In this document: piece after piece, positions 1-64,000 of the stretch
How the letters are laid out: the number at the start of each line of letters is the position of its first letter
Numbering within the stretch: the stretch's first letter is position 1
Assembly (NCBI GenBank): GCA_022821905.1
Contig: JAJECS010000030.1
Span: 8,586-72,585, forward strand
DNA: 64,000 nucleotides
Source: Chloroflexota bacterium
GTDB taxonomy: Bacteria > Chloroflexota > UBA11872
Direction of reading: 5' to 3'
Program-made: the position numbers and the translations under genes
Notes under the pieces: generated by a model
Told to the model about the DNA's origin: nothing
Seen by the model: the letters and a program-made list of their open reading frames with translations, nothing else
The model's database searches: none

Positions 1-449
1 AGCCCGCGCTCGCGTCCACGTCGGCCGAGCAGGGTCGGCTGGCCGCGCGACATGCCCTGGGATTGGACTGCCCCAGCATCGACGACGAGTTGCCCATTGG
101 CATCTACACGATCCCCGAGATCGCCCTGGTCGGAAAAACCGAAGAGCAACTCACGATGGAAGGGGCGGCTTACGAGAGCGGCGTGGCGCGGTACAAGGAG
201 ATTGCGCGCGGCGCGATCATCGGCGACGACTTCGGCATTCTGAAGCTGCTGTTCGATCCCGATACGCGCAAGGTGCTGGGCGTCCATATCTTCGGCAACC
301 AGGCCAGCGAGCTGCTGCACATCGGCCAGGCCGTCATGCAGCTCGGCGGAACCATCGACTACTTCGTGGAGACGATCTTCAACTATCCGACGTTCGCCGA
401 GGCCTACAAGGTTGCCGGGCTGAACGGGGTGAACAAGCTGGTCCGGTAG
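1..449 (+). CDS. sthA: 3' part of a soluble pyridine nucleotide transhydrogenase / pyridine nucleotide-disulfide oxidoreductase (dimerisation domain); the 5' end lies outside the window
   Basis: The C-terminal sequence ...FNYPTFAEAYKVAGLNGVNKLVR matches the SthA/Lpd-family dimerisation domain; the reading frame is open from the window start. Confidence 0.6.
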   Translation, partial: PALASTSAEQGRLAARHALGLDCPSIDDELPIGIYTIPEIALVGKTEEQLTMEGAAYESGVARYKEIARGAIIGDDFGILKLLFDPDTRKVLGVHIFGNQASELLHIGQAVMQLGGTIDYFVETIFNYPTFAEAYKVAGLNGVNKLVR

Positions 450-552
450 GCCAGATGCCGCGTTCCGGAAGTGGGCGCCTTTCGCAAATGTGCGCCGCAC
501 GGTGACCCGGCACCGGCGGGCACACTTAAACCATGGGTTGCCGTGCGGGGGT

Positions 553-579
553 GGATTCCCGCCTCCGCGGGAATGACGG
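553..579. repeat. Copy of the dispersed palindromic repeat GGATTCCCGCC(T/C)CCGCGGGAATGACGG (hairpin ATTCCCGC/GCGGGAAT)
   Basis: The same 26-28 nt motif recurs near 21123, 45267, 54079, 56463 and 63639, always in intergenic DNA. Confidence 0.75.
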
Positions 580-662
580 ACTCAAAGTAGGCCACGCGTC
601 GTGGTCGGGCGGCTTGCAGTGGCACTATGGGCTGCCGCCGCTTGCCGTCGAGGTCACCCCGC

Positions 663-1724
663 ATGTCGGAGCCTGCCAACGCCCCCGCCGCTGAACGCCG
701 CCGCATCCTGACCGGGCTGCGCCCCTCCGGGCCGTCCCACGTGGGCCACTACGCCGGTGCGTTTTCGCAGTGGCTGGAGTTGCAGGACGAGTACGAATCG
801 TTCTTCCTGCTGGCGGATTACCAGGTCTCGGACTACGCCGACAACCTGCCCTGGATTCGCTGGGGGCTGTGGGAGGTGACGCTGGATTGGCTGGGCGTGG
901 GGCTGGACCCGGACCGGTCGCACTTCGTCATCGAAAGCGGCGTGCCGGAGTTTGCCGAGCTGACGCTGCATCTCAGCTGGTTTCTGGGGCTGGGTCACCT
1001 GCAGCGCAATCCGACGCTAAAGGCCGAGTTGGCGGACCTGGAAGCGACCACCAAGTCGGTGCCCGTGGCCTTTTTCAACTATCCCGTCATGCAGATCGCC
1101 AACATCCTGCTGCCGCTGGCGCACCTCGTGCCGGTGGGCGACGACCAGCTGCCGCACATCGAGATGACGCGCGACGTGGCCATCCGCTTCAACCGGCGGT
1201 TCGGAGACGTGTTCGTGGTGCCGGAGGCCCGGATCGGCGCGGTGCCGCGACTCGTCGGGATCGACGGCAAGGGCAAGATGGGCACGTCGGCCGGCAACGC
1301 GATCTTTCTGAAGGATTCCGAGGAGACGCTGCGGGCCAAGGTGCGCAGCATGTTCACCGACCCCAAGCGGCTGCGGGCCACCGATCCGGGCACCGTGGAG
1401 GGGAACCCCGTCTTCATGTATCACGACGCTTTTAACCCAAACACGGACGAGGTGGACGACCTCAAGGCCCGCTATCGGACCGGACGGGTGGGTGACGTGG
1501 AGGTCAAGGACCGGCTCTTCACCGCCATGAACGACTTCCTGGCGCCGATTCGCGACCGGCGGGAGCACTGGGCGGCGCGTCCCGACGACGTGCGCGACGT
1601 GCTGGCGGCCGGCACGGCCGCGACCAAGCGACGCGGCGAGGAGCTGGTGGAGCACGTCCGCACGGCGCTAAGCCTCGATTACCTGCGCGACGGGCCTCCG
1701 CCTCCGCCGGAGGGCGCGCCATAG
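663..1724 (+). CDS. trpS: Tryptophanyl-tRNA synthetase
   Basis: Class I aaRS motifs: HVGHY (HIGH-like) and KMGTSAGN (KMSKS-like); length about 353 aa; the ATG at 663 is preferred over the ORF-track start at 627. Confidence 0.85.
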   Translation: MSEPANAPAAERRRILTGLRPSGPSHVGHYAGAFSQWLELQDEYESFFLLADYQVSDYADNLPWIRWGLWEVTLDWLGVGLDPDRSHFVIESGVPEFAELTLHLSWFLGLGHLQRNPTLKAELADLEATTKSVPVAFFNYPVMQIANILLPLAHLVPVGDDQLPHIEMTRDVAIRFNRRFGDVFVVPEARIGAVPRLVGIDGKGKMGTSAGNAIFLKDSEETLRAKVRSMFTDPKRLRATDPGTVEGNPVFMYHDAFNPNTDEVDDLKARYRTGRVGDVEVKDRLFTAMNDFLAPIRDRREHWAARPDDVRDVLAAGTAATKRRGEELVEHVRTALSLDYLRDGPPPPPEGAP

Positions 1725-1805
1725 GGCCTGTCCGGCCGCCGCAGTGCGCCCGGCGCGGACGCGAACCGGTGGCAGCGACTGACGGCATCACCGGGCGGAA
1801 CGTGG

Positions 1806-2249
1806 ATGTCTGACAAGCGGAAGTCCCGGTCCCGCATCCGCCCGGTGGCGCTGGCGGTGATTCGCGACGGGTCGCGCCTGCTCGTGCGGCGGTACACCGC
1901 GCCCAACGGCGATCGCTACTACCGACCGCTGGGCGGCGCGATTGAGTTCGGCGAACGAGCGGCGCAAGCCGTGAAGCGGGAGATCCTGGAGGAAATCGAG
2001 GCGGAGATCGAGCAGGTGCGACACCTGACCACCGTCGAGAACATCTTCGAGCGGGAGGGCGAGCGCGCGCACCAGATCGAATTTCTCTTCGAGGCACGGT
2101 TCGTGGATCGGTCGCTCTACGGCGCCGAGCTAATCGACGGGACGGAGTCAAGCGGCAAGCGCATCGAGGCCGTTTGGCTCGACCTTTCCGAACCGCTCGA
2201 CGGCCCGTTGTATCCGGAGGGTCTGCGGGAAATGCTGACGACGGAATAA
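1806..2249 (+). CDS. NUDIX hydrolase
   Basis: NUDIX box GGAIEFGERAAQAVKREILEEIEAEI (GX5EX7REUXEEXGU pattern). Confidence 0.75.
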   Translation: MSDKRKSRSRIRPVALAVIRDGSRLLVRRYTAPNGDRYYRPLGGAIEFGERAAQAVKREILEEIEAEIEQVRHLTTVENIFEREGERAHQIEFLFEARFVDRSLYGAELIDGTESSGKRIEAVWLDLSEPLDGPLYPEGLREMLTTE

Positions 2250-2490
2250 CGCCGCCGTAGGAGTTGGCGAAGGTTCGCGAAGTTCACCGATCAATGCGGC
2301 GCTCGAATCGTCCGCCGACGGCATTCGGTTTGGCGAATTCAGGTAATCGAGCGGCAGATCATCGGGTACCCTCTTAGGCGCCTTTCGCGTGCCGCGGCCG
2401 AGGCGGCGTGCCTCGTTTGCCGCGTGACGGGCGCACCCGGGGAAGACTGACGAAATCCCTTCCCCGGCCTCCACTATCAAGGAGCAGCGA

Positions 2491-5055
2491 TTGATGGCGC
2501 ACAGCAACGGCAGCCAAGGCGTCACCGCCCGCGCGAGCGCGGTGCAGACGGTGGCGATCGACGACACGGTTGAGGTCCCGGCCTACGACCGCGAGCGGAT
2601 CGAGGACGTCGGGTTCATGACCGCGATGACGCTGGTGCTCCTGGGCAACTACGCCCAGACCGGGCACTTCGGCGGCCCGCTCGCCTATACGCCGTACAAC
2701 GTGGCGCTGCATCTGGGCGGACCCGAGAATGGCGCCCTCCGCTACGACTACCGCCGGCCCAAGCACCCCTTCTGCGACCGCTTCATGCTGGCCGGGGGGC
2801 ACAACATCCCGACGGCCTACGCCCTGTGGATGATCATGGGTGAGGCCATGGCGCAGAAGCACGCCGCGACGGGCGACGACCGCTATGCCGTCGACCCCAA
2901 CACCGGCATGCTGCCGATCGATGCGCTTGGATTCCGTCGGGGTCGCGGCGCGCTGGACACGCTGCTGCAGGACCACGGGCTCGAGGACCACCCGCTCTTC
3001 GCGCAGGCCAAGATCCGCGGTATCCGCTCGCTCGCCGGTCACTCCGAGACCACCGACGTGACCAACGACGTGAACGGCGGACCGTCGGGGATCGGCGTCG
3101 CCACGGCGGCGGGCAAGGCGGCCTTCTGGGACTTCGTCGGCGCCGACGACTCGCTCAAGGTGATCGCGCTCGAAGGCGAGTTCGCCATGACCGAGGGCCA
3201 CGCGCAGGAGCTGAAGACGCAGGCGCTGGCGCAGCAGGTGGGCAAGCGGCTGCGCGTGCTGCTCTCCTACAACAACGCCGGCATCGACGATTCGCTCGTC
3301 GGCGGCGTCATCGATCCATCGCTCACCCAGGGCTACGTGATCGAAGACCAGTGGACGTCCTACGGCTGGAACGTGATTTCGCTGGAGGACGGCAACGACT
3401 ACGACCAAGTCATGGCCGCGCTGCGGGCGATGGAAGAGTGGGACCCGAATGACCGCCGCCCGATCATCGTCGTCGGGACGACGACCAAGGGCTGGTGGCC
3501 GGCCGCCGACAACGGACACCTTCCCGGGTTCGGCGAGCAGCTCATCGGGTATCACAGCCATCCCTACGAGCTGAAGATGAACGAGCCGTATTTCGTGGCA
3601 CTGGCCGAGACGTTCGAGCGGCGCTACGGCGTGGAGTTCGACGGCATCCGCGACGGCCCGGTGGCCGACGAGCGCGAGCGGCTGATCCAGTTCAAGACCA
3701 ACATCGACGTGGCGATGTCCGTGCTGAACCAGAACGGCTTGGGCGACTGGCTGGCTGATCGGCTGGTCGAGATCGGCGACTCGCTGAACGACGAGCTGCC
3801 ACTGCGCATCGACGCGTCGGTCAATCCGTTTCTCGACGAGCGGCTGTGTCCCGAGAACATTCCGCTGGAGCCGCAGTCGGTCGAGGTCACCAACGAACTC
3901 ACCGGCGAGACGGCGACGGTGGACATCGACCTGGCCAAGAAGCCGGGCGAGGTTGCCGGAACCCGGCGCGCCATCTCCGAGCTGATCAAGTGGGTCAACT
4001 ACGTCACGGACAACCGGTTCATCACCCTGGCGGCGGACCTGTCCAGCTCGATCAACGTGGAGAAGGGCGCGATTTGGGGGCACTACGACCCGGTCGACAA
4101 CCCGCTGGGCACGCGCATGAAGGCCCCGATCGAGGAGGCCGGCAACGCTTCATCGGCCATCGGGCTGGTGAGCCAATCGGCGTCGCTCGATCCCGAGCGG
4201 CACGCGGGCGTCTGGGCCCTGAGCGGCACCTACGGCGCGTTCACGCCGCTGATGTATCTGCCGGCCCGCGTCTGGAGTCAGCAGAACCAGGACAGCCCGT
4301 TCCGGATGGGCGTGCTGCACATTCTGGCGGGGCACTCCGGACCCGAGACCGCCGCGGACGCGCGCACGCACTTCGGCATCTTCGCGCCGCAGGTGTGGAA
4401 GCTGTTCCCGCGTGACCAGGCCATCAACCTGAGTTTCTGGGACTACAACGACGTGGCGCCCGGATATTTCGCGGCGGCATCGTTGGCGGCGCGTGATCCC
4501 AAGGTTGGGCTCATCACCATCGAAGTGGCACGGCCCGACTTTCCGGTGGCGGACCGCAGCGCGTTCGCCGACTCCGATCCGCTGGCGGCGGCCAAGGGGA
4601 TGTATCTGATCCGCGATTGGGACGCGGGCAGCGAGCCGCAGGGCACGGTGTTCGTGCAAGGCTCGAACTCGACGGTCAACCTGATGCGCGTGCTGCCCCA
4701 GCTGGAAGCCGAGGGCGTGAACGTGCGGGTGATCGCCGTGGTGAGCGAGGAGCTTTTCGAGCGCCAGTCGCAGGACTACCGCGACAGCCTGATCCCGGCC
4801 GGATCCCGCTATGACGCGATGGTGGTATCCACGGGCACGCGGCGGATGCCGCCGGTGCGCGACCTCGGGCCGCTGACTGACGAATACTCCCTGTGGTCGG
4901 ATTGGGACAACCAGTGGCTCACGGGCGGGACCGAGCCGGACGTGATCGCCGAGGCGAATCTCGACGCCGAATCGATCCACGCCGGCATCAAGCGGTTCGC
5001 GGAGGCCCGATCCGAGCGGCTCGCACGGCAGCGCGAGGTGCTGGCGGCGCTGTAG
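2491..5055 (+). CDS. Transketolase-family thiamine-diphosphate-dependent enzyme, unusually long (854 aa)
   Basis: The N-terminal region resembles the transketolase TPP-binding domain (GHFGGPLAYTPY..., DRFMLAGGHNIPTAYALW, GGPSGIGVATAAGKA, IALEGEFAMTEGHAQE); specificity is unknown. Confidence 0.55.
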   Translation: MMAHSNGSQGVTARASAVQTVAIDDTVEVPAYDRERIEDVGFMTAMTLVLLGNYAQTGHFGGPLAYTPYNVALHLGGPENGALRYDYRRPKHPFCDRFMLAGGHNIPTAYALWMIMGEAMAQKHAATGDDRYAVDPNTGMLPIDALGFRRGRGALDTLLQDHGLEDHPLFAQAKIRGIRSLAGHSETTDVTNDVNGGPSGIGVATAAGKAAFWDFVGADDSLKVIALEGEFAMTEGHAQELKTQALAQQVGKRLRVLLSYNNAGIDDSLVGGVIDPSLTQGYVIEDQWTSYGWNVISLEDGNDYDQVMAALRAMEEWDPNDRRPIIVVGTTTKGWWPAADNGHLPGFGEQLIGYHSHPYELKMNEPYFVALAETFERRYGVEFDGIRDGPVADERERLIQFKTNIDVAMSVLNQNGLGDWLADRLVEIGDSLNDELPLRIDASVNPFLDERLCPENIPLEPQSVEVTNELTGETATVDIDLAKKPGEVAGTRRAISELIKWVNYVTDNRFITLAADLSSSINVEKGAIWGHYDPVDNPLGTRMKAPIEEAGNASSAIGLVSQSASLDPERHAGVWALSGTYGAFTPLMYLPARVWSQQNQDSPFRMGVLHILAGHSGPETAADARTHFGIFAPQVWKLFPRDQAINLSFWDYNDVAPGYFAAASLAARDPKVGLITIEVARPDFPVADRSAFADSDPLAAAKGMYLIRDWDAGSEPQGTVFVQGSNSTVNLMRVLPQLEAEGVNVRVIAVVSEELFERQSQDYRDSLIPAGSRYDAMVVSTGTRRMPPVRDLGPLTDEYSLWSDWDNQWLTGGTEPDVIAEANLDAESIHAGIKRFAEARSERLARQREVLAAL

Positions 5056-5211
5056 GCGCGGGGCGGGTGAGGCGGCCTGCTGGTCTCCCACCTCTGGGCG
5101 ACCGCCGGCATCGGTTCGGGCGGAGCGCGCCGCAGACCAGCTACGCAACCTTGACAATCAAAGTTGGAAGTAGCGATTGACGCGGCCGAGAGGCGCGAAT
5201 ACGGTATTTCC

Positions 5212-6105
5212 ATGGCTACAGCGACCGTAGAACGCGATCTTTCCGATCTCCTGATTCCCACCGACGGGATTCCGAAGGAGGTTCTGCGAAAGGTCAAGCG
5301 CGCCGGCCGCCGAAAGATCATCAGCGATTCCTATCCCTATGCCACCAAGATGGGTCGGCAGGCGTACGAACGTCGGAAGGCGGAGTTGCAGGTCGAGTTG
5401 CTAAAGATGCAGCGGTGGGTCAAGGAGACGGGGCAGCGCGTCGTGCTGCTCTTTGAAGGCCGCGACGCCGCCGGCAAGGGCGGCACCATCAAGCGCTTCA
5501 TGGAGCACCTCAATCCCCGCGGCGCAACCGTGGTGGCGCTGCCGGCCCCGTCCGAGCGCGAGCGCAGCCAGTGGTACTTCCAGCGCTACGTGCAGCACCT
5601 GCCGGCAGAGGGCGAGATCGTGTTCTTCGACCGCTCCTGGTACAACCGGGCAGTCGTCGAGCCCGTAATGGGCTTCTGCACGCCGGCCGAGACGGTGCGA
5701 TTCCTGCGCGACACCGTCTTGTTCGAGCAAATGTTGATCAACGAGGGCCTGCGGCTGTTCAAGTTTTGGTTTTCGGTGAGCCAGGAGGAGCAGCTCAGGC
5801 GCGTCATGTCCCGCGCCCAGGACAGCCTCAAGCAGTGGAAGCTGAGCCCCGTCGACATGCGGTCGCTGCCGCTGTGGGACGAGTTCACCGAGGCGAAGAA
5901 GCTGATGTTCGCGGGTACCGACACAAAGGCGTCACCCTGGGTGGTCGTCAAGTCGGACGACAAGAAACGCGCCCGCCTAAACTGCATGCGCTTCTTGCTG
6001 CGGAGCTTGGAGTACGACCCCGACGGCGCGCGGCGCGTGACCAAGCCCGATCCGAAGGTGATCGGGCCCGCGAAGTCTCTCTACGGCAAGGACGAGGTCT
6101 GGTAG
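5212..6105 (+). CDS. ppk2: Polyphosphate kinase 2 (PPK2 family polyphosphate:nucleotide phosphotransferase)
   Basis: Walker A GRDAAGKGG with the PPK2 signature ...FDRSWYNRAVVEPVMGF... and the lid region; the ATG at 5212 is preferred over the TTG at 5164. Confidence 0.8.
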   Translation: MATATVERDLSDLLIPTDGIPKEVLRKVKRAGRRKIISDSYPYATKMGRQAYERRKAELQVELLKMQRWVKETGQRVVLLFEGRDAAGKGGTIKRFMEHLNPRGATVVALPAPSERERSQWYFQRYVQHLPAEGEIVFFDRSWYNRAVVEPVMGFCTPAETVRFLRDTVLFEQMLINEGLRLFKFWFSVSQEEQLRRVMSRAQDSLKQWKLSPVDMRSLPLWDEFTEAKKLMFAGTDTKASPWVVVKSDDKKRARLNCMRFLLRSLEYDPDGARRVTKPDPKVIGPAKSLYGKDEVW

Positions 6106-6174
6106 CTCAGGCCACGGCGGCGTAGCCGGCGGGAACAGTCGGGCAGGCGGCGGTTTACCGGCGGGGCCGATGCG

Positions 6175-7077
6175 CTAGGCAGGCTCGGGAAACGTCAGGC
6201 ACAGACCGTCGGCACCGCCGATGACGCAGCCGTCGAATACCTCGCGCGCCTCGGCAATCATGGCGTTCATATACGCCGGTTCGTCCGCTTCCGTCATGAC
6301 GTGCACCAACACCAGCCGTTGGACACCCGCCGCGGCGGCGATCTCTCCGGCGCCGCGGGCCGTGGTGCAGGCGGCGTAGATGTCGGGCCAGCGTTCGCGC
6401 GCCGCGTCGACCTCCATGGCCATGTGGACGAGCGTGTGGGCCCCGCGCGCCAGCTCGACGATCTCCGGCAATGGGCGCGTGTCCCCGGAGATGACAATCG
6501 AGCCGCCCTCGGCGTCGAGCCGGTAAGCCAGCGACGTGAGGTAGGGCTGCGCGTGCCGGGCATGCCCCACGCGAACCGTCCACCCTTCGGCTGTGACCGT
6601 GTCTCCGACGGCAAGCTCTCGAACGTGGAACCGCGGGCGCTGGCGGGGCATCACGCCGCCCCGATTGCGGTAGGCCTGCAGGCTCATGGGATGGTTGGTG
6701 CGCGCGACGAGATCGGGACCGAACGCACCGTCGTGGCCGAACAGGCGCTGCGTCATGCGCTCCAGCGGTCGCGGGCCAAAGACCGAGAGGTCGTCGCCGC
6801 GTCCAGCGCCCTGATCCCAGCGTGACAGCGCGAAGTGCGGGTAGTCGGTGGAGTGGTCGAAGTGCAGGTGGGTGAAGAACACATGGCCAATCGTGGCGAG
6901 ATCGATGCCCGCCGCCGCTAGATTCCGCGTCGCCCCGGGTCCCAGATCGAAGACCACGCCGGCGTCACCCACGCCGACGTAGGTGGACGACCCGCCGCGA
7001 TGCGGTCGCGGGTCGGGCGTTCCGGTGCCCAGAAGCACCATTCGCAGCGGCTGGCTCATGCGCGGGGCCTTTCGCAC
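6175..7077 (-). CDS. MBL-fold metallo-hydrolase
   Basis: THLHFDHSTD HxHxDH metal-binding motif; the start may instead be at MSQPL (7059). Confidence 0.7.
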   Translation of the reverse strand: MRKAPRMSQPLRMVLLGTGTPDPRPHRGGSSTYVGVGDAGVVFDLGPGATRNLAAAGIDLATIGHVFFTHLHFDHSTDYPHFALSRWDQGAGRGDDLSVFGPRPLERMTQRLFGHDGAFGPDLVARTNHPMSLQAYRNRGGVMPRQRPRFHVRELAVGDTVTAEGWTVRVGHARHAQPYLTSLAYRLDAEGGSIVISGDTRPLPEIVELARGAHTLVHMAMEVDAARERWPDIYAACTTARGAGEIAAAAGVQRLVLVHVMTEADEPAYMNAMIAEAREVFDGCVIGGADGLCLTFPEPA

Positions 7078-7115
7078 AATGCGGGCAGCTTGCGAACGCT
7101 GGAGGCACTGCCCGC

Positions 7116-8264
7116 ATGTCTGACTGGGACGTCATCGTAGTTGGCGCGGGCGCCATGGGCAGCGCCGCGACCTTCCACCTGGCGCGGCGGGGCGTGCGCG
7201 TGCTGGCGCTGGAACAGTTCGATCTTGCCCACGACCAGGGCAGCTCCCACGGCTACACCCGCATCATGCGGCACGCGTACTACAACGCCCCCGGGTACGT
7301 GCCGCTGGTGCAGCGGGCGCAAACGCTATGGCGCGAGCTCGAGGAAATCAGCGGCGAGACGCTGTTTGTCCACACGGGCGGTGTCTCGCTGGGGCGGCCC
7401 GATGCGCTCGTGGTGCGCGGCGCGCTGTTGGCCGCCGAGCGGTTTGGGCTGGATCACGAGGTGCTGGACGCCGCCGGAGTCCACCAGCGGTTCCCCGCCA
7501 TTCATCTCTCGGACGACATGATCGGCGTGCACGATCCGGCCGCCGGATTCTTGCTCCCGGAGCGGGCGATTCTGGCGCACGCGGCGGCGGCTCGGTCGCA
7601 CGGGGCAGAGGTGCGGACGCGGGAAGCCATCACCGGCTGGCAAGCCACGAGCGACGGCGTGGAGGTCCACACCGAGCGCCACGTTTACCGGGCGGAGCGA
7701 CTGGTTCTGACGGCCGGAGCGTGGATGGGGGAATTGCTGGCGGACCTGAAGCTGCCACTCGAAGTGACACGTCAGGTCGTCGGATGGTTCGAGCCGGATG
7801 ACCCGGCGCTCTGCGAGCCGCACCGTCTGCCGGTGTGGCTGCTGCAACCTCCGGGAGACGAGGAGTATTTCTACGGCCTGCCTCGATACGGCCCGCCGGG
7901 GCTCAAGCTTGGACGCATGTTCCATTTGCAACCGGCCGTCACGCCAGCTGAGCTGAGGCGGACGACGGACGACCCGGACGAGGCGCTGTTGCGCACGTGC
8001 CTGGCTCCCTACTTTCCGGGAGCCAACGGCCGCGCGCTGGAGCTGATGACCTGCATGTTCACCAGCACGCCGGACGGCCACTTCATCATGGATGCGCATC
8101 CACGACACCCAAACGTGACGCTGGTGTCGGCGTGTTCCGGGCACGGCTTCAAGTTCGCGTCGGTGGTTGGTGAGATCGCGGCTGAGTTGGCGCTGGACGG
8201 CCAATCCCAGCACGACATCGAAATGTTCCGTCTGGGCCGCTTCGAGAACGGCGCGACTCGATAG
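7116..8264 (+). CDS. Monomeric sarcosine oxidase / N-methyl-L-tryptophan oxidase family FAD oxidoreductase
   Basis: N-terminal dinucleotide-binding motif DVIVVGAGAMGSA; C-terminal CSGHGFKF (the covalent FAD cysteine motif of MSOX/MTOX). Confidence 0.75.
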   Translation: MSDWDVIVVGAGAMGSAATFHLARRGVRVLALEQFDLAHDQGSSHGYTRIMRHAYYNAPGYVPLVQRAQTLWRELEEISGETLFVHTGGVSLGRPDALVVRGALLAAERFGLDHEVLDAAGVHQRFPAIHLSDDMIGVHDPAAGFLLPERAILAHAAAARSHGAEVRTREAITGWQATSDGVEVHTERHVYRAERLVLTAGAWMGELLADLKLPLEVTRQVVGWFEPDDPALCEPHRLPVWLLQPPGDEEYFYGLPRYGPPGLKLGRMFHLQPAVTPAELRRTTDDPDEALLRTCLAPYFPGANGRALELMTCMFTSTPDGHFIMDAHPRHPNVTLVSACSGHGFKFASVVGEIAAELALDGQSQHDIEMFRLGRFENGATR

Positions 8265-8267
8265 CCG

Positions 8268-10136
8268 CTAGACCGGCCACACGATCGGCACGACGATCAG
8301 CGACGTGACCAGGATCAGCAGCGTCAGCGGCGCGCCCACCTTCAGGAAATCCACGAAGCGGTAGCCGCCGGCGTTGTAGACGAGCAGGTTGGCCTGGTGG
8401 CCGATGGGTGTGAGAAAGGCCGTCGAGGCCGAAATGGCCACCATCATGAGGGCCGGTTGCGGGGCGATGCCCGCGCCGGCGGCAATCTCGAGCGCCAACG
8501 GAGCGATGAGCACGACGGCGGCGGCGTTGGACATGAGCTGCGTCAGCAGCGCGGTGGCGACGAACAGCCCGGCGAGGACGGCCAGCGGCCCCATGGGGCT
8601 CACATATTCCGCGGCCCACTGCGCCGCGAGATCGGCCAGGCCCGTGGTGGTGACCGCGTCGCCCAACGGAATGAGCGTGCCGATGAGCACGATAGTGCGC
8701 CAGTCGACGGCCGTGTAGAGACGCTGGTATGGCAGCACGCGAAAGAGCAGCATCAAGATGATGCCGGCGGCAGCCGTCACGGCGATCGGCGCGATGCCCG
8801 CCGCAGCCAGGCCAACGACCGCCCCGAGAATGAGCACCGCCACGGCCATATGCGGTCGAACGGCCGGCCTCGCCGGCCGGCGGCCAAGCAGGATGAACTC
8901 GGGCGAGCGAGCGAAGGAATTGACGCGCTCGACGGGCACCCGGACGATCAGCACGTCGCCCGGCCGGATCTGCACATTGCGGATCGCACGGCCCAAGCGC
9001 TGCCCCTGACGCCAGATGCCCAACACCACGCCGCCATATCGCCGTCGAAAATTCATCTGGACGAGCGTCTGGTGCGCAAACCTGAATCCCGGCCCCGCGA
9101 CGAGCTCGACCACCGCGGTTCGCTCGCTCGCGTCGTCAAGCGTCAGCTCGGAGTCCTCACCGGCAAAACGCAGGCGCTGGGACTGGGCAAGGCGAGTGAC
9201 GGCTTCCAGCTCGCCTTCGACGATCAGCCGGTCGCCGGCATAGATCGCGTCCGACGGACCGGGAATTCGATTGCGGACGCCAAGGTGGGTGATTTCAACC
9301 ACGCCGATGTCGAAGCGCGACCGCCAGCGGAGCTGGGCCAACGTGCGCCCGGCGAGATCCGAATCGCCCGGCACCTCGAGCTCGACCATGAACTCGCGCG
9401 TCTGTTCGATTTCTCGATCGACGTCGGCGCCTTCGCGGGCGGGAATGAGCCGCGGCCCGGCAAGCAGGAGGTAGAGCAGCCCGACCGCCATGACCGCCAG
9501 GCCGGTCGGCGCGTAATCGAACATGCCGAACGGGGTCTCGCCGGCCCGCGCGAGCGCCTCGCTCACCAGCAGGTTTGGCGGCGTGCCGATGAGCGTGACC
9601 AGACCGCCCAGGAGGGAGCCGAATGAGACCGGGATGAGCAGCTTGGAGGGAAAGGACTTGGCGCCGAGCGCAAGGGTTGTGGCCGCGGGAATCAGGATCA
9701 CGGTGGCGGCAATGTTGTTCATCACGGCCGACATCACGCCCACGATCAGCACCAGCAGCGCCATGCGCAGGCGCAGGCCGCCGCCGAGACGCGCGATGAG
9801 GGCGGCGATCGCGGCCGGGACCCGGGCCTCGACGAGACCGGCGCTCAAGACGAACATTCCCGCCACCGTGATCACCGCGGGACTGCCAAACCCGCTGAAC
9901 ACCCGATCCGGCGTGACGAGGCCGGCGAAGGCCACCGCCAGCAGCGCCAGCACGCCGACCAGGTCGGGGCGCACGCGTTCGCTGGCGAAGAGCGCCAGGG
10001 CGCCGCCCAGCACGCCGATGAGAATCCAGGCGTCGGCTGTCATCGCGCTTCCGTGGTCATCCCGAGAGCGGGCAATGGGATAGGCTAAGGCCCGCGCATC
10101 GCAAATCGCCGCCGCGAGCGGGAGGAGTGAGGGCAA
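8268..10136 (-). CDS. SLC13/DASS (ArsB/NhaD superfamily) permease with two central TrkA-C (RCK_C) domains
   Basis: Multiple transmembrane segments at both ends and a central soluble region with a duplicated TrkA-C-like fold; 622 aa. Confidence 0.65.
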   Translation of the reverse strand: MPSLLPLAAAICDARALAYPIARSRDDHGSAMTADAWILIGVLGGALALFASERVRPDLVGVLALLAVAFAGLVTPDRVFSGFGSPAVITVAGMFVLSAGLVEARVPAAIAALIARLGGGLRLRMALLVLIVGVMSAVMNNIAATVILIPAATTLALGAKSFPSKLLIPVSFGSLLGGLVTLIGTPPNLLVSEALARAGETPFGMFDYAPTGLAVMAVGLLYLLLAGPRLIPAREGADVDREIEQTREFMVELEVPGDSDLAGRTLAQLRWRSRFDIGVVEITHLGVRNRIPGPSDAIYAGDRLIVEGELEAVTRLAQSQRLRFAGEDSELTLDDASERTAVVELVAGPGFRFAHQTLVQMNFRRRYGGVVLGIWRQGQRLGRAIRNVQIRPGDVLIVRVPVERVNSFARSPEFILLGRRPARPAVRPHMAVAVLILGAVVGLAAAGIAPIAVTAAAGIILMLLFRVLPYQRLYTAVDWRTIVLIGTLIPLGDAVTTTGLADLAAQWAAEYVSPMGPLAVLAGLFVATALLTQLMSNAAAVVLIAPLALEIAAGAGIAPQPALMMVAISASTAFLTPIGHQANLLVYNAGGYRFVDFLKVGAPLTLLILVTSLIVVPIVWPV

Positions 10137-11251
10137 TGGCCGAGAAAGGCGTGGCCGCCGCGTTCCTAGGTTCGCGCAAGCCCTTCGAGTTGCGCGAGTT
10201 TCCGATCCCGGACCCGGGGCCGGGGGCGGCCGTGGTCAAAATGAGCCTCGCGAACGTCTGCGGCTCGGACATGCACTACTGGCGCGGCGAGATGGACATG
10301 GTGAAGATGGGCCGGCCGATGCCGGCGGCGCTGGGGCACGAAGGCACCGGCGAGATCTATCGGCTGGGCGCCGGCGTGACGACCGACTCGATGGGCGATC
10401 CGCTCGAGGAAGGCGATCGAGTTCTCTTCTCATACCTCTACCCCGACCTGCAATGTCCCACCTGCCTCAAAGGCTATACCTTTGCCTGTCCAACGCGGCA
10501 GCATGATCGCCTGGGTGGGCTGGAAGAGTGGCCGCACTTCCGGGGCACGTTTGCACAGTACTACTACCTGCACCCCAACCACACGATGTACAAGGTGCCC
10601 GACCACCTCACGGACGACATGGTGGCGGGACTCAACTGCGCGTTGGTGCAGGTCATTTCCGGTTTGCGCCGCGCCGGCCTGTCGTTCAACGAAACGGTGG
10701 CCATCCAGGGCGCGGGAGGACTCGGCGTCTACGCGGCGGCGGTGGCCAAGGCCCACGGGGCCTCGAAAGTCATCGCCATCGACGGCGTGGATGAGCGCAT
10801 CGACCTGGTCCGCTCTTTCGGCGCGGACGAGATCGTGGACATGCGCGAGTTCGAGACGCCGGAGCAGCGCGTGGACCGCGTGCGCGAGCTCACCGATGGG
10901 CTGGGCGCCGACGTGACGCTGGAGCTCGTGGGACATCCGGGAGTGGTCACCGAGGGTCTGCAGATGACGGCGCCGGGCGGTCGATATCTCGAGATCGGCA
11001 ACATCAACGTCGGCTGGCATACCGAGTTCGATCCGTCGTGGATCGTCTTCCGCAGCATCTCGATCATCGGCGTGGCGCATTACACGTCGCAGGACCTGCG
11101 GCATGCCCTGGATTTCCTGAAGGACAACGTGTCGCGCTTGCCGTTCGACCGGGTGCTGTCGCATCACTTCCCGCTGGCCGACATCAACGAAGCGTTTGCG
11201 CAGCAGGACTCCGGGCGGATCACGCGCGGCGCCCTGGTGCCGCACGCCTAG
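10127..11251 (+). CDS. Zinc-dependent alcohol dehydrogenase family (MDR) oxidoreductase
   Basis: CGSDMHYW catalytic zinc motif, a structural-zinc Cys cluster (CPTCLKGYTFAC) and a GAGGLGVYA NAD(P)-binding motif. Confidence 0.8.
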   Translation: MRAMAEKGVAAAFLGSRKPFELREFPIPDPGPGAAVVKMSLANVCGSDMHYWRGEMDMVKMGRPMPAALGHEGTGEIYRLGAGVTTDSMGDPLEEGDRVLFSYLYPDLQCPTCLKGYTFACPTRQHDRLGGLEEWPHFRGTFAQYYYLHPNHTMYKVPDHLTDDMVAGLNCALVQVISGLRRAGLSFNETVAIQGAGGLGVYAAAVAKAHGASKVIAIDGVDERIDLVRSFGADEIVDMREFETPEQRVDRVRELTDGLGADVTLELVGHPGVVTEGLQMTAPGGRYLEIGNINVGWHTEFDPSWIVFRSISIIGVAHYTSQDLRHALDFLKDNVSRLPFDRVLSHHFPLADINEAFAQQDSGRITRGALVPHA

Positions 11252-11266
11252 GAAGAACCGCGTTCG

Positions 11267-11295
11267 CCTTAGCTAATATTCGGCATTAGCCAAGG
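11267..11295. promoter_or_regulatory. Candidate metal-box operator: imperfect AT-rich inverted repeat CTTAGCTAA-N9-TTAGCCAAG in the promoter of the ABC ATPase gene
   Basis: This is the only AT-rich palindrome in an otherwise GC-rich intergenic region and resembles DtxR/IdeR-type iron boxes (TTAGGTTAGGCTAACCTAA); a DtxR-family gene lies 1.2 kb downstream on the same strand. Confidence 0.35.
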
Positions 11296-11316
11296 CTTGC
11301 GCGGTAGGATGCGCGG

Positions 11317-12420
11317 ATGATGCCGGAAGCGCCGCCGATCGCGCTGCACTGCGAGGGCCTGAGCAAGAGCTTTGGCGCCGTCACGCCCGTGGGTGACGCG
11401 ACTTTCCATGTGACCGCCGGCGCCATCCTGGCGCTGCTGGGACCGAGCGGCTGCGGCAAGACCACGACGCTGCGCCTGATTGCGGGCCTGGATCAGCCCG
11501 ACGCCGGGACCATCGTGCTGGACGGCTCGGTCGTTCAGGGCCCCGACGTGAGCGTGCCGCCGGAGCGCCGGCGGGTTGGCCTGGTGTTCCAGGACTATGC
11601 GCTGTTTCCCCACCTCGACGTGCAGGCCAACGTAGGGTTCGGCTTGTCGCGGCGGAACGGTCGCGCGGCCAGGGTTGCGGAGACGCTGGAGCTGGTGGGG
11701 CTCTCGGCGCTGGCGTCACGCATGCCGCACGAGCTGTCGGGCGGGCAGCAGCAGCGCGTGGCTCTGGCCCGGGCGCTGGCGCCGGAGCCGCGCGTCGTGC
11801 TGCTGGACGAGCCGTTCTCGAACCTCGACGCGGCGCTGCGCAACGACCTGCGGAATGACGTGCGTCGCGTGCTGCGTGAATCCGGCGCGACCGCCGTGTT
11901 CGTGACCCATGATCAGGAAGAGGCGCTGAGTCTGGCCGATCAGGTGGCCGTCATGATCGACGGCCGGGTGCTTCAGGTCGCGCCGCCGTATGACGTCTAC
12001 TGCCATCCCGTCAGCCGCGTGGTGGCGGATTTCATCGGCCATTACAACGTCATCCACGGCGCCGCGATGGGCCGGATGGTGGTCTGCGAGCTCGGGACCG
12101 TGCGAATTCAAGACGCCATGAGCGGCCCGGTCGATCTCTACGTGCGGCCCGAAGCGTTGCAGGTCACCAGCGATCGCAACGGGCAAGGCGTGATCGAGGC
12201 GCGCCAGTTCTTCGGACACGACCAACTCTTGCACGTACGGCTTGACTCGGGATTGGTCGTGGCGTGCCGGGTGGAACCGACGTTCATCGCGCCAGAGGGC
12301 GTGCGCGCTCGGATTCAAATCAACGGCGACGTCGTGGCCTTCACGCGCGCTGGCACAGACGCGCGCGGCCGCCGGGGCGCCCCGGTCACGCCTCCAGCCG
12401 CGCGCCCGCGGCTGGCCTAG
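11317..12420 (+). CDS. ABC transporter ATP-binding protein (FbpC/PotA/ModC type) with a C-terminal TOBE domain
   Basis: Walker A GPSGCGKTT, signature LSGGQQQRVALARAL and Walker B VVLLDEPFSNLD; the C-terminal 120 aa are TOBE-like. Confidence 0.85.
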   Translation: MMPEAPPIALHCEGLSKSFGAVTPVGDATFHVTAGAILALLGPSGCGKTTTLRLIAGLDQPDAGTIVLDGSVVQGPDVSVPPERRRVGLVFQDYALFPHLDVQANVGFGLSRRNGRAARVAETLELVGLSALASRMPHELSGGQQQRVALARALAPEPRVVLLDEPFSNLDAALRNDLRNDVRRVLRESGATAVFVTHDQEEALSLADQVAVMIDGRVLQVAPPYDVYCHPVSRVVADFIGHYNVIHGAAMGRMVVCELGTVRIQDAMSGPVDLYVRPEALQVTSDRNGQGVIEARQFFGHDQLLHVRLDSGLVVACRVEPTFIAPEGVRARIQINGDVVAFTRAGTDARGRRGAPVTPPAARPRLA

Positions 12421-12564
12421 CGCGGAGCGGGCGGCCGCGGGCGGGGATTGCGCTGGTCCAGGCGTCGCGCGGACGGCGGTGGGAATCCACAACCGGCATG
12501 GGCGGGAGTCCGGTCGAGGGGCGGAGCGCCGCCCGCCCCGCCCTTCGTGGCAGAATGCAGGACT

Positions 12565-13227
12565 ATGGCATTGACTAGTACGGCTGAAGACTATCTGCTT
12601 GCGATCTATGGGTTGCGCGCCGAGGGCGGGCCTGTCATCGCCGCCCGTCTTGCGGAGCGCCTGGGCGTTTCGGCCCCGACGGTGTCGGCATCGCTGGACC
12701 GGCTGGTGCGCGACGCGCATGTGTGGATCAATCCGCAGCGCGAGGTCTACCTGACGCTTGGCGGCGAGCGCACCGCCGAGAAGCTGGCCCGCCGCCACCG
12801 GCTCATCGAGCACTGGCTGATCCGGACTCTCGGGCTCGGCTGGGCCGAGGTGCACCACGAGGCCGACCGCCTGGAGCACGCCATCTCGCCCGAGCTGACG
12901 GACCGCATCTCGGAGGCGCTGGGCCATCCGCCGACCTGCCCGCATGGGCTGCCGATCCCGGGCAACTACCCGGAAACCGACGTGGGCAACCTTTTCAAGC
13001 TGTCGTCGGCCGACATCGGGTCCAAAGTGCGGGTCGTGCGACTCTCGGAGCCCGCCGAGGACGACAGCGACCTGCTGCACTATTTCGAGGACAAGCAACT
13101 CGTGCCCGGCCGCGTGATCGATGTGGTGGAGAAGACGCCGGCCGGGCATATCGTGGTGCAGGTGGACGACCAGGCGGCCGTGGTTGACGACACGGTCGCC
13201 GACAATTTGTGGGTGATGGCGGGCTAG
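12565..13227 (+). CDS. DtxR/MntR-family metal-dependent transcriptional repressor with a C-terminal FeoA/SH3-like domain
   Basis: An N-terminal HTH (AEDYLLAIYGL...) and a metal-binding/dimerisation region (HRLIEHWL...CPHG); the C-terminal SH3-like domain is typical of IdeR/DtxR; the start at MALTS (12565) is preferred over the ORF-track start at 12448. Confidence 0.8.
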   Translation: MALTSTAEDYLLAIYGLRAEGGPVIAARLAERLGVSAPTVSASLDRLVRDAHVWINPQREVYLTLGGERTAEKLARRHRLIEHWLIRTLGLGWAEVHHEADRLEHAISPELTDRISEALGHPPTCPHGLPIPGNYPETDVGNLFKLSSADIGSKVRVVRLSEPAEDDSDLLHYFEDKQLVPGRVIDVVEKTPAGHIVVQVDDQAAVVDDTVADNLWVMAG

Positions 13228-13323
13228 CCGCCCGTCGCACATTCCCCGCCCCATGACCATTCGTCGGTCGCCGCACGCCGCGCCGATGCGCCGACGTTTC
13301 ACCCGACGCGAGCAACCCCGAGC

Positions 13324-15906
13324 ATGACGGCCGAGGTCCGGCCAAGCCGCATTTTCACCGTGAGGCCCGCGCTTCCGCAGCGGCTCGAGCGCCTGCGCGA
13401 TCTGGCCTACAACGTGTGGTGGGCGTGGACGCCCGCGGCGCAGGACCTGTTTCGACGCATCGACGCCGAATCCTGGCACGCCTCGCAGGGGAATCCGGTG
13501 GCCGTGCTCACCCGAGCTGCTCCGGGCCAACTCCAAATGCTGGCCGAGGACCCGATTTTCACCGCCGACCTTGACCGCGTGGCTGAAGCCTATGACCAGT
13601 ATCTGAGCCGCCCCACGTGGTTCGAGCAAACGCACGGGCATCTCGAGGGACTGCGCGTGGCCTACGTCTCGATGGAGTTCGGGGTGGCGGAGTCGGTGCC
13701 CCTGTATTCAGGCGGCCTGGGGGTGCTGGCGGGTGATCAGCTCAAGGCCGCCAGCGATCTCGGTGTGCCGCTGGTCGGCGTCGGCATGCTCTATCGCCAG
13801 GGGTACTTCCGGCAGTCGATCGATCCCTCCGGCGCGCAGCGCGAGCAGTTTCCGGAAAACGACGTGGAGGTCCTGCCGGTGGTTGCGTTGCGCTCCGCCG
13901 ACGGGCAGCCGCTGACGGTTCGCGTGCCGATTGACGGGCATGAGATCGCGGTTCGGCTGTGGCGAATGGACGTGGGCCGCGTGCCGCTGATTCTGCTCGA
14001 TGCCAACACGCCGGAGAACAGCCCGGCCGACCGTGAGCTGACGTCCCGGCTGTACATCGGCGACAGCGACATTCGCATTCGGCAGGAGTTGCTGCTGGGC
14101 GTCGCCGGCATGCGCGCGTTGGACGCGCTCGATCTCACGCCGACCGTGGCGCACTTGAACGAGGGGCACAGCGCGTTTCTCATTCTCGAGCGCTTCCAGG
14201 CGCTCCGCGCACAGACCGGTCTCAGCGAGGCCGCGGCGATGCAGATCGTGCGCGCGACCAATGTCTTCACCACCCACACCCCGGTCGCGGCCGGCCACGA
14301 CGAGTTTTCGGCGGATCAGGTGAAGCGTCATGCCGGCGCCTACCTGGAGGCATCGAACATTGACGTCGAGCATGCACTGACCCTGGGCCGGGTGGACGGC
14401 GCCAACGATGGCGAGCCGTTCGGCATCACCACCCTGGCCATGCGCGGGTCCGCCTGGCGCAACGGCGTGAGCGCGCTTCACGGCACCGTGAGCCGCCGGA
14501 TGTGGGAACGGCTGTGGCCGGGCGTGCCGGTCAGCGAGGTTCCGATCGGCCACGTGACCAATGGCGTGCATCTGCGCACCTGGGTGTCTCGAGAGTTGAA
14601 CGGCCTGCTCCAGCGCTACATGGGGCGCCATTGGGCCGAGCGCACCGATCCGCAGGGCATCGAGGAGGGCTTGGCGGCCATTCCCGACGACGAGCTTTGG
14701 CGGGTCCATACGCAACGTCGCGAGCGCCTGGTGGCCAACGTCCGGCGACGCCTGCGAGCGCAAGCGGAGCATCGAGGCGCCGCCGCGCACGAGCTGGCGC
14801 AGGCGTCCGCCGCCCTGCACAGCGACGTGCTCACGGTCGGGTTCGCGCGCCGCTTCGCGCTCTACAAGCGCCCAACTCTGCTGCTGCACGACGTGGAACG
14901 GCTCAAGGCCATCGTCGCGAACTCTCACCGACCGGTGCAGATCATCTTCGCGGGCAAGGCCCATCCCAACGACGATCTGGCCAAGGACCTGCTGCGCGAA
15001 ATCACGGCCATCAGCCGCGATCCGGCCTTCGACGGGCGGCTGGTATTCGTCGAGGACTACGACATGGGACTGGCGCGCGACCTGGTGCAGGGTTGCGACG
15101 TGTGGCTGAACCTGCCGATTCCACCGCAGGAGGCCAGCGGCACGAGCGGCATGAAGGCGGCGGCCAACGGCGTGCTCAACGCCAGCGTTCTCGACGGTTG
15201 GTGGGACGAGGCCTATACCCCGGAAGCGGGTTGGGCGATTGGCCGGGCAGACGTTGACGACGACCGGCAGCGGGATGCAAGCGACGCCGCGGCCATTTAC
15301 GACCTGCTCGAGCACACGGTGGCGCCGTTGTTCTACGACGTCGGCGCGGGAGAGACACCGATTGCCTGGATCCGAATGGCTCGACGCTCAATGGCCCTGG
15401 CGCTGACGGGCTACAGCGCGAATCGAATGGTCCAGAATTATGTCGAGTCGTTTTATGGACCCGCGCATCTGCTCGGCCGGAGCCTGCGCGAGCACCACGG
15501 CGGCGCGGCCACCGACCTTGCCCATTGGCTCGACCACCTGGTGGCCCAGTGGCCCCACGTGCGCGTATTGGAGGTGCACGCAGACGGACCCAGCCAGGTT
15601 GACGCGGGCGTGGTGGTGCCCATTCGGACCCAGGTGGCCCTGGCGGGCCTCAGTCCCGATGACGTGACGGTCGAGGTGTTCGTGGGTCACGTGGACTTCG
15701 AGGGAACGCTGATCGGCGGTCGGGCCGAGGTGGCGGGGCATGCGAGCGCGGAGGCGGACGGCGCCCACTGGTTCACCGGACGCGCGGTGCTGGCCCAAAG
15801 CGGACGCCTCGGCATCGCCGTCCGGGTAGTCCCGCGCCATGCCTTGCTGGCCGGGCCGTACGACGCCGGGCTGATTCGCTGGAGCGAGGCGGCCGGCGCG
15901 ACCTGA
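13324..15906 (+). CDS. glgP: Alpha-glucan (glycogen/maltodextrin) phosphorylase, GT35, alpha-glucan phosphorylase subfamily
   Basis: An N-terminal DUF3417-like segment (AYNVWWAWTP), the GT35 core (GGLGVLAGD, EGHSAFL) and the pyridoxal-phosphate region FAGKAHPNDDLAKDL. Confidence 0.85.
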   Translation: MTAEVRPSRIFTVRPALPQRLERLRDLAYNVWWAWTPAAQDLFRRIDAESWHASQGNPVAVLTRAAPGQLQMLAEDPIFTADLDRVAEAYDQYLSRPTWFEQTHGHLEGLRVAYVSMEFGVAESVPLYSGGLGVLAGDQLKAASDLGVPLVGVGMLYRQGYFRQSIDPSGAQREQFPENDVEVLPVVALRSADGQPLTVRVPIDGHEIAVRLWRMDVGRVPLILLDANTPENSPADRELTSRLYIGDSDIRIRQELLLGVAGMRALDALDLTPTVAHLNEGHSAFLILERFQALRAQTGLSEAAAMQIVRATNVFTTHTPVAAGHDEFSADQVKRHAGAYLEASNIDVEHALTLGRVDGANDGEPFGITTLAMRGSAWRNGVSALHGTVSRRMWERLWPGVPVSEVPIGHVTNGVHLRTWVSRELNGLLQRYMGRHWAERTDPQGIEEGLAAIPDDELWRVHTQRRERLVANVRRRLRAQAEHRGAAAHELAQASAALHSDVLTVGFARRFALYKRPTLLLHDVERLKAIVANSHRPVQIIFAGKAHPNDDLAKDLLREITAISRDPAFDGRLVFVEDYDMGLARDLVQGCDVWLNLPIPPQEASGTSGMKAAANGVLNASVLDGWWDEAYTPEAGWAIGRADVDDDRQRDASDAAAIYDLLEHTVAPLFYDVGAGETPIAWIRMARRSMALALTGYSANRMVQNYVESFYGPAHLLGRSLREHHGGAATDLAHWLDHLVAQWPHVRVLEVHADGPSQVDAGVVVPIRTQVALAGLSPDDVTVEVFVGHVDFEGTLIGGRAEVAGHASAEADGAHWFTGRAVLAQSGRLGIAVRVVPRHALLAGPYDAGLIRWSEAAGAT

Positions 15907-16033
15907 GGCGCGGGCGTCGTGCAATGGCCGCGCCTTTTGTGAGTGACCGTTCAAGCGTTTACCCTGAGGTACGGTTCCGACCGGCAGTCCGGTCGGACAG
16001 CGCTTGCGCCGACACAGGAGGAATCCCCCGTCG

Positions 16034-16291
16034 ATGACGTACGTAATTGCCGAGCCATGCATCGGTACGAAGGACGCCTCGTGCGTGGACGTTTGCCCTG
16101 TTGACTGCATCCATCCGGGACCAGACGCACCCGAACATGAGGCGGCCGAAATGCTCTACATCGATCCCGTGGAGTGCATCGACTGCGGCGCCTGCGAGCC
16201 GGTTTGCCCCGTAACCGCGATCTTTCCGGACTTCGACGTGCCGGATGAGTGGGAGCACTACACCAAGATCAACGCGGACTATTTCGCGTAG
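16034..16291 (+). CDS. fdxA: 7Fe ferredoxin ([3Fe-4S][4Fe-4S], FdxA type)
   Basis: The MTYVIAEPC start with Cys motifs [17 protein letters not shown] and [12 protein letters not shown]; a GGAGG ribosome-binding site lies 12 nt upstream. Confidence 0.85.
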
Positions 16292-16306
16292 CCGAACGCT
16301 CGGCGG

Positions 16307-17644
16307 CTAGGCGGCGCCCTTGTGCATGACTGCCAGCGCCTCATAGGAGGGCCTGGGCGTGCCGTCGGGGCGCAGCACGCCGAAGGGGAACTTCTCGTCT
16401 TCCGGGCCCACGACGGACTGGAAGTTGAGATTCCAGACGAACGCGTGGGTGATGTAGTCGTATTGCTCGCGCACGAGCCGAATGGCATCGACGAGAAACT
16501 CCGCCTGATCGGCCTCGGAATTGTCGACGCCGTAGCCGTAGGCCGGGTCCTGATTGGCGGTTGACCAGCCAAACTCAGTGATCCAGATGGGCTTGGCCCC
16601 GTCGCCAAATTCCTCCATGACGGCCCGGTGCTGCGTGAAGCGCTGAAAGTAGAAGCTCGCGTGACCGTTCCAGCCGTCCCCACGGGGAGACCCGATCTCC
16701 TGGCGCGGGGCATTGTTGAATCCCCCGGGGTGGATGCCCCATGCGTCGAAGCCGTCGCGCACGATCCCATCGTTGTACTCATACATGCGGCGGAGGAATG
16801 ACACATCGTCCACGGCCTGCACCTGCTGGTCGGGAATGTCGACGTCACCGGCGGGTGTGAGCGCGCCGCCAATGGTCACGGCGGCGGGATCGCCGGCGCG
16901 CACGCCGCGGCGGCCGGCCAAGAGCAGATCCACGAACCCTCCGGCGTTGATGCGGCCATAGCCCCACTCGCGCGAGAGATTGGCCTCGTTCCACAGCTCA
17001 TAGGCCTGTACCGCGCCCCGATACCGGGACGAGATAGTGCGCATAAAGTCTTCAAAGTCCTGGGGGTCGGCCGGCGGGCCGTGCGCCCCCTCGCCGAGCG
17101 CCCAACCGGGCGCGCGGACCACGCTGAGCAGCAGATTCAGGCCAGCGGAGGCTACGGCCGCCACCACTTTGTCGAGTTCCCGCCAGTCGTAGCCGCCCTT
17201 CTCGATCGGCTCGGTTTGACTCCATTCCACCTGCTGCTTGAGCCAGTTGAATCCCGCGTCGAGCGTCTTGCCGACAATGAAGTCGCGGTCCTGGTTGTAG
17301 ATATGGGCCTGAAAGCCATAGCCCTCCAGACGGCGAAGCGCCGCGTCGGGGTCGTTGGGATCGGGAGTCGGCAGCCCCGGGCTCGGCGCGACCGGCGCCG
17401 GTGTGACGGGGCTCGGCGTGGCCGGGCTCGGCGTGGCGGAACTCGGCGTGAGGACTCGAGGCGTCTGCACGCCCGCGGTGGCCTGGGGGTCCGCCCGCGT
17501 CGGTGTTGGCTCGGAAGGTGCGGCGACCGTGACCGCTTCGGTCACGTTGTCGCCGGACTCGCCACAGGCGAGGGTGACGGCTCCGGCCGCGAGGAGGGTC
17601 AGCAATCGCCGCCGCGACCACTGGCGCGGCATGGAATCTGGCAA
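16307..17644 (-). CDS. Secreted lipoprotein glycoside hydrolase, clan GH-A (GH5-like) TIM barrel
   Basis: A Tat/Sec-like signal with lipobox (RRRLLTLLAAGAVTLAC) followed by a Pro/Thr/Ser-rich linker; the catalytic acid/base motif ELWNEAN and the nucleophile motif ITEFGWS. Confidence 0.65.
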   Translation of the reverse strand: MPDSMPRQWSRRRLLTLLAAGAVTLACGESGDNVTEAVTVAAPSEPTPTRADPQATAGVQTPRVLTPSSATPSPATPSPVTPAPVAPSPGLPTPDPNDPDAALRRLEGYGFQAHIYNQDRDFIVGKTLDAGFNWLKQQVEWSQTEPIEKGGYDWRELDKVVAAVASAGLNLLLSVVRAPGWALGEGAHGPPADPQDFEDFMRTISSRYRGAVQAYELWNEANLSREWGYGRINAGGFVDLLLAGRRGVRAGDPAAVTIGGALTPAGDVDIPDQQVQAVDDVSFLRRMYEYNDGIVRDGFDAWGIHPGGFNNAPRQEIGSPRGDGWNGHASFYFQRFTQHRAVMEEFGDGAKPIWITEFGWSTANQDPAYGYGVDNSEADQAEFLVDAIRLVREQYDYITHAFVWNLNFQSVVGPEDEKFPFGVLRPDGTPRPSYEALAVMHKGAA

Positions 17645-17757
17645 CGTGCGACGTATCCTTGAGTACAGACCGCATGGATGGTATCAAGGCAGGGATGAGG
17701 CGCCGACGACCGCCAAGCTGGCGCCTCCCAACCAACCGTCGCTAGAGGAAGGTCCGC

Positions 17758-18621
17758 ATGGCCCAGCGCAGATACGGGAATTCAGTCCTAGGCATAGGCG
17801 TGATCGTGGTGATCGCCGTGATCATCATCGGGCTGTTCAGCGTCCGCTTCGTGGGCGTTGGCGAAGTCGGCGTGATTCACACGTTCGGCGTCGTGGACCC
17901 GATACCAAAGCCACAGGGACTGCTGCTGAAGCTCCCGTGGGCGACGCTGGACACCTACAGCGTGCGGACGCAGTCGATCACGATGAGCTCGCGAGCCGAG
18001 GAGGTGGGCGCCTCCGACCAAACCGTCCGTACGCTCACCTCGGAGGGGTTGTCCGTCGGGCTCGACATCACCACGCTCTTCGTGCTCACGTTCGACAATG
18101 CCCCGAGCGTCCGCAATAACGTCGGGCCGGAAGGCGTCTATCAGGAAATCATCGTGCGACCGGCAATTCGCGATGCCATTCGCGACGTGGTGGCGCAGTT
18201 CACCGCCGAGGCGCTGTATACGACGGCTCGTGAGGAGATCAGCACGCTCATCGAGCAGCAGCTCGACGAGTCCCTCAATCCGCGCGGGGTGGCGATCCAA
18301 AACGTGCTGCTGCGCGATGTGACGCTGCCGGCGGTGATCACCCAGGCCATCGAGAACAAGCTGGCCGCCGAGCAAGCGATTCAGGAACGGCGCTTCCGGG
18401 TCGACGAGGCCAAGGAGGAGGCGCAGCGCCGGATCGAAGAGGCGAACGGTATCGCCGAAGCCAACCGGCGCATCAACGAATCGCTCACCGCGGCCGTGCT
18501 GCAGGACAAATACATCCAGGCTTTGCGCGACATGGGCTCGGGCAGCGTGGTGTACGTGCCCACGAACCCGGAAACCGGGTTGCCGGTGATCCTGGGGACC
18601 CCGGAGCTCGGATCGAACTGA
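17758..18621 (+). CDS. SPFH/band-7 (stomatin/prohibitin/HflKC-like) membrane protein
   Basis: An N-terminal transmembrane helix followed by an SPFH domain and a coiled-coil Ala/Glu-rich region. Confidence 0.75.
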   Translation: MAQRRYGNSVLGIGVIVVIAVIIIGLFSVRFVGVGEVGVIHTFGVVDPIPKPQGLLLKLPWATLDTYSVRTQSITMSSRAEEVGASDQTVRTLTSEGLSVGLDITTLFVLTFDNAPSVRNNVGPEGVYQEIIVRPAIRDAIRDVVAQFTAEALYTTAREEISTLIEQQLDESLNPRGVAIQNVLLRDVTLPAVITQAIENKLAAEQAIQERRFRVDEAKEEAQRRIEEANGIAEANRRINESLTAAVLQDKYIQALRDMGSGSVVYVPTNPETGLPVILGTPELGSN

Positions 18622-18682
18622 CCGCCGGCGGGAGCGACCGAGCCGTAGGGTAGGATGCCGCCGGGCTCGACCCGGCGGCGAT

Positions 18683-18755
18683 GGGCGATTAGCTCAGCTG
18701 GGAGAGCGCTACGTTTACACCGTAGAAGTCGCAGGTTCGAGTCCTGCATCGCCCA
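18683..18755 (+). tRNA. tRNA-Val (anticodon TAC)
   Basis: A manual cloverleaf: acceptor GGGCGAT, D-arm GCTCAGCTGGGAGAGC, anticodon loop TTTACAC and T-arm GCAGGTTCGAGTCCTGC. Confidence 0.85.
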
Positions 18756-18792
18756 CCGGCATCGCGCGATCGCCCTTCGGGGCCGTGCGCAT

Positions 18793-18868
18793 GGCGAGAT
18801 AGCTCAGTCGGTAGAGCAGTGGACTGAAAATCCATGTGTCGCCAGTTCGATTCTGGCTCTCGCCACCA
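18793..18868 (+). tRNA. tRNA-Phe (anticodon GAA), canonical copy with an encoded CCA
   Basis: GGCGAGATAGCTCAGTCGGTAGAGCAGTGGACTGAAAATCCATGTGTCGCCAGTTCGATTCTGGCTCTCGCCACCA closely matches bacterial tRNA-Phe. Confidence 0.9.
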
Positions 18869-19216
18869 AGCCGTCTCCGTCGGGGGAAGCTCGCCCCGGA
18901 TTAGCCCGCCGATTCTCCGGCGCCTGATTGCCAGGCCGGCTGACCGATTTCAAGCGCGCAACTCCGCAGGGTATGGTCAGGGCAGCGCGACAAGCATCAG
19001 CGATCCATAGTCGGACTCCGGCGCGGCCTCCGTGAACGCGATGCTGCCTGCGGGGCGTTGCCATCCGGCGCCAGCGCCGTCCTCACGTCGTACCAGTTGC
19101 TGCCCGAAGCCCCACGAGACCCTGGGGTAAACTTGGCGGGTACGGGGGCAAACCGCTAACCCATAGTCACCTCCCGCAAGCATCTGCCCCTCCTGGCAGC
19201 AACCCTCCTGTCCCTG

Positions 19217-20698
19217 GTGGTCATCGCCGCCCTGTACGTCCGCACACTCGACAACTACTTCCAATCCGACGACTTCGACTGGCTGTATACGTATGGCGCG
19301 CGTGCAGCGGCGGCAGGGACGGTGCAGGCGGTGCTGGCCCCGCCCGACCCGGCCTTGGTCGATCCGGCGGATCCCTTCACGTGGAATTACCGGCCCACTA
19401 CTGCCTTGCTCGTCAACGGGCTGTTCCGCCTGTTCGGGGTTGGTGCGCCGGCTGGGTATCACGCGATTCTGATTGCGGGACGCCTGGTGGCGTCGGCGCT
19501 GGCAGGCATGCTGGCGGGCCGCCTCACAGGCCGTGCCTGGATCGGCGCGGCTGTGGTGGCGGTGTTCGGGCTCCACTTCGCGCATGTCGAGACGGTGGCG
19601 TGGTTCGGCTCGATCGCTGAAGTCGTCGCCGGCGTGCTGGGGCTCGCGGCGGTGCTTGCGTTTCTGCACTACCGAGAATCAGGCCGTGCGCGCTGGGCGT
19701 GGACCGCAATTGTGATGTACGGCTTAGCGCTGGGCGCCAACCCCACGGCAGCGCCGATTATCGGAGTCTTTGTGCTGCTGGACCTTTGGCGGTCCGCTCG
19801 CGGAGCCGGACGCCGCTGGAATGCGCATTGGGTCTACTTGCCACTACTAGCGCTAGCGGGCGCGTACCTCGCCATAGAGGCGGCCGCTCTGAGTGTGGCG
19901 GCCGGGAGCGGCGGCTATGGGTATAGCCTCGGTTCGCATGTGCTGCTGAATGCGCTCTGGTACCCCGCAGTTCTTGTTGCCCCCTTCACTGAGCCAGAAC
20001 TGTTCGATGTGCACCGCGCACTGCTTGCCGCAGTCGATGGAAGCGGGTCACTCGCCGACCTCGCGGTGACAGCGAGATTTGCGCCGGTGCTTGTCGCACA
20101 CGTCGCAGTCATCGGCGCGGCTGGCTGGATTGCGGTTCGCGGTCCGGGATGGGCCCGCGTGGCTGTTGCCGCCGCGCTCTGCCTCGAAGCGCCCTTTGTC
20201 CTGCTCGGTGGAACGATGTTCCACTTTGCCTATCTGCCGGCAGCCTTTGTTCTGACCTTAGGCGTCGCCGCCCTGATGGTCAGTTCCCACGCGATGGCCA
20301 GGATGCTGCCGTGGTCCCGGGCGGTTGGTGCGGCGCCGGTGCTTGTTGCTGCAGGTCTCCTGGCCTGGCAGACGCATGGCCGCCTCGACGACTGGGAGTT
20401 TGCCGCCGGCCTCAGCCATCGACTGGTCCAGAGCGCTCACGCGGAGCTGGGCGACATACCCACGGGATCGACCGTAATTGCCGGGGGCCTGCCCAACACG
20501 GTCAACGGCGCCTATGTGTTTCGCGAAGGATTTCCGGCAGCGCTCAAAGTGACATACGGCCGCTCTGACTTTGAGGTTCAGACGTTTAGCCCGCCGGTCG
20601 TCATGCGCTTGATGTCGGAGTCGGACGCTAGCGACAGGCGTTATTTCCTGACCTATGAACCGTCAGCCATGGCCCTTCAGCGTGCAACCCACCGCTAG
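19217..20698 (+). CDS. Polytopic integral membrane protein, possibly a GT-C fold (ArnT/PMT/GT39-87-like) glycosyltransferase
   Basis: 493 aa with 10-12 predicted transmembrane helices and loop motifs such as HFAHVETVAWFG; GTG start; lies between two tRNA-Phe copies. Confidence 0.45.
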   Translation: MVIAALYVRTLDNYFQSDDFDWLYTYGARAAAAGTVQAVLAPPDPALVDPADPFTWNYRPTTALLVNGLFRLFGVGAPAGYHAILIAGRLVASALAGMLAGRLTGRAWIGAAVVAVFGLHFAHVETVAWFGSIAEVVAGVLGLAAVLAFLHYRESGRARWAWTAIVMYGLALGANPTAAPIIGVFVLLDLWRSARGAGRRWNAHWVYLPLLALAGAYLAIEAAALSVAAGSGGYGYSLGSHVLLNALWYPAVLVAPFTEPELFDVHRALLAAVDGSGSLADLAVTARFAPVLVAHVAVIGAAGWIAVRGPGWARVAVAAALCLEAPFVLLGGTMFHFAYLPAAFVLTLGVAALMVSSHAMARMLPWSRAVGAAPVLVAAGLLAWQTHGRLDDWEFAAGLSHRLVQSAHAELGDIPTGSTVIAGGLPNTVNGAYVFREGFPAALKVTYGRSDFEVQTFSPPVVMRLMSESDASDRRYFLTYEPSAMALQRATHR

Positions 20699-20883
20699 CG
20701 AACAACGTCGTCGGCCATGGCAGGTGACTCATCCGATCCCGGACCTGAACACCGTGCCAACCGGCCCGGCCGCGAATTTGAGGATGGGTAGCGGCCGACG
20801 ACGCAATCTCCATCCCGAGAGTCCGTAGCACGGGACAAGCCAGCCCACCGGCGTCGCCGATTCCGGCCACGGACCGAGCGCAT

Positions 20884-20956
20884 GGCGAGATTGCTCAGTC
20901 GGTCGAGCAGTGGACTGAAAATCCATGTGTCGCCAGTTCGATTCTGGCTCTCGCCA
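20884..20956 (+). tRNA. Second tRNA-Phe (GAA) copy with 2 substitutions (T9, C21) and no encoded CCA
   Basis: Identical to the 18793 copy except A9>T and A21>C; the 7 nt upstream (GCGCATG) are also shared; it may be a functional variant or a decaying duplicate. Confidence 0.7.
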
Positions 20957-21122
20957 CCTGGAACAACGCGTTTGCCCATCGCGCCCGGGGCGTGTGGGGA
21001 AGGGCCGCGCCACGTGGACGCATCGAAAGCCTGGATTCCGGCCGTCGGAGACCCCTGCAGAATCCAGCCGGGCTTGGGGATGACCGGGCGATTCCTGTCC
21101 GCCCCTAGGTTCAGTGAAGGGT

Positions 21123-21148
21123 GGATTCCCGCCTTCGCGGGAATGACG
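21123..21148. repeat. Copy of the GGATTCCCGCCTTCGCGGGAATGACG dispersed repeat
   Basis: Exact motif; intergenic, between the second tRNA-Phe and the cyclophilin gene. Confidence 0.75.
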
Positions 21149-21224
21149 AAGGGTTACGCACAGGTCCGTCCATCGCGGGAGTGCCGCGCCAGATGGTCGA
21201 CTCGCCGACCCCGAACCGGCGGTC

Positions 21225-21869
21225 TTAGCAGCCGCTGTAGATGGTCATGCTGGGGAGGCACCCGAAGTTGATCTGCACGGTCTGCACCGTGACCTCCTCC
21301 AGCGGCGCCGAGTCTCCACCAAGGGCGACGCCGCCAATCTTGTCCAGCGTCGTCTGCGACGGCGTGTGGTTCTCCTTGACGCGCGCGAAGATTGTGGCGT
21401 TCGCCGGCAATTCGTCTTCCGACACGTCGCTGAGCAGAATGTAGAACCGCGACCCATTGGAGTTCGGCGCGCCCGAGTTCGCCATCACCAAATCGCCGCG
21501 CCGGTAGGGCTGCTGCGGCGGCTCGATCTCGAACGTATAGCCGGGGTCACCGGTACCGGTGCCGGTGGGATCGCCGGTCTCGACGAGCACGCCGGGGACC
21601 ACGCGGTGCACCGTCATGCCGTCGTAATAGCCCTCCTGGGCCAGAAACAGGAAGCTGTTCACCGCCCGAGGCGCCTCCTGCGGCACGAGGTTGAAGGTCA
21701 TGCGCCCGAGGCTGGTGGTGAACACGGCGCTGTAGGGTCGAAGCTCCTCAACCGTCATCTCGGGCTCGGCCGCGAACGTCGGCGGACCCTCGGGTTCCGG
21801 CTCGCCACACGCGGCCACCGCAACCGCGGCGATCGCCACGACCAACGCAATCACGATTGCTCGCCACAT
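21225..21869 (-). CDS. Cyclophilin-type peptidyl-prolyl cis-trans isomerase, lipoprotein
   Basis: Cyclophilin core (FHRVVPGVLVETGDP...MANSGAPNSNGSRFYI) with a signal peptide and lipobox (AVAACGEP); a paralog (about 60% identity) of the tandem pair at 36126-37660. Confidence 0.8.
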   Translation of the reverse strand: MWRAIVIALVVAIAAVAVAACGEPEPEGPPTFAAEPEMTVEELRPYSAVFTTSLGRMTFNLVPQEAPRAVNSFLFLAQEGYYDGMTVHRVVPGVLVETGDPTGTGTGDPGYTFEIEPPQQPYRRGDLVMANSGAPNSNGSRFYILLSDVSEDELPANATIFARVKENHTPSQTTLDKIGGVALGGDSAPLEEVTVQTVQINFGCLPSMTIYSGC

Positions 21870-22022
21870 GGCCCGAAGCTCCGAATCCAACCGTCGACTC
21901 ACCCTCTATTTTGCCGCGTTGGCCGCTCTATCGCCATGCAAGGCCCGCTGAGTTGTCCGAGGGGTCGCATGCGCTACGGTTTGGGGCCGTGCCGGTCACG
22001 CCGCTTGGCGTGAGGGGACCTC

Positions 22023-22787
22023 GTGAGCGTCGACATCGACGAATGCGTCGCCGACATCCTGGACGTCGGGCACTGCGTCGTGCCGAATCACTTTCCCAAG
22101 GCGGCGATCGACGCCTTTCACGAGGGATTCCTGCCGCTGCTGGCGAAAGTCGCCTCCCGCATTCCCGAGGGAAACCGGCGGGCAAACCGCTGGGCCATCG
22201 GCCTGCCCTTCGCCCCGCCGTACTATCAGTCCGCGTTCTTCGGCGACGACACGGTCAACGAAATCGTTGGCCGCATCCTGGGCGAAAACATGTTCATCGC
22301 CTACTACGGCACGGACACACCGGTCGCGGGATCGGAGGACCAGCAGGTGCACTCGGACATTCGCCCGCTGTTTCCCGAGCAGCCGGACCTGCGCTATCCG
22401 CCGCCTACGCTCTCGGTGCGGTTCACGAGCGTGGACATGACTCTCGAAAATGGGCCCTACAGCACGTCCGAACGCACGCAGCACCTCACCCGGGACGAGG
22501 CGCGGGCGAAGCTGGCCGCCGGGGAGATCGAGCTCGCGCCGTTGCTGCTCCGGGCGGGCGACGTGCTCATCAGCGATGCCCGCACGCTGCACCGGGGCAC
22601 GGCGAATCGCACGAACGCGCCGCGTCCCTTCGCGGTGATCGTCTACAACCGCGACTGGTACCACCTGGAGAGCGAGTTTCGGCTGGAGGCCAACGAGGAG
22701 ACGCCGATGCTGCTGGAGTCCTTCTACTGGACGCTGCCGACGGCCGAGCAGCAGCTCCTCAGGCGAGTGCCAAGGACGGATGGCTGA
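22023..22787 (+). CDS. Phytanoyl-CoA dioxygenase (PhyH) family Fe(II)/2-oxoglutarate-dependent oxygenase
   Basis: An HSD...H(RG) facial-triad pattern (QQVHSDIRP...TLHRGTAN) in a PhyH-like fold. Confidence 0.65.
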   Translation: MSVDIDECVADILDVGHCVVPNHFPKAAIDAFHEGFLPLLAKVASRIPEGNRRANRWAIGLPFAPPYYQSAFFGDDTVNEIVGRILGENMFIAYYGTDTPVAGSEDQQVHSDIRPLFPEQPDLRYPPPTLSVRFTSVDMTLENGPYSTSERTQHLTRDEARAKLAAGEIELAPLLLRAGDVLISDARTLHRGTANRTNAPRPFAVIVYNRDWYHLESEFRLEANEETPMLLESFYWTLPTAEQQLLRRVPRTDG

Positions 22788-23334
22788 GGGAAAGCGCCCG
22801 ATAGTTCGAGTGCCGGCGGAGACTCGCCTCGTCGTCGTTCCCTACGATCCGGAATGGCCGGCCATGTACGAGCGCGAACGGGCAGAGATTGCCGCGTGCA
22901 TCGATCAGCACATCCTGCGCATCGAGCACGCGGGGAGCACCTCGATCCCCGGCATGGCCGGCAAGCCAACGATCGACATCCTGGTGGGTGTCCAGGATTG
23001 GGACGCGGCGAGGGTCACCTTGGGGCCGCTGGCCGAGATCGGATGGGAGTTTCGCGGCGAGCGCGGCATGCCCCGCCGCCACTTGTTTCGCCGGCTCAAT
23101 GCCCGGGGCCGCCGCACGCACCAGCTGCACATGCTGGAGGTGACCCACCCGGCATGGGACGCGATGCTGCTCTTTCGCGATCATTTGCGCAGCCATTCGG
23201 ATGTTGCGGCGCAGTACCAGCGGCTCAAGCTCGACCTGGCGCGGCGGTTTCCCGACAGCCGGGGCGAGTACACGGCGGGGAAAGAAGCGTTTGTGCGGGG
23301 AGTGCTGGCGCAGGCGCGGCGAGCGCGAATCTGA
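22780..23334 (+). CDS. GrpB-family protein (UPF0157, minimal nucleotidyltransferase-like fold)
   Basis: VVVPYDPEWPAMYERERAEI...HAGSTSIPGMAGKPTIDILVGV is the GrpB signature; overlaps the upstream gene by 8 nt, suggesting co-transcription. Confidence 0.7.
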   Translation: MAEGKRPIVRVPAETRLVVVPYDPEWPAMYERERAEIAACIDQHILRIEHAGSTSIPGMAGKPTIDILVGVQDWDAARVTLGPLAEIGWEFRGERGMPRRHLFRRLNARGRRTHQLHMLEVTHPAWDAMLLFRDHLRSHSDVAAQYQRLKLDLARRFPDSRGEYTAGKEAFVRGVLAQARRARI

Positions 23335-23406
23335 ACGGGCGATTCGTCGGGCCACCCTGTCGATAGACTTGAGGCCGTGCGATCGCGTGAATGACGGGCC
23401 GGCACC

Positions 23407-24255
23407 ATGACGCTTTCCGACCAACAATTGGCGTTCTTCGAGACCTTCGGCTACCTGACCTTTCCGGGAGCCTTCGCCGACGAAGCCGAGAGGATCGCCG
23501 ACGAGTTCGAGCGGGTGTGGGCGGATCATGGCGGCGGCCACAACCGTCAGGCGCACGACCATGAACGCCGCTCAGCCCTGGTGCCGTTCATCGACCAGAA
23601 CGAGTATCTGAGCGCGCTGCTGGACGATCCGCGCGTGGACGGCGTCGTCAGCGCGCTGCTCGGAGACGACTACAACTACACCGGGAGCGACGGCAACTTC
23701 TACGTGGGCGACACGCGCTGGCACTCCGACGGCTTCGCCCGATCGAAATACCGCTCCATCAAGATCGCGTTCTACCTGGACCCGGTCACGCGAGACTCGG
23801 GATGCCTGCGGGTGATTCCCGGCAGCCATCATCGCGGCGACGACTATGCCGAGTCGCTGCAGCGGATCATGCCAAGCAGCCGGTCGGCGTCGGTCCAGGA
23901 GCGACTGGGCATCGACGGTCGCGACGTGCCCGACCTGGCCCTGGAATCGCAACCGGGCGACATGGTGCTGTTCATTCACGACCTGAAGCACGCGTCGTTC
24001 GGGGGCGGAACCCGGCGGCGCATGTTCACCATCAATATGTCCGAGCGCTTCCGTGACGACGACATCGATGAGCTGCGCGAGGACGTCGCGACCCTCGTCA
24101 GGTTCTGGGCCGAGCGGGCGTACGGCGACGTGATGATCCGCACGGCCGGCCCGCGCCGAATGCGGCACCTGGAGCAACGGCTCGCTAACGACGATCACTT
24201 GCCTGAACTGGTCCGCCAGGCGCGCCAGGAGATGATCGAGCCGTCGCGCAGCTAG
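23407..24255 (+). CDS. Second PhyH-family Fe(II)/2OG dioxygenase
   Basis: PhyH-like: ...GDTRWHSDGF... and a downstream His in LKHASFGG. Confidence 0.65.
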   Translation: MTLSDQQLAFFETFGYLTFPGAFADEAERIADEFERVWADHGGGHNRQAHDHERRSALVPFIDQNEYLSALLDDPRVDGVVSALLGDDYNYTGSDGNFYVGDTRWHSDGFARSKYRSIKIAFYLDPVTRDSGCLRVIPGSHHRGDDYAESLQRIMPSSRSASVQERLGIDGRDVPDLALESQPGDMVLFIHDLKHASFGGGTRRRMFTINMSERFRDDDIDELREDVATLVRFWAERAYGDVMIRTAGPRRMRHLEQRLANDDHLPELVRQARQEMIEPSRS

Positions 24256-24351
24256 CCCGCTGCTCGCCCGTCCAACGGTCGGAGGCAGTTGTCGCGGCGT
24301 GCCGCTAGGCTGTGACCATGGCCTCAGCGACAAGCCCGCAATGGTGAAGCA

Positions 24352-25647
24352 ATGACAAAGACGATCCCCGGCGACCACCAATGCTTCAGCGAGGACTGGC
24401 GGCGCACCGACCCTGACCTGGTGCTCTATCTGCCCAAGGAGCCCTCGTACTGGATCGAGGCGGTGGATCACGTGTTGGTGGACGTCACGCCGGGCGGCGA
24501 CCTGCTGGCGATCTTCGCGCTGGCCAGCCAGCCGCACGGGGCGGACTACCGCGTCGCCTACTCACGCAGCGCGGACGGCGGCCGGACGTGGTCGCCGGTG
24601 GGCATCATCGACGGCCCTGGCGACAAGCCGGGACAGGTGAGCGCGTTCGGGTTCCCCATCATCAGCCGGCAGGGTCGTATCTACTGCTACTACAACCACG
24701 GCCGGGCCATCGGCGACAGCTATCAGACCAGCTTCCTGCGCTGCAAGTACTCCGACGACGACGGCCGAACCTGGATCGACGGGGAGGTCGTGATTCCCTA
24801 CCGCTCCAGCGCCAACGACCACCCGGACCGCTCCATCGGCGCCAACTGCGTGGTCTGGCAAAAGCCCATCCGCGACGCGCGGGACCGTCCCATCATCGGC
24901 TTCACTCGCTGGACGAACTCGTACGTCAAGACGGCGCGGCGCGAGGACGACTTCACCATGTCCCGCCGCGACAGCCAGGCCGAGTTCATGCGATTCGAGA
25001 ACATCGACGAGTCACCGCATCCGCGTGACGTTCGGATCACCTGGCTGCAGGACGACGACACGGCCATTCGGGTGCCCGTGCCCTACGAGCCCGAGGCCTC
25101 GCGCAACTATTCCTATTGCGAGGAGCCGAGCGCGGTGCTGCTGCCGGACGGCCGGCTCTTCACGGTGGCGCGCACGGCGACGGGTCAGATCTGGTACACG
25201 GTTTCGACCGACGACGGCGTCACCTGGCGCACGACGGAACCGCTGCGCAACCGGGACGACGGGTCGCCCATGCTCAATCCCGTATCCCCGTGTCCGATCT
25301 TCGCGCTGGACGACGGACGGTTCTTGCTCATGTTGCAGAACCATGACGGCCACGGTTACGGCGGGCGCGGCCCCCGCGACTTTCATGCGCGGCGCCCGCA
25401 GTTCGTCGCCGTGGGTGAGTATCGACCCAACGCCCACCAGCCGATCTGGTTCAGCCAGCCGCAACTGCTGTTCGACACCCAGAACATCGGAGTGTTTCCG
25501 TTCTATATGAAGTGGCTGTCGATGTACGCCAGCGTCACCGAGCACCAGGGCGAGCGCATCCTGTGGTACGCCGACCGCAAGATCTTCGGCCTGGGCCGCT
25601 ACATTACGGATGAGCTGCTGGCGCCCATGGAGGCGCCGTCCGCCTAG
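24352..25647 (+). CDS. BNR/Asp-box repeat protein (sialidase/exo-alpha-sialidase-like beta-propeller), cytoplasmic
   Basis: At least three SxDxGxTW Asp-box motifs (SADGGRTW, SDDDGRTW, STDDGVTW); no signal peptide. Confidence 0.6.
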   Translation: MTKTIPGDHQCFSEDWRRTDPDLVLYLPKEPSYWIEAVDHVLVDVTPGGDLLAIFALASQPHGADYRVAYSRSADGGRTWSPVGIIDGPGDKPGQVSAFGFPIISRQGRIYCYYNHGRAIGDSYQTSFLRCKYSDDDGRTWIDGEVVIPYRSSANDHPDRSIGANCVVWQKPIRDARDRPIIGFTRWTNSYVKTARREDDFTMSRRDSQAEFMRFENIDESPHPRDVRITWLQDDDTAIRVPVPYEPEASRNYSYCEEPSAVLLPDGRLFTVARTATGQIWYTVSTDDGVTWRTTEPLRNRDDGSPMLNPVSPCPIFALDDGRFLLMLQNHDGHGYGGRGPRDFHARRPQFVAVGEYRPNAHQPIWFSQPQLLFDTQNIGVFPFYMKWLSMYASVTEHQGERILWYADRKIFGLGRYITDELLAPMEAPSA

Positions 25648-25731
25648 CGGCCTCGCCGCCAGGGCCGCTGCTACGATTGCCGCCCAACGTCCCGCAGGTT
25701 GTGCGGGTCTTCCCGAGATCGAGACGGCTCC

Positions 25732-26586
25732 ATGGCGATTGAGGTCAGTCCGATTTCGCCCGCCCTGGGCGCCGAGATCACGGGCGCCGATTTGACGCAG
25801 CCGGACGACGACGAGCAGTTCGAGATCATTCACCAGGCGCTGCTGGACCACAACGTGGTCGTCATCCGCGATCAGCAAATCTCGCCGGCGGACCACGCGG
25901 CGTTCAGCGGACGGTTCGGCGTGCTCGAGCTCCACGTGCTGAACCAGTTCCTTTTACCCGAGCAGCCCGAGGTCCTGGTGCTTTCCAACAAGCAGGTGAA
26001 CGGCGTGCCCGTCGGGCTGCAAGACGCGGGCCGCGAGTGGCATAGCGACCTCTCCTATATGAGACTCCCCTCGCTGGGCTCGCTGCTCTACGCGCTGGAG
26101 ATCCCGCCGACCGGCGGCGACACGCTCTACGCCAACCTCTATTCGGCCTACGAGGCGTTGTCGCCGGAAATGAAGGAACGAATCGACGGGCTCCGCCTCC
26201 GGCACTCCTACGCCGACTTCATCAATCGCCGGTTTCAGGAATCCGCGATGGAGCGGCCCACCCTCACCGCGGAGCAGGCGGCCAAGGTGCCCACGGCCGT
26301 ACATCCGCTGGTGCGCACGCATCCTGAGACCGGTCGCAAGGCGCTGTACGTGAGCCCGTCGCTCGTGGCCGGAATCGACGGCATGGACGACGCCGAGGGC
26401 GCGGCGCTGCTGCAAGAGCTCAACGACCACGCCACGCAGCCCGAGTTCGTCTACCGGCACGTGTGGCAGCTCCACGACATCGTGTTCTGGGACAACCGCT
26501 GCACGCTGCACCAGGCCACCGGATTCGACCCGAAATACACGCGCCACATGCACCGCACCACCATCCAGGGCGATTTGCCGGTCTGA
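25732..26586 (+). CDS. TauD/TfdA-family Fe(II)/2-oxoglutarate-dependent dioxygenase
   Basis: WHSDLSY (HxD) and a C-terminal His (HRTT) in a TauD-like fold; the ATG at 25732 (MAIEV) is preferred. Confidence 0.75.
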   Translation: MAIEVSPISPALGAEITGADLTQPDDDEQFEIIHQALLDHNVVVIRDQQISPADHAAFSGRFGVLELHVLNQFLLPEQPEVLVLSNKQVNGVPVGLQDAGREWHSDLSYMRLPSLGSLLYALEIPPTGGDTLYANLYSAYEALSPEMKERIDGLRLRHSYADFINRRFQESAMERPTLTAEQAAKVPTAVHPLVRTHPETGRKALYVSPSLVAGIDGMDDAEGAALLQELNDHATQPEFVYRHVWQLHDIVFWDNRCTLHQATGFDPKYTRHMHRTTIQGDLPV

Positions 26587-26587
26587 A

Positions 26588-28324
26588 CTAGCGCGTTGGA
26601 TCCACCGCCGACCCACCCGCCTGGGCGCGGCGCAAACCGGCGAACCGGCCACCGGCTTGAAGCAGCGCGTCCGGCGTTCCCTGCTCGAGCACCCGGCCGC
26701 GGTCCATCACGACGATCCGATCCGCGCCGATCACCGTTTCGATCCGGTGGGTGACCACAATCAGGCTTCGGCCACGTCTCGACGATGCCAGGGCGTCTCG
26801 CAGCGCTTGCTCGGTGACCACGTCCAACGAGGCCGTGGCTTCGTCGAGAATCAGCAGGCGCGGGTCTCTCAGCAGCGCGCGGGCGATGGCGATGCGCTGC
26901 CGCTCGCCGGCCGAAATCTGGTGACCCTGCTCGCCAACGGTGGTTTCGAGTCCGTGCGGAAGCCTGGCAATGAATTCGTCAAGCTGCGCATCCCGCAGCG
27001 CCTGCTCCAACTCGTCGGCACCAGCCTCCCCGGTTGGATAGCGGATGTTGTCGGCGATGGTCGCATCCCACAGCTTGGGCTCCTGGGGCACGTAGCCGAC
27101 TTGCCGGCGCAGCCACGAGAGGTCGAGCTCGCGCGTGTCGATGCCGTCGACATGCACCGATCCCGCGTGCGGCGCATAGAGGCCGATCATCAAATCCAGC
27201 AGCGTCGACTTGCCGCTGCCGGTTTCCCCCACGATGCCGAGGAATTCGCCCGGCCGGACCGAGAACGAGACATCGAAGACGCCCGCGTCTTCACGCGCAT
27301 AGCGAAAGGTGGCCTCTCGAAACTCGATCCGAGATCCCGAATCAGCCGCCGGTAGCCGCGGTGCTGTCAGGCCGCCAACTCGCTCCGGAGCCAGGCGGAA
27401 CAGGGCGTCCACGCGCTCATACTCCGCTTCAATCCGCGCCCGGTTGGCTTGCAGGGTCAGGAGACTCTGCACGGAGACGTAGATCCGCGGCACGAGCGCC
27501 ACGGCCGCGATCAGCCCACCGAGCGACAGATGTCCCCCCGCAATGAGGACGGCGCCAACCCCGAATACCGCCGCCGTCACCAGCGCCTGGGCCGCCGGAC
27601 CGACGTGAGCGATCAGCAGATCGTGCAGGACGACGGTCTTGACCTTGGCGCGCCAATGATCGTCAAGCCATTGAAGCCATCGCCGTCGCTCGTGCGCCGT
27701 GGCGTCGAACACCCGGACAACGCGAATGCCCGCAAGCACCTCCTGCAGGAATCCTTGGCCGCGTTCGAGGTGCCGCAAGAGCCGTCGCTCGAGTTGCGTC
27801 GCCGGCGGCCCAAGGCGGCCGACGCCCAGCGTCAGGGCTGGCACGGCCACCAGCGCCAAGAGTCCCAGCGGCCAGGCAACCACCAGCATGGCCGCCATCG
27901 CAGCGACCAGAACCAGAGCGTGCGAAACGGAAGGAAGCAGCGACACCGTGACGTACCACTCACCGATTCGCCCACAGGATCGGGTGATTCGAAACACCAG
28001 TTGAGGAGAGGGGATCTGCTCAAGCTCCACGAGTTGGGCAGCGGTGACGCAATCGAACGCTCGGTTGCGGAGGCGTCGCGATACCGCTTCGCCAATCGAG
28101 AACCGCATGTAGCTCTCGCTCGACGAGAGGAGGAGTTGCACAAGAGCCGCTCCGGCCATCCCGCCGGCGAGGGCCGCCGCCAGCCCGAGGTCACCGCCGG
28201 GGAGGGCGTGATCGACGAGAGCGCCAACCAGCAGAGCCGGAACAGTGCCGACGGCCGCGCCAGCCAGCATCAGCCCGACCGTCAGTGCAATGGTTCGCCA
28301 ACGACGACGAAGCTCCTGCCGCAC
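26588..28324 (-). CDS. ABC exporter, fused transmembrane and ATP-binding domains (MsbA/type I exporter-like)
   Basis: An N-terminal 6-TM domain; the NBD has Walker A GETGSGKST, signature ISAGERQRIAIARAL and Walker B LLILDEATASLD. Confidence 0.85.
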   Translation of the reverse strand: MRQELRRRWRTIALTVGLMLAGAAVGTVPALLVGALVDHALPGGDLGLAAALAGGMAGAALVQLLLSSSESYMRFSIGEAVSRRLRNRAFDCVTAAQLVELEQIPSPQLVFRITRSCGRIGEWYVTVSLLPSVSHALVLVAAMAAMLVVAWPLGLLALVAVPALTLGVGRLGPPATQLERRLLRHLERGQGFLQEVLAGIRVVRVFDATAHERRRWLQWLDDHWRAKVKTVVLHDLLIAHVGPAAQALVTAAVFGVGAVLIAGGHLSLGGLIAAVALVPRIYVSVQSLLTLQANRARIEAEYERVDALFRLAPERVGGLTAPRLPAADSGSRIEFREATFRYAREDAGVFDVSFSVRPGEFLGIVGETGSGKSTLLDLMIGLYAPHAGSVHVDGIDTRELDLSWLRRQVGYVPQEPKLWDATIADNIRYPTGEAGADELEQALRDAQLDEFIARLPHGLETTVGEQGHQISAGERQRIAIARALLRDPRLLILDEATASLDVVTEQALRDALASSRRGRSLIVVTHRIETVIGADRIVVMDRGRVLEQGTPDALLQAGGRFAGLRRAQAGGSAVDPTR

Positions 28325-28585
28325 GATGGCGGCCGACTCCGATGCTCTGGGAGCTTCTGGCTTGGTGGCGATTTCGGGTGAAGGAATCCGGGGCGCCGGA
28401 ACCTCACGAGTTTGGAGGCAATCGCCGCCGCCGTCAGTGCCGATTCCCGCCGAGAATCCGAAAAATCAGGGTTATAATGAAGTGCGGAAAAAGAGCGGTC
28501 GCCTTCCGCGCGCCAACCACCTTCTCGATCCGAGCGCGGTCGTCGCGGCAATGTTGCCAAACACGAAACACCCAGCGAGGGCGCC

Positions 28586-29434
28586 GTGAAGCTCGGCTAT
28601 TTCCACAACGGCCATTTTCCGCCGATCGACTTCGAGGAGTTCGTGCGCTGGGGCGCGGCCAACGGCTATCAGGCCATCGACGTGCCGCTGTTCCAGCCCG
28701 ACGCCCGGGCCATTTGTGAGCGTCACGGCCTGGAGCCGACGTCGACCACGGGCATGGTCTGCCAACCCATCGCCACCGACGCGGCGACACGGACCGAGCA
28801 AGCGGCTGAGGCCCGCCGGGCGTTGGACTACGCCGCGACCGAGCACATCCCGCTTGCGTGGCTGGGCCACCAGATGGCGCCGGACCTCGGGTTCGACGCC
28901 AACGTGCGGCTTTTCGCGGAGGGCGTGGCGCCGGTACTGGACCACGCGCAGCGGGTGGGCGTGCGCCTGGTGATGGAGAACTGGGCCGACGGCGGCCGGA
29001 ACCTGGCCTATGCCCCGGCGCACTGGGAGGCGATCTTCGACGCGGTGCCGCACGAGGCGCTGGGGCTGTGCTTCGATCCATCGCACCTGGCCTGGCTGGG
29101 CATCGACTACCTGCGCGCGGCGCGGGAGTTCGGCCCGCGCATCTATCACGCCCACGCCAAGGACACCGAGTTCCTGCCGGAGGCGCGCTACCAATACGGT
29201 GTCATTGGCCCCGAGCGCGGGCGGATCGGCCAGGGAACCTACCGGTTTCGGATTCCCGGATTCGGCGTGATCGACTGGCCCGCCTATATCACCGCGCTGC
29301 TCGAAATCGGCTACGACGGTCCTCTCGTCGTTGAGCACGAGGACCCGTTCTGGAGCGCCAGGATCGATCCCAGGAACGACGCGCTGAAGGGGCTGACGCT
29401 AGCCCAACAGTTTCTGGCGCCGCTGCTGATCTAG
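28586..29434 (+). CDS. Sugar phosphate isomerase/epimerase (xylose isomerase-like TIM barrel) family protein
   Basis: Family hallmarks MKLGYF...GYQAIDV and the internal motifs MENWADGG and HAHAKD. Confidence 0.65.
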   Translation: MKLGYFHNGHFPPIDFEEFVRWGAANGYQAIDVPLFQPDARAICERHGLEPTSTTGMVCQPIATDAATRTEQAAEARRALDYAATEHIPLAWLGHQMAPDLGFDANVRLFAEGVAPVLDHAQRVGVRLVMENWADGGRNLAYAPAHWEAIFDAVPHEALGLCFDPSHLAWLGIDYLRAAREFGPRIYHAHAKDTEFLPEARYQYGVIGPERGRIGQGTYRFRIPGFGVIDWPAYITALLEIGYDGPLVVEHEDPFWSARIDPRNDALKGLTLAQQFLAPLLI

Positions 29435-29460
29435 GCGTTCAGCCAGAGGCGCCGGTTCGG

Positions 29461-30486
29461 CTATTCGTTCGTCCAGCCGTCGGGAATCTCGTTGGCATCC
29501 AGCGCGGATTTGATGGCTTCGGCGGCCTCGGGTGTAACCCAGGCCGTCCATACGCTCACGTGGCTCTTCAGCCACCAGAGCGCTGTTTCATTGATGCTGG
29601 CATCTCGGTTCTCCAACCGCCATTTGCCGACTTCCTTGTAGCGCTCGAGATCCAGATTCCAGGCTCGGAGCATCTCGACGACTTCCGGCGCCCTATCAGG
29701 AATATCTCGATGCACGGCAATCGAAATCGTCGCGTACCGGTAGGCGCAGGCCTTGGTCGTCTCCCAGCATTCGTCCGTGTACTCAGGCTCCTCGAGACGG
29801 ACCAAGTCAAGCTCGGCCGCGGGGTCATTGGTTCCCCACTGGTAGCCGAGCCACGGCTCCCGTCGCTCGTATGCACCGTAGAGGTCGGCATTCGCCGCCG
29901 CGCCGTCTCCCGGATTGATGATGTGGATGTGGTCCGAAAGTCCGTACGCCTCGATTTGCTGCGCATTGATTTCTTCGCACACCCAGCCGATGACGCAGGA
30001 CACGAGACGTGCCTTTCCGCGCGTTTCGGTGGTGGCGAACAGGGCCTTGTACTTCTCATCTTTCAGATCTTCGACACTGTCCAACTCAGGGTATTGCTCC
30101 TGCAGGTAGGCGGGGATGACGAAGGCGGACTGCCAGTCTCGGCCGAGACTTTCGCCAACCAACTCCACATCGCCCGCTGCCAGAGCATCCACCCAGGCAT
30201 CCTCTTGGTTCGGCAGCCAGATCTCCATGGTTACCTGGGTGTCGCCTCGGCGCAGACCCTGCAACAACGGCAGCGTGGCGCCGAACACCAGATCGGTGGG
30301 ATAGCCGTAGCCCTTTTCAACGATGTATTGGGCGACGCGATTCTGGAACTGCGCGCTGGTCCAATTCAGGTCGCTGAAGACGATGGGGGCTTTCTCCTCA
30401 ACCATGTCGTCCGGGCCGCAGGCAGTCGCGAAAACGACAGCGAGCAGCGTCAATGCCAAAATTGACAGTCTGGCCATAGTCAACAT
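29461..30486 (-). CDS. ABC-type glycine betaine/choline (ProX/OpuAC-like) substrate-binding lipoprotein; orphan, no adjacent permease
   Basis: A signal peptide with lipobox (FATACGPDD); the SBP domain has an aromatic-rich pocket (W/Y residues) typical of ProX-like proteins. Confidence 0.55.
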   Translation of the reverse strand: MLTMARLSILALTLLAVVFATACGPDDMVEEKAPIVFSDLNWTSAQFQNRVAQYIVEKGYGYPTDLVFGATLPLLQGLRRGDTQVTMEIWLPNQEDAWVDALAAGDVELVGESLGRDWQSAFVIPAYLQEQYPELDSVEDLKDEKYKALFATTETRGKARLVSCVIGWVCEEINAQQIEAYGLSDHIHIINPGDGAAANADLYGAYERREPWLGYQWGTNDPAAELDLVRLEEPEYTDECWETTKACAYRYATISIAVHRDIPDRAPEVVEMLRAWNLDLERYKEVGKWRLENRDASINETALWWLKSHVSVWTAWVTPEAAEAIKSALDANEIPDGWTNE

Positions 30487-30760
30487 GCGGCAGTTCCCCC
30501 TGGTAATTCCTTCAGGCTGTTTGCGGCGCATTCGATGGAGTTGTGGTCAACGTGCACGTGCGAATGCCCGTCCAATCTGTAGGAAACAATCGGCCGAGCC
30601 AATGCGCGTGCCGTCCGGCCTCATTTGCACGGTGGCAGGCTCTGGGAGGCTCGCGGACCCATCCCCAATTCGCGGATGGTATCGCCTAGGGCCAGGTCAG
30701 GCCAGCCGTCAGGGACGGAACGGCACGCCAGGTTGCGTCGAGTGATCCGAGCCGGTCCGG

Positions 30761-31186
30761 CTACAGCACGCCCTTGGTCAGGACCAGGTTGCCGTAGGGC
30801 CGCCGCTCGCCCGTGGCCACGATGGCGAAGGCCCGGCGCGCGCGCTCGTAGAACGCGAAGCGCTCCACCCGCTCGAACGTCACCGGCTGCCGGTGCGCCA
30901 CCGCGGCAATCCGCCGAAACTCGGCAACGATTGGAACCTCAGCGTCCGGGTTCTCAACCACCGCCATGACCGCAGCCGGAGCGTCGACATATTCATCGAG
31001 GGGCAGCACCGAGAGGATCGCTTCGGCGGCCCGCGTGGCGTCGACGCCATCGAGGCGCACCAGCCGCCGGGCGTTGGCTTCAGCCGGAAAATTCGCGTCG
31101 GCAATCACGATCTCATCGCCGTGCCCCATAGCCGCAAGCACGCGCAGCAGGTCCGGTCCCAGAAGCGGATCGATGCCTTTCAACAT
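30761..31186 (-). CDS. RbsD/FucU-family sugar mutarotase (D-ribose pyranase / L-fucose mutarotase)
   Basis: MLKGIDPLLGPDLLRVLAAMGHGDEIVIADANFPA is a characteristic RbsD/FucU N-terminus. Confidence 0.75.
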   Translation of the reverse strand: MLKGIDPLLGPDLLRVLAAMGHGDEIVIADANFPAEANARRLVRLDGVDATRAAEAILSVLPLDEYVDAPAAVMAVVENPDAEVPIVAEFRRIAAVAHRQPVTFERVERFAFYERARRAFAIVATGERRPYGNLVLTKGVL

Positions 31187-31275
31187 GAGGGCGTCCCCTA
31201 CCGTCGACGCGGCGGCATCGTGGCACATGCGGGCGGCGACCATGCCACTAATCAAGATCCCTAACCCGGCGCGAA

Positions 31276-32535
31276 GTGCTCGCTATGCTCGGCGCAATGG
31301 CCCCAGGAAACTCAACCCACCCTGCAAGACCCGGCAGCCTGCTTCACATTCGGGGATTTCCCGACGCGCATTTCGAGCCTGGCGATGCCCAGGGGTCCGG
31401 CGCACGCCGGGAGGAGGTGTGGGACGGGGATCAGCTTCGCGAGGTCTGGCTAATCCCGGGGAATTCCCAGCCCGCCGTCGGTCGCCTCTGGGTGGAGGCG
31501 GACGGCGAGATGGTCAGCGAACTGTGGCTGGTCGACGTCACCGTCCGGGCATGGGGCGTCACGCTGCGCAGTGCGGGCGTGGCCGGCGTGGCGACGCCCT
31601 TGCCGCATCGCATGAAGGGCCATGCGCGGCGTCTGATGGAGGCCTGTGAGTGGTTCGCCGCCGACCGGGGGTACGAGATCTGCACCCTGTTCGGGATTTC
31701 GGACTTCTATCACCGCTGGGGATACGCCACGATCTGTCCCGAATATGAGATTCGCATTGCGCTCGATGTGCTTGGTACGAAGAGTCCGTCCGCCCCTCTC
31801 GAAGAGGTCCGTCCAACCGATTGGGACGGCATCGCCCGTCGGTACAACGCGGTCTGCGCGGCGCTGGACGGCTCGGTTGTCCGGCCGGAAGGCATGTGGC
31901 AAGGCCCCAAGCTGGGCTCGGGTTGGTATCGAACGCCACGCCCCCTCGTGAGTCGAGACAGTCACGGGAGGCTGGTGGCCTATGCCGTGGTCGACCACGA
32001 ACTGACGGACGGCTGGCTGGCGGTGTCGGACGCAGCGGCAAGCAGCGAGGCGGCCGCGGAGGACTTGATCGACGGGCTTGCCGGGATCGCAAGATCGCGC
32101 GGCGCGTCGGGTCTGCTGGCCCGCCTTCACCCTAAGACCGGGCTGGGACCGCTCCTGACGCGGCGAGGCGGCTCGGCCGTCGTCACGCGCCCCGACAACG
32201 CCGGCTACATGGCGTGCATCGTCAACCTGGACGCCGTGTTGGAGAAATGCGCGCCGGCGCTGGTGAACCGGTCAGGCGCCAGCGATTTTCCGGTCCCCGA
32301 GACGTTGCACATTCGGACCGACATCGGCGATGGGCGGATTGCGCTCCGCGGCGCAGCGCCGCCCGCCGAGCTATCGATAGCTCGGCTCGGGCTCGCCCAA
32401 CTTCTTTTCGGTTATCGGACGTTTCGCGAGCTTCGGGAAACTGGCAACGCCAACGTCCGCGGAGTCTCCGACGAGGTGCTCGCCGCGCTGTTCCCGCGCA
32501 GTCACGGCTACTGCTTCTGGCCGGATCGATATTGA
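31276..32535 (+). CDS. GNAT-family N-acetyltransferase, two-domain (Eis-like architecture)
   Basis: A GNAT acetyl-CoA-binding region (HRMKGHARRLMEACEWFAADRGYEICTLFG) followed by a roughly 250-aa C-terminal extension. Confidence 0.5.
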   Translation: MLAMLGAMAPGNSTHPARPGSLLHIRGFPDAHFEPGDAQGSGARREEVWDGDQLREVWLIPGNSQPAVGRLWVEADGEMVSELWLVDVTVRAWGVTLRSAGVAGVATPLPHRMKGHARRLMEACEWFAADRGYEICTLFGISDFYHRWGYATICPEYEIRIALDVLGTKSPSAPLEEVRPTDWDGIARRYNAVCAALDGSVVRPEGMWQGPKLGSGWYRTPRPLVSRDSHGRLVAYAVVDHELTDGWLAVSDAAASSEAAAEDLIDGLAGIARSRGASGLLARLHPKTGLGPLLTRRGGSAVVTRPDNAGYMACIVNLDAVLEKCAPALVNRSGASDFPVPETLHIRTDIGDGRIALRGAAPPAELSIARLGLAQLLFGYRTFRELRETGNANVRGVSDEVLAALFPRSHGYCFWPDRY

Positions 32536-32751
32536 CGCGGTCTCCTCGGTGGTGGGCGAGGCCTGCGAGAAGTGCTCGATCGCCTCGGGCAGCGGCCTGA
32601 GCGCCGCGTAGAGGCAATCTCCAATCTCGCGCATGAGTCCCGGGTTGCCGCGCTCGTCGTCCAGAAACGCGTTGACAAAGTAGGTGTTCAGGCACACGAA
32701 ATCCGCGAGCCGCAGATCGAATAGTCGGATCGGATCGATCGCCATGCGCGG

Positions 32752-33321
32752 TCAGCCGCGCGCCGTACCCCTCGGCGCCTGCGGGGAGCGTTCGAACTCG
32801 CGGCGCAGCAGTCCGAATCGCACCTCGTCCGCGGGCGGGTCCGATTCCGCCAGATGCTCGCGCAGCGTGCCCTCGTAGCGCATGCGCAGCTTTTGCAGGA
32901 CTCGGATTGAGGCCCGGTTGTTCGCGTCAGCCCTGGCCGCGACGCGGTTCAGGTCCGGTTCACCGGCGAACGCAGCCTCTATAACTGCCCTCGCAGCCTC
33001 CGAGGCGATCCCGCAACTTCGATGGGCGCTTGCCACCTCATAGGCGATCTCCGCCCGCCGGTTGGCGTGGTCGACCCGCAGGCTCACGCCGCCGACCAGC
33101 TCCCGGTCCAGCCACACGCCCCAATGTGGCTCGGTGCGCCAGTCGAGCCGCTGCGCGCGCGCCAGCCAGTCCCGCGCGGCCGCCGCCGGGTCGGACTTCG
33201 GAGATGCAGCCGCATCTTCAGAGAACTTGGGATCCGCCATATAGCGGGACATTGCCTCGATGTCGTCCAGCCGATGCGGTCGAAGGTTGAGCCGTTTGGT
33301 GCGAATGGTTCGAGGCACCAT
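32752..33321 (-). CDS. GNAT-family N-acetyltransferase (RimJ/RimL-like)
   Basis: KRLNLRPHRLDDIEAM... and a Q/R-x-x-G-x-A-like region (HRSCGIASEAARAVIEAAF). Confidence 0.7.
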   Translation of the reverse strand: MVPRTIRTKRLNLRPHRLDDIEAMSRYMADPKFSEDAAASPKSDPAAAARDWLARAQRLDWRTEPHWGVWLDRELVGGVSLRVDHANRRAEIAYEVASAHRSCGIASEAARAVIEAAFAGEPDLNRVAARADANNRASIRVLQKLRMRYEGTLREHLAESDPPADEVRFGLLRREFERSPQAPRGTARG

Positions 33322-33334
33322 GCCGCGTTGGCCG

Positions 33335-34039
33335 TCAGCCCTTGCGAACCAACGCCGGCAGCTCGGAGAGGCTCGCTATGCGGGTGACCCCGGCCGGTCC
33401 GGGCCCTGCATCGTGACGGTCGAGCCACACGCCCCAGAGCCCCGCGTCGCGGGCGCCGATCGCGTCCGCCTCCAATCGATCGCCCACGTGCAGGCACGCG
33501 GAGGGCGGCGCTCCCATCGCTTGGCAGGCGGCCGCGAAGATTCCGGGATCGGGCTTCGCGACTCCGACTTCATCCGAGACCACGACCGCCGCGAAGCGAT
33601 CCGCGACGCCAATCCCCGCAAGCTTCTTCCGCTGGTGCACCGAACCTCCGTTAGTGATGACACCGAGGCGGAAACCGCGCAGCGCCTCCAGGGTGTCGAT
33701 GACATCCGTGAACAGCGTCAGGTTGAGGTCGTAATGGTCGCTGTAGACGGCGTACGCCCGATCGGCTTCGGCGTCGGGCAATTCGCCTGGTGTGAGACCG
33801 AATAGGCCACGGACCCGCCCACGGCGCTGGCCTACCAACGTGGTTTCCCCGCGGAGGTAGCGATCGAAGTGCAGTTCCGTCAACTCTTCCCAGCGCCGTA
33901 CGAGACGCTCATCACTATCCGTCAGCCGGTCTCGGTACCTGCTGATCATGCCGAGCGCTCCGGCGCGAGTGGCCGCGTCGTGGTCCAGCAGCGTGCCATC
34001 GAGGTCGAAGAACACGGCTTGGATCGGTGAACCGGGCAT
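33335..34039 (-). CDS. HAD-superfamily hydrolase (subfamily IA)
   Basis: Motif I FFDLDGTLLD and the distal motifs (VVSDEVGVAKPDP, HVGDRLEADAIGA). Confidence 0.8.
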   Translation of the reverse strand: MPGSPIQAVFFDLDGTLLDHDAATRAGALGMISRYRDRLTDSDERLVRRWEELTELHFDRYLRGETTLVGQRRGRVRGLFGLTPGELPDAEADRAYAVYSDHYDLNLTLFTDVIDTLEALRGFRLGVITNGGSVHQRKKLAGIGVADRFAAVVVSDEVGVAKPDPGIFAAACQAMGAPPSACLHVGDRLEADAIGARDAGLWGVWLDRHDAGPGPAGVTRIASLSELPALVRKG

Positions 34040-34232
34040 GTGACGTGGTGCGGAAATGGATCTCTGCGACCAATTGGCCCGCGAAGCATATCGCGATGAT
34101 TCCCGACGACAGATAATTGGGGGCGAACTCTCGAATCGACGCGCGGTGAGATTGCGGACGGTGCGGAGACGGACTTCCGAAATCAGCGCGGCACATCCCG
34201 CCCGACATGCCGGACAGGCGGTCGGCTAAACC

Positions 34233-35156
34233 ATGTCCGCTCTCAGCGCAACATGGACCGGGTCCCTCGGCTACACGCGGCGGGGACTGCGCGTCCTGGG
34301 CGAGACTCCCTGGCTGTATGTCCAGATCCTGAGCGCCTTTGCGGCGCCGGCGGCGGTGGCTGCCTACGTGACCGCGTCGGATCTGCCGGAGGGCTTCGGT
34401 CGGTCGGCCTCGCTCTATGCGCTCAACGCCATCTCGGCGTCGGCCGCGCCGGTGGTGGTGATGACGGCTGTGGCCGCCGGCTATCACGGCGTCAACCTGG
34501 GCTTCGTCAACGCCATGCGGCAGGGCCTCTGGTGGCTGCTGCGCTATCTCTGGACCAACGTGCACACGACCGTGATTTTCTGGGCGCCGATTCTCGTCTT
34601 GTTGAATCTATTCGAGTGGCAGCGGAATGAGGCGCCGGTGGAAGGCGCGGCCGGACTGGCCGCCACCGCAGCCTGGGTGGTGCTGATCGGCGTCGTTGCC
34701 CTCTACATCCATTCGCGCACGCTGCTGGCACCGTTCTTCGCGGTGCACGGCAACATGCCCGCCACGCTTGCGACGATCGAGTCGTGGCGCATGAGCGGCC
34801 GCCGCTTTCCCATCGTGTTTGGCACCTTCATCGTGTCGTCGGCGCCCACGGCGGTGCCGCTGGCGATTGTGTTGACGACGCTGGCGTTCACGCTGAACGA
34901 AGCGGACGGGACCCGGGCGGTGTTCGCGGCCATGCTGCCCTCGCTGGTGTGGATGGCCATCAAGATCGTGCGGCCCTTCCTTATCACGGCGACCTACGGG
35001 CTCTATGTGGACCTCTGGACCGAGGAAGAGCAGCGGCGGGTGACACACGGAGCGCCGCCGGTGCCGCTGCTGGCACGGCCGTTGCTTGCGTTTTCGCGCT
35101 GGGTCCCGCGTTTGTTCGGCCGGGCCATCGGGCGGCGCATCGAGTGGACCGCGTGA
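34233..35156 (+). CDS. Hypothetical integral membrane protein (about 7 TM)
   Basis: Several hydrophobic segments and no recognisable motif; the stop overlaps the start of the next gene (GTGA). Confidence 0.5.
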   Translation: MSALSATWTGSLGYTRRGLRVLGETPWLYVQILSAFAAPAAVAAYVTASDLPEGFGRSASLYALNAISASAAPVVVMTAVAAGYHGVNLGFVNAMRQGLWWLLRYLWTNVHTTVIFWAPILVLLNLFEWQRNEAPVEGAAGLAATAAWVVLIGVVALYIHSRTLLAPFFAVHGNMPATLATIESWRMSGRRFPIVFGTFIVSSAPTAVPLAIVLTTLAFTLNEADGTRAVFAAMLPSLVWMAIKIVRPFLITATYGLYVDLWTEEEQRRVTHGAPPVPLLARPLLAFSRWVPRLFGRAIGRRIEWTA

Positions 35157-36064
35157 GCCAAGAAGCGACGCGGCTGCGGCTGGCGCTGTCCCTGGACTCC
35201 CGGCGACGCGTGCGCGGCGGCAGCTTCGAGGCCCTGGCCGACGCCATTCGACGCGGCGCCGACCTGCACATCGGTACCGAGTTTCGCCACAACGAGCACG
35301 TCGATACGTCGTCCGACAGCCCGGAGATCGTGCGTGAGCTGGCGGAGTTTCGGACGACCTATCTGATCGAGGATCGCTGGTCGGCGGGCATCATGACGCT
35401 CAGGCAGCCGGTGAGCCTGCCGGGCGCCTTTGGCCCGCGGCCGTCGATGTCGTTCTTCCTCTACAACCAGGACGGGACCCAGGCCATCGCGCGACCGCAC
35501 CTCGACGGGGCGTCAAGCGCCGACGCGACCGGCGCGGCGCCGATCGACAGCCATCCCGACATGCCCAAGTACCACCCGCTGGATAGCTGGGACGCCGAGA
35601 CCAACGCCCCGAGCAGCACCTTCATCTACGACTTCGAGCACTTCGACTTCCTCGTGCGAGACAACTGGACGGAGGTCCTGGCGCACGACGCCGGCGGCAC
35701 GGTGCTCCACGGATCCTCGGATGCGCTGGGCGATGTCTGCGGCGCCGGTGGCGAGGTGAAGGCAGCGGTGCGGGGTCTGTGTGCGGACCTTGCCGAGCCT
35801 GAAATGGACGCCATCGACCACGAAGTGTTCGTCCAGATCGGGTCGAGCTACTACTACACCGAGCAGCGGCTCTTCATCGGGGGCACGCACCCGCTGCCCA
35901 GAGTCCGGGCGTCTATGCCGCTGCGGTACGCGACCCGGGCCTGGGACTTTGGCTGGTTGATCTTGCGCACCGACGGCCGCGTGATCCGCCGCCTGTGCAA
36001 TCCGTACACGCTGCGCTTTCACGACAGCGAATCGCGCCACGCGATCCGCTGGTTCGTGCGGTGA
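35153..36064 (+). CDS. Hypothetical soluble protein translationally coupled to the upstream membrane protein
   Basis: The long ORF (34784-36064) overlaps the membrane-protein gene, so the start was set at the in-frame GTG (35153) overlapping the upstream stop; no recognisable domain. Confidence 0.45.
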   Translation: MSQEATRLRLALSLDSRRRVRGGSFEALADAIRRGADLHIGTEFRHNEHVDTSSDSPEIVRELAEFRTTYLIEDRWSAGIMTLRQPVSLPGAFGPRPSMSFFLYNQDGTQAIARPHLDGASSADATGAAPIDSHPDMPKYHPLDSWDAETNAPSSTFIYDFEHFDFLVRDNWTEVLAHDAGGTVLHGSSDALGDVCGAGGEVKAAVRGLCADLAEPEMDAIDHEVFVQIGSSYYYTEQRLFIGGTHPLPRVRASMPLRYATRAWDFGWLILRTDGRVIRRLCNPYTLRFHDSESRHAIRWFVR

Positions 36065-36075
36065 GCGAGGCGCGC

Positions 36076-36096
36076 GGGCGGGTTTGAAACCCGCCC
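36076..36096. terminator. GC-rich hairpin GGGCGGGT-TTGAA-ACCCGCCC between convergent genes; candidate bidirectional terminator; member of repeat family 2
   Basis: A perfect 8-bp G/C stem with a 5-nt loop; similar elements occur at 36925 and 56402, each followed by CCCTAC(C)CCGC. Confidence 0.45.
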
Positions 36097-36125
36097 CTAC
36101 CCCGCCTCCCTGAGCGCCTAGCGGC

Positions 36126-36803
36126 TCAGGGCCGGCAGTTGAATCCAGCGGCGGTTGAACCGTCGCCGGAGCAGTTGAGCGTCACGCCGGTCTTCATCTC
36201 CGAAATCGTGATCTCCTGCTGCGGCGCCGACGACTCGCCGTCCGCGGCCGTGCCAACGGGCACCGCTTCGATCTTGGCCAGGGTGTCGAACGATGCCTGA
36301 TGCCCTTCCTTGATCTGGCCAAAGAGCGTGAAGTCCGGCGACAGCCGGCCCTGCTCCGTCAGGTCATCCAGAATGATGAAGAACTGTGAGCCGTTGGAGT
36401 TGGGCACTCCCTTGTTGGCCATCGCCAGCCCGCCGCGGACATAGGGCCGCTGCGGCGGCTCGATCTCGAAGGTGTAGCCCGGGTTCCCCGTCCCCGTTCC
36501 GCTGGGATCGCCGCCCTGCACCATGAATCCCGGGATCAGCCGGTGGAAGGTCACCCCGTCGAAATAGCCCTCGTTGGCCAGGAAGAGAAAATTGTTCACC
36601 GCCAGCGGCGCCTCTTCCGAGAAGAGCGTGAAGGTCATGCGCCCCAGGCTGGTGGTGACGATCACCCACGGCTCACCGGCGGGAATGTCCATGGCCGGAT
36701 AGGCGGCGTAGGTCTTGGGTCCCTCGGGTTCCGCTTCGCCGCATCCCACGGCCACAACAACCACCAGCAACGCCACCAGTGTGAGTCGCAACATTTCACT
36801 CAC
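36126..36803 (-). CDS. Cyclophilin-type peptidyl-prolyl isomerase lipoprotein, tandem copy 1
   Basis: Cyclophilin core and lipobox (VAVGCGEAEPEGP); about 95% identical to the copy at 36977. Confidence 0.85.
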   Translation of the reverse strand: MSEMLRLTLVALLVVVVAVGCGEAEPEGPKTYAAYPAMDIPAGEPWVIVTTSLGRMTFTLFSEEAPLAVNNFLFLANEGYFDGVTFHRLIPGFMVQGGDPSGTGTGNPGYTFEIEPPQRPYVRGGLAMANKGVPNSNGSQFFIILDDLTEQGRLSPDFTLFGQIKEGHQASFDTLAKIEAVPVGTAADGESSAPQQEITISEMKTGVTLNCSGDGSTAAGFNCRP

Positions 36804-36924
36804 TCCTTCACCCGCATCCGTGCCGTGCCCATTGTTGCAATCCCATTGGCGCCCTGTCGCACGCGGATGACGCGTCGGACGGTCTGTGCCGCGTGCGGTT
36901 CGCGAACTGCCGTGTGAGTCGCGG

Positions 36925-36949
36925 AGGGGCGGGTTTTGGATCCGCCCCT
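36925..36949. terminator. GC-rich hairpin (AGGGGCGG...CCGCCCCT) downstream of cyclophilin copy 2; repeat family 2
   Basis: An 8-bp stem; the flanking CCCTACCCCGCTTCCCTGCGCGGCTAGCG parallels the 36076 element. Confidence 0.4.
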
Positions 36950-36976
36950 ACCCCGCTTCCCTGCGCGGCTAGCGCC

Positions 36977-37660
36977 CTATGGCTTGCAGGTGAACCCGAT
37001 GGCTCCCTCGCCGGAGCAGTTGAGCGTCACGCCGGTCTTCATCTCCGATATCGTGATCTCCTGCTGCGGCGCCGACGACTCCCCGTCCGCGGCCGTGCCG
37101 ACGGGCACCGCTTCGATCTTGGCCAGGGTGTTGAACGATGCCTGATGCCCTTCCTTGATCTGGCCGAAGAGCGTGAAGTCCGGCGACAGCCGGCCCTGCT
37201 CGGTGAGGTCGTCCAGAATGATGAAGAACTGCGAGCCGTTGGAGTTTGGCGTGCCCTTGTTGGCCATCGCCAGCCCGCCGCGGACGTAGGGCCGCTGCGG
37301 CGGCTCGATCTCGAAGGAGTAGCCCGGTCCACCGGTGCCGGTGCCGCTGGGATCGCCGCCCTGCACCATGAATCCCGGGATCAGCCGGTGGAAGGTCACC
37401 CCGTCGAAATAGCCCTCGTTGGCCAGGAAGAGGAAGTTGTTCACGGCCAGGGGCGCCTCCTCCGAGAAGAGGGTGAAGGTCATGCGCCCCAGGCTGGTGG
37501 TGACGATCACCCATGGCTCGCCGGCGGGAATGTCCATGGCCGGATAGGCCGTGTAGGTCTTGGGGCCCTCGGGCTCGGCTTCGCCGCATCCCACGGCCAC
37601 AACGACCAGCAGCAACGCCACCAGGGCGAGTCGCAACATTTCCCACGCTCCTTTGACCAC
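36977..37660 (-). CDS. Cyclophilin-type peptidyl-prolyl isomerase lipoprotein, tandem copy 2
   Basis: As for copy 1; 227 aa. Confidence 0.85.
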   Translation of the reverse strand: MVKGAWEMLRLALVALLLVVVAVGCGEAEPEGPKTYTAYPAMDIPAGEPWVIVTTSLGRMTFTLFSEEAPLAVNNFLFLANEGYFDGVTFHRLIPGFMVQGGDPSGTGTGGPGYSFEIEPPQRPYVRGGLAMANKGTPNSNGSQFFIILDDLTEQGRLSPDFTLFGQIKEGHQASFNTLAKIEAVPVGTAADGESSAPQQEITISEMKTGVTLNCSGEGAIGFTCKP

Positions 37661-37775
37661 CGCCGCGCCGGCTGCATTGTCCCAATCACCGCCTCAGGTT
37701 GTCGCGCGGCGCCGGTGGGATTGCCGTCCTAAACTGGGCCTACGACGAGGGCAAACACCGACAGAAGGACGCGCC

Positions 37776-38207
37776 ATGACCCACCGTCTCTATCGGAGCC
37801 AGGCTGATCGGATGCTCACCGGCGTCGCCGGCGGCATGGCGGAATACCTGCGCATCGATCCGGTAATCGTCCGCCTGCTGTGGGTGCTGGCCGTCGTGCT
37901 CTCGAGCGGTCTGGGTCTGCTGGTCTATCTGGCGTTGGCCGTGATCACGCCGTCACTACCCCGGCAGGAGTCTGATGCGGACAGCGCTTCCGACGACGCC
38001 GAGGGCGGCGCCCCAGCCGATGCCCCATCCGCGCCGGCGGACTATGCGCCGGGCCGCAACGGCGCCGCGGTCGTCATCGGCTCTGCCCTAATCGTGATCG
38101 GCGCCGTGGCCCTGGCGAGCCAGTTTGGGTGGTTCGACGCCTGGCGGCTCTGGCCGCTCGCGTTGATCGCGATCGGCGGGGTGTTGATTCTCAACCAGCG
38201 GCGCTAG
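37776..38207 (+). CDS. PspC-domain membrane protein (phage-shock protein C family)
   Basis: MTHRLYRSQADRMLTGVAGGMAEYLRIDPVIVRLLWV is the PspC-domain signature, followed by a TM helix and an acidic tail; the start at 37776 is preferred over the ORF-track start at 37560. Confidence 0.8.
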   Translation: MTHRLYRSQADRMLTGVAGGMAEYLRIDPVIVRLLWVLAVVLSSGLGLLVYLALAVITPSLPRQESDADSASDDAEGGAPADAPSAPADYAPGRNGAAVVIGSALIVIGAVALASQFGWFDAWRLWPLALIAIGGVLILNQRR

Positions 38208-38213
38208 GCCATC

Positions 38214-39116
38214 GTGGATCAGCGGGGGTTTGGCTTCGGCGGAGCGCTGATCCTGGTCGGGATCGTTGCCCTGCTCTGGAACTTCGACGTGCTTCCCGAC
38301 CGGTTCTGGCCCGCGGCGTGGTCGTTGTGGCCGGTTGCGCTGGTGGCTGTCGGCGCCGGCCTGGCGCTCTCGCGGGTGCGCGCCTGGCTGGGATCGACGG
38401 CGTTTCTGGTCGTCCTGGTCGCCGGATTTGGCGCGGCGTGGGGGCTGGCGGCAACCGACCAAGGGTCGGCACTTCACCGCAAAACGATCGCCGTGAACCT
38501 GGGCGAAGCCACGGAGGCGCGCCTGGAGCTGCACGTGGGGGCGGGCTCGCTCACCCTCGACGCGGATGCGCCGCGCGATCTGCTGCTTTCGGGCGAACTG
38601 GAATCGCGCACGGTCGGCGACGCCTATTCGATCAGCACATCACACAATGCCGGCGGCCGAAGCGTAATCAGGCTCAGAAATGCGCCCGACTGGGAATTCT
38701 CGTTTTGGCCAGGCCAGGGCCCGTCCGAGGACTGGACGCTGCATCTCACGCCGGACATTCCCACCGAGATCCGCGTAGAGGCCGGCGCCGCGGACATCGA
38801 CCTGGATCTGCGCGACCTCAGCCTCCGAAGCCTCAAGATCGAGGCCGGCGCCGCCGACGTGAACGTCACGATGCCCGCCGCCGGCGGAAAAACGGAAGCC
38901 AGCATTGAGGTGGGCGCCGCGAGCCTGCGGATCACCGTTCCCGATGGAGTAGCCGCACGGATCGAAGTCGATGCCGGGCTCTCCAGCGTGCAAATCAATG
39001 AGGACCGATTTCCGCAAGCGTCCGACGACGTTTACATTTCGCCAGGATTCGATCGCGCCGCCAACCGCATTGACATCTCCATCGACGCCGGCGCCAGCCA
39101 CGTCGAGATTCGCTGA
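38214..39116 (+). CDS. LiaF-like / DUF4097 putative cell-wall-active-antibiotic response membrane protein
   Basis: N-terminal TM helices plus a C-terminal beta-rich repetitive domain (EAGAADIDL..., EVGAASLRI...) as in LiaF/DUF4097 proteins; adjacent to the PspC-domain gene. Confidence 0.55.
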   Translation: MDQRGFGFGGALILVGIVALLWNFDVLPDRFWPAAWSLWPVALVAVGAGLALSRVRAWLGSTAFLVVLVAGFGAAWGLAATDQGSALHRKTIAVNLGEATEARLELHVGAGSLTLDADAPRDLLLSGELESRTVGDAYSISTSHNAGGRSVIRLRNAPDWEFSFWPGQGPSEDWTLHLTPDIPTEIRVEAGAADIDLDLRDLSLRSLKIEAGAADVNVTMPAAGGKTEASIEVGAASLRITVPDGVAARIEVDAGLSSVQINEDRFPQASDDVYISPGFDRAANRIDISIDAGASHVEIR

Positions 39117-39129
39117 GGGAGCACCCGCC

Positions 39130-39843
39130 GTGACGAACTTGCCCGACTCGGACATCAAAGAGCTGTTGTCTGCCACGTCCACGCCCACACTCACGCACCT
39201 CTTGCAGCTGCGCGGATATCGCAACGTCTACTTCTGCGGGCTGACCCCGGTCGGTCCGGCCGTGCGGGCGGTGGGACGGGCGCGCACGCTGCGCTACACG
39301 CCGCACCGGCCCGACCTCTATCCGGACGACCTATCGCGCAATCCGCAGCGCCTGGCGATCGAATCGATCGAGCCCGGCGAAGTGCTGGTGGCGGAGGCCG
39401 GTGGCCATCTGGGGGCGGGGGTACTGGGCGACATCCTCCTCACGCGAGTGGCCAAGCGAGGCGGCGCGGCGTTCGTGGTCGATGGAGCGGTACGCGACCC
39501 CGACGCCATCGGGGAGCTTGAGATGCCGGTGTTCGTGCGGGGCATTCACGGTGCGGCGCACATGCGCGACCTGGTGCCCATCGGACACGACGTGCCGGTT
39601 CGCTGCGCCGGGTGCACGGTTGTCCCGGGCGACTGGATCGTGTGCGATGCGAACGGCGCGGCCGTGGTGCCGCCAGACGTTGCCGCCGAAGTCGCCGCCG
39701 AGGGTGCGGAGATGGACCTCAAGGAGGAGTACGTCCTCGAACTGATCGACGGGGGCGCCTCCACCGTCGACGTCTATCCGCCCACCGACGACAACATGCA
39801 GGGCTTCCCCGCGTGGAAGGCGGCGCGGGGCGACAAGTCGTAG
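39130..39843 (+). CDS. RraA-family protein (4-hydroxy-4-methyl-2-oxoglutarate aldolase / oxaloacetate decarboxylase or RNase E regulator-like)
   Basis: RraA/MenG-like fold motifs (VLVAEAGGHLGAGVLGDILLTRVAKRGGAAFVVDGAVRD); the GTG at 39130 follows a GAGGGAG ribosome-binding site. Confidence 0.65.
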   Translation: MTNLPDSDIKELLSATSTPTLTHLLQLRGYRNVYFCGLTPVGPAVRAVGRARTLRYTPHRPDLYPDDLSRNPQRLAIESIEPGEVLVAEAGGHLGAGVLGDILLTRVAKRGGAAFVVDGAVRDPDAIGELEMPVFVRGIHGAAHMRDLVPIGHDVPVRCAGCTVVPGDWIVCDANGAAVVPPDVAAEVAAEGAEMDLKEEYVLELIDGGASTVDVYPPTDDNMQGFPAWKAARGDKS

Positions 39844-39909
39844 CGCGCGCCGCGCAGTGATACTCGCGGTCGCAGGCGGCGACGGCATCAGGCAGTTGGA
39901 CCCCGACGC

Positions 39910-40347
39910 ATGACGCAGCAGTCGATCGTGGGCGTGTGGCGGCTCGTGTCGTACGAGTCGCGACCGGAATCGGGAGCGACTCGGCTGCCCTATGGCCAGC
40001 GGGTCAGTGGATACCTGATCTATACCCCGCAGGGCTACATGTCGGTGACGATCATGGGCGCCAATCGGCCAAACCTCGCCTCCGAGGACCGTCTCTCCGG
40101 CACGCCCGACGAGTACGCGCGGGCCATGAAGACGTACGTCTCCTACTGCGGTCGCTACACCGTGGAATCCGACCGCGTCGTCCATCACATCGAGCTCAGC
40201 CACTTTCCGAACTGGTGTGGCAGGGACCAGGTGCGTTTCTACCAACTCGAGGGTGATTGCCTGCGGCTGCGAACGCCGCCGTTCGTGCTCGGCGGCGTCC
40301 AGCAGACCGCGCATCTCGTCTTGGAGCGCGTGCAGGTCGGCGAGTAG
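39910..40347 (+). CDS. Bacterial lipocalin-like domain protein
   Basis: An N-terminal GVWRLVSYE motif and size (145 aa) typical of the Lipocalin_5-like family. Confidence 0.5.
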   Translation: MTQQSIVGVWRLVSYESRPESGATRLPYGQRVSGYLIYTPQGYMSVTIMGANRPNLASEDRLSGTPDEYARAMKTYVSYCGRYTVESDRVVHHIELSHFPNWCGRDQVRFYQLEGDCLRLRTPPFVLGGVQQTAHLVLERVQVGE

Positions 40348-40421
40348 CGCCGCCCGAGCGACGCTCGCGACGGGCGGCCAACTCGGGCGGGCGCGTACGA
40401 TGCGTTGCGGCTTGAGTCAGG

Positions 40422-41585
40422 GTGTCCTCGATGAGCTATCCACGAGCCTTTTCCAAGGCTGAATTCGAGCGCCGCGCCTCCGCGGTTACCGCGCGCATGC
40501 GCGATGCGGGATTGGACGCGCTCATTGCGTACTCGGTTCGCAACAGCCAGGGGCCCGTGGCCTATCTCGGCGGCTACGAGCCCGACCTCGGCCTGCACGA
40601 CGTTTCGTATTTCCTATTGATCCCGGGAGGAACGCCCGAGGCCATCCTGGTGACCAATGGTTTCTGGGACGATCCGGCCTCGCGCACGTGGGTCGATGAC
40701 GTCGTGATCTCCTACAAGTTCGAGTCGAGCCTGCCGGAGCTGCTGCCGAGCACGGCAGCGCGGATCGGAGTGGCGGGCTTCGATTACCTGCCGGCTCCGG
40801 TCTATCTGGGCCTACAGTCGGCGCTGCCCCGCTGCGAGATCGTGGACGCCACGCGGCTGGTGATGGAAGTGGCGCAGATCAAGAGTCCGGCCGAGATCGA
40901 GGTCATTCGCACCGGCATGTCGATCAACGATTGCGGCGGACGGGCGTTCCTGGCGAACGTCCACGAGGGCGCAAACGAGCGGTTGCTGCAAGTCGCCGTC
41001 GAACAGGCGCTCATGCAGGCGGGAGCGGACGGCCTCTACTACAACCCGCAGATCTACAGCGGGGCGAGCGTCGCGCACGGCATGGGCATGCGAACGGACC
41101 GCGTCCTCCGGGCGGGCGACCAGGTCCAGGTGGACTGTGGGGCGATGTATCGCGGCTATCGCGGCGACCTCTCGCGGGTGACCACCGTCGGCCGTGGGTC
41201 ACCGAAGGTCAGGCACATCATGGAGGCCACGGCGCTCATGTACGAAGACATGGTGGACGCCCTGCGTCCGGGGACGGCCGCGGCCGACGTGGCCCGCGCC
41301 GGGATTCGCGTGGCCGAAGCGAACGGACTCGGCGACGGGCTGTATCGCCCGACGCCGGACCATCCGCCCGGCATGCTCGGCCACGGCATCGGCTGCTGGA
41401 TCCATGAGTTGCCGGACATTCAACTCGATTCAACCGACGTGATTGAGCCCGGCATGGTGGTGGTGCTCGAGACCATCCTGGGGCAACCGGGGACCGGCGG
41501 GGCGAAGATCGAAGACGCGGTGCTGGTGACCGACGGCGCGCCCGAACGGCTCTCCAGCCTCCCGGTGCGCACGTGGCCGTTGTGA
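40422..41585 (+). CDS. M24-family metallopeptidase (Xaa-Pro aminopeptidase/creatinase-like)
   Basis: A creatinase/prolidase N-terminal domain and a pita-bread catalytic domain with conserved D/H/E metal ligands (DCGAMYRGYRGDLSR, HGIGCWIHE). Confidence 0.75.
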   Translation: MSSMSYPRAFSKAEFERRASAVTARMRDAGLDALIAYSVRNSQGPVAYLGGYEPDLGLHDVSYFLLIPGGTPEAILVTNGFWDDPASRTWVDDVVISYKFESSLPELLPSTAARIGVAGFDYLPAPVYLGLQSALPRCEIVDATRLVMEVAQIKSPAEIEVIRTGMSINDCGGRAFLANVHEGANERLLQVAVEQALMQAGADGLYYNPQIYSGASVAHGMGMRTDRVLRAGDQVQVDCGAMYRGYRGDLSRVTTVGRGSPKVRHIMEATALMYEDMVDALRPGTAAADVARAGIRVAEANGLGDGLYRPTPDHPPGMLGHGIGCWIHELPDIQLDSTDVIEPGMVVVLETILGQPGTGGAKIEDAVLVTDGAPERLSSLPVRTWPL

Positions 41586-41636
41586 AATCGGTGGTAGCGT
41601 ACGCGTCGGCCACCCGCGCCGTTTGAAGGTCTCCGC

Positions 41637-43289
41637 ATGACAACCACCGACGCCATTGCACACATCCTGCAGGCCGAGGGCATCGAGTTCCTCAGCGTGT
41701 ACCCGACCACACCCATCATCGAATCGGTGGCGGAGATCGGCATCCGTCCCGTCCTCTGCCGCCAGGAGCGGGTGGGCGTGGACATTGCGGACGGATTCTC
41801 CCGCGTCACCAACGGCAATCCGCCCGGCGTGTTCGCCATGCAATATGGTCCGGGCGCCGAGAATGCGTTTTCCGGAATCGCCACCGCGTTTACGGATGGA
41901 GCGCCGCTGCTCGTCCTGCCGCTGGGACAGCCGGGAGACCGCGATGGCGTGGACCCGCTGTTCAGCTCGATGCGGTCATACGCCTCGGTCACGCGGTCCA
42001 TCCAGCGCATCAACAGCCCCGCGGAGGTCGCGGACCGGATGCGCCGCGCCTTTGCCGCGCTTCGCGCGGGACCCGGCGGACCGGTCATGGTCGAGATTCC
42101 GGCCGACGTGGCCGAGGCCGAGGTCGACGAGGCCGTTCCCGCAGGCTATCGGCCCGTGCGCCCAGTTCTTTCGGCCGCGAACCCCGACGATGTCCGCAGT
42201 GCGGCGCAGACCCTGCTCGACGCCCGGCATCCGGTGCTGCTCGCCGGGCAGGGGGTGCTCTATGCGGGCGCAAGCCGCGAGCTGATCGAGCTGGCGGAGC
42301 TGCTCGGCGTGCCCGTGGCGACGACCATGGCCGGCAAGAGCGCGTTTCCCGAAAAGCACCCGCTGGCCCTGGGAAGCGTTTCCAGCGTATCGAGCGAGCC
42401 CGCACGGCACTTCGTCGAGCAGGCCGACCTCATTTGCGGGATTGGCACCAGCTTTACCAGGCACATCATGAGCATGCCGATCCCCGCCGGGAAGACGATC
42501 GTTCAGCTCACCGGCAACCCGCGCGACATCGCCAAGGACTACGACATCGACGTGGCGGCGGTCGGCGACGCAAAGCTCGTGCTTCGCCAACTCATCGAAG
42601 CCTGCCGCGACCTCACAGGCGGCCAGCCGACCGGAGCCAATGGCGCGCCGGGCGGCGAGATCGAGGCCATTCGTCGCGAGTGGCTGGCCGACTGGATGCC
42701 CAAGCTGGCTTCAGACGCCAAGCCGATCAATCCTTACCGAGTGATCTGGGAATTCATGCAGCGGGTCGATCCCTCCGAAGCCATCGTGACCCACGATTCG
42801 GGCAGCCCGCGCGATCAGATCATGCCGTTCTACCAGGCCGGCGGGCCGCGCACGTATCTCGGCTGGGGCAGGTCGCACGCGCTGGGGACAGGCCTGGGCT
42901 TGAGCATTGGCGCGAAGCTCGCGGCCCCGGACAAGTTCGTCGTCAACTACATGGGTGACGCGGCGTTTGGGATGACCGGGCTCGACATCGAGACGGCCGT
43001 GCGCTGCAAGATTCCGATTCTGACGATCGTGCTCAACAACTCGTCGATGGCCATCGAGGCCCGCCACTTGCCGCGGTCGCACGCCAAATACCGCACGCGA
43101 GACATCGGCGGGGAATACGCGGAGATGGCGGCAGCCATGGGGGCGTGGACCGAGCGCGTGGACGAGCCCGACGACGTCGGCCCGGCCCTCGAGCGGGCCA
43201 GACGCGCCACGGAGGACGGCCGCACGGCGCTGCTGGAATTCATCACCAGCGAGGAGATCACGTTCTCGAACAAGAACGCGATTAGCTAG
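41637..43289 (+). CDS. Thiamine-diphosphate-dependent enzyme of the acetolactate synthase/benzoylformate decarboxylase family
   Basis: Three-domain TPP-enzyme architecture and the TPP-binding motif GDAAFGMTGLDIETAVRCKIPILTIVLNN. Confidence 0.75.
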   Translation: MTTTDAIAHILQAEGIEFLSVYPTTPIIESVAEIGIRPVLCRQERVGVDIADGFSRVTNGNPPGVFAMQYGPGAENAFSGIATAFTDGAPLLVLPLGQPGDRDGVDPLFSSMRSYASVTRSIQRINSPAEVADRMRRAFAALRAGPGGPVMVEIPADVAEAEVDEAVPAGYRPVRPVLSAANPDDVRSAAQTLLDARHPVLLAGQGVLYAGASRELIELAELLGVPVATTMAGKSAFPEKHPLALGSVSSVSSEPARHFVEQADLICGIGTSFTRHIMSMPIPAGKTIVQLTGNPRDIAKDYDIDVAAVGDAKLVLRQLIEACRDLTGGQPTGANGAPGGEIEAIRREWLADWMPKLASDAKPINPYRVIWEFMQRVDPSEAIVTHDSGSPRDQIMPFYQAGGPRTYLGWGRSHALGTGLGLSIGAKLAAPDKFVVNYMGDAAFGMTGLDIETAVRCKIPILTIVLNNSSMAIEARHLPRSHAKYRTRDIGGEYAEMAAAMGAWTERVDEPDDVGPALERARRATEDGRTALLEFITSEEITFSNKNAIS

Positions 43290-43303
43290 GCGACCCTGGC
43301 AAT

Positions 43304-44116
43304 CTAGTCGCCGGGCTCGATGTCCACGACCAGCAGCGATTCCTCGTTTCCGGCGTTCGCCGCCAGCAACTCGCCGCCCGGGGCGAAGACGGCGGCCCGG
43401 CCGGTCACGCGGTGGGGCCACCCGGGACGCTCATCGAAGTCGCCGCGCGGGTCCTTGGCGTCGAGGTAGAGCGCAAACACGCCCAGCCGTTCGGCCAGGT
43501 CCTCGGCGCGGCGCTTGAGCGTGTCGCGCTGGTTGAAGTCCAAGATTTCGGCCCATGAGTCCCCGGCATCCTGGAAGTCCTTGATGCAGTCGAAGTGCGG
43601 CTCGACGATGAGGCGAGCGCCGAGACCCACGAGGGTGTCGTGGATTGCGGGCGACTCGTTGTCGGCGCAGATGGTCACGCCGATCGTGAGGCGGCCAAGC
43701 CGAAACGGCGTCATGTCGTCGCCGCCGCCCCGGTAGAAGTCCATCTCGCTGGTGGTCGGCTGCAGCTTGCGCTGGACGTGCCGCACACCGTCGCCGTCAA
43801 CAATGACGTACGCATTGAACGGCTTGGGCGCGAGGCCGCGTTCGGCAATGCCGGCGCCGATGGCCAGTCCAAACTGCGCGGCCATGCGCGTCAGCCGCTC
43901 GGTCGAGGGACCGGGAATCGGCTCGGCTCGCGTCTCCAGTTCGACAGGGTCGGCGTCGGCGTCGTAGGTCACCCAGGGACCGTGCACGGAGAACTCGGGG
44001 AAGAGCACCAGGTCGCATCCCGCGGCGGCCGCCTGCTCGGCGAACGCCTCGATCCTCTCCAGGTTCGCATCCCGCTGCCCCCGCAGGGAGCACAGGGTGA
44101 CCATGCCAATTCGCAT
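43304..44116 (-). CDS. Carbon-nitrogen hydrolase (nitrilase superfamily) protein
   Basis: The catalytic-triad context EFSVHGPW (Glu), a conserved Lys region and Cys in TICADNESP. Confidence 0.75.
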   Translation of the reverse strand: MRIGMVTLCSLRGQRDANLERIEAFAEQAAAAGCDLVLFPEFSVHGPWVTYDADADPVELETRAEPIPGPSTERLTRMAAQFGLAIGAGIAERGLAPKPFNAYVIVDGDGVRHVQRKLQPTTSEMDFYRGGGDDMTPFRLGRLTIGVTICADNESPAIHDTLVGLGARLIVEPHFDCIKDFQDAGDSWAEILDFNQRDTLKRRAEDLAERLGVFALYLDAKDPRGDFDERPGWPHRVTGRAAVFAPGGELLAANAGNEESLLVVDIEPGD

Positions 44117-44566
44117 CGACGCCTCAGTCGCGGCTCTTCCGAAACCCACCAAGCCTCACACAGGCCGAGATGCCGCGCGTTGCGGGAACTCCGCCGAGCG
44201 CTTCGCCACGCACCACTCCCGGTGGGGGTTTGAGACGCGCGGCCGTGTGCGGGCTGCGACTCGAGGGGCGCGGCGCGTCGTCCATGGTTTTCCGCGCGAC
44301 AGTGGCTATGCTTACAGTCAAATCGGCCGATGTGCGGCGACCCTGAGGCTGGGTGGGCACGGCTGGGCCCCATTCCACCCGCGCGAGCGGTGCCGGATGG
44401 GCTCCGGGGCAGATCATCAGATCGATCCGGCGGCTTCGAGACGACGAATGGTCCACGCGGCGAAGCGCGGACCCGCAACCAGCCGGGAATATCCCGCCGC
44501 ACGTCACGTAGAGGTTTCTTGGCCGGGGCGAACGGCCCCTGCCGTTTCATGGACGGAGCATGTCCT

Positions 44567-45205
44567 ATGGCCCGCCTGGCGATATTCATCGATGGCGCAT
44601 ACCTGGAGTCGGTGCTCAAGTACGAGTTCGGCGGCGTCCGCATCGATTTGACGAAGCTGGTCGACGAGATCCAGGACCACGTCGAGGAGAACAGTCCTGA
44701 GCCCATTGAAGTCCTGCGGACGTACTACTACAACTGCCGGCCCTACCAAAGCGACCCCCCGACGCCGGAGGAGATGGACCGATACTCGAACTCGCGGCGC
44801 TTCGAGGACGCGCTGCGGTATCTGCCCCGCTTCGAGGTGCGGCTGGGGTATCTCCGCAAGAGCGGCATCGACGAGTGGGGCAATCCGGTCTTCGAGCAGA
44901 AGCAAGTCGATCTGCTGCTCGGCCTCGACATGGCGCTGCTCGCCAGCAAGAAGCAGGTGCAGCACGTGGCGCTGGTGGCGGGCGACGGGGATCTCTACCC
45001 GGCGGTGCAGGTCCTCAAGAGCGAGGGTTCGGTCGCCTGGTTGATCCACGGGCCGCGGCAGGGCAGTGACGGACGCCCGATGTACTCGTCCAATCTCTTC
45101 AAGGCCGCCGACGAGCGATTTGAGCTGGATGAAGAGCTGATCGACCGCCTGCGAATGTCTGCCCCGCGATTGGCCGGTGGCGCTGCGCCGGAGACGCTTG
45201 GGTAA
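44567..45205 (+). CDS. NYN-domain (LabA/PIN-like) protein
   Basis: MARLAIFIDGAYL and ...VALVAGDGDLYPAVQ are NYN/LabA hallmarks; an alternative in-frame ATG lies at 44549. Confidence 0.7.
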   Translation: MARLAIFIDGAYLESVLKYEFGGVRIDLTKLVDEIQDHVEENSPEPIEVLRTYYYNCRPYQSDPPTPEEMDRYSNSRRFEDALRYLPRFEVRLGYLRKSGIDEWGNPVFEQKQVDLLLGLDMALLASKKQVQHVALVAGDGDLYPAVQVLKSEGSVAWLIHGPRQGSDGRPMYSSNLFKAADERFELDEELIDRLRMSAPRLAGGAAPETLG

Positions 45206-45266
45206 CTCGGTCGTCCCATCGACGGGCAAGGCGAAGCTGGCGTAGGGGTCGAAATCGAAAAGGCTG

Positions 45267-45290
45267 GGATTCCCACGCTCGCGGGAATGG
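45267..45290. repeat. Variant copy of the dispersed GGATTCCC...GCGGGAATG repeat
   Basis: GGGATTCCCACGCTCGCGGGAATGG in the NYN-RCC1 intergenic region. Confidence 0.6.
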
Positions 45291-45370
45291 AGCGGGCTCA
45301 GACGAGACTACGAGTGACCGGTCCGACGCTGCCTGCAACCCGGGCCAGCAGGCAACCCTAGATTGTTGTC

Positions 45371-45393
45371 GGGGCAGCCATTGTGGCTGCCCT
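45371..45393. terminator. Perfect 9-bp hairpin GGGCAGCCA-TTG-TGGCTGCCC downstream of the NYN gene
   Basis: Seen directly in the sequence; no U-tract, which is common in high-GC taxa. Confidence 0.3.
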
Positions 45394-45591
45394 GGTTGAT
45401 CCCGACGGGCGCCTCCGCGCGGACATACCGGCGCGAATCTGGTGTGACCTGAGTGGGGTATAGGAACGGCGGAGCCCACGCTGCACGCAGCGCGGGCCGC
45501 CGAGCACGAGAAAATTGCAAGATCTTGGGAACGATTGGCCCGCGGGCCGCGTACTGTCTCCAAAGGGACCGCTGCGTCTGGAGCCCGTTGC

Positions 45592-48500
45592 ATGCCTGGG
45601 CGACCATTGACCGACGAGCCACGTCGCCGGCGGCTGCAAGCCATTCGCGTGGTCACGGCTGCGTTGGCCCTGGCGCTGATCATCGCCGCGCCGCCAGCCG
45701 CCGAGGCCGAGGACCCGCCCGCGACGACCGGGCCGCGGTTCGTCGCCGTCGGCAGCGGGGAGTACCACTCGTGTGCGCTGCGAGCCGACGGCGAAGCCGT
45801 GTGCTGGGGCGCTCAACCCGTTGATCCCGACGCCGAACTCGATCCGGTTGACTTCGGCCAGGCCTCGCCACCAACCGGCGAACGGTTCACGGCCATCAGC
45901 AGCGGCGGCTGGCACACCTGCGGCCTGCGTGAAGACGGTTCCGCCGTGTGCTGGGGCCGCGATGAACACGGGCAGGCCTCACCGCCGATAGACGAGCGGT
46001 TCTCGGCCATCAGCAGCGGCGGCCGTCACACGTGTGCCCTGCGCGAAGACGGAACCGCGGTGTGCTGGGGGAACAATCAGGAAGGCCAGGCTTCGCCGCC
46101 TGAGGGCGAACGCCTAGCCACGGTCAGCAGCGGCGGCTACCACACCTGCGGGTTGCGCGAGGACGGACAGGCCGTGTGTTGGGGGCCGGAGCCTGGGTCG
46201 GACGGCCACACCGGATGGTCGGCGCCGCCCGACGAGCCGCTGGTCGCACTGTCCAGCACCTGGGGCAGGTCATGCGGCCTGACGGCTGATGGCGGGGCGG
46301 TCTGCTGGGGCGCATGGTCGGACGTGGTCTATGAAGGCACGTCGCCGCCCAGCGATCAGTTTGTCACCTTGACCGTGGACGCTGAGGGCGGCTGCGGTCT
46401 CTGGACCAATCGCACGGCGGTGTGCTGGGGCTTCGGCTACTTCTATCCCACGCCCGAACGTGTGCGCTTTGCGGCGATCAGTCGCGCCAACAACCACATT
46501 TGCGCGATCCGAGAGGCTGACGGCGGGTTGGTGTGCTGGGGCGACAACGACTATGGGCAAGCGACGCCTCCAGACGGCGAGCGATTCGTCAAGGCCGAGC
46601 CCCGCGTCAAGCCGCCCAAGCCCGTGGTGCCCTTTGTTGCCGTCAGCAGTGGCTCGAACCATGCGTGCGGCCTCACCGGCAGTGGCAGCGTCTGGTGCTG
46701 GGGCGACGATGAGTACGGAAAGGCGTCACCGCCCGAAGGCGAGACATTCGCGGCCATCGCCAGTGGATCGGATCACACCTGCGGGATCCGCCTGGACGGC
46801 ACACTGGTCTGTTGGGGAAGAGATCACCGGGCCCAGGCATCGCCGCCGGAAGGTGGCGGATTCGCCGCCGTCACCAGCGGGCTGAGCCACTCCTGCGCAT
46901 TGCGCGAGGACGGCACGGCCGTCTGCTGGGGCGGCTTCGTTGACGATGAGAGCCTGGAAACGCTGAGCGAGCAGCAACTCAGCGCCATCAGCAGCGGGGC
47001 GTTTGGGTTCTGCGCGCTGCGAACCGACGGCAGCCTGATTTGCTCCCAATCCGTCGGCGCGCCGCCGGAGGGCGAGACGTTTGCGGCAATCAGCGTGGGG
47101 TGGGACCACGCCTGCGGGCTGCGCGAGGACGGCTCGCCGGTCTGCTGGGGGGAGCGCTTTTCCTGGACGTCGCGCGGCCAGGCCTCGCCGCCGGAGGGTG
47201 AGCGGTTCGTGGCCATCAGCAGCGGGTTCGACCACACCTGCGCCGTGCGGGCGGACGGCACCCCTGTGTGCTGGGGCGGCGAGGATCCCCAATCCGATCG
47301 CGGCCAGGCCTCACCGCCGCCAATCGAACGGCTAGTCGCCGTCAGCAGCGGATCCGGATTCACCTGCGGCCTGCGCAGGGACGGCACGGAGGTCTGCTGG
47401 CGCTTCACACCCTCGGGCGTGGCTATCGACTCCGAAGCCATTCGCGCCCACTACCGATACAGGAGCGCGCGGCCGTCGCTTGTCAGCGGCGGCGACTGGC
47501 ACTCCTGCGGCGTCCTGGAGGCGGGCGGCTTCGCGTGCGTCCATACCAATCCTGGGAGCGACATACCGCTAGGCATCAGCAGCCGCGGATTCGAGGAGGT
47601 CAGCAACCGTGTCTTCACGTCGATGAGCACCGGCAATCGATTCACCTGCGCGCTCGATCCGGACGGCGCACCGGTGTGCTGGGGCATCGACGACTACGGC
47701 CAGGCGTCGCCGCCCGCCGATGAGCGATTCACCGCCCTCAGCAGTGGGGAACGGCATGTCTGTGCGCTTCGCGGGGACGGCACGCCGGTGTGCTGGGGCG
47801 ACCCGGCGCAAGGCCGCACCACGCCGCCCGCAGGGGAATCGCTCACCACCATCAGCAGTGGCTGGGCCCACACCTGTGCGCTCCGTGCGGACGGCACGCC
47901 CATCTGCTGGGGCCGCGACTACTACGGCCAGGCATCGCCGCCCGACGGTGAGCAGCTCGTCACCATCAGCAGCGGGCACGCGCACACGTGCGGCTTGAGA
48001 GCAGATGGCGCACCGGTCTGCTGGGGACGGAACGACAGCGAGCAGGCATCACCGCCTGCGGGTGCGCAGTTCGTATCGATCAGCAGTGGCCCGGCCCACA
48101 CCTGCGCCCTTCACGCCGACGGCAGCCCGTTCTGTTGGGGCGATGAAGATAGCGAGGTTCTGAGAGCGCCGAGCGTCGACCAGTACAGCTCGGTTTACAG
48201 TGGCGAGGTGCACGCCTGCGGACTGCGGGCGGACGGGACTCTTGTCTGCTGGGGCGACAGCTACTCGGCCGCCCCGAAGGGCGAGGCACTCGCGACGGTG
48301 AGCCTCGGGCTGGCGCACAGCTGCGGCCTACGCCAGGACGGCCGCCCTGTCTGTTGGGGCGATGGCTACGAGACGCCGGTTGTCTCGGCCCGCCAGTCGA
48401 TCTACCAGATCATCAGTGCGCAGAGTGTCCGCGCCATCGCCAGCGGCTATGACCATGCGTGTGTGCTGCGCCAGGACGGCACCCCGGTGTGCTGGTCGCT

Positions 48501-51500
48501 CAGGGGCGCCTATGGCAACCGGCACGGCGAATTGTCGCCGCCCTACGGCGAGCGCTTCGCCTCGATCCGCAGTGGCAACGAGCACACCTGCGGATTGCGT
48601 GAGGACGGCGTGGCGATTTGCTGGGGCGCCAGCGAGCAACCACCGGAGGGCGAACGCTTCTCGGTCATCAACCCTGGCGCGTATCACACCTGCGGATTGC
48701 GTGAGGACGGCACCGCGGTCTGCTGGGGATTCAATGAGCAGGGCCAAGCCGATCCGCCGTCAGACGAGCGATTCACGGACATCAGCAGCGGCTACACCCA
48801 CACCTGCGCCTTGCGGGCGGACGGTGAGGCCGTGTGCTGGGGCGCCGAGGATCCCGCGAGAGACCGCGGTCAGGCCTCGCCGCCGCCCGGCGAGGAATTC
48901 GCAGCCATTAGCAGCGGGCAGGACCATACCTGCGCGCTGCGTCGAGACGGAACGACCGTCTGTTGGGGCGATATTGGGGCGGGGCGCGTCTCGCCGCCCC
49001 ACAGCGAGCGCTTCACGGCGCTCAGCAGCGGGACCGCTCACACTTGCGCCCTGCGCGAGGACGGCACAGCCGTGTGCTGGGGCTACAACCAAAGCGACTT
49101 CGGCGCCGCCCGCGACTTCGGCGGCCAAGCATCGCCCCCACACGGCGTAGAGTTCTCCCAGATCAGCAGTGGTGACGAGTTCACCTGCGCCCTGCGCAAG
49201 GACGGAACGGGCGTCTGCTGGGGATTCTGGCTCGTGCCGGAAGCGCCACGCTACGCGCCGATTGACGTCGGTCCGTTCGCGGCCGTCAGCGGCGGCGCGC
49301 AGCACACCTGCGCCTTGCGCCGCGACGGTACCGCCTTCTGCTGGGGCGACAACACCCAGGGTCAGGCCACGCCGCCTGCCGGTGAGCGGTTCGCGGCCAT
49401 CAGCAGCGGAACCAATCACACCTGCGCGCTCCGCACGGACGGCACGGCCGTCTGTTGGGGATCCGATGAAGGCGGTCGGGCTTCGCCCCCTGCGGACGAG
49501 ACGTTCACGACGATCAGCAGCGGAGCGGGGCACACATGCGCCTTGCGGCAGGACGGCTCGGCGGTTTGCTGGGGACAGGACTTCGCGCGCCAGTCGTCGC
49601 CACCCGCCGAAGATCGATTCACCGCCATCAGCAGCGGCCGCGCACATACGTGCGCCCTGCGCGAGGATGGCAGCGCCGTCTGCTGGGGTCAGATTGACTT
49701 CTATGACCTCAGGGCGCCGGAGGACGAACGCTTCGTCGCCATCACGGCCGGTCCGGACTACGTCTGCGCCCTGCGGGCGGATGGCACGGTCTGGTGTCGG
49801 GGTGGCGACAAATATTGGCTGCCCCGGTCGATCCCCGAGCATGAGCGACTCGTAACCATCAGTGGCGGCCACGCCCACGCCTGCGGGCTCCGCGAGGACG
49901 GCTCCGTTGCCTGTTGGAGCGAGCAGGACATTGACGGCCGAACGTTCCCACCGCGTCGCGAGCGCTTCGTATCCGTCAGCAGCGGCGGTCGGCACACCTG
50001 CGGCTTGCGCGAGGACGGCGACATCCTCTGCTGGGGCGAGGACATTCACGGTCAGTCGTCGCTCGAGGGTCCGCCGCGAACCTCGCTGTTCGGCGAGCGG
50101 TTCACGGACATCGCCGCCAGCACCTATCCCTGCGCCCTCCGGCAAGATGGGACGGCATTCTGCTGGCCGGCTCCCAAGGCTCCCTTTTCCTATTCCGCCG
50201 CGGAGCCAACGATGCCGCCGAACGAGCGACTCGCGTCCATAAGCGCCGGCTACGATCACCACTGCGGGCTGCGCGACGACGGTGCCCCCGTCTGCTGGAG
50301 CGACGAAGACGCGTGGGAGCCGAACCTCTGGGGCCAAGCCACGCCGCCGGAGGGCGAGCGCTTCGTGACGCTGAGCAGCGGCGGCGGTCACACCTGCGCG
50401 TTGCGGGAGGACGGAAGCGCCGTCTGCTGGGGCCGAAACACGGATGCTTACCTTAATGAGCCGGTCGGCCAGGCAACGCCGCCCGCCGATGAGCGATTCG
50501 TGGCGATCAGCAGCGGCGGAACGCACACATGCGCCCTGCGAGCGGACGGGACCGCCGTCTGCTGGGGCGACAATCGCGATAGCTACGGCAATTGGATTGG
50601 TCAGGCGATCCCTCCCGAAGGCGAGCGCTTCACAGCGATTGCCAGCGGCGGCGACCGCACGTGCGCCATTCGCCTGGACGGAACCGTCGCCTGCTGGGGC
50701 TATAACCCCTACGGCCGACATGCGCCGCCCGAGAACGAGACGTTTGCCTCGATCTCCAGCGGAAGCAACCACGCCTGCGGCATTCGCACCGACGGCACGG
50801 CCGTCTGTTGGGGCACGACGGGCGAACACGCCTCGGTGCCAGCGGGAGAGACGTTTGCGTCAATCAGCGCAGGCCGGTACCTCACCTGCGGCCTACGCGA
50901 CGACGGCACCGCCCTGTGCTGGGGCGGTGGATATCCGGTCGCGAGACCGGCTACGCCGCCCTATGTTCCGCCGCCGCCGACCATCCCCCCGCCACCGAGA
51001 CCTCTCCCTCCGCTCACCGCCATCAGCAGCGGCTTTCGACACACCTGCGCCCTTAGCGACGAGGGTCTCGCCATCTGCTGGGGCGAGAACAATTACGGAC
51101 AGGCGACTCCGCCGGAAGGCGTGCGATTCAAAGCCATCAGCAGCGGTCGCCAGAGCACCTGCGGGATTCGAGTGGACGGCATTCCCATCTGCTGGGCGTA
51201 TCAAGACCGCATGGAAGCCCAGACGCTATCGAATGGAACATTCGAGTCGATCAGCACGGGCTGGGGTCACGTGTGCGCCCTGCGCGACGACGGCACCGCC
51301 GCCTGCTGGGGAGCCGACGGCTATGGTCAGATCCGAGTGCCCGACGGCGAGCGCTTCATCGCCATCGGCTGCGGGGACTTTCACACCTGCGGGCTGCGCC
51401 ACGATGGCTCGGTGGCGTGCTGGGGGCGCAATGACCTGGCTGTGACCACGCCGCCGGAGGGCGAGCGGTTCGTCGCCATCAGCGTCGCCGGCTATCACGC

Positions 51501-51807
51501 CTGCGGCTTGCGCCAGGACGGAACGCGGGTGTGCTGGGGCAGCGAGTTCCAGGGCCAGAGCTATCCGCCAGCTGGCAAGCGGTTCACGGCGATCAGCGGC
51601 GGCGGCTCCCACACCTGCGGCCTCGACGAGAACGGCGCGGCCGTCTGCTGGGGGCTCAACGAAAACGACCAGGCCACGCCGCCACCGGGCGAACGGTTCA
51701 GCATCATCAGCAGCGGCGGCTCCCACACCTGCGCCATTCGCCCGGACGGCACTGCCGTCTGTTGGGGGCTGGACGATGATGGCCAAGCTTCGCCGCCACG
51801 GCCATAG
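45592..51807 (+). CDS. Giant secreted protein (2071-2090 aa) made of about 50 tandem RCC1-like (regulator of chromosome condensation / beta-propeller blade) repeats
   Basis: An N-terminal signal (PRRRRLQAIRVVTAALALALIIAAPPAAEA) followed by the recurring unit ...F(T/V)AISSG..HTC(A/G)LR.DGTAVCWG....GQA(S/T)PP.GERF... about 50 times, with a Pro-rich linker (PPYVPPPPTIPPPPRPLPP) near residue 1810. Confidence 0.85.
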   Translation: MPGRPLTDEPRRRRLQAIRVVTAALALALIIAAPPAAEAEDPPATTGPRFVAVGSGEYHSCALRADGEAVCWGAQPVDPDAELDPVDFGQASPPTGERFTAISSGGWHTCGLREDGSAVCWGRDEHGQASPPIDERFSAISSGGRHTCALREDGTAVCWGNNQEGQASPPEGERLATVSSGGYHTCGLREDGQAVCWGPEPGSDGHTGWSAPPDEPLVALSSTWGRSCGLTADGGAVCWGAWSDVVYEGTSPPSDQFVTLTVDAEGGCGLWTNRTAVCWGFGYFYPTPERVRFAAISRANNHICAIREADGGLVCWGDNDYGQATPPDGERFVKAEPRVKPPKPVVPFVAVSSGSNHACGLTGSGSVWCWGDDEYGKASPPEGETFAAIASGSDHTCGIRLDGTLVCWGRDHRAQASPPEGGGFAAVTSGLSHSCALREDGTAVCWGGFVDDESLETLSEQQLSAISSGAFGFCALRTDGSLICSQSVGAPPEGETFAAISVGWDHACGLREDGSPVCWGERFSWTSRGQASPPEGERFVAISSGFDHTCAVRADGTPVCWGGEDPQSDRGQASPPPIERLVAVSSGSGFTCGLRRDGTEVCWRFTPSGVAIDSEAIRAHYRYRSARPSLVSGGDWHSCGVLEAGGFACVHTNPGSDIPLGISSRGFEEVSNRVFTSMSTGNRFTCALDPDGAPVCWGIDDYGQASPPADERFTALSSGERHVCALRGDGTPVCWGDPAQGRTTPPAGESLTTISSGWAHTCALRADGTPICWGRDYYGQASPPDGEQLVTISSGHAHTCGLRADGAPVCWGRNDSEQASPPAGAQFVSISSGPAHTCALHADGSPFCWGDEDSEVLRAPSVDQYSSVYSGEVHACGLRADGTLVCWGDSYSAAPKGEALATVSLGLAHSCGLRQDGRPVCWGDGYETPVVSARQSIYQIISAQSVRAIASGYDHACVLRQDGTPVCWSLRGAYGNRHGELSPPYGERFASIRSGNEHTCGLREDGVAICWGASEQPPEGERFSVINPGAYHTCGLREDGTAVCWGFNEQGQADPPSDERFTDISSGYTHTCALRADGEAVCWGAEDPARDRGQASPPPGEEFAAISSGQDHTCALRRDGTTVCWGDIGAGRVSPPHSERFTALSSGTAHTCALREDGTAVCWGYNQSDFGAARDFGGQASPPHGVEFSQISSGDEFTCALRKDGTGVCWGFWLVPEAPRYAPIDVGPFAAVSGGAQHTCALRRDGTAFCWGDNTQGQATPPAGERFAAISSGTNHTCALRTDGTAVCWGSDEGGRASPPADETFTTISSGAGHTCALRQDGSAVCWGQDFARQSSPPAEDRFTAISSGRAHTCALREDGSAVCWGQIDFYDLRAPEDERFVAITAGPDYVCALRADGTVWCRGGDKYWLPRSIPEHERLVTISGGHAHACGLREDGSVACWSEQDIDGRTFPPRRERFVSVSSGGRHTCGLREDGDILCWGEDIHGQSSLEGPPRTSLFGERFTDIAASTYPCALRQDGTAFCWPAPKAPFSYSAAEPTMPPNERLASISAGYDHHCGLRDDGAPVCWSDEDAWEPNLWGQATPPEGERFVTLSSGGGHTCALREDGSAVCWGRNTDAYLNEPVGQATPPADERFVAISSGGTHTCALRADGTAVCWGDNRDSYGNWIGQAIPPEGERFTAIASGGDRTCAIRLDGTVACWGYNPYGRHAPPENETFASISSGSNHACGIRTDGTAVCWGTTGEHASVPAGETFASISAGRYLTCGLRDDGTALCWGGGYPVARPATPPYVPPPPTIPPPPRPLPPLTAISSGFRHTCALSDEGLAICWGENNYGQATPPEGVRFKAISSGRQSTCGIRVDGIPICWAYQDRMEAQTLSNGTFESISTGWGHVCALRDDGTAACWGADGYGQIRVPDGERFIAIGCGDFHTCGLRHDGSVACWGRNDLAVTTPPEGERFVAISVAGYHACGLRQDGTRVCWGSEFQGQSYPPAGKRFTAISGGGSHTCGLDENGAAVCWGLNENDQATPPPGERFSIISSGGSHTCAIRPDGTAVCWGLDDDGQASPPRP

Positions 51808-51837
51808 CCGGACGCTTAGGGCTGGGTCGCCACGACG

Positions 51838-52983
51838 CTAGGCTCCGACCGCTCGCTGGCGCGCCAGGCCGCGCCGGGCAAGGACGGTGACCAGTACCAG
51901 CGAGCCGGCGAGCGCGGCGGCGCCGACCCAGTTCATGCCGCCCGCGCTGAACACCGGGCCCGTCGCCAGGCTGCCGGTGGCCGCGGCTACCGCCGCAAGC
52001 GCGTCGCCGGCGCCCTGAGTGCGTCCGCGCTCGCGAGGGGACAAACCGTCGATCAGCAGGGCCGATCCGGCGACGAAGCACATGTTCCAGCCGTAGCCGA
52101 CCAGGAACATCGCCAGCAGCATCACTCCCAGATCGGCCGAGAACGGCGTGAGGACGCTGGCGGCGATCAACTGCACCGAACCAAGCACGATCACCGGCAT
52201 GCGGCCGTAGCGGTCCACCAGGCGACCGGTGAGCGCCGCCAGCCCGAACATGCCGACGGTATGGACGGCCACGGCGATGGAGATGGTGGTCGGTACGTGG
52301 CCGTGATTGTGCAAGTGCAGCGGCGCAATGGTCATCACCATCACCATGACAAGCTGTCCGACCAACATGGCGAGCACGGCCACCTGGACGTTGACCGCGC
52401 GAAAGATCTCGCGCAGGGGGCGCACAGAACCGTCCGAGCCTCCGCGCCCAACGGCCTCAAACGGCGTCTGGACGGCCATGTCGCGCGGATCGGGTCGCAC
52501 GAACGTCAGGATCAGGGCCACGGCCACGCCAACGAGCACGGCGGCGGCCAGCCATGGCCCGGCGAATTGCTCGATCCCCGCTCCCTCGGCGAGGTCCGTC
52601 GATGCGCGGACGATCAGCGGACCGGCGATGGCCCCGATGGTGCCGGCGAAGACCATGCGGCCGATGATGCGTCCCCGGCGCCGCGCCGGATGCACTTCGG
52701 CGGCGACGTAGCGCGACTGGTCGCTGGCCGTTCGCGACATGCCAAAGATCGCCGCGCCCGCCACCAACCCGGCGTATGACCCGCCCATGATGGCAAGGGC
52801 TCCCACCACCGCGCCGGCGACGCCCATCAGGTAGCCGAGCGCGAGCGCCGGCCGGCGGCCGGCACGGTCCATCAGCCAGCCGATCGGATAGGCCGCCAGC
52901 GCCCGCCCGAAGAGCATGGCGGCGCCCGGTATCCCAGCGTAGGCGGCGTTCCCGGCCAGGTTCGCCGCGCTGATGGTCAACAC
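51838..52983 (-). CDS. MFS transporter
   Basis: 12 predicted transmembrane segments and the MFS motif region (GWLMDRAGRRPAL). Confidence 0.75.
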   Translation of the reverse strand: MLTISAANLAGNAAYAGIPGAAMLFGRALAAYPIGWLMDRAGRRPALALGYLMGVAGAVVGALAIMGGSYAGLVAGAAIFGMSRTASDQSRYVAAEVHPARRRGRIIGRMVFAGTIGAIAGPLIVRASTDLAEGAGIEQFAGPWLAAAVLVGVAVALILTFVRPDPRDMAVQTPFEAVGRGGSDGSVRPLREIFRAVNVQVAVLAMLVGQLVMVMVMTIAPLHLHNHGHVPTTISIAVAVHTVGMFGLAALTGRLVDRYGRMPVIVLGSVQLIAASVLTPFSADLGVMLLAMFLVGYGWNMCFVAGSALLIDGLSPRERGRTQGAGDALAAVAAATGSLATGPVFSAGGMNWVGAAALAGSLVLVTVLARRGLARQRAVGA

Positions 52984-53177
52984 CGCGAAGCTGGCGATAC
53001 CGGCGGCCGAAAACGCGGCCTGAGAGGCAAAGAGCGTCGCGGTGATGCGCTGAGGGGCGGTCAGCGACGGAATGATGGACGTGAGCCTGTCTCCCCGCGT
53101 GGGCGTGCGGGCATTCTAGGCGGGCGCGGCACGGGCTATCGTGGACCCACTGGCGGGGCCACAAGGAGCGGGCACAG

Positions 53178-53978
53178 GTGGGCACATTCGACGGGAAATC
53201 AGTCGTGGTGACGGGCGGCGCTCAGGGCATCGGCGGCGGGGTGAGCAAGGGCTTCGCCCGGGCCGGCGCGTCGGTGACGGTGGTGGATATCGACGAAACG
53301 GCTTCCGCGGCGCTTACCGGCGGCCTGGAGGACGAAGGGTGCACGGCGCAGTACGTGATTGCCGACGTGAGCAGCCATGCGGACGCGAAACGGGCGATCG
53401 ACCAGGCCGTGTCCGCCTTCGGCGGAGTCGACGTGCTGGTGAACAACGCGGGCATTCAGCCGATGGGGTCTTATGTCAAGCTCGACGCCGAGACCGAGGA
53501 GGGTTGGGACCGGATCATCGGGGTGAACCTCAAGGCCTGCTTCCTGATGTCGAAGTACGCCATTCCCTCGATGCGCGAGCGCGGCGGGGGCACGATCATC
53601 AACGTCGCCAGCGTGCAGGGGCTGCAATCGCAACCGATGGTGCCAGCGTACGCGGCATCGAAGGGCGGGTTGCTATCCCTGACGCGAAACATGGCGCTGG
53701 ATTACGCGCCGGAGAACATCCGGGTGGTGGCGATCAACCCGGGCTCGATCGATACGCCGATGCTGCGCACGCAGGCACGGGCCGCCGGCGACGAGGACGC
53801 CATGGTGGAAACCTGGGGACGCACACACCCCATCAAGCGCATTGGCCAGCCGGCGGACATCGCCAACGCGGCGATGTTTCTCGCCAGCGATCAGGCCAGC
53901 TTCATCACGGGCGAATACCTGTGCGTGGACGGCGGGTACATGGCCCAGGGCGCCTGGGCGGGGAACTACGACGAGTGA
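53178..53978 (+). CDS. SDR-family oxidoreductase (short-chain dehydrogenase)
   Basis: TGGAQGIGGG cofactor motif, NNAG, and the catalytic S...YAASK. Confidence 0.85.
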   Translation: MGTFDGKSVVVTGGAQGIGGGVSKGFARAGASVTVVDIDETASAALTGGLEDEGCTAQYVIADVSSHADAKRAIDQAVSAFGGVDVLVNNAGIQPMGSYVKLDAETEEGWDRIIGVNLKACFLMSKYAIPSMRERGGGTIINVASVQGLQSQPMVPAYAASKGGLLSLTRNMALDYAPENIRVVAINPGSIDTPMLRTQARAAGDEDAMVETWGRTHPIKRIGQPADIANAAMFLASDQASFITGEYLCVDGGYMAQGAWAGNYDE

Positions 53979-54078
53979 CCGAGAGTTGTCACGCCCGGAC
54001 GCGGGGGCTCTGGGCCCACACGGACAAGTCAGGGACGGCCGGGGAAAGCCGTGTGCGGCCGCAAGTTGGATGACGGGT

Positions 54079-54143
54079 GGATTCCCGCCTTCGCGGGAAT
54101 GACGGAAGGGGGCGGGAATGACGGATGCGGCAGGAATGACGGA
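54079..54143. repeat. Dispersed-repeat copy extended by three tandem GGGAATGACGGA-like units
   Basis: GGATTCCCGCCTTCGCGGGAATGACGGAAGGGGGCGGGAATGACGGATGCGGCAGGAATGACGGAGG. Confidence 0.7.
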
Positions 54144-54162
54144 GGGATGACTCCGAGGTCTC

Positions 54163-56391
54163 TTACGGCGGCAGGGTCTGGAGGAAGTTGACCAGGTTCC
54201 AGATGTCGAACACGGTCAGCGTCTCGCCGAATGCCGGCATGGCCGTGTCGGCGATGCCCTGTTCGATGAAGCCGTAGAGCTCGCCGTCGGGGTGCAGCGG
54301 CACGTGAATGGTCAGGTCCAGCGGCGGCGGATCGAGTCCAGCCGCCAGCGGGCCGTCGCCCTGTCCGCCCGGACCATGGCAGCTGACGCAGTGCGCCTCG
54401 AAGTGCATGCGTCCGGCATCGACGGATTTCTGGTCGGGCGGAACGGGGTTCACGGCGCTCAAGGAGCTTGGAGCGAACTCGGGGGTGGTGACCAGCAGCG
54501 CCAGCCCAGCCGCGGCAGCGCCGAAGCCGACGACCGTCACGCCCCGCCGCGCCCAGTCCGCCCAGGCCACCGGCTGCAACATGCCGAAGGCGAGGAGGAG
54601 ACCCAGGCCGGCGAGCGCAATGGCCCACACGCGGCGCACATCGTCGGCGGCCGGGGGCGGTGCGCCGCCCGCCGCTGAGCCGCCCGGCGTCACGTCGAAC
54701 CGGAAGGGCGCGCGCGCGTCGAACTCGCCCGGGCGCCGCACGATTGCGAGCGCCTGCCAGCGACCGACGAGGCCGATGAAGTCGCCCGCCACGACGTAGC
54801 GTCCGTCAGCGTCCCCTTCCAGACGCAGATCTCGCTGCCCGATGTCCGAGTCGAGGAACTTGAACTGCAGCTCGACGTCGGCGTCCTTCACGGGCTGCCC
54901 ACGGTCCTGAAGCGTCAGGGTGGCGGTGTTGTTGCCGGGCGTGCCGGGCTGAATGCTCAACTCCAAGTCGAGATCGTCGATTCGGGTCGCCAGGTTTATG
55001 CCTCGCGCATCGCCCAACGCGACCTGGCGCGCAGGTTCGAGACTGGTCAGCAGGCCGACCGCCGCAACGACGGCGACGCCAAACAGCACCTCGGCGGCCA
55101 CCAGGCGCGGCGCCCACCGGCCGGCAGCCGTGGGCAGCACATCGTGCAGGCGACGCCGCGTCCAGAGCAGGTTGACGCCGCCCAGGCCAAGGAGCGGCGC
55201 CACGAGCGCGAGCTTGGCCACCAGCACCCGTCCGTAGTCGGTTTGCACCAAGCGCGGCAGCTCGACGACTTGAATCCAGGTGGCAAACGCGCCGGTGATG
55301 ACAAGCGCGCCGACCGAGATCGTGGCAATGGTCGAAAATCGCGCCAGCAGCGCCCCCAGCAGGCGGCGGCGCAAGGCGCCGTCGAGCGTCCGGCGGGCAT
55401 GCAGGAGCGACAGCAGCAGCGGGGCGAGGCCACCGGCCCAAAGAGCGGCCGTGAGCAAATGCAGCACGTCGGCGCTGGTGGCCGCCGTCGTGGACTCGAG
55501 CAGCGCCGCGGCGTGGCTGCCCAATGAAATCGTGACGAGCACAGCCGCGGCCAATGCCACGACCGGCAACCAGGCTCGAAGCAGCCGCGGCTCGCGGCCG
55601 GCGCGCATCAGGGCCAGGGCCAACCCGCCGACCACGATGGCCCGCACGACCCACAGCGTGCCCCACTGCCCCAAGCCGAGCGCGCTGCCGACAGCACCCA
55701 CCAGATCCGCCTCGGCATCGCCCGCCAGGCCCGCGGCCTGGGTCACCAGCAGTCCCACATGGGCGCCGGCGGCCAGACCGAAGCCGATCCATCCGAGCTC
55801 CAGGTAGCGCGATCCCGCAGTGCCGACGCCGACCGCGCGGGCGGCGGGCGCGAAGATCAGAGGCACGTGCACCGCGGTGCCCAGCACGAGCATGGCGCCA
55901 ACGAGCAGCGCGGCTCGCAGCACGGGCTCGGCGGGGCTGAGCACGAGCGCGGACGCCGGAGTGCTCGCCACGTCAGCGTCGATGGGCTCGCCTACGCTGA
56001 AGGCGTACGAGCCGCGGATCACGTGACCATCAACAACCGACAAGGTGCGCCAGGTCACGACGTAGGTGCCGTCGGCGAGCGGCGGCACGCGGACCAACAT
56101 GGCGGAACGGTTCGACGGGTCGACCTGGCTGGGGCCGTCGGTCACCGACGACCCGGAGGCATCCAGGACATCGATGCGGCTGAATTCAGGTTCGATTCGC
56201 TCGGAGAACTCGGCGGCGACGATTTGTGGCGGCTTGTCAACCGTCGAGCCCGCGGCGGGTATTGCCCGCACGAGGTTGGCATGGGCGGCGACCGGCATGA
56301 GCCCGAGGCATGCGAGCAACGCGGCAAGCGCGGTGGCCAATGCCCAGCGGCGGGCCGGCGCGTGGGTCAGACGGCGGAGCGACCGTTGCAT
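54163..56391 (-). CDS. CopC-CopD fusion copper-resistance/transport protein with a C-terminal mono-haem cytochrome c domain
   Basis: A signal peptide, then a CopC-like domain (HANLVRAIPAAGSTV...GTYVVTWRTLSVVDGH), an 8-10 TM CopD-like region and a C-terminal CVSCHG (CxxCH) haem motif. Confidence 0.75.
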   Translation of the reverse strand: MQRSLRRLTHAPARRWALATALAALLACLGLMPVAAHANLVRAIPAAGSTVDKPPQIVAAEFSERIEPEFSRIDVLDASGSSVTDGPSQVDPSNRSAMLVRVPPLADGTYVVTWRTLSVVDGHVIRGSYAFSVGEPIDADVASTPASALVLSPAEPVLRAALLVGAMLVLGTAVHVPLIFAPAARAVGVGTAGSRYLELGWIGFGLAAGAHVGLLVTQAAGLAGDAEADLVGAVGSALGLGQWGTLWVVRAIVVGGLALALMRAGREPRLLRAWLPVVALAAAVLVTISLGSHAAALLESTTAATSADVLHLLTAALWAGGLAPLLLSLLHARRTLDGALRRRLLGALLARFSTIATISVGALVITGAFATWIQVVELPRLVQTDYGRVLVAKLALVAPLLGLGGVNLLWTRRRLHDVLPTAAGRWAPRLVAAEVLFGVAVVAAVGLLTSLEPARQVALGDARGINLATRIDDLDLELSIQPGTPGNNTATLTLQDRGQPVKDADVELQFKFLDSDIGQRDLRLEGDADGRYVVAGDFIGLVGRWQALAIVRRPGEFDARAPFRFDVTPGGSAAGGAPPPAADDVRRVWAIALAGLGLLLAFGMLQPVAWADWARRGVTVVGFGAAAAGLALLVTTPEFAPSSLSAVNPVPPDQKSVDAGRMHFEAHCVSCHGPGGQGDGPLAAGLDPPPLDLTIHVPLHPDGELYGFIEQGIADTAMPAFGETLTVFDIWNLVNFLQTLPP

Positions 56392-56401
56392 GACCCTGCC
56401 C

Positions 56402-56422
56402 GGGCAGGTTTGAAACCTGCCC
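56402..56422. terminator. GC-rich hairpin GGGCAGGT-TTGAA-ACCTGCCC between the cupredoxin-like gene and the copCD start; repeat family 2; possible terminator or attenuator
   Basis: Same architecture and loop as the 36076 element; ends about 10 nt upstream of the copCD ATG. Confidence 0.35.
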
Positions 56423-56462
56423 CTACGCCTGATTTCCGCCGCGCTTCCAAGATTGACCGGAC

Positions 56463-56489
56463 TGGATTCCCGCCTTCGCGAGAATGACG
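56463..56489. repeat. Copy of the GGATTCCCGCCTTCGCG(A/G)GAATGACGG dispersed repeat
   Basis: Intergenic, immediately downstream of the cupredoxin-like gene. Confidence 0.75.
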
Positions 56490-56493
56490 GAAC

Positions 56494-57510
56494 TTAGGCA
56501 CGGCGCCGACTCCGAACCGCCAGCGCGATCGCAGCAGCGGCGGTCACCAGGCCCAGGGCGCCCACGACTATGCCGACGATGCCAATGACCCGCGCGCCGG
56601 CCGCCTCGTCGAGCGCCTCGTCCGCCGACGCCTGCGAGCTGCGCACCACTCCCTCGAGCTCTCGCACGCTGGGAAGCGTGACGGGGAATTGCGCGGCGGC
56701 GCGAGACTGAACGGCATCAAAAGTGTTGGCGCCCGACTCGAAGGACTCGTCGAACGGCTGCCCCTCGATGCTGCCAACGAATCGGAACCGATAGCCGCCG
56801 GGTTGCGTCGGGATGAAGTCCGCCGTGTAAGCGCCGGGGTGCTCGAACAGCGGCGCGAGCGCCATGACCGTCGACTGCCCCGACGAGATGTGGGTGACCT
56901 CGACTTGCAGGGTGTCCTCCAGGCCGGTCACGGGCCCGCCCAGGCCGGCGGCGGCGTGGGCCTCATCCGTATGCATGCCGCTCGCGATGAGCTGGGGCTC
57001 GCCGGTGCGGTTCACAAACACGACGGTGGTTTCAGGCTGCACCCGAAGCATGGGCGGCACGGCGCCGTCGGCGTGCAATTCGATCTCGACGCGGCTTGCC
57101 TCCGGCGCGTCGCGCGTGACTTCAATCGATCCGGCAATGTCGGGATCGATATGGCTGTGGTAGGGAATGGTCATGCCGTCGAGGCCGTGGGGAATCTCCG
57201 CCTCGAAGGATTCGCCATCCTCGAAGGGCGTGGACACGAAGATTCCGCCGTGGGCCGTGACGTCCGACATCTGGCCGCCGGCCATATCGTGTGACTCCTG
57301 GGCCCCTGGCTGGCTCTCGCCTTTGGTCACCTCGAGGAACACGGCGTTGAGATAGCCCTCGTAGGCGGGTTCGTTGAGGAAGCCGACGACCACGTCGTAG
57401 CCGGCGGATTCCCGGCCCTCGTGCGCCAGCGCGCCCGCGGTCGCGGTGGCGGTGAGGGCGACCGCCGCCGCCAGTGCGCGCGCCACGGCGCGCGCGGATA
57501 TCAATTTCAT
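56494..57510 (-). CDS. Secreted, C-terminally membrane-anchored Met/His-rich protein with a cupredoxin-like segment (candidate copper-binding protein, YcnI/CopC-neighbourhood type)
   Basis: A signal peptide with cleavage giving an N-terminal His (ALA/HEG); an HDMAGGQMSDVTAHGG Met/His motif; VVFVNRTGEPQLIASGMHTDEAH is cupredoxin-like; a C-terminal TM helix plus basic tail. Confidence 0.45.
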   Translation of the reverse strand: MKLISARAVARALAAAVALTATATAGALAHEGRESAGYDVVVGFLNEPAYEGYLNAVFLEVTKGESQPGAQESHDMAGGQMSDVTAHGGIFVSTPFEDGESFEAEIPHGLDGMTIPYHSHIDPDIAGSIEVTRDAPEASRVEIELHADGAVPPMLRVQPETTVVFVNRTGEPQLIASGMHTDEAHAAAGLGGPVTGLEDTLQVEVTHISSGQSTVMALAPLFEHPGAYTADFIPTQPGGYRFRFVGSIEGQPFDESFESGANTFDAVQSRAAAQFPVTLPSVRELEGVVRSSQASADEALDEAAGARVIGIVGIVVGALGLVTAAAAIALAVRSRRRA

Positions 57511-57588
57511 GTGAGTTCTCCTGAGGGCATGTGCCCGGCGGCGCGAGACAAGATGCTGCGCCAGCCGTGAAGGTCATCGACGAGTCGA

Positions 57589-57936
57589 CTAGCTCCGAGG
57601 CGGTGGATGCGCGGCCTGCGGCGCCCACTCGGTCACGCGTTGGGTCGTTTGCGTGGTTCGTCGCGAGGCGATGAGCAGTAGGGCCGTGGCCATCAGCGCC
57701 GGGAGCACGCCGGCGAGCAGACCAAAGGCGCCCTCGGGAAATTCGCCCGACGACGCCTCCGATTCAGTTTCCAGCGGCGCGTCGCCGGTCGCGAAATGCA
57801 CGTGGCGGTGCCCCTCGTGCCCGGGCGGAACCTCGATGCCAATGGCCTGCGCGAGCCACACGGTCAGCAGGGGCGCGGCCAGGGCAAGCAGCGCCGCGCG
57901 CGCGAGCATGCGCCCGCCGAGGCTGGATGGGGTCAT
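57589..57936 (-). CDS. Small His-rich bitopic membrane protein (about 115 aa) in the copper gene neighbourhood
   Basis: An N-terminal signal/TM segment, a PPGHEGHRHVHF His cluster, an acidic linker and a C-terminal TM helix; the start is uncertain (57936 or 57906). Confidence 0.4.
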   Translation of the reverse strand: MTPSSLGGRMLARAALLALAAPLLTVWLAQAIGIEVPPGHEGHRHVHFATGDAPLETESEASSGEFPEGAFGLLAGVLPALMATALLLIASRRTTQTTQRVTEWAPQAAHPPPRS

Positions 57937-58021
57937 GGCAGTCACGATTCGCGGAAACCGTTCACGCGCACCAGCCAAGCTTACTGCCGCCGGAGGACGG
58001 TAACGCGAACGGCTTCCTCGG

Positions 58022-58294
58022 CTAGACGCGCGCCGACATGTCGACGGGAAGGACAACCAGCATGGTGGAGCCGGCGCTGCCGGCAGACGCACCATCGCTG
58101 CCAGCGGCAACATTGGCCCGGATGTGGTCGATGACCGTTTCGACTTCCCGTTCGGCCACGCCGACCAGCAGGGTCACGTTGCCGCGCCTGAGGAAACCGC
58201 CCGTGGTGTTGATGCGCGTGACGCGGAAATCGTCCGCAACCAGCGCCGCCTGGACCGTGTTGGCGTCGTCGTTCGACAACACGGCGAGCACCAT
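58022..58294 (-). CDS. darA: PII-like cyclic-di-AMP receptor (DarA/PstA, DUF970 family)
   Basis: MVLAVLSNDDANTVQAALVADDFRVTRINTTGGFLRRGNVTLLVGV aligns with B. subtilis DarA (YaaQ). Confidence 0.7.
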   Translation of the reverse strand: MVLAVLSNDDANTVQAALVADDFRVTRINTTGGFLRRGNVTLLVGVAEREVETVIDHIRANVAAGSDGASAGSAGSTMLVVLPVDMSARV

Positions 58295-58377
58295 GCGTTC
58301 AACCGGAATCTCGGGAAGCACCAGTCAGCAGCAGGGGATGGGCAGCGCGCGACGCTAGCACCGGCTGAATCTAGGGG

Positions 58378-59205
58378 TCAATCTCCCGGTGGCGGGAACG
58401 CCACGTGCAAGTCGTGCGCATGCGCAAGCTCGATCATGGCTTGATGGATGCGCCCGTTGCTAATCACACAGCGCCGGCTGTCGGGGCCCATGGGACGCCA
58501 ATAAATGTCCGTGGCGCGACCGCCGGCCCGCTCGACGATCAGCGACGCCGCCGCCTGGTCCCACCACTTGACGTTGCCAAGGAGCGCGCCGTCGAAGCGG
58601 CCGGCACCCACCCACGCCATCTCGAGAGCGGCGCTGCCGGTCAGGCGGACGCGATGGAAGGTGGAGGCCGCAGCGGCCAGCGCCACGTGAAGGCGCTGGG
58701 AGTCCTCGCGCGACATACCCGCCTGCGCCCACGCGACGGCTGATTCGGCGGGGTCGTCGCGGTCCGTGACGCGCACTGTTGTTCCGTTGCACTCCGCGGA
58801 CCCGTCGGAGGTGGCCGTGAACAGCTCGTCGCGCACCGGATCGAAAATCACGCCGACGTCCACCCGCCCGTGGGATGCATGCGCCACGCTGACGCAAAAC
58901 TGCGGCTGGCCGCGTGAGTAATTGTCGGTGCCGTCGAGCGGATCGATGACCCAAACGTCGGGTCCCAGCGTGTCGTCGTGAGGCACTTCCTCGGAGAGAA
59001 TCACATGGCCGGGGAACCGGGCGAGCAGCACCTCGCGAATGGCGCGGTCGGCAGCCATATCGGCGTCCGTGACGACCGTTGTCTCCCCTTGATAGGTCTT
59101 CCAGCGAATGTCGATGACGCCGACCAACCGCCGGACGAGCTCGTCGCCGGCCGCCCGAGCCGCGTCGATGGCGGCCTCGAGCATCGCAGCGGAGTCCGCG
59201 GTCAT
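58378..59205 (-). CDS. Inositol monophosphatase family protein (SuhB/CysQ-like)
   Basis: IMPase motifs ...EE.. , VWVIDPLDGTDNY and WDQAAASLIV. Confidence 0.8.
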   Translation of the reverse strand: MTADSAAMLEAAIDAARAAGDELVRRLVGVIDIRWKTYQGETTVVTDADMAADRAIREVLLARFPGHVILSEEVPHDDTLGPDVWVIDPLDGTDNYSRGQPQFCVSVAHASHGRVDVGVIFDPVRDELFTATSDGSAECNGTTVRVTDRDDPAESAVAWAQAGMSREDSQRLHVALAAAASTFHRVRLTGSAALEMAWVGAGRFDGALLGNVKWWDQAAASLIVERAGGRATDIYWRPMGPDSRRCVISNGRIHQAMIELAHAHDLHVAFPPPGD

Positions 59206-59438
59206 GACTTGCAAGCGGCACGCCGACCGAACGGCATCGAGCTGGTCGTAGGCGCTGGGCGCATATGCGTGGGGGATTGCCGTCCGTTCTGCCTGACGGC
59301 GGCATGATAGACGGCGGCTCAGCCAGGGACCACGGCGCACGGTGTGGTTCGACGAGCTCACCACCTACGGCGCGGTGGACCATGGCGCGCACGGGGTACG
59401 CTAGCGGCCATGCCCCGCACGCATCGAGAGCGCACTGC

Positions 59439-60614
59439 ATGCATCCGCTGACGTTTGCCGATCAAGAGCTCACCGACCTCCGCGGCCAGGGCCTCTGGCG
59501 GCCCCTGCGCGTCCTGGAGTCCCCGCAAGGTCCGCGTATTCGCATCGGCGGGCACGACCTGCTGAACATGTCGTCGAACGACTATCTCGGGCTGGCCAAT
59601 GACCCGGAAATGCGCGCCGCCGCTCAGGCCGCGGTGGAGGAGTTCGGCGCGGGCGCCGGCGCGGTGCGGACCATCGCCGGGACGATGGAAATCCACGAGG
59701 CGCTGGAACGCGAGATCGCCGAGTGGAAGGGCGTGGAAGCGACCCTGGTCCTGCAATCCGGATTCGCCGCCAATCTGGGCGCGGTGGCTTCGCTGGTGGG
59801 GCGCGACGACGTGATCCTCAGCGACGAGCTCAACCACGCCAGCATCATCGACGCCTGCCGGCTCAGCCGCGCCACGGTCCGCCGCTTCGCCCATGGCGAC
59901 GCGGATTCGTTGCGCACCGAGCTGCGGCAGTGCGAGAGCTATCCGCGCAAGCTGGTAGTGACCGACGGGGTGTTCAGCATGGACGGCGACATCGCGCCGC
60001 TGCCCGATCTGGTCGAGGTTGCCGAGGAATTCGGCGCGATGGTGATGGTGGACGATGCTCACGGCAGCGGCGTGCTCGGGCGGGGCGGGCGCGGCAGCGT
60101 GGACCACTTCGGCCTCAAGGGGCGCGTCCACGTGCAAATGGGCACGCTTTCCAAGGCCATCGGATCCATGGGCGGTTACCTGGCAGGCTCTCAAACGCTG
60201 CGCGACTACCTGATCCACCATGCCCGGCCGTTCCTGTTTTCGACCTCGCATCCGCCGGCGGTGGTGGGCGCCACGCGGGCCGCCATCGCCATTCTGTCGC
60301 GGGACACGCAACGGGTGGAGCGGCTGTGGGAAAACGCCCGCCACTTCAAGGCCGGCCTGGCGGACCTCGGGCTAAACACGGGACGAAGCGAGACGCCGAT
60401 CACGCCGGTGATCGTGGGTGAGGCGGAGACGGCCCACGCCCTGAGCGACAAGCTCCGCAGTCTGGGGATATTCGTCCAGAGCGTGGCGTATCCGACGGTG
60501 GCTCGTGACGCCGCGCGGGTGCGCGTGATGGTGAGCGCCGCCCACAGTCGCGACGACCTGGACGAGGCCATCCGCGCGTTTGCCCAGGCAGCCGACGATC
60601 TTGGCCTCAACTGA
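59439..60614 (+). CDS. kbl: 2-amino-3-ketobutyrate CoA ligase (glycine C-acetyltransferase), PLP-dependent, class II aminotransferase fold
   Basis: AVRTIAGTMEIHEALEREIAEW and DELNHASIIDA match the Kbl signature better than BioF; the PLP lysine lies in GTLSKAIG. Confidence 0.75.
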   Translation: MHPLTFADQELTDLRGQGLWRPLRVLESPQGPRIRIGGHDLLNMSSNDYLGLANDPEMRAAAQAAVEEFGAGAGAVRTIAGTMEIHEALEREIAEWKGVEATLVLQSGFAANLGAVASLVGRDDVILSDELNHASIIDACRLSRATVRRFAHGDADSLRTELRQCESYPRKLVVTDGVFSMDGDIAPLPDLVEVAEEFGAMVMVDDAHGSGVLGRGGRGSVDHFGLKGRVHVQMGTLSKAIGSMGGYLAGSQTLRDYLIHHARPFLFSTSHPPAVVGATRAAIAILSRDTQRVERLWENARHFKAGLADLGLNTGRSETPITPVIVGEAETAHALSDKLRSLGIFVQSVAYPTVARDAARVRVMVSAAHSRDDLDEAIRAFAQAADDLGLN

Positions 60615-60701
60615 GGGGCACATGTCAGGGATCGATGTCGAAGAACATGGTGGGAATCGAGCCGCAATCGCCGGGTCCCGGTCGATGCTCAACACGGGCA
60701 G

Positions 60702-61835
60702 TTGCGGAGTGGCCCGGTGCTAGAATCCCGCTCACCTGCGACGGAGGACTTGGCGGCGGTGGCCGATCAGCTCGAAGAGCTCCGGCGCGCGGTGGACGCG
60801 TCGGATGATGAGTTGATTCGGCTGCTGAGCGAGCGGGCGTCCGTGGTCCGCCGAATCGGCACCCTCAAGTCCGCGGCCTCGAGCCCGTCATATGCCCCGG
60901 ATCGCGAGCGCGCGATCCTGGACCGGGTCGCGGCGCAAAATCCGGGTCCCCTGACCGCGGCGCACATCCGAGACATCTTTCGCGAGATCATCTCGGCGTG
61001 CCGCAGCCTCGAGGAGCCCGAGCGGGTGGTGTTCCTCGGGCCCGCCTACACCTTCAGCCATGAGGCCGCGCGCGCCCACTTCGGACGCTCAGCCGGCTAT
61101 CTCCCCGCCGAGTCGTTTCGCGAGGTCTTTGCTCACGTCGAACGTGGCGATGCGGCCTATGGCCTCGTGCCAGTTGAAAACTCAACCAGCGGAACGATTG
61201 GGGAAACCCTGGATCTGTTTGCCGAGCACGATGTAGCGATTTGCGGGGAAGTGGTGGTGCCCATCTCGCACAACCTCATCGCCGCGACCATCGAGGACAC
61301 CTACACGACGGTCTTCTCACACGCTCAGGCTCTGCACCAGTGCCGCGACTGGCTCGCGCGCCAATTGCCGGCAGCCACGCGACACGAGGTGGCAAGCACC
61401 TCGGAGGCCGCTCAGCGCGCCAGCGGACAGCCCGGAACGGCCGCCATCGGCACCGTGGCCGCCGCCGAGGCCTATGGGCTGACGGTGGTGCGGCGGCACA
61501 TCCAGGACCTTGCGGCCAACCGGACCCGCTTCTACGTGCTCGCGCGCCGGCCCGCGAGCCGCACCGGGAGGGACCGGACCGCGCTGCTGGTTTCCATCCG
61601 CGACCGCGTGGGAGCGCTGCACGACATGCTGGGCATGCTACGCAGCCACGACGTGAATCTGAACTTCATCCAGTCGCGTCCATCCCGCACAAAGCCCGGC
61701 GACTACCTGTTCTTCCTCGAACTGACCGGGCACCCGGACGACCCGAACGTGGAGCCAGCGCTGACCGAGCTTGCCCGCACGAGCGTGCTCGCGCGCGTGC
61801 TCGGCGCCTGGCCGGTCAGCCCGGCGCCTGACTAA
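60702..61835 (+). CDS. pheA: Bifunctional chorismate mutase / prephenate dehydratase (P-protein)
   Basis: An N-terminal chorismate mutase helix (LEELRRAVDASDDELIRLLSERASVVRRIGTLK), a PDT domain (VVFLGPAYTFSHEAA...) and a C-terminal ACT domain (ALLVSIRDRVGALHDML). Confidence 0.85.
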   Translation: MRSGPVLESRSPATEDLAAVADQLEELRRAVDASDDELIRLLSERASVVRRIGTLKSAASSPSYAPDRERAILDRVAAQNPGPLTAAHIRDIFREIISACRSLEEPERVVFLGPAYTFSHEAARAHFGRSAGYLPAESFREVFAHVERGDAAYGLVPVENSTSGTIGETLDLFAEHDVAICGEVVVPISHNLIAATIEDTYTTVFSHAQALHQCRDWLARQLPAATRHEVASTSEAAQRASGQPGTAAIGTVAAAEAYGLTVVRRHIQDLAANRTRFYVLARRPASRTGRDRTALLVSIRDRVGALHDMLGMLRSHDVNLNFIQSRPSRTKPGDYLFFLELTGHPDDPNVEPALTELARTSVLARVLGAWPVSPAPD

Positions 61836-62068
61836 TCCGGGCCTACGGCGCCGGCGCGGTGTTGGGCATGCAGACGACGCGCCAACTCTCGCCGCGCCAG
61901 AAAGATGCGGCGACCGCAGCCGGTGCAGCGGAGCCCGACGTCACCGCCCACCCGCGTCACGGTCCAGGTGTCCGCGCCGCACGGATGCGCCTTGCGCATG
62001 CGCACCGTTTCTCCGACGGTGAACTGGGGGACGTCTGCGGAATGCGAGGCGCTCGGCGGGTCGGTCAC
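61832..62068 (-). CDS. DUF951-family small protein
   Basis: FTVGETVRMRKAHPCG...WTVTRVGGDVGLRCTGCGRRIFLARRELARRL matches the DUF951 pattern; shares 4-nt overlaps with pyrF (upstream) and pheA (convergent). Confidence 0.6.
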   Translation of the reverse strand: MTDPPSASHSADVPQFTVGETVRMRKAHPCGADTWTVTRVGGDVGLRCTGCGRRIFLARRELARRLHAQHRAGAVGPD

Positions 62069-62952
62069 GCCGAGCGCACGGCGTTGATCCGGTCGCGCAT
62101 CTCGCGCACGGCGCCGCGCGCCGCCAGCGCATAGTCGGCGTCGGCGGACGCCCAGAGCGCGGAGCGCCCGGCGTTGATGAGCACTCCGGCAGGCGCATTG
62201 CCAAATCCGGCACGCACGACAGCTTCCAGGTCGCCACCCTGGACGCCGACGCCCGGCGCCAGCAATGGGACCGTTGGCGCCGCGGCGCGCACGCGCCGCA
62301 CGTCGTCGGCCCGGGTGGCGCCCACGACCGTCCCTATATTGCCGCTGCCCGCCCGTGCACCGATCTCACCAGCGAGTCGAACGTACAGCGGGTCAGAGTC
62401 TGCGGAACTGCCTTGGACCTCATCCGCGCCGGGATTGCTGCTGCGCGTCCACACGAACACCCCGCGGGACGGATCGGCCAGCATTGGCTCGACCGTTTCC
62501 CAGCCGCCGTAGACATCGACCGTCACCGCGTCGGCGTCGAAGGCATCGAACGCTGCCCGGGCGTATTGCTCGACCGAATCGGATATATCGCCAAACTTGC
62601 CGTCGAGAATCACGATGGCGCGATGATCGATATGTTCAATGATGTCGCTAAGCAACCGGATTCCATCAGATCCCATGGCAAGATAAAACGCGAGATTAGG
62701 CTTGAGAGCCGCCACATCTTCAACAGATGCGTCAACAACATTTCGCAGGAATATCCCAGCGCCTTCGATGGTGTGCGGGACATTTCGGGGCAACCGCTGG
62801 AGCAGGACATCCAGTCCGAGACACACCCACGACTGCTTGGCCTCAGCTTCGGTCCACAGCCTTGCCGAGAAACCCGGTGGATCGGCGGGAGTGCTGGCGG
62901 CTTCGACGTGATCGGCCGTCGACGGCGGACGATGGCTCATGCTGGGCGGCAA
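62065..62952 (-). CDS. pyrF: Orotidine 5'-phosphate decarboxylase, type 2
   Basis: VCLGLDVL..., ILDGKFGDISDS (the catalytic Lys/Asp region) and the length and profile of actinobacterial-type PyrF. Confidence 0.8.
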   Translation of the reverse strand: MPPSMSHRPPSTADHVEAASTPADPPGFSARLWTEAEAKQSWVCLGLDVLLQRLPRNVPHTIEGAGIFLRNVVDASVEDVAALKPNLAFYLAMGSDGIRLLSDIIEHIDHRAIVILDGKFGDISDSVEQYARAAFDAFDADAVTVDVYGGWETVEPMLADPSRGVFVWTRSSNPGADEVQGSSADSDPLYVRLAGEIGARAGSGNIGTVVGATRADDVRRVRAAAPTVPLLAPGVGVQGGDLEAVVRAGFGNAPAGVLINAGRSALWASADADYALAARGAVREMRDRINAVRSA

Positions 62953-62991
62953 TGGTAGCCTATCGTCCGCCGATCAGACCGCATCCGGTGA

Positions 62992-63228
62992 GTGCCGATG
63001 AATCTCCGCAAGCTGTTCCGGAGAGACCCGGCCCCCGGCGAGTTGCCGATCCGCCACACCATCAAGGTGATGCCAAGGGAAACGCTGCGGACGATCGCCG
63101 AGCGCGAATACGGCGACCAACATCAGTGGGAGATTATCTTCGAACGCAATAGGTGGCGATTCGACGGCGAGGATCCTCAGGCGGTTTATCCCGGAATGGA
63201 TCTCGACATCCCGGAACCCGCGACTTAA
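62992..63228 (+). CDS. Small LysM-domain protein
   Basis: HTIKVMPRETLRTIAEREYGD...IYPGMDLDIP follows the LysM consensus. Confidence 0.55.
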   Translation: MPMNLRKLFRRDPAPGELPIRHTIKVMPRETLRTIAEREYGDQHQWEIIFERNRWRFDGEDPQAVYPGMDLDIPEPAT

Positions 63229-63244
63229 GGCAACGCCGGCTTTC

Positions 63245-63331
63245 GGTGCCGAAGGTCGGGATCGAACCGACACGAGGAGTTACCTCACTGGTTTTTGAGA
63301 CCAGCGCGTCTACCAATTCCGCCACTTCGGC
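63245..63331 (-). tRNA. tRNA-Leu (anticodon CAA) with a long variable arm
   Basis: Reverse complement GCCGAAGTGGCGGAATTGGTAGACGCGCTGGTCTCAAAACCAGTGAGGTAACTCCTCGTGTCGGTTCGATCCCGACCTTCGGCACC. Confidence 0.85.
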
Positions 63332-63335
63332 GCGT

Positions 63336-63411
63336 GGCAGGAGTGGAGGGACTCGAACCCCCGACCTACGGTTTTGGAGACCGTTGCTCTAGCCAACTGA
63401 GCTACACTCCT
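63336..63411 (-). tRNA. tRNA-Trp (anticodon CCA)
   Basis: Reverse complement AGGAGTGTAGCTCAGTTGGCTAGAGCAACGGTCTCCAAAACCGTAGGTCGGGGGTTCGAGTCCCTCCACTCCTGCC; 4 nt from tRNA-Leu. Confidence 0.85.
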
Positions 63412-63638
63412 CTGCCCGGTTCACGGTAGCACAGGATTCGCGCGCCGCGGTCGCCGTCTTGAGCCCGGCGCGAGCCTGACGCTCGACCGACAACGCTTGC
63501 CTGAATACGTGCCATCGGCATCACCAAACGGGGCGATCTTTCCGTCATTCTGGTTACTGGGTCCATAGCCTAATTTAAACTTCCTATTAAACCCAATCGC
63601 GTAAGTAATCCAGTGAACCTTTGGGTCGATCCCGGCCT

Positions 63639-63686
63639 GGATTCCCGCTCCCCGCCTTCGCGGGGACAGGCTTCGCGGGAATGACG
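63639..63686. repeat. Expanded copy of the dispersed repeat with a nested inner hairpin (GGATTCCCGC-TCCCCGCCTTCGCGGGGACAGGCTTC-GCGGGAATGACG)
   Basis: Outer arms identical to the other copies; the inner CCCCGC-CTTC-GCGGGG is a second hairpin. Confidence 0.7.
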
Positions 63687-63766
63687 AGTGGCTAACTCTG
63701 GATCATTATCCAGAACTTATATCTTAATCACACTTGTGAGTTTCGAAGGGAACAGGTTGGTGCTTA

Positions 63767-64000
63767 TTACTTTCCGAATAGAAACTTCGCATACGTCAAT
63801 CTGCATCCACGGCGATCGAATTCCTGACCTCCGATCGGCCTGGGTGCGGACCGCTCGTCGTGCATCCAGCGCCTGTATTCGCTCCAAACGTCGTCTGCCC
63901 CGCTGTCCGGCTTGAAGACAATGCGGCCGTTCCAGCGGTACGTTTCGCCGGCCTGGCACTCCTTGATCACGATGCCGAAGTCCCACGCGGGGTTGCGCGG
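63767..64000 (-). CDS. 3' part of a gene of unknown function whose start lies beyond the window end
   Basis: The frame is open from position 64000 to the stop at 63767-63769 (...NPAWDFGIVIKECQAGETYRWNGRIVFKPDSGADDVWSEYRRWMHDE...). Confidence 0.4.
   Translation of the reverse strand, partial: PRNPAWDFGIVIKECQAGETYRWNGRIVFKPDSGADDVWSEYRRWMHDERSAPRPIGGQEFDRRGCRLTYAKFLFGK

Follow-up and report, generated by a model that had tools for sequence, protein, structure and literature searches.

The window, a 64,000-nucleotide stretch of a Chloroflexota contig, contains two adjacent cyclophilin genes that are very probably an old, fixed tandem pair encoding exported, lipid-anchored cyclophilin-type PPIases, in which the cores have been episodically gene-converted and the C-terminal tails have been exempt. 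Taken at face value the two genes, cypU (upstream copy) and cypD (downstream copy), would pass for a routine young duplicate, and overall they are a moderately interesting variant of known things. On this reading they would clearly exemplify partial concerted evolution in bacteria, with a homogenised core and a 12–16-codon tail kept different under purifying selection. The parts of the array and its neighbors are as follows.

36076–36096, minus strand: G+C-rich hairpin 3′ of cypD, terminator-like but without a U tract (−39.6 kcal/mol for the 66-nt 3′ region, z −3.0).
36126–36794, minus strand: cypD, ORF for a lipoprotein cyclophilin of 222 aa with the tail ...NCSGDGSTAAGFNCRP; ATG with GGAG 8 nt upstream; PF00160 match, E 7e-38; the same protein is called on an independent ENA contig (L001).
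36126–36176, minus strand: tail-coding end of cypD (C-x11-C loop and stop), position-specific and not homogenised according to the cross-genome tail alignment and site patterns.
36741–36794, minus strand: putative cypD signal peptide and lipobox (MLRLTLVALLVVVVAVGC, Cys18), from the sequence pattern.
36795–36870, minus strand: cypD upstream region with a Shine-Dalgarno sequence and the conserved motif GCG(T/C)GCGACA ... TTGC(A/G)ACAATG, promoter-like with a putative function, from a ten-genome alignment of the sequences upstream of both copies.
36927–36947, minus strand: G+C-rich hairpin 3′ of cypU, between the two genes (−35.6 kcal/mol, z −2.6).
36977–37639, minus strand: cypU, ORF for a lipoprotein cyclophilin of 220 aa with the tail ...NCSGEGAIGFTCKP; ATG with GGAG upstream; PF00160 match, E 1e-37; a 220-aa gene on L001.
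36977–37021, minus strand: tail-coding end of cypU (C-x9-C loop and stop), position-specific and not homogenised by the same alignment and patterns.
37586–37639, minus strand: putative cypU signal peptide and lipobox (MLRLALVALLLVVVAVGC, Cys18), from the sequence pattern.
37640–37712, minus strand: cypU upstream region with the same conserved motif as cypD in the same alignment, within the 136-nt intergenic region shared with the divergent pspC.
37776–38207, plus strand: PspC-domain membrane protein, divergent from cypU (PF04024, E 1e-20; PF18917; TIGR02978 below its cutoff; synteny in nine genomes).
38214–39116, plus strand: LiaF-like membrane protein (LiaF-TM and Toast_rack_N profile matches; synteny in nine genomes).
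21225–21869, minus strand: third lipoprotein cyclophilin paralog, 214 aa, with the tail ...GCLPSMTIYSGC and a variant active-site segment HRVVPGVLVETGD (ORF, profile and alignment).

The two units lie in tandem on the minus strand with a period of 845–851 nt (repeat search and pairwise alignment), and the most plausible start of each CDS is the ATG behind its GGAG. In each ~849-nt period about 73 nt fall outside the pairwise alignment; the alignable unit (36067–36842 against 36916–37687) is 91% identical, the CDSs are 92.4% identical, and the best gap-free 300-nt block reaches 95%. Identity is 74% in the 3′ flanks and ~73% in the 48 nt upstream of the ATG (counted from alignment differences). 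This similarity is far beyond chance. The CDSs differ at ~50 nucleotides, one per ~14 nt (dS 0.25, dN 0.032, dN/dS about 0.13), and the proteins are 94% identical, being separated by 11 substitutions and one 2-residue indel. The longest identical stretch, 89 nt at 36499–36587, covers the most conserved active-site region; it was considered as a recent conversion tract and dropped, as by a rough estimate it is marginally unusual and conservation is greatest there. A first-pass annotation had described two ∼850 bp units, each with a lipobox-bearing cyclophilin PPIase gene and a downstream hairpin, proteins that differ at about 10 residues, a third and more divergent lipoprotein cyclophilin, and an array that abuts a PspC/LiaF-like pair, and all of these hold; its figure of 95–97% DNA identity is too high for both the CDS and the unit.

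Both proteins match PF00160 (130.8 and 129.9 bits, cutoff 21.7) over profile positions 2–158 of 159. An AF2 model has a confident cyclophilin core (mean pLDDT 78.8; core mostly 85–97), and its top Foldseek matches in the PDB are all cyclophilins, with probability 1.00 and TM scores up to 0.83 on the target. Of the 12 active-site positions of hCypA, CypU and CypD both keep nine (R55, F60, M61, Q63, A101, N102, Q111, F113, and L122), and three are replaced (A103 by K, W121 by Q, and H126 by F). The catalytic set is thus almost complete, and both are predicted to be PPIases. The N-termini, MLRL(T/A)LVALL(V/L)VVVAVGC, fit a type II signal peptide with a basic n-region, a hydrophobic core and the lipobox [LVI][ASTVI][GAS]C, and 108 of the 120 best homologs have a lipobox-like motif within the first 50 residues. 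CypU and CypD are thus predicted to be exported and lipidated; they would be anchored on the outer face of the cytoplasmic membrane and are probably foldases for secreted and membrane proteins.

The closest protein of solved structure by sequence is Streptococcus pneumoniae SlrA (7L6Z, E 1.3e-26; fourth in rank by fold), a lipoprotein cyclophilin (PMC11853100). SlrA and PpiA of streptococci and lactococci (PDB 7L6Z, 7L6Y; PMC11853100, PMC3307742) likewise have an exported cyclophilin-type PPIase domain with an N-terminal lipobox Cys anchor, and the presumed role, that of an extracytoplasmic foldase, is the same. Identity to SlrA is about 33–35%, however, and the architectures differ: in place of the ~60-residue N-terminal domain of SlrA the window proteins have a mature linker of ~25 residues, and SlrA carries loop insertions, with gaps at an SlrA insertion in the 7L6Z alignment. 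A two-cysteine loop at the C-terminus is present in the window proteins and not in SlrA, and SlrA is single-copy whereas there are at least seven paralogs per genome here. By sequence comparison, then, they appear to be SlrA-like in how they work and not to be SlrA orthologs. The best NCBIfam match is to Escherichia coli PpiA (NF008151, E 1e-20), also an exported bacterial cyclophilin, but at 74 bits it is far under the equivalog cutoff of 308, and E. coli PpiA is soluble, periplasmic, not a lipoprotein and without a Cys-loop tail.

Nine other species-level genomes of Chloroflexota (loci L002–L010) contain the pair, with position-specific tails and flanking genes that are the same as here; their local DNA identity to the window ranges from 94% to 80%. 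The conserved neighborhood comprises genes for M24, lipocalin-like, RraA-like, LiaF-like and PspC proteins, then cypU, cypD, orf297 and a gene for a 307-aa membrane protein. The dS of flanking genes between the window and L002 is mostly 0.06–0.17 (up to 0.33 for the LiaF-like gene) and between the window and the other genomes mostly 0.35–0.7 (range 0.23–1.04); the proteins are 90–97% conserved between species. Conserved synteny together with position-specific tails that have a shared indel indicates that the duplication predates speciation, and on this comparison of loci it appears to be older than the radiation of at least ten species-level lineages.

This arrangement raises the question of whether the pair belongs to a Psp/Lia-type envelope-stress module and shares its regulation with the divergent pspC and liaF-like genes. 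All of the products are envelope proteins, and the divergent arrangement across the shared intergenic region is kept in the nine relatives. But the adjacency is confined to this clade, since no PspC or LiaF-like gene lies beside a cyclophilin in 70 more distant loci (tblastn, E 1e-3), and synteny within one clade says little about co-regulation. No regulator gene (histidine kinase, response regulator or PspA) is present in the vicinity. In the rest of the window the conserved upstream motif does not recur; its decamer shows no enrichment there (3 matches against 4.4 expected) and so gives no evidence of a regulon. Association across taxa and a common regulator, the marks of such a module, are thus not seen, and membership seems unlikely.

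Evidence for gene conversion comes from site patterns and trees of the core in the ten genomes. Core sites include 779 concerted, 115 orthologous and 72 homoplasy-control patterns (by distinct columns 121 vs 35, binomial p 3e-12), and at third codon positions the concerted patterns outnumber the control by 451 to 67. The tail-coding ends give 141 orthologous, 16 concerted and 10 control patterns, so that an excess of shared changes in the core stops at a mosaic boundary, as is expected of concerted evolution. The other mark of concerted evolution, paralogs closer than orthologs, is found in L005, in L006 and in the L009/L010 lineage: in the core neighbor-joining tree the U and D copies of L005 group in 200 of 200 bootstrap replicates, those of L006 in 178, and both copies of L010 with the D copy of L009 in 200. 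An old duplication without conversion, in which strong purifying selection and codon bias keep the copies alike, would fit the low dN/dS and the conservation of the protein between species. Selection cannot, however, make genome-specific changes that are common to both copies, such as the five private changes present in both copies of L005, and it does not account for the excess over the homoplasy control at all core sites and at third positions, nor for a U-versus-D dS that is below ortholog dS in L005 (0.28 vs 0.33–0.57) and L006 (0.17 vs 0.26–0.44). This alternative is therefore improbable.

Independent tandem duplications in each lineage, giving look-alike pairs with no gene conversion, would also group paralogs by genome in the core tree, and PMC6053082 raises them as an alternative for tandem duplicates. 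Against them, the GEG--AIGF tail with its 2-codon indel is on the pspC side wherever the U copy is intact and the GDGSTAAGF tail is always on the other, a pattern that separate events would not recreate, and the 3′ flanks are partly position-specific as well; such a history is very improbable.

The first-pass annotation had taken the pair for a very recent tandem duplication, with copies that have barely diverged. That the copies are adjacent, in the same orientation and so similar in protein sequence is what led in that direction, but dS is far from near zero and the CDSs differ at about 50 nucleotides, the second copy is present in close relatives with the same tails and flanks in all nine other species, and 29 of the window's differences between copies (22 core and 7 tail sites) are common to L002. 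Recent duplication is thus a highly improbable account, and high identity between paralogs within a single genome should not be read as evidence of recency. An assembly artefact, with one gene split in two or more copies collapsed to two, is a natural worry for repeats in a metagenome assembly and is almost certainly not the explanation, since copies that differ every ~14 nt can be separated by short reads, the independent ENA contig equals window positions 35611–46794 (11,184 bp) with 0 mismatches, and two or more copies (three in L010) are present in all nine related genomes, among which are contigs of 1.2–3.4 Mb and two records with chromosome in their titles.

The preferred reading, an old pair with episodic conversion of the cores, applies to the clade as a whole more clearly than to the window's own lineage. 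Orthologs of the window and L002 pair in the core tree (196 and 199 of 200 replicates) and the paralogs are not closer there; the U and D copies of the two genomes group together in 108 of 200. Since the split from L002 the window lineage has 22 orthologous and 2 concerted core sites and no private change common to both copies, so that of the "ongoing gene conversion" proposed earlier the conversion stands for the clade and the word "ongoing" cannot be claimed for this genome. Dosage selection, proposed along with it, is a possibility compatible with the data.

Each gene forms a full unit, from its promoter-like segment and ribosome-binding site through the putative signal peptide with lipobox and the catalytic domain to the 3′ hairpin. 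The likely course of events would be that the duplication came first and that at least ten species-level lineages radiated afterwards. Homologous recombination between the copies would then repeatedly overwrite the ~630-nt core of one with that of the other, and such repeated conversion explains why cores of 92% identity look young. The last ~40 nt, which encode a short loop bounded by two cysteines, appear to escape, and the likely outcome is a pair of enzymes that share a catalytic body and differ in their C-terminal disulfide loops. The tufA/tufB and mtrA cases of concerted evolution (PMC6053082) are alike in their pre-speciation duplication, in the grouping of paralogs by genome through recurrent conversion and in their position-specific flanks and context, and the 26 genes listed there do not include cyclophilin. 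Unlike those paralogs, cypU and cypD are in tandem, their homogenisation is partial and episodic, and a short coding tail is kept distinct and conserved.

The tails are constant by position. The pspC-adjacent copy ends in ...CSGEGAIGFTCKP, with the same 2-codon indel, in every genome with an intact U-type copy, and the D copy always ends in ...CSGDGSTAAGF(N/T)CRP. The amino acids of the U tail are identical in seven genomes while its synonymous sites vary, and the tails thus appear to be held constant within each copy by purifying selection. Exactly two cysteines are present in the last 32 residues of 101 of the best 120 homologs, none in 19 and one in 0, and a disulfide within the loop is predicted; these 120 homologs have 40 distinct tails. 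None of the seven core amino-acid differences between the window's copies tracks tail type among 39 database homologs. The tail is the obvious candidate for what sets the two enzymes apart, and its loop may set partner or client preference; AF2 confidence is low there (pLDDT about 57) and the model does not fix the position of the tail relative to the active site. The tail could also escape conversion simply by lying near the edge of the homologous block and by its indel, so escape alone is no proof of functional specialisation. Tail swaps would be a simple handle on the little-understood choice of clients or partners by extracytoplasmic PPIases.

The pair is part of a clade-specific expansion to at least seven such genes in each genome, every one of which has a two-cysteine loop of its own at the C-terminus. 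One 3.4-Mb chromosome has at least seven lipoprotein cyclophilins, where one to three are usual in well-studied bacteria. The expansion is unusual and includes a subclass with a changed active site. The third paralog of the window is 52–56% identical in protein sequence to CypU and CypD and keeps only R55, A101, N102 and L122 of the hCypA positions. It is possible, if doubtful, that the clade runs a "barcoded" set of at least 7–9 surface-anchored cyclophilins, in which interchangeable bodies (actively homogenised in cypU/cypD) carry ~10 conserved loop types per genome as possible address or client-selection tags, with a further subclass of rewired active site (HRVVPGVLAE[TS]GD) whose isomerase chemistry is possibly changed or lost. 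The literature searched contained no tail-coded foldase family of this kind and no relevant paper on cyclophilin expansion in sponge or Chloroflexi symbionts. The AquaCyps of marine Alphaproteobacteria, as described in PMC4898713, are likewise cyclophilin variants that are restricted to one lineage and add to the canonical domain; by that description the additions are large extensions and insertions, compared with a C-terminal loop of 14–16 residues here.

A consensus scan of the region for sigma-70 promoters and intrinsic terminators gave no useful promoter site and no canonical intrinsic terminator, and Rfam (E up to 1) gave a single sub-threshold chance match. In every genome of the ten-genome alignment the conserved motif is found upstream of both copies, and in the window each gene is followed by a stable hairpin; cypU and cypD are probably independently transcribed units. 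In the cross-genome alignment their 3′ flanks follow position in part.

Two head-to-tail units lie on the minus strand of the window within 36060-37700, their starts 845-851 nt apart, and in each unit one ORF matches PF00160 from end to end (Pfam E values 7e-38 and 1e-37). This cyclophilin pair is real, old and maintained. Its members, cypU (the pspC-proximal copy) and cypD, are a novel version of already known kinds, and their value, which is moderate, lies mainly in conserved tail "barcodes" and in the expansion of the family. Public gene calling on another, independent contig gave both genes the same ends, and both N-termini have the sequence pattern of a basic and hydrophobic signal peptide with the lipobox ..VVAVGC (Cys18). 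The features of the region, and a third cyclophilin reported in the first-pass annotation and confirmed here, are:

36076-36096, minus strand: stable, G+C-rich hairpin 3' of cypD, without a U tract
36126-36794, minus strand: cypD, 222 aa from the most plausible ATG, GGAG before the start
36927-36947, minus strand: stable, G+C-rich hairpin 3' of cypU, between the two genes, without a U tract
36977-37639, minus strand: cypU, 220 aa from the most plausible ATG, GGAG before the start
37776-38207, divergent from cypU: PspC-domain gene
38214-39116, after the PspC-domain gene: LiaF-like gene
21225-21869: third cyclophilin gene, lipobox-bearing, 52-56% identical to the pair

A 307-aa membrane protein gene (34233-35156) and a 297-aa protein gene (35171-36064) converge on cypD; neither product has a Pfam or NCBIfam match.

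The two tandem units are indeed similar, but the 95-97% DNA identity previously given for them is overstated. Pairwise alignment of 36067-36842 with 36916-37687 gives 91% identity (68 mismatches plus small gaps); identity is 92.4% between the coding sequences, 95% in the best 300-nt block free of gaps and 74% in the 3' flanks, and ∼73 nt per period are unalignable pairwise. At the protein level there are 11 substitutions and one 2-residue indel, and the copies have dS 0.25 and dN 0.032. An assembly artefact is very unlikely: the ENA metagenome contig KELL22-1 scaffold_1371 encodes the CypD protein residue for residue and equals window 35611-46794 over 11,184 bp with 0 mismatches, the copies differ about once every 14 nt so that reads can separate them, and the pair is found in nine relatives (L002-L010) whose contigs include ones of 1.2, 3.2, 3.3 and 3.4 Mb, two of them titled as chromosomes. 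A scan that took one genome from each species gave close relatives solely among Chloroflexota-labelled MAGs.

Gene order is identical in all nine related genomes, with M24 peptidase, lipocalin-like, RraA-like, LiaF-like and PspC genes on one strand, cypU and cypD divergent from them, and the 297- and 307-aa ORFs (84-93% and 84-96% protein identity, respectively) converging on the pair. Locally, L002 has 94% DNA identity to the window, L003-L008 have 83-85% and L009 and L010 ∼80%; the corresponding flanking-gene dS values are mostly 0.06-0.17 (0.33 at most, in the LiaF-like gene), mostly 0.35-0.55 (range 0.23-1.04) and mostly 0.5-0.7 (up to 0.95). In the window and in all closer relatives with an intact copy (L002-L007), the pspC-proximal copy has the terminus ...NCSGEG--AIGFTCKP; the L008 copy has a frameshift, yet its terminus is still ...NCSGEGAIGFTCRP; L010 has a related form, GEGATGFTCRP, and L009 lacks such a copy. 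At the other position the terminus is ...NCSGDGSTAAGF(N/T)CRP, and L009 and L010 have STASGF, a related form. These position-specific tails and the shared gene order refute the earlier view of a very recent tandem duplication; one duplication before all these lineages is the sole economical reading, for which the tails are decisive. In the L008 pspC-proximal gene (4961-5624 of CBDAOU010000001.1), the reading frame breaks near position 5440 into two frames that overlap, marking it as a pseudogene or as the product of a sequencing error in its assembly. L009 (5283-5927) and L010 (5286-5927) carry an extra tandem copy without tail cysteines (...TTGAKKGVPSLHAI), so L010 has three tandem copies.

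The body of the gene has a different history. In a neighbor-joining tree of this core (nt 4-630, 200 bootstraps) the copies cluster according to genome or lineage, not position: the two L005 copies group in 200/200 bootstraps, the two L006 copies in 178/200, and the L010 cypU and cypD with the L009 cypD in 200/200. Site patterns were tallied for every genome pair, a concerted site being one with a state common to both copies of one genome and absent from both copies of the other, and control patterns representing homoplasy. Concerted, orthologous and control counts were 779, 115 and 72 over all core sites, 451, 86 and 67 at core third positions, and 16, 141 and 10 in the last 42 nt; by distinct core columns, 121 were concerted vs 35 control (binomial p 3e-12). 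Synonymous divergence between copies within L005 (0.28) and within L006 (0.17) is lower than that to their orthologs, and of the seven amino-acid differences between the window cores, not one follows tail type in a set of 15 D-type and 24 U-type proteins from the database. The core has thus undergone partial concerted evolution, in which recurrent gene conversion homogenises it and ends before the tail. PMC6053082 documents the same pattern, long-lasting concerted evolution, in tuf, mtrA and a small number of further prokaryotic genes; cyclophilin is missing from its gene list.

Gene conversion, suggested earlier as "ongoing", is therefore upheld for the clade by the tree and site patterns, but not as a current process in the window genome. 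The window and L002 orthologs pair in the core tree (196/200 and 199/200), and these two genomes have in common 22 core and 7 tail U/D differences, vs 2 concerted sites; no private change is common to the two window copies, nor to both copies of the window plus L002. The last homogenisation is thus older than the window/L002 split and, judged by dS, roughly as old as the L003-L008 radiation. Conversion is episodic.

The tail is a 14-16-residue extension after the last barrel strand with two cysteines, spaced C-x9-C (cypU) or C-x11-C (cypD). Of the 120 best database homologs, which have 40 distinct tails, 101 have exactly two cysteines in the last 32 residues (6-15 residues apart), 19 have none and 0 have one; this two-or-none pattern suggests that a C-terminal loop closed by a disulfide is typical of the family. 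The tail is modelled as a small beta-hairpin (207-209 and 219-221) with a pLDDT of only ∼57. A neutral edge effect could let the tail escape homogenisation, if conversion seldom extends to the edge of the homologous block and the indel impedes it; however, it fails to account for tail conservation. Each ortholog group has an invariant tail at the amino-acid level but variable synonymous sites, so each tail is under purifying selection. The tail might determine partner or client specificity.

The AF2 model is a confident cyclophilin barrel (mean pLDDT 78.8, core mostly 85-97), and every top Foldseek match is a cyclophilin. Both copies retain 9 of 12 hCypA pocket residues, including R55, F60, Q63, N102 and F113, and have Q for W121 and F for H126. 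Both proteins are probably active extracytoplasmic PPIases tethered to the membrane. The nearest solved structure by sequence is that of S. pneumoniae SlrA (7L6Z, E 1.3e-26), drawn in its structure paper with a signal peptide and lipid-modified cysteine (PMC11853100) and, as that paper cites the original work, named a lipoprotein rotamase. In function, the closest relatives are SlrA and PpiA, lipoprotein cyclophilins from Firmicutes, but the window proteins lack the N-terminal domain and insertions of SlrA and add the Cys loop, and so are SlrA-like in function and not orthologs.

Within the ∼75 nt upstream of each ATG, GCG(C/T)GCGACA and TTGC(G/A)ACAATG, separated by ∼18 nt, are kept before both copies in all ten genomes. 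Each gene appears to have its own promoter and terminator; consensus scans recognised neither these putative promoters nor the terminators, and Rfam gave no family matches. The cypU-pspC intergenic region contains an A+T-richer motif, AGTTTAGGAC or AGTTTAGAAC (∼37735-37745), in all closer relatives; its reverse complement holds TAAACT and may be the pspC -10 element. The adjacency to the PspC and LiaF-like genes noted earlier is real and conserved in the clade, and is absent at 70 cyclophilin loci of more distant relationship. The neighbourhood of the pair contains no gene for a kinase, a regulator or PspA; a role in envelope stress common to these genes is possible but unsupported.

The same genomes also carry a single-copy lipoprotein cyclophilin ending ...DDGCSA(S/T)WSAC (L011-L014) and tandem arrays of 4-5 lipoprotein cyclophilins ending ...EGCLPS......C (L015-L020; for example, L018 5977-9701). 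Array tails include CLPSWGGYGPC, CLPSRGNYGAC, CLPSGGPFQCS, CLPSGGPYQCS and CLPAWMGFGRC, in an order largely conserved across species, and the 3.38-Mb chromosome OZ244789 has at least seven lipoprotein cyclophilin paralogs. The array genes and the third window paralog have the active-site segment HRVVPGVLAE(T/S)GD in place of HRLIPGFMVQGGD (changes F60V, M61L and Q63E in hCypA numbering), by which the latter is assigned to the array class. Near it are two nearly identical tRNA-Phe(GAA) genes 2.1 kb apart (18793-18868 and 20884-20958), the second ∼270 nt from the cyclophilin gene; they have 2 differences inside the tRNA and 13 similar nt upstream, and bracket an ORF for a 493-aa multi-pass membrane protein (19217-20698).

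Follow-up and report, generated by a model that had tools for sequence, protein, structure and literature searches.

Within the window, i.e., the whole stretch of 64,000 nucleotides of Chloroflexota DNA that we analyzed, a gene on the minus strand (54163..56391; ATG start, stop codon at 54163-54165) encodes a 742-aa fusion protein composed of CopC, CopD, a YtkA-like domain, two transmembrane helices (2TM), and a cytochrome c domain. A preliminary description of this DNA had recognized CopC, CopD, and a CxxCH haem-binding domain in this one protein and had named the domain models by which they could be checked; each was matched, with Pfam CopC, CopD, Cytochrome_CBB3, and Cytochrom_C all scoring above their curated cut-offs. 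Two further parts emerged beyond that description: a YtkA/FixH-like beta-sandwich and a two-helix hairpin carrying the haem domain. The AlphaFold model of the protein reached a mean pLDDT of 83.9 and a pTM of 0.73.

Two smaller genes lie upstream on the same strand. The nearer one (56494..57510, minus strand) encodes a 338-aa protein with a signal peptide and a predicted mature N-terminus at His30 (ALA/HEGRE), in which an Ig-like beta-sandwich is split by an inserted His-rich beta domain, with a membrane anchor at the C-terminus. Its fold resembles copper-binding sandwiches, including FtrA-P19, and it matched no Pfam family. The other (57589..57936, minus strand) encodes a 115-aa small membrane protein with a conserved His-rich motif (GHEGHRHVHF), a C-terminal PPPRS, and no Pfam hit, and is probably the first gene of the unit. 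The 115-aa His-rich protein, the 338-aa Ig-like protein, and the fusion gene form a conserved unit: the 115-aa protein is conserved at L001, L003, and L006 and takes a variant form at L005, and small upstream ORFs recur in 20 + 11 loci. A scan of 53900-58500 for promoters and terminators gave no signal above chance.

The fusion protein begins with a signal peptide (residues 1-36; 56284..56391, minus strand) made up of a basic n-region and a hydrophobic core at residues 17-35, with cleavage predicted directly ahead of His37 (VAA/HANLV). Around this predicted site, A36, H37, and A38 are 96% conserved. A lipoprotein reading of Cys28 was rejected, this residue being 4% conserved and the sequence ahead of it a poor lipobox. 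The CopC domain that follows (residues 37-135; 55987..56283, minus strand) is predicted to be extracytoplasmic and was delimited from Pfam (PF04234, residues 37-133, E 2.3e-20, 73.8 bits against a cut-off of 23.3), from sequence alignments with PDB entries (5icu, 6tpb, and the mutants 7bk5, 7bk6, and 7bk7), and from Foldseek, which gave a TM of 0.91 with the CopC domain of YcnJ (9c14) and of 0.85 with 5icu. His37, Asp121, and His123, together with the second-sphere Glu64, correspond to His1, Asp83, His85, and Glu27 of solved CopCs, the first three by alignment with P. fluorescens CopC, and His37, Asp121, and His123 are 96-100% conserved in homologue alignments. The resemblance of the HANLV N-terminus to His1 of CopC, pointed out in the preliminary description, holds in that His37 falls on residue 1 of mature CopC proteins with known structures, with the cleavage itself a prediction.

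Residues 37-135 contain one Met only (M98), and the Met-rich Cu(I) site is absent. CopC proteins of class C0-1 in Lawton et al. 2016 are said to be Cu(II)-only and to lack a Met-rich Cu(I) site, and we assign the domain to this class on its sequence features, with a predicted Cu(II) histidine-brace site. A Cu(II)-only CopC site without a Met-rich loop would imply that copper arrives as Cu(II). In the best-studied CopCD systems, extracellular Cu(II) is bound with sub-femtomolar affinity, and the cytoplasm handles Cu(I).

The CopD domain (residues 154-455; 55027..55932, minus strand) was identified through NCBIfam, Pfam, AlphaFold, and BLASTP. Pfam PF05425 matched residues 347-448 (E 1.6e-19, 70.6 bits against a cut-off of 32.1), while the NCBIfam CopD model aligned over residues 157-454 with 105 bits, below its equivalog cut-off of 195, which makes this domain a member of the CopD family rather than an equivalog of the Pseudomonas protein. 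BLASTP against E. coli YebZ gave an E of 3e-9. Long helices spanning residues 154-448 in the AlphaFold model were read as eight transmembrane helices; by hydropathy, seven rise above threshold and one is a weaker segment recognized by inspection. On the predicted outer face, His293, Asp308, and His311 (55459..55515, minus strand) are invariant in 63 sequences. His311 aligns with YebZ His154, and His293 falls one column off His135 in a gapped loop of the BLASTP alignment; we take the two as counterparts of YebZ His135 and His154 and of YcnJ His295. CopD histidines are essential for uptake in both YebZ and YcnJ (PMC11923076, PMC13344008), and copper transport by the CopD part is putative. The conserved copper ligands of CopC and CopD are exclusively His or Asp; no Met or Cys is conserved among them, and such a set is no less suited to Cu(II) than to Cu(I).

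Between CopD and the cytochrome, the AlphaFold model contains an eight-stranded beta-sandwich (residues 465-567; 54691..54999, minus strand), predicted to be extracytoplasmic and putatively a divergent YtkA/FixH-like domain. Its matches to Pfam YtkA (PF13115; E 0.011, 16.8 bits, below the cut-off of 25.9) and FixH (E 0.055) are weak, and among 63 family members, nine match YtkA (E ≤ 0.01, best 2.8e-6) and four match FixH. The family alignment shows no conserved His, Met, or Cys in this sandwich. A helical hairpin, TM9-TM10 (residues 582-635; 54487..54648, minus strand), was recognized from hydropathy, loop charges, and AlphaFold; its helices (582-603 and 612-635) lie between the beta-sandwich and the haem domain in the model and bring the chain back outside ahead of the latter. 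Overall, hydropathy yields ten helices after an outside-facing CopC, with basic residues in each predicted inside loop, and the same count is obtained from the AlphaFold model. Hydropathy, the positive-inside rule, and the model all place CopC, the beta-sandwich, and the cytochrome outside the membrane. The CxxCH region, for which the preliminary description had called for a topology prediction, is predicted to be extracytoplasmic and not part of a cytoplasmic loop, i.e., the haem c domain would lie on the outer side, where haem is attached.

The C-terminal domain (residues 645-742; 54166..54459, minus strand) is predicted to be an extracytoplasmic class I monohaem cytochrome c domain with covalent haem, and matches Cytochrome_CBB3 (PF13442, residues 657-737, E 3.2e-12) and Cytochrom_C (PF00034, residues 658-740, E 2.2e-9). 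It holds the single CxxCH of the protein, C668-V-S-C671-H672 (54376..54390, minus strand), with the axial Met718 encoded at 54238-54240. C668, C671, H672, and M718 are invariant in the family alignment, Met718 at 99-100%, in keeping with the conserved Met-containing region noted earlier for this domain. The closest solved relative is CytC552 of Thioalkalivibrio paradoxus (7o9u/9vr0; phmmer E ~1e-23, about 48% identity), with a Foldseek TM of 0.76 to 9vr0. The two share the CxxCH, the axial Met, and a pair of histidines: C668/C671/H672 and Met718 align with Cys55/Cys58/His59 and Met103, while His696 and His700 (H696-V-P-L-H700; 54292..54306, minus strand), an invariant pair specific to this cytochrome subfamily, correspond to His83 and His87. 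The pair is absent from two more distant standalone cytochromes (P0129 and P0130).

CytC552 is itself associated with a copper centre. It is encoded in one gene cluster with copCD, its haem is solvent exposed with a low midpoint potential (~+160 mV), and it trades electrons with the copper centre of thiocyanate dehydrogenase, with His83 modelled as the path from Cu2 to the haem 7-propionate (PMC9456337). However, CytC552 is a soluble protein of the periplasm, has His-rich tails that are disordered, and belongs to no transporter, whereas the domain studied here is tethered within one, and Arg95 of CytC552 is not conserved in the fusion, which has Phe708 at this position. The His696/His700 pair could also be purely structural, e.g., hydrogen bonding to the haem propionates, which would speak against reductive import.

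About 80 of the ~102 closest single-haem relatives of the cytochrome are attached to CopD and/or YtkA-like domains. Close relatives occur with YtkA-like domains, in several orders and without CopD (P0330, P0360, and P0379), and some related domains form fusions with metal permeases of the FTR1 type, a combination not mentioned in the papers we found on FTR1 and cytochrome c. The standalone homologues P0125 and P0129 sit in unrelated gene contexts. Some family members extend further at the C-terminus, where P0333 has TPR repeats and P0373 weakly matches PD40 repeats, which shows that this end of the protein tolerates add-ons. These additions would suit a haem domain acting as a redox sensor or structural appendage that gates or stabilizes the transporter without electron transfer to copper. 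We consider such a role improbable, however, since all haem c ligands and both histidines of the pair are retained without exception in sequences with as little as about 28% identity, the cytochrome subfamily is strongly specific for CopCD partners, and its closest homologue, CytC552, carries electrons for a copper enzyme.

CopD and cytochrome share one ORF in no fewer than 77 species-level genomes, nearly all of them from Chloroflexota and including SAR202 and other Dehalococcoidia MAGs as well as complete chromosomes; CopC is present as well in 76 of the 77, and all 63 aligned members match all four Pfam models. One lineage has a genuine split form (P0123, at L093/L094), in which the stop and start codons of two translationally coupled genes overlap and the same two-helix module precedes the cytochrome; it is the only true split form among the standalone homologues examined. 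Relatives at L091 and L092 were annotated as two genes, one for a CopCD protein of ~605 aa and a short one for the cytochrome, as would be expected if assembly or gene calling had joined two separate genes into an artificial fusion. Yet these cases are frameshifts in long-read assemblies, in which the reading runs on in another frame through TM10 into the cytochrome, the intact ORF recurs in the genomes above, and the GC3 of the fusion ORF (0.86) is similar to that of the neighboring genes, so that we give an artefact practically no credence; the preliminary description had raised assembly-fused genes as a concern, which the continuous ORF in at least 77 other genomes removes. The ~605-aa relatives seemingly without cytochrome (P0087, P0093, and similar) were likewise set aside as frameshifted copies of the same gene, as was P0121 at L006, a case of the same kind.

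Among known systems, Bacillus subtilis YcnJ shares the order of CopC, eight-helix CopD, and a sandwich that in the fusion is putatively YtkA-like, along with the Cu(II) histidine-brace ligands of CopC and the conserved CopD histidines. The comparison with YcnJ made in the preliminary description is therefore apt, and probably closer than stated there because a putative YtkA-like domain is present in addition to CopC and CopD. The resemblance extends to the ycnKJI locus: in the fusion unit, too, the neighboring gene encodes a beta-sandwich protein that is anchored in the membrane, faces outward, begins with a predicted His, and is like YcnI in topology. The fusion differs from YcnJ in its added two-helix hairpin and haem c domain, and in a divergent YtkA-like domain without conserved metal ligands. 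Its 338-aa partner differs from YcnI in that it is not DUF1775 by Pfam and carries the inserted His-rich domain, and in place of an adjacent YcnK-type repressor gene there is the gene for the small His-rich membrane protein. YcnJ is modelled as taking up Cu2+, and a 2026 study states that it has no known reductase (PMC13344008).

A cytochrome attached to CopD is not new in itself. A c-type cytochrome domain fused to CopD is reported for about 4% of CopD sequences in a gram-negative network (PMC11923076), where a cytochrome cbb3-type domain is joined by a Sco1-like C-terminus, as in Methylosinus trichosporium OB3b. The novelty implied in the preliminary description was thus overstated, this 2025 report having already noted the combination in a different architecture. 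Both forms fuse a CopD channel to a c-type cytochrome domain; however, judging by the published description, the Methylosinus type ends in a Sco1/thioredoxin-like domain, which the fusion lacks, and is not described as carrying CopC and YtkA, whereas the Chloroflexota protein is CopC-CopD-YtkA-2TM-cytochrome. We found no description of the CopC-CopD-YtkA-cytochrome architecture in the literature, for Chloroflexota or otherwise.

Both comparisons also bring up a role in assembly rather than import, i.e., that the protein serves mainly to help build haem-copper oxidases or other copper enzymes outside the cytoplasm, with the cytochrome docking on, or setting the copper redox state for, a CuA/CuB line with the YtkA-like domain. 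YcnJ contributes to Qox as well as to Cta, and the function of its YtkA domain overlaps in part with that of CtaK, a CuA assembly factor; the cytochrome of the other CopD proteins is followed by a Sco1-like domain (PMC11923076); close relatives of our cytochrome occur with YtkA-like domains minus CopD; and a crystal complex of flavocytochrome c with CopC exists (5n1t). We nevertheless regard a main function in assembly as quite unlikely: the YtkA-like domain is without conserved copper-binding His, Met, or Cys, oxidase, Sco, and PCuAC genes were not found in the window or in the related loci examined, and the strict conservation of the CopC and CopD transport residues argues for transport as the core function.

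Taken together, the phylum-wide fusion, the translationally coupled split form, the CopD- and YtkA-attached relatives, and the copper-linked CytC552 support a link between the haem and copper handling, and we think it probable that the haem exchanges electrons with transporter-bound copper, in one direction or the other. Redox coupling is the best reading of the protein, and of the two directions we favor reduction of Cu(II); direction, electron source, and inward transport are all points that we infer. Of the redox coupling by Cu(II) to Cu(I) reduction that the preliminary description saw built into the importer, the coupling itself is thus supported, while the direction is plausible only, and fits with no reductase being known for YcnJ. 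More specifically, we tentatively propose, at somewhat less than even confidence, that the fusion takes up copper in the manner of YcnJ, brings a redox module of its own, and works by reductive import.

Under reductive import, Cu(II) would be caught outside the cell at the N-terminal histidine brace of CopC, possibly fed by the anchored 338-aa Ig-like partner and the small His-rich protein, and would then move to the CopD channel, at its His293/Asp308/His311 site on the outer face. The haem c domain at the C-terminus, kept beside this site by its own two-helix anchor, would take electrons from the respiratory chain and deliver one to the bound copper via its exposed haem edge and His696. Reduction to Cu(I) would then free the copper from very tight Cu(II) sites and commit it to inward transport. 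By analogy only, Fet3-Ftr1, FtrABCD/P19, EfeUOB, and the cupric reductases CcoG and Fre1 with Ctr1 follow a comparable logic, in which a permease works with a redox partner outside the cytoplasm and with an Ig-like accessory protein that binds copper; these systems differ from the fusion in their permease families, metals, and cofactors. The fusions of related cytochrome domains to FTR1-type permeases, a class with redox-coupled permeation, also count in favor of this mechanism. Since YcnJ and YebZ work without a fused cytochrome, reduction at the outer face would not be a general requirement. The annotated parts of the window hold no respiratory, Sco, or cytochrome-maturation genes near the fusion, an observation that, like the preceding one, goes against reductive import.

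Electron flow in the opposite direction must be weighed as well. Systems of the Fet3-Ftr1 class couple permeation to a redox reaction of the metal, which is oxidized before it permeates. By analogy with such ferroxidase-coupled FTR1 permeases, the haem could take an electron from extracytoplasmic Cu(I) and pass it to a terminal oxidase, and the resulting Cu(II), as the only form bound by the CopC brace and the CopD His/Asp site, could be taken up or sequestered. CytC552, the closest characterized cytochrome, is an electron acceptor from the Cu(I) of thiocyanate dehydrogenase and not a donor, and CopD receives Cu2+ in published models; both points favor this oxidative direction and count against reductive import. 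The purely Cu(II)-type conserved ligands without Met or Cys, the cytochrome relatives fused to FTR1 permeases, and the multicopper oxidase genes found close to the fusion gene in one clade (L003, L006, and L091) also fit oxidation. However, most named lineages with the fusion (SAR202 and other Dehalococcoidia MAGs) are probably aerobes of oxic habitats, where copper would already be Cu(II), oxidizing exported Cu(I) merely to re-import it would be a futile cycle, and cytoplasmic copper must finally be Cu(I). On balance, we consider oxidation of Cu(I) followed by uptake or sequestration of Cu(II) unlikely.

Returning to reductive import, the three-gene unit as a whole may, as a possibility that we hold with reserve, constitute a self-contained reductive copper uptake machine, in which a series of N-terminal-His Cu(II) sites would supply a channel and a haem c tethered at its mouth would reduce the copper by way of a gating histidine, for which the invariant His696 is the candidate. 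If true, it would be the first example in bacteria of an importer that contains its own cupric reductase, would match the eukaryotic Fre1-Ctr1 pair in function, and would offer a natural answer to where copper is reduced in CopCD/YcnJ-mediated import. The 338-aa partner family, with a copper-sandwich-like fold and no Pfam model, merits its own description. While CopD-cytochrome fusions as such have been known since 2025, the CopC-CopD-YtkA-cytochrome design is widespread but unstudied, and those public records that give it a name use “copper resistance protein CopC” or “CopD family protein”. Such labels say nothing of the haem domain and point to resistance instead of acquisition, in hosts that include abundant marine and soil Chloroflexota, e.g., SAR202. 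The route and oxidation state of bacterial copper import are still unsettled, and a natural fusion of an importer with haem c provides a ready-made experimental system.

The minus-strand ORF at 54163..56391 re-translated to 742 residues with four Pfam matches above curated cut-offs: CopC (residues 37–133, E 2.3e-20), CopD (residues 347–448, E 1.6e-19), Cytochrome_CBB3 (residues 657–737, E 3.2e-12), and Cytochrom_C (residues 658–740, E 2.2e-9). This bears out the preliminary description, which had proposed CopC, CopD, and cytochrome c in a single protein, and every testable feature assigns the protein to the CopC, CopD, and class I cytochrome c families. The NCBIfam CopD model aligned across residues 157–454, and Pfam further returned weak, sub-threshold matches to YtkA-like (residues 472–546, E 0.011) and FixH (residues 473–547). 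All four models matched each of the 63 aligned family members, with YtkA additionally detected in 9 and FixH in 4 of them. By sequence, the fusion is of the type of YcnJ, the Bacillus subtilis CopC-CopD-YtkA copper importer, with a YtkA-like match below the Pfam cut-off.

Membrane topology was evaluated in two ways, from a scan of hydropathy combined with the positive-inside rule and from an AlphaFold2 model that drew on 63 homologues (mean pLDDT 83.9, pTM 0.73). The two concurred on a predicted layout including a cleaved signal peptide (residues 1–36), a CopC beta-sandwich outside (40–133), eight CopD helices in the membrane (154–448), an eight-stranded beta-sandwich outside (465–567), two more membrane helices (582–603 and 612–635), and a helical cytochrome c domain outside (654–737). 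Arg was abundant in all predicted cytoplasmic loops in the hydropathy scan, which, along with the agreed layout, would place the haem domain on the side of c-type cytochrome maturation, i.e., it is predicted to share a membrane side with the CopC copper site rather than to lie in a cytoplasmic loop.

The fusion is genuine, and not separate genes joined during assembly. A search of 5.8 billion proteins yielded 190 relatives at E ≤ 1e-5; among the best 120 of these, 101 carried a CxxCH near the C-terminus, named sources were Chloroflexi, Chloroflexota, or Dehalococcoidia, and database names, where given, were “copper resistance protein CopC” or “CopD family protein”. Scanning one genome per species confirmed 568 relatives, and nearly all of the best 80 (79 distinct loci) reached approximately residue 740. 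These 80 were hosted by Dehalococcoidia, SAR202, Anaerolineae, Chloroflexia, Caldilineaceae, and Ardenticatenaceae, with three outlying MAGs labelled Gemmatimonadetes, Proteobacteria, and Sulfomarinibacteraceae; CopD and cytochrome shared a single ORF at ≥77 loci, joined by CopC in 76 of 77. The window’s own lineage also appeared in the scan, through a 96% identical gene of “Chloroflexota bacterium S7_331”. Relatives of ~605 aa were considered as cytochrome-less forms and rejected: these are frameshifted long-read assemblies in which the frame runs through TM10 into the cytochrome. A genuine split form was found in one lineage, in two independent samples, where genes with overlapping stop and start codons encode a 614-aa CopC-CopD-YtkA protein, a 51-aa protein, and a 184-aa protein with two predicted helices and a cytochrome retaining HVPLH.

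Conservation was assessed from alignments of 99 and 63 family members, down to ~28% identity. In CopC, His37, Glu64, Asp121, and His123 were invariant or nearly so. His37 aligned with residue 1 of mature CopC proteins, and Asp121, His123, and Glu64 with Asp83, His85, and Glu27 of P. fluorescens CopC, the residues mutated in PDB 7bk5, 7bk6, and 7bk7. The single Met and lack of a Met-rich loop mark this domain as of the Cu(II)-only type, and the family alignment contained no conserved Met or Cys in the CopC, CopD, or YtkA-like domain. In CopD, the residues invariant or nearly so included Ser292, His293, Asp308, His311, Trp318, Lys393, and Glu434. His311 aligned exactly with His154 of YebZ, the E. 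coli CopD, while His293 fell one column off YebZ His135, in a gapped loop of the alignment; both YebZ histidines face the periplasm and are required for copper uptake (PMC11923076), and the equivalent His295 is required for YcnJ function (PMC13344008).

In the cytochrome, Cys668, Cys671, His672, His696, His700, and Met718 were invariant or nearly so. The closest solved relative of the haem domain was Thioalkalivibrio paradoxus cytochrome c552 (CytC552; 7o9u, 9vr0; E ~1e-23, ~48% identity, Foldseek TM 0.76), an electron acceptor with an unusually solvent-exposed haem, a midpoint potential of ~+160 mV, and a His83 modelled as the path for electron exchange with copper (PMC9456337). CytC552 Cys55, Cys58, His59, and Met103 mapped to Cys668, Cys671, His672, and Met718, while His83 and His87 mapped to His696 and His700. 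This His pair was missing from two more distant standalone cytochromes (P0129, P0130) and is thus a signature of the subfamily. The pair would suit an electron conduit or a point of metal contact, though it may also be purely structural and serve to hold the propionate. When the cytochrome domain alone served as the query of an exhaustive HMMER search, the best 150 cluster representatives comprised ~48 multihaem proteins, whose rank reflected a summed score, and ~102 single-haem ones; ~80 of the latter had CopD and/or YtkA-like domains attached, which indicates that the subfamily is mainly a CopCD-associated module. Related cytochromes were also fused to FTR1 permeases in P0281, P0297, and P0369. 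These 758–860-aa proteins each combine two such cytochrome c domains with an FTR1-family iron permease, an architecture for which no description was found in the literature searched.

In the FTR1 class (Fet3-Ftr1), permeation is coupled with a redox reaction of the metal. Given the outer-face tether, the kinship with CytC552 via the invariant His, and the FTR1-fused relatives, we consider it probable that the haem, held beside the CopC and CopD copper sites, would swap an electron with transporter-bound copper, in whichever direction. CopC and YcnI domains bind extracellular Cu(II) very tightly, CopD histidines are the next recipients of copper, and Cu(I) is the form handled in the cytoplasm (family literature including PMC13344008, PMC11923076), with no reductase known for YcnJ (PMC13344008). 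We tentatively favor reduction of Cu(II) to Cu(I) by the haem, since this would account for the release of copper from sub-femtomolar Cu(II) sites, fit the oxidation state required intracellularly, and close this gap in the literature. That Cu(I) would instead be oxidised first and then taken up as Cu(II) seems unlikely; it agrees with conserved copper ligands that are all His or Asp, with substrate oxidation by FTR1 systems, and with the acceptor role of CytC552. Hence, of the redox coupling through Cu(II)/Cu(I) reduction suggested in the preliminary description, the coupling is likely and the direction tentative.

The fusion gene is the third and last of three minus-strand genes. At 57589..57936, the first gene specifies a 115-aa membrane protein that bears a GHEGHRHVHF motif and a PPPRS tail and is conserved across related loci. 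The product of the second (56494..57510) is 338 aa long and carries a signal peptide and a C-terminal membrane anchor; once mature, it is predicted to start with a His (ALA|HEGRE; His30, Glu31, and Arg33 conserved), and its beta-sandwich is split by an inserted His-rich domain. Its topology is like that of YcnI, which binds Cu(II) as the partner of YcnJ, but the protein failed a test for DUF1775 membership. Its insert (residues ~85–190) has conserved His in HGGIF, PYHSH, and SGMH, and the pattern PYHSH..P..AGSIEV is like the copper loop of cupredoxins minus the Cys, a relationship not confirmed by the analyses run; the insert is missing from short members of the family, and in others a different one takes its place. 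Several proteins of related clusters are likewise predicted to begin with His after signal-peptide cleavage. One, of 189–194 aa, without Pfam match, recurs in the same orientation as the fusion gene and ~1.3 kb upstream of it (L043 3793–4362, L005 5917–6501, and 9 other related loci), with a predicted A|HGGGFQL start, beta-rich body, and C-terminal anchor. Immediately downstream on the same strand, 15 of 77 loci (L035 7242–8807, L005 10247–11977, and 13 others) encode a 520–576-aa polytopic membrane protein without Pfam match. Predicted to start with HAFG(E/Q)RYDLP once mature and bearing a Cys-rich motif, it may be a further copper-system component in its lineages.

Elsewhere in the window and in the syntenic contigs, the genes are of the housekeeping kind (SDR, MFS, inositol monophosphatase, aminotransferase, P-protein), and the annotated parts showed no genes for an oxidase, Sco, or cytochrome maturation. 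One clade has a multicopper oxidase and a DtxR-type repressor near the fusion gene. A function centred on cuproenzyme assembly appears quite improbable; it would draw on the link of YtkA to CuA assembly, the CopD-cytochrome-Sco1 fusions in the literature (PMC11923076), and a flavocytochrome c-CopC crystal complex (5n1t).

Other features were observed around this unit. Upstream, a DarA-like cyclic-di-AMP receptor gene (99 aa, 58022..58321, minus strand; Pfam match limited to profile positions 2–64 of 109) is kept at the same place in the syntenic, 90%-identical loci L001/L002. A REP-like hairpin element, TCCGTCATTCCCGCGAAGGCGGGAATCCACCC (~32 nt), has four minus-strand copies in the window against 0.17 expected (56464..56481, 54079..54096, 21123..21140, and 553..570), bracketing the fusion gene with one in the 102-nt upstream gap and one just downstream; the spurious ORF ends GFPPSRE and VIPAKAGIH derive from it. 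A perfect 9-bp inverted repeat, GGCAGGTTT-C-AAACCTGCC (56403..56421), 11 nt upstream of the fusion gene ATG and with a near-identical copy at 36077..36095, could be a regulatory or RNA-stabilising hairpin. A 2090-aa protein (45535..51807, plus strand) consists almost wholly of RCC1 repeats (36 RCC1_2 and 14 RCC1-like-domain stretches) after an N-terminal hydrophobic segment; since the MFS-NYN slot holds two genes (205 and 472 aa) without Pfam matches in L001/L002, it looks like a lineage-specific replacement.

The novelty implied for the added cytochrome is lower than claimed: CopD with a cytochrome cbb3-type domain was noted in 2025 in ~4% of sequences of a gram-negative network, with a different, Sco1-like C-terminus and a function not tested there (PMC11923076). 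What is new here is thus the CopC-CopD-YtkA-2TM-cytochrome variant, no description of which, or of its Chloroflexota distribution, was found in the literature searched, and not the CopD-cytochrome fusion as such. As a natural fusion, it opens a current question on copper import to direct testing.

Follow-up and report, generated by a model that had tools for sequence, protein, structure and literature searches.

Bacterial copper import is far less understood than copper efflux, and the best current model for it is a CopCD/YcnJ-type transporter together with the membrane-tethered protein YcnI. In a 64,000-nucleotide stretch of DNA from a Chloroflexota bacterium (hereafter the window; contig JAJECS010000030.1 of GenBank assembly GCA_022821905.1), a gene encoding a fusion of CopC, CopD and cytochrome c domains is preceded by two genes for membrane proteins of 338 and 115 aa. 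The question raised by this locus is what these two proteins are, and whether they could form part of the copper system of their neighbour.

Two genes upstream of a copCD fusion gene

A preliminary description of the window had placed two uncharacterised open reading frames upstream of copCD, and both are present on the minus strand at the positions it gave (Table 1). The larger frame starts with ATG, and GGAGAA stands before this start codon. The smaller frame can also be read as a protein of 174 aa (extending to 58113), a reading that was dropped because it runs into a darA-like gene and because the databases call either 115 or 106 aa. When the 115-aa frame was compared with nine orthologous loci, nucleotide differences were found in excess at the third codon position (for example 47 vs 17 and 11 differences), which shows it to be a real gene under purifying selection. 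The product of the downstream gene matches the Pfam families CopC (2e-20), CopD (2e-19) and Cytochrome_CBB3 (3e-12), with a weak match over a YtkA-like stretch (0.011). It carries a single CxxCH motif, CVSCH at residue 668; its CopC domain spans approximately residues 36-135, and the sequence displays HANL, the mature end of CopC, as well as a DGH motif.

The 338-aa gene and copCD were also described as lying on the same strand with a hairpin between them, and indeed two hairpins are predicted in the spacer of 102 nt that separates them (MFE -48 kcal/mol, z -3.5). A 9-bp GC hairpin in this spacer abuts the copCD ATG, and a REP-like palindrome within it belongs to a repeat that is found in four copies in the window vs 0.06 expected. 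A 30-nt copy of the same repeat lies directly after the copCD stop codon. The 102-nt spacer has no T-tract, and nothing resembling a terminator was detected in it; a scan for promoters and terminators gave no sites in the spacers, and an Rfam scan of positions 53900-58600 returned nothing credible. The module genes and copCD may form an operon, and the presence of two stable hairpins before copCD counts against assuming that they are co-transcribed.

Table 1. Coordinates of the genes, protein segments and spacer elements at the locus (positions in the window)
Feature	Position	Strand	Basis or remark
Gene for small His-rich membrane protein, 115 aa	57589..57936	-	Open reading frame and 29 homologues
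Codons H40-E-G-H43-R-H45-V-H47, candidate metal-binding His cluster	57796..57819	-	Invariance
Gene for membrane-tethered protein, 338 aa, unnamed Chloroflexota family	56494..57510	-	Stop codon 56494-56496
Predicted signal peptide, aa 1-29, ending A-L-A	57424..57510	-	Hydrophobic leader, family conservation, model
His30 codon, predicted mature N-terminus	57421-57423	-	
Core Ig-like domain (predicted), N-terminal third, aa 30-63	57322..57423	-	His30, GFLNE47PA motif, Asn55
Disordered His/Met/acidic linker, aa 64-83, including SHDMAGGQM	57262..57321	-	Start of lineage-specific insertion
Putative cupredoxin-like domain without Cys, circularly permuted, aa 84-182	56965..57261	-	Insert profile, model
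Core Ig-like domain (predicted), C-terminal two-thirds, aa 193-280	56671..56934	-	
Long stalk helix, transmembrane anchor at the C-terminus, basic tail, aa 282-338	56497..56667	-	Model, sequence
Spacer between 338-aa gene and copCD, 102 nt	56392..56493	-	Fold z -3.5
REP-like palindrome within spacer	56463-56492		
CopC-CopD-(YtkA-like)-cytochrome c fusion gene, 742 aa	54163..56391	-	Pfam matches

A Chloroflexota-wide family with a predicted N-terminal histidine

The 338-aa protein belongs to a large family that occurs throughout the Chloroflexota and is not rare: 104 homologues were found, and at E<=1e-3 the family comprises 2,419 clusters. The association with copCD noted in the preliminary description is very strong: of 83 loci, drawn from different species of Chloroflexota, 80 have a CopC-CopD(-YtkA)-cytochrome c gene as the next gene downstream on the same strand, and at the other three the family gene has no CopCD nearby. 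This gene order is also found in the cultured bacterium Ktedonosporobacter rubrisoli, whose 237-aa homologue is 39% identical over the core and lacks the insert described below. At 14 of the 83 loci, though, a gene for a thioredoxin-fold redoxin is interposed between the family gene and copCD. The clusters of ten distant representatives are all named ‘hypothetical protein’, and a check for domain fusions among the ten longest members gave weak DUF2846 matches only.

Neither protein had been assigned to a family that could be named, and scans of both against Pfam and NCBIfam (E<=1) support this view: they gave nothing meaningful, the sole match being a ‘choice_anch_X’ stretch at 0.07. When 105 members of the larger family were compared with Pfam at E<=10, only scattered weak matches to Ig, filamin and membrane-segment families were obtained. 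When all PDB sequences were searched with a profile of the family, matches were confined to the membrane anchor and the coiled-coil region, and a Foldseek search of the PDB with the full model returned nothing at E<=1e-3. The YcnI family PF07987 (DUF1775) did not match the 338-aa protein (E<=1) and is absent from the 25 listed of the 63 families that matched the 105 members. To compare profiles directly, YcnI proteins were collected using a YcnI sequence as bait, their PF07987 membership being taken from precomputed Pfam annotation; hhalign of the family against eight of these proteins gave a probability of 8.7% and aligned only the membrane anchor. YcnI was likewise not among the best 60 structural matches. 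By these comparisons the family has no detectable homology to YcnI, and the system was fairly characterized as ‘analogous to but distinct from ycnKJI’, given the negative profile comparison with genuine YcnI. CopC (PF04234) matched neither the 338-aa protein nor, among the matches listed, any of the 105 members, and a weak YtkA match was seen in only two of the 105, again among the matches listed.

The most conserved feature of the family is found at its N-terminus, where the preliminary description had predicted a signal peptide cleaved right before a His. The hydrophobic leader of the 338-aa protein ends ALA|H30 at the predicted cleavage site. Among 251 diverse aligned members, of which 247 have an intact N-terminus, this site is preceded by Ala in 243 of the intact sequences and by Gly in the other four, whilst the residue after it is His in all 247, and signal-peptide cleavage would thus expose this His. 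Seventeen residues further on, Glu47 is present in 247/247 intact members and Asn55 is conserved in 245 of them; Tyr228 is found in 250 of the 251 and Tyr240 in 241. None of the other conserved core positions that were examined is a His. Further conserved positions lie in the C-terminal part of the core (V194, G196, L201, E204, G226, P234, T235, G238, G246, S259, F264 and P276), and the 338-aa protein contains neither Cys nor Trp. The C-terminal transmembrane anchor that had been described is also present, as a single hydrophobic segment (residues 302-334) followed by RSRRRA, and the AF2 model has a helix at 282-337. The family architecture consists of a signal peptide, a beta-sandwich, a stalk helix and a C-terminal membrane anchor.

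The AF2 model of the 338-aa protein (pLDDT 82.8) begins with a helix (residues 6-23), passes through a region of low confidence (22-27) and enters its first strand at residue 30. Strands 30-35 and 38-44 form a hairpin, and from this strand pairing His30 would lie opposite Gly43, four residues before Glu47. According to the model, the core is a split Ig-like domain of the CopC/CrdA/P19 type. P19 has a multi-His/Met copper site and an acidic iron site, and a fold of this kind brings to mind an iron uptake component like P19/FetP, in which iron binding would depend on copper. We consider this role extremely improbable: the partner of P19, FetP, FtrA, Tp34 and the DUF4426 protein PA0388 is the iron permease Ftr1, whereas the constant neighbour here is CopCD and no Ftr1-type permease gene is adjacent. 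The identity to these proteins is only 13-16%, their conserved residues do not correspond to those of the family, the P19 metal sites have no invariant counterparts in it, and PF10634 (P19/FetP) matched neither the 338-aa protein nor, among the matches listed, the 105 members. The P19-type iron role was rejected because the partner gene is the wrong one and the ligands are not conserved.

A lineage-specific insert and a small His-rich membrane protein

A Met/His patch and a cupredoxin-like stretch had been noted in the 338-aa protein. Both are present, but they do not belong to the core of the protein; they form a loop insertion specific to its lineage, and most family members (about 190-260 aa) have neither the linker nor the cupredoxin-like insert. 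Residues 74-89 read HDMAGGQMSDVTAHGG. In the AF2 model, linker residues 67-80 have a pLDDT below 50, and among homologues the composition of the linker is kept but its sequence is not.

A profile built from 13 inserts matches plastocyanin, amicyanin and pseudoazurin (E ~1e-3 to 2e-2), with coherent alignment of both halves and many blue-copper proteins among the matches. The order of the halves is that of a circular permutation: the N-terminal half of plastocyanin aligns with the second half of the insert, and the C-terminal half of plastocyanin with the first. The AF2 model places strands at 101-177 with a pLDDT above 90. The Pfam family Cupredoxin_1 was found in three of the 105 members among the matches listed (best E 0.009), and no cupredoxin was among the best 50 matches listed for the full model in Foldseek. 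From these sequence profiles the insert may be called cupredoxin-like, an assignment that is weakly but coherently supported. The earlier proposal thus has some support at the level of the profile but not at that of the metal site, as the order of the stretch is permuted and the ligands of blue copper are missing from it: in the alignment with plastocyanin it has Ser119 at the position of the Cys, Ile at that of the Met and Gln at that of the N-terminal His ligand, and it keeps only one type-1 ligand, His120. A classical blue-copper function of the insert is ruled out because the protein has no Cys. H87, H118 and H120 are nearly invariant in the insert-bearing members, and the conservation of H87 and H118 suggests a site different from that of type-1 copper. 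The loop module, with its His/Met/acidic linker and three-His cupredoxin-like domain, would probably add copper capture or storage capacity.

Other lineages carry other inserts in this family, and these are again His-rich (GEGHAHIYVDG repeats vs the HxH-containing cupredoxin-like domain here). The repeated occurrence of His-rich sequence in variable inserts of different lineages speaks against the idea that the protein is a metal-free structural or regulatory subunit, whose Ig domain binds CopCD or the envelope and whose conserved His and Glu serve folding, processing or protein contact. Under such an arrangement it would also be hard to explain why every intact member has His as its predicted first mature residue, unless the free N-terminus is used, and we regard a metal-free role as very unlikely.

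The protein of about 115 aa had been described as having a His-rich stretch between two hydrophobic segments. This agrees with what was found: the segments span residues 10-36 and 69-92, and PPGHEGHRHVHF lies between them, with His at positions 40, 43, 45 and 47. The first segment is a hydrophobic leader with a possible cleavage site (AQA|IG). After it comes a short external stretch that contains PGHEGHRH-H, an invariant motif, and a SGEFPEG motif, and the second transmembrane segment is followed by a basic tail with an invariant PPPR end. The 29 homologues are each at least 66% identical and the motifs are invariant among them; none of the four His (H40, H43, H45 and H47) varies in 15 orthologues or in relatives of 31-36% identity at four further loci. 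A small His-rich membrane protein is encoded upstream of the family gene in 51 of the 83 loci, and it is of one of two mutually exclusive types, HEGH (as in the window) and DHHFAER. An hhalign comparison of the two types detected no profile similarity (probability 3.7%), and we therefore claim no homology between them, only an equivalence of position and composition. Whether it spans the membrane once or twice, the 115-aa protein would display its HEGHRHVH cluster on the outside, where it would most likely act as a further low-affinity site for capture or hand-over, or as a sensor, for the same system.

A possible copper relay and its relation to known systems

Taken as a whole, we think it likely, though well short of assured, that the 338-aa protein, tethered to the membrane, binds copper outside the cytoplasm as an accessory of the CopC-CopD-YtkA-cytochrome c transporter. 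Signal peptidase I would cut after Ala29 and leave His30 as the free N-terminus. A Cu(II) mono-histidine-brace site of the YcnI/Ang type, carried on a CopC-like Ig sandwich, could then be formed by His30, through its amino group and imidazole, with Glu47 and perhaps also with Asn55 and Tyr228. The CopC domain has an N-terminal-His site of its own, with which copper would be exchanged, either to feed import or to buffer copper, as is seen for YcnI and YcnJ in Bacillus subtilis. By analogy with YcnI in Bacillus, the tethered protein probably hands copper to the CopCD importer. [quoted passage not shown]

The same properties might be read as those of a copper tolerance system, in which the protein sequesters or buffers copper away from the importer in the manner of CrdA, PcoC and CopC, and the His-rich parts act as sponges. 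Indeed the closest structural match is the Helicobacter pylori copper-resistance determinant CrdA, the His/Met-rich disordered linker and the HEGHRHVH cluster resemble low-affinity sponge motifs, and a sequestering or regulatory role has been proposed in the study of YcnI itself (PMC12154828). However, the family's constant neighbour combines CopC with an importer of the CopD type, no gene for a P-type ATPase, multicopper oxidase or RND system adjoins the module in the window or the related loci inspected, and the conserved core of the family has no counterpart of the Met-rich Cu(I) loop found in CrdA (PMC9182242), so that tolerance appears rather unlikely. The domain content of the partner points towards another possible destination of the metal, since its YtkA-like and cytochrome c domains would be in keeping with the assembly of cuproenzymes. 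Copper would then pass from CopCD, YtkA and cytochrome c to haem-copper oxidases or other extracytoplasmic cuproenzymes, with the 338-aa protein acting like CtaK/YtkA, PCuAC or Sco. In B. subtilis, YcnJ has a part in the assembly of CuA through its YtkA domain (PMC13344008), and the redoxin gene interposed at some loci recalls partners of the Sco/TlpA type, but no oxidase subunit genes adjoin the module in the window or the loci inspected and the family has no family-level similarity to PCuAC, Sco or YtkA; an assembly factor is in our view quite unlikely.

A broader proposal, which is put forward tentatively and which we hold to be possible rather than probable, extends the accessory role to the whole family. 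These would be independently evolved copper proteins with an N-terminal-His (mono-histidine-brace) site, built on a CopC-like and not a DUF1775 fold, which fill the role of YcnI across the Chloroflexota, including marine lineages of the SAR202 type; one loop would serve as a platform for interchangeable His-rich modules (the permuted cupredoxin-like domain with its three His in this lineage, domains of GEGHAHIYVDG repeats in others), and with the small His-rich protein there would be a three-part copper relay to the CopCD-cytochrome c importer. A whole phylum, with abundant marine and sponge-associated lineages, is thereby suggested to use a different protein in the position of YcnI with the same apparent chemistry. 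If true, this would be a convergent design: a beta-sandwich, tethered next to a CopC domain, that carries an N-terminal His and one carboxylate. The present comparisons also delimit a family of no fewer than 2,400 sequence clusters for which current annotation pipelines say only ‘hypothetical protein’, and the insert-free homologue from K. rubrisoli (EPA93_22165) is a clear and cheap experimental target.

A close parallel amongst known systems is YcnI (PcuD; DUF1775, PF07987), a Cu(II) chaperone that is tethered to the membrane and encoded in the ycnKJI operon of B. subtilis (PMC8424229). Cu(II) passes between YcnI and the CopC domain of YcnJ, and each of the two proteins supports growth when copper is limiting (PMC12154828; PMC13344008). 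The Chloroflexota family shares with YcnI a strictly conserved His directly after the cleavage site of the signal peptide (a predicted site here) and an all-beta extracytoplasmic domain with a C-terminal membrane anchor (PMC8424229), as well as a gene that adjoins a CopC-CopD(-YtkA) fusion. Its conserved Glu47, a candidate ligand, follows His30 at a spacing comparable to that of Glu50 and His27 in YcnI (about 20 residues). It differs in that the conserved Trp137 of YcnI has no counterpart, although the invariant Tyr228 and Tyr240 might stand in for it; in that its gene lies upstream of the transporter gene whereas ycnI lies downstream; and in the large loop insertion carried by the lineage of the 338-aa protein. 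With CopC, PcoC and CrdA the 338-aa protein shares a predicted CopC-type beta-sandwich. These proteins are soluble, however, whilst the family protein is membrane-anchored, and the second His and the Asp of the CopC Cu(II) site (D-x-H) are missing from the invariant positions of the family, with no D-x-H in the alignment consensus. An invariant residue at position +1 is the hallmark of N-terminal-His metal binders such as CopC, YcnI, LPMOs and Ang-1/2 (PMC8424229; PMC12537917). The ‘anglerase’ proteins Ang-1 and Ang-2 are mono-histidine-brace domains on permeases of the HupE/UreJ type (Nat Commun 2025, PMC12537917), and it is in concept that they resemble the arrangement proposed here: an N-terminal-His domain with one extra O-donor (Asn or Asp in their case), held at the membrane beside a metal permease.

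The copCD-linked gene row

The minus strand of the window carries four consecutive genes, which encode a DarA-like protein, proteins of 115 and 338 aa, and a 742-aa protein with CVSCH at residue 668. The sequence features in the preliminary description of the middle two are all present: the 338-aa protein has a leader ending ALA/H30, HDMAGGQMSDVTAHGG and a single C-terminal hydrophobic segment, the 115-aa protein has PPGHEGHRHVHF flanked by two hydrophobic segments, and neither has a nameable family, both being without a Pfam or NCBIfam match. Spacers of 78 and 102 nt separate the 115-aa ORF from the 338-aa ORF and the latter from copCD, respectively, and the hairpin separation from copCD was also borne out, the 102-nt spacer containing a REP-like palindrome together with a GC hairpin that lacks a T-tract. 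The palindrome, CCGTCATTC[CT]CGCGAAGGCGGGAATCCA, has four copies in the window (0.06 expected), and two 30-nt copies, 97% identical, flank the copCD-cytochrome c gene. The darA-like gene precedes the small His-rich gene on the same strand by 85 nt. Among 83 fetched Chloroflexota loci with a gene of the 338-aa family, darA accompanied the module around the family gene only in close relatives (L004-L010, L012 and L026) and was therefore left out of it; a functional link between the two is doubtful.

Features of the window, of related loci (L handles) and of the 338-aa protein (residues)
Feature	Location	Strand	Remarks
DarA-like c-di-AMP receptor gene, short (99 aa)	58022-58321	-	Pfam CdAMP_rec 5e-17
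115-aa ORF	57589-57936	-	
338-aa ORF	56494-57510	-	GGAGAA precedes ATG
742-aa gene (copCD)	54163-56391	-	CopC 2e-20, CopD 2e-19, YtkA/FixH weak, c-type cytochrome 3e-12 at C-terminus
REP-like copies	553-569, 21123-21139, 54078-54107, 56463-56492	-	
Three partial tandem REP-like copies	54093-54148		just past copCD-cytochrome c stop codon
DHHFAER-type gene	L015 4899-5300, L055 4876-5289, L003 5906-6322		and 33 other loci
~190-aa gene	L015 5360-5929, L002 6371-6949, L003 6364-6936		among 27 loci
Redoxin gene	L015 7075-7659		and 13 other loci
DUF6159 gene, directly upstream	L022, L024, L025, L027, L029-L031, L033-L038, L040, L042, L044-L054, L056		
DUF6159 gene, further upstream	L023, L039, L063		
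Core part 1	residues 29-63		AH-E-x-R ... VVGFLNEPAYEG..N (alignment)
Core part 2	residues about 193-280		PVxGLExTLQVEV ... PGxYxAxFIPTxPGxYxFRFxGxIEG ... S.G..TF ... QFP (alignment)

When the 83 loci were compared with the window proteins by tblastn, 80 had a CopC-CopD(-YtkA)-cytochrome c gene directly downstream of the family gene and in the same orientation. The partner in Ktedonosporobacter is a CopC-CopD-YtkA protein without the cytochrome, which is the architecture of YcnJ. The position upstream of the family gene is variable yet patterned. The 115-aa ORF is a genuine gene: its motifs are invariant among 29 homologues in the databases, and nucleotide changes relative to nine orthologous loci fall mostly at the third codon position (e.g. 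47 vs 17 and 11). This type of small protein (HEGH motif, SGEFPE and C-terminal PPPR) occurs in 15 of the 83 loci, and a second small His-rich membrane protein, with an N-terminal transmembrane segment, GP..DHHFAER.P.H.H, more H.H pairs and a C-terminal PP.RPPR, lies upstream in 36. The two types are never found together (0/83) and profile comparison shows no relation between them; the DHHFAER type has no Pfam match. Thirty loci, for the most part from those listed as Dehalococcoidia (L054 bears the name SAR202), instead encode a DUF6159 membrane protein (264 aa, 1e-33) upstream, in most of them directly upstream, at the site of the His-rich gene elsewhere.

In 27 of the 83 loci an extra gene, missing from the window, separates the His-rich gene from the family gene; it encodes a protein of ~190 aa with a signal peptide, a predicted Ig-like beta domain (GPYE..G..PG.P.VG.L.LSI.V), a membrane anchor and no Pfam match. 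In 14/83 loci a thioredoxin-fold redoxin gene separates the family gene from copCD; its product is AhpC/TSA-Redoxin and lipoprotein-like, and in L015 the gene is broken into two ORFs, perhaps through a frameshift or a misassembly. Three loci (L065, L072 and L079) have the family gene but lack a CopCD gene in the roughly 6 kb that follow it; all carry the DHHFAER-type and ~190-aa Ig genes, and L072 and L079 also the redoxin gene, showing that the module can exist apart from the transporter gene.

A split core and its predicted N-terminal histidine

A word-indexed search returned 104 relatives of the 338-aa protein, none with a Pfam domain and all named ones from Chloroflexota, whilst 2,419 clusters at E<=1e-3 (623 at E<=1e-30) emerged when 1.84 billion cluster representatives were searched with a profile; ten of ten distant representatives sampled were labelled "hypothetical protein". 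A one-genome-per-species scan found relatives in 162 species, the best 80 of which are all Chloroflexota (Dehalococcoidia including SAR202, Anaerolineae and unclassified lineages); the Ktedonosporobacter relative came from a separate search. Alignment revealed the conserved core to be discontinuous, its second part being followed by a long helix and then the membrane anchor. Most members (190-260 aa) are the core alone; only part of the family has the insertion that spans residues 64-190 in the window protein, and another group (about 490-610 aa) has a different insert with GEGHAHIYVDG repeats, which points to recurrent gain of His-rich modules at one loop. The latter insert (GEGHAHIYVDG...RVTLN.N.H, one or two repeats; member proteins P0047, P0068, P0074 and similar; P0045, P0050, P0058) gave only weak DUF2846 matches.

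Of 251 members aligned to the core HMM, four were without the N-terminus; in the remaining 247, His30 and Glu47 are invariant (each 247/247), Asn55 is found in 245, and His30 is preceded by Ala in 243 members and by Gly in the other 4. Tyr228 (250/251), Thr235 (243/251), Tyr240 (241/251) and Ser259 (242/251) are also conserved; apart from His30, no conserved core position is a His, and neither Cys nor Met was seen to be conserved there in the 251-member alignment. An A-x-A/H junction with an invariant +1 residue is the signature of proteins in which an N-terminal His chelates metal through its free amino group and its imidazole, as in CopC, YcnI, LPMOs and, described more recently, the Ang-1/Ang-2 domains (PMC8424229; PMC10952591; PMC12537917). 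A role as a non-metal subunit is correspondingly improbable. In the AF2 model (pLDDT 82.8), the first strand begins exactly at His30 and strands 30-35 and 38-44 form a hairpin; from the strand pairing, His30 would face Gly43, four residues ahead of Glu47. The chances are about even that the N-terminus at His30 and Glu47 form the putative site.

Fold and inserted domain

The top structural match was H. pylori CrdA (10.3 / 11.7), and the others listed were DUF4426 PA0388 (9.5 / 10.5), FtrA-P19, HftA and Tp34 (about 9), CopC 5icu (8.3 / 8.8) and the CopC-like domain of YcnJ (6.9 / 7.8); PmoD (7.3) was matched by the core-only model only. P19-like iron uptake is regarded as very improbable, and cuproenzyme assembly as rather unlikely.

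Within the insert, the His/Met patch (residues 67-80) is predicted to be disordered and is conserved in composition only, and a beta domain is modelled with confidence at residues 84-182 (AF2). The stretch had been described as cupredoxin-like, which is weakly supported: a profile of 13 inserts matches plastocyanin, amicyanin, pseudoazurin and a type-1 copper domain (E 1e-3 to 2e-2), but the type-1 ligands are lost (Cys to Ser119, Met to Ile, first His to Gln), with no Cys in the whole 338-aa protein, and the domain is confined to part of the family. Its second half resembles the N-terminal half of plastocyanin and its first half the C-terminal half, indicating that the domain is circularly permuted, as would be fitting for one placed within a loop. 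Since H87, H118 and H120 are nearly invariant in insert-bearing members whilst the type-1 ligands are lost, a different, His-based candidate site is plausible.

Probable copper handling beside CopCD

The DUF1775 protein YcnI is anchored at its C-terminus and frequently adjoins CopCD; its leader is cleaved, and the N-terminal His27, completed by Glu50 and Trp137, forms a site for Cu(II) of the mono-histidine-brace type (PMC8424229). Cu(II) exchange takes place between YcnI and YcnJ's CopC domain, and YcnI aids low-copper growth (PMC12154828; PMC13344008). The 338-aa protein is probably a copper-handling accessory of CopCD; the fuller reading, a tethered copper-binding accessory of CopCD with an N-terminal-His site, is favoured with somewhat less assurance, and copper sequestration or tolerance is an unlikely alternative role for the protein. 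No description of the family, its fold assignment, the loop-insertion modules or the His-rich companions was found in the family libraries or literature searched. The kind of protein is already known: YcnI and Ang-1/2 likewise have a metal-binding domain with an N-terminal His that is tethered next to a permease.
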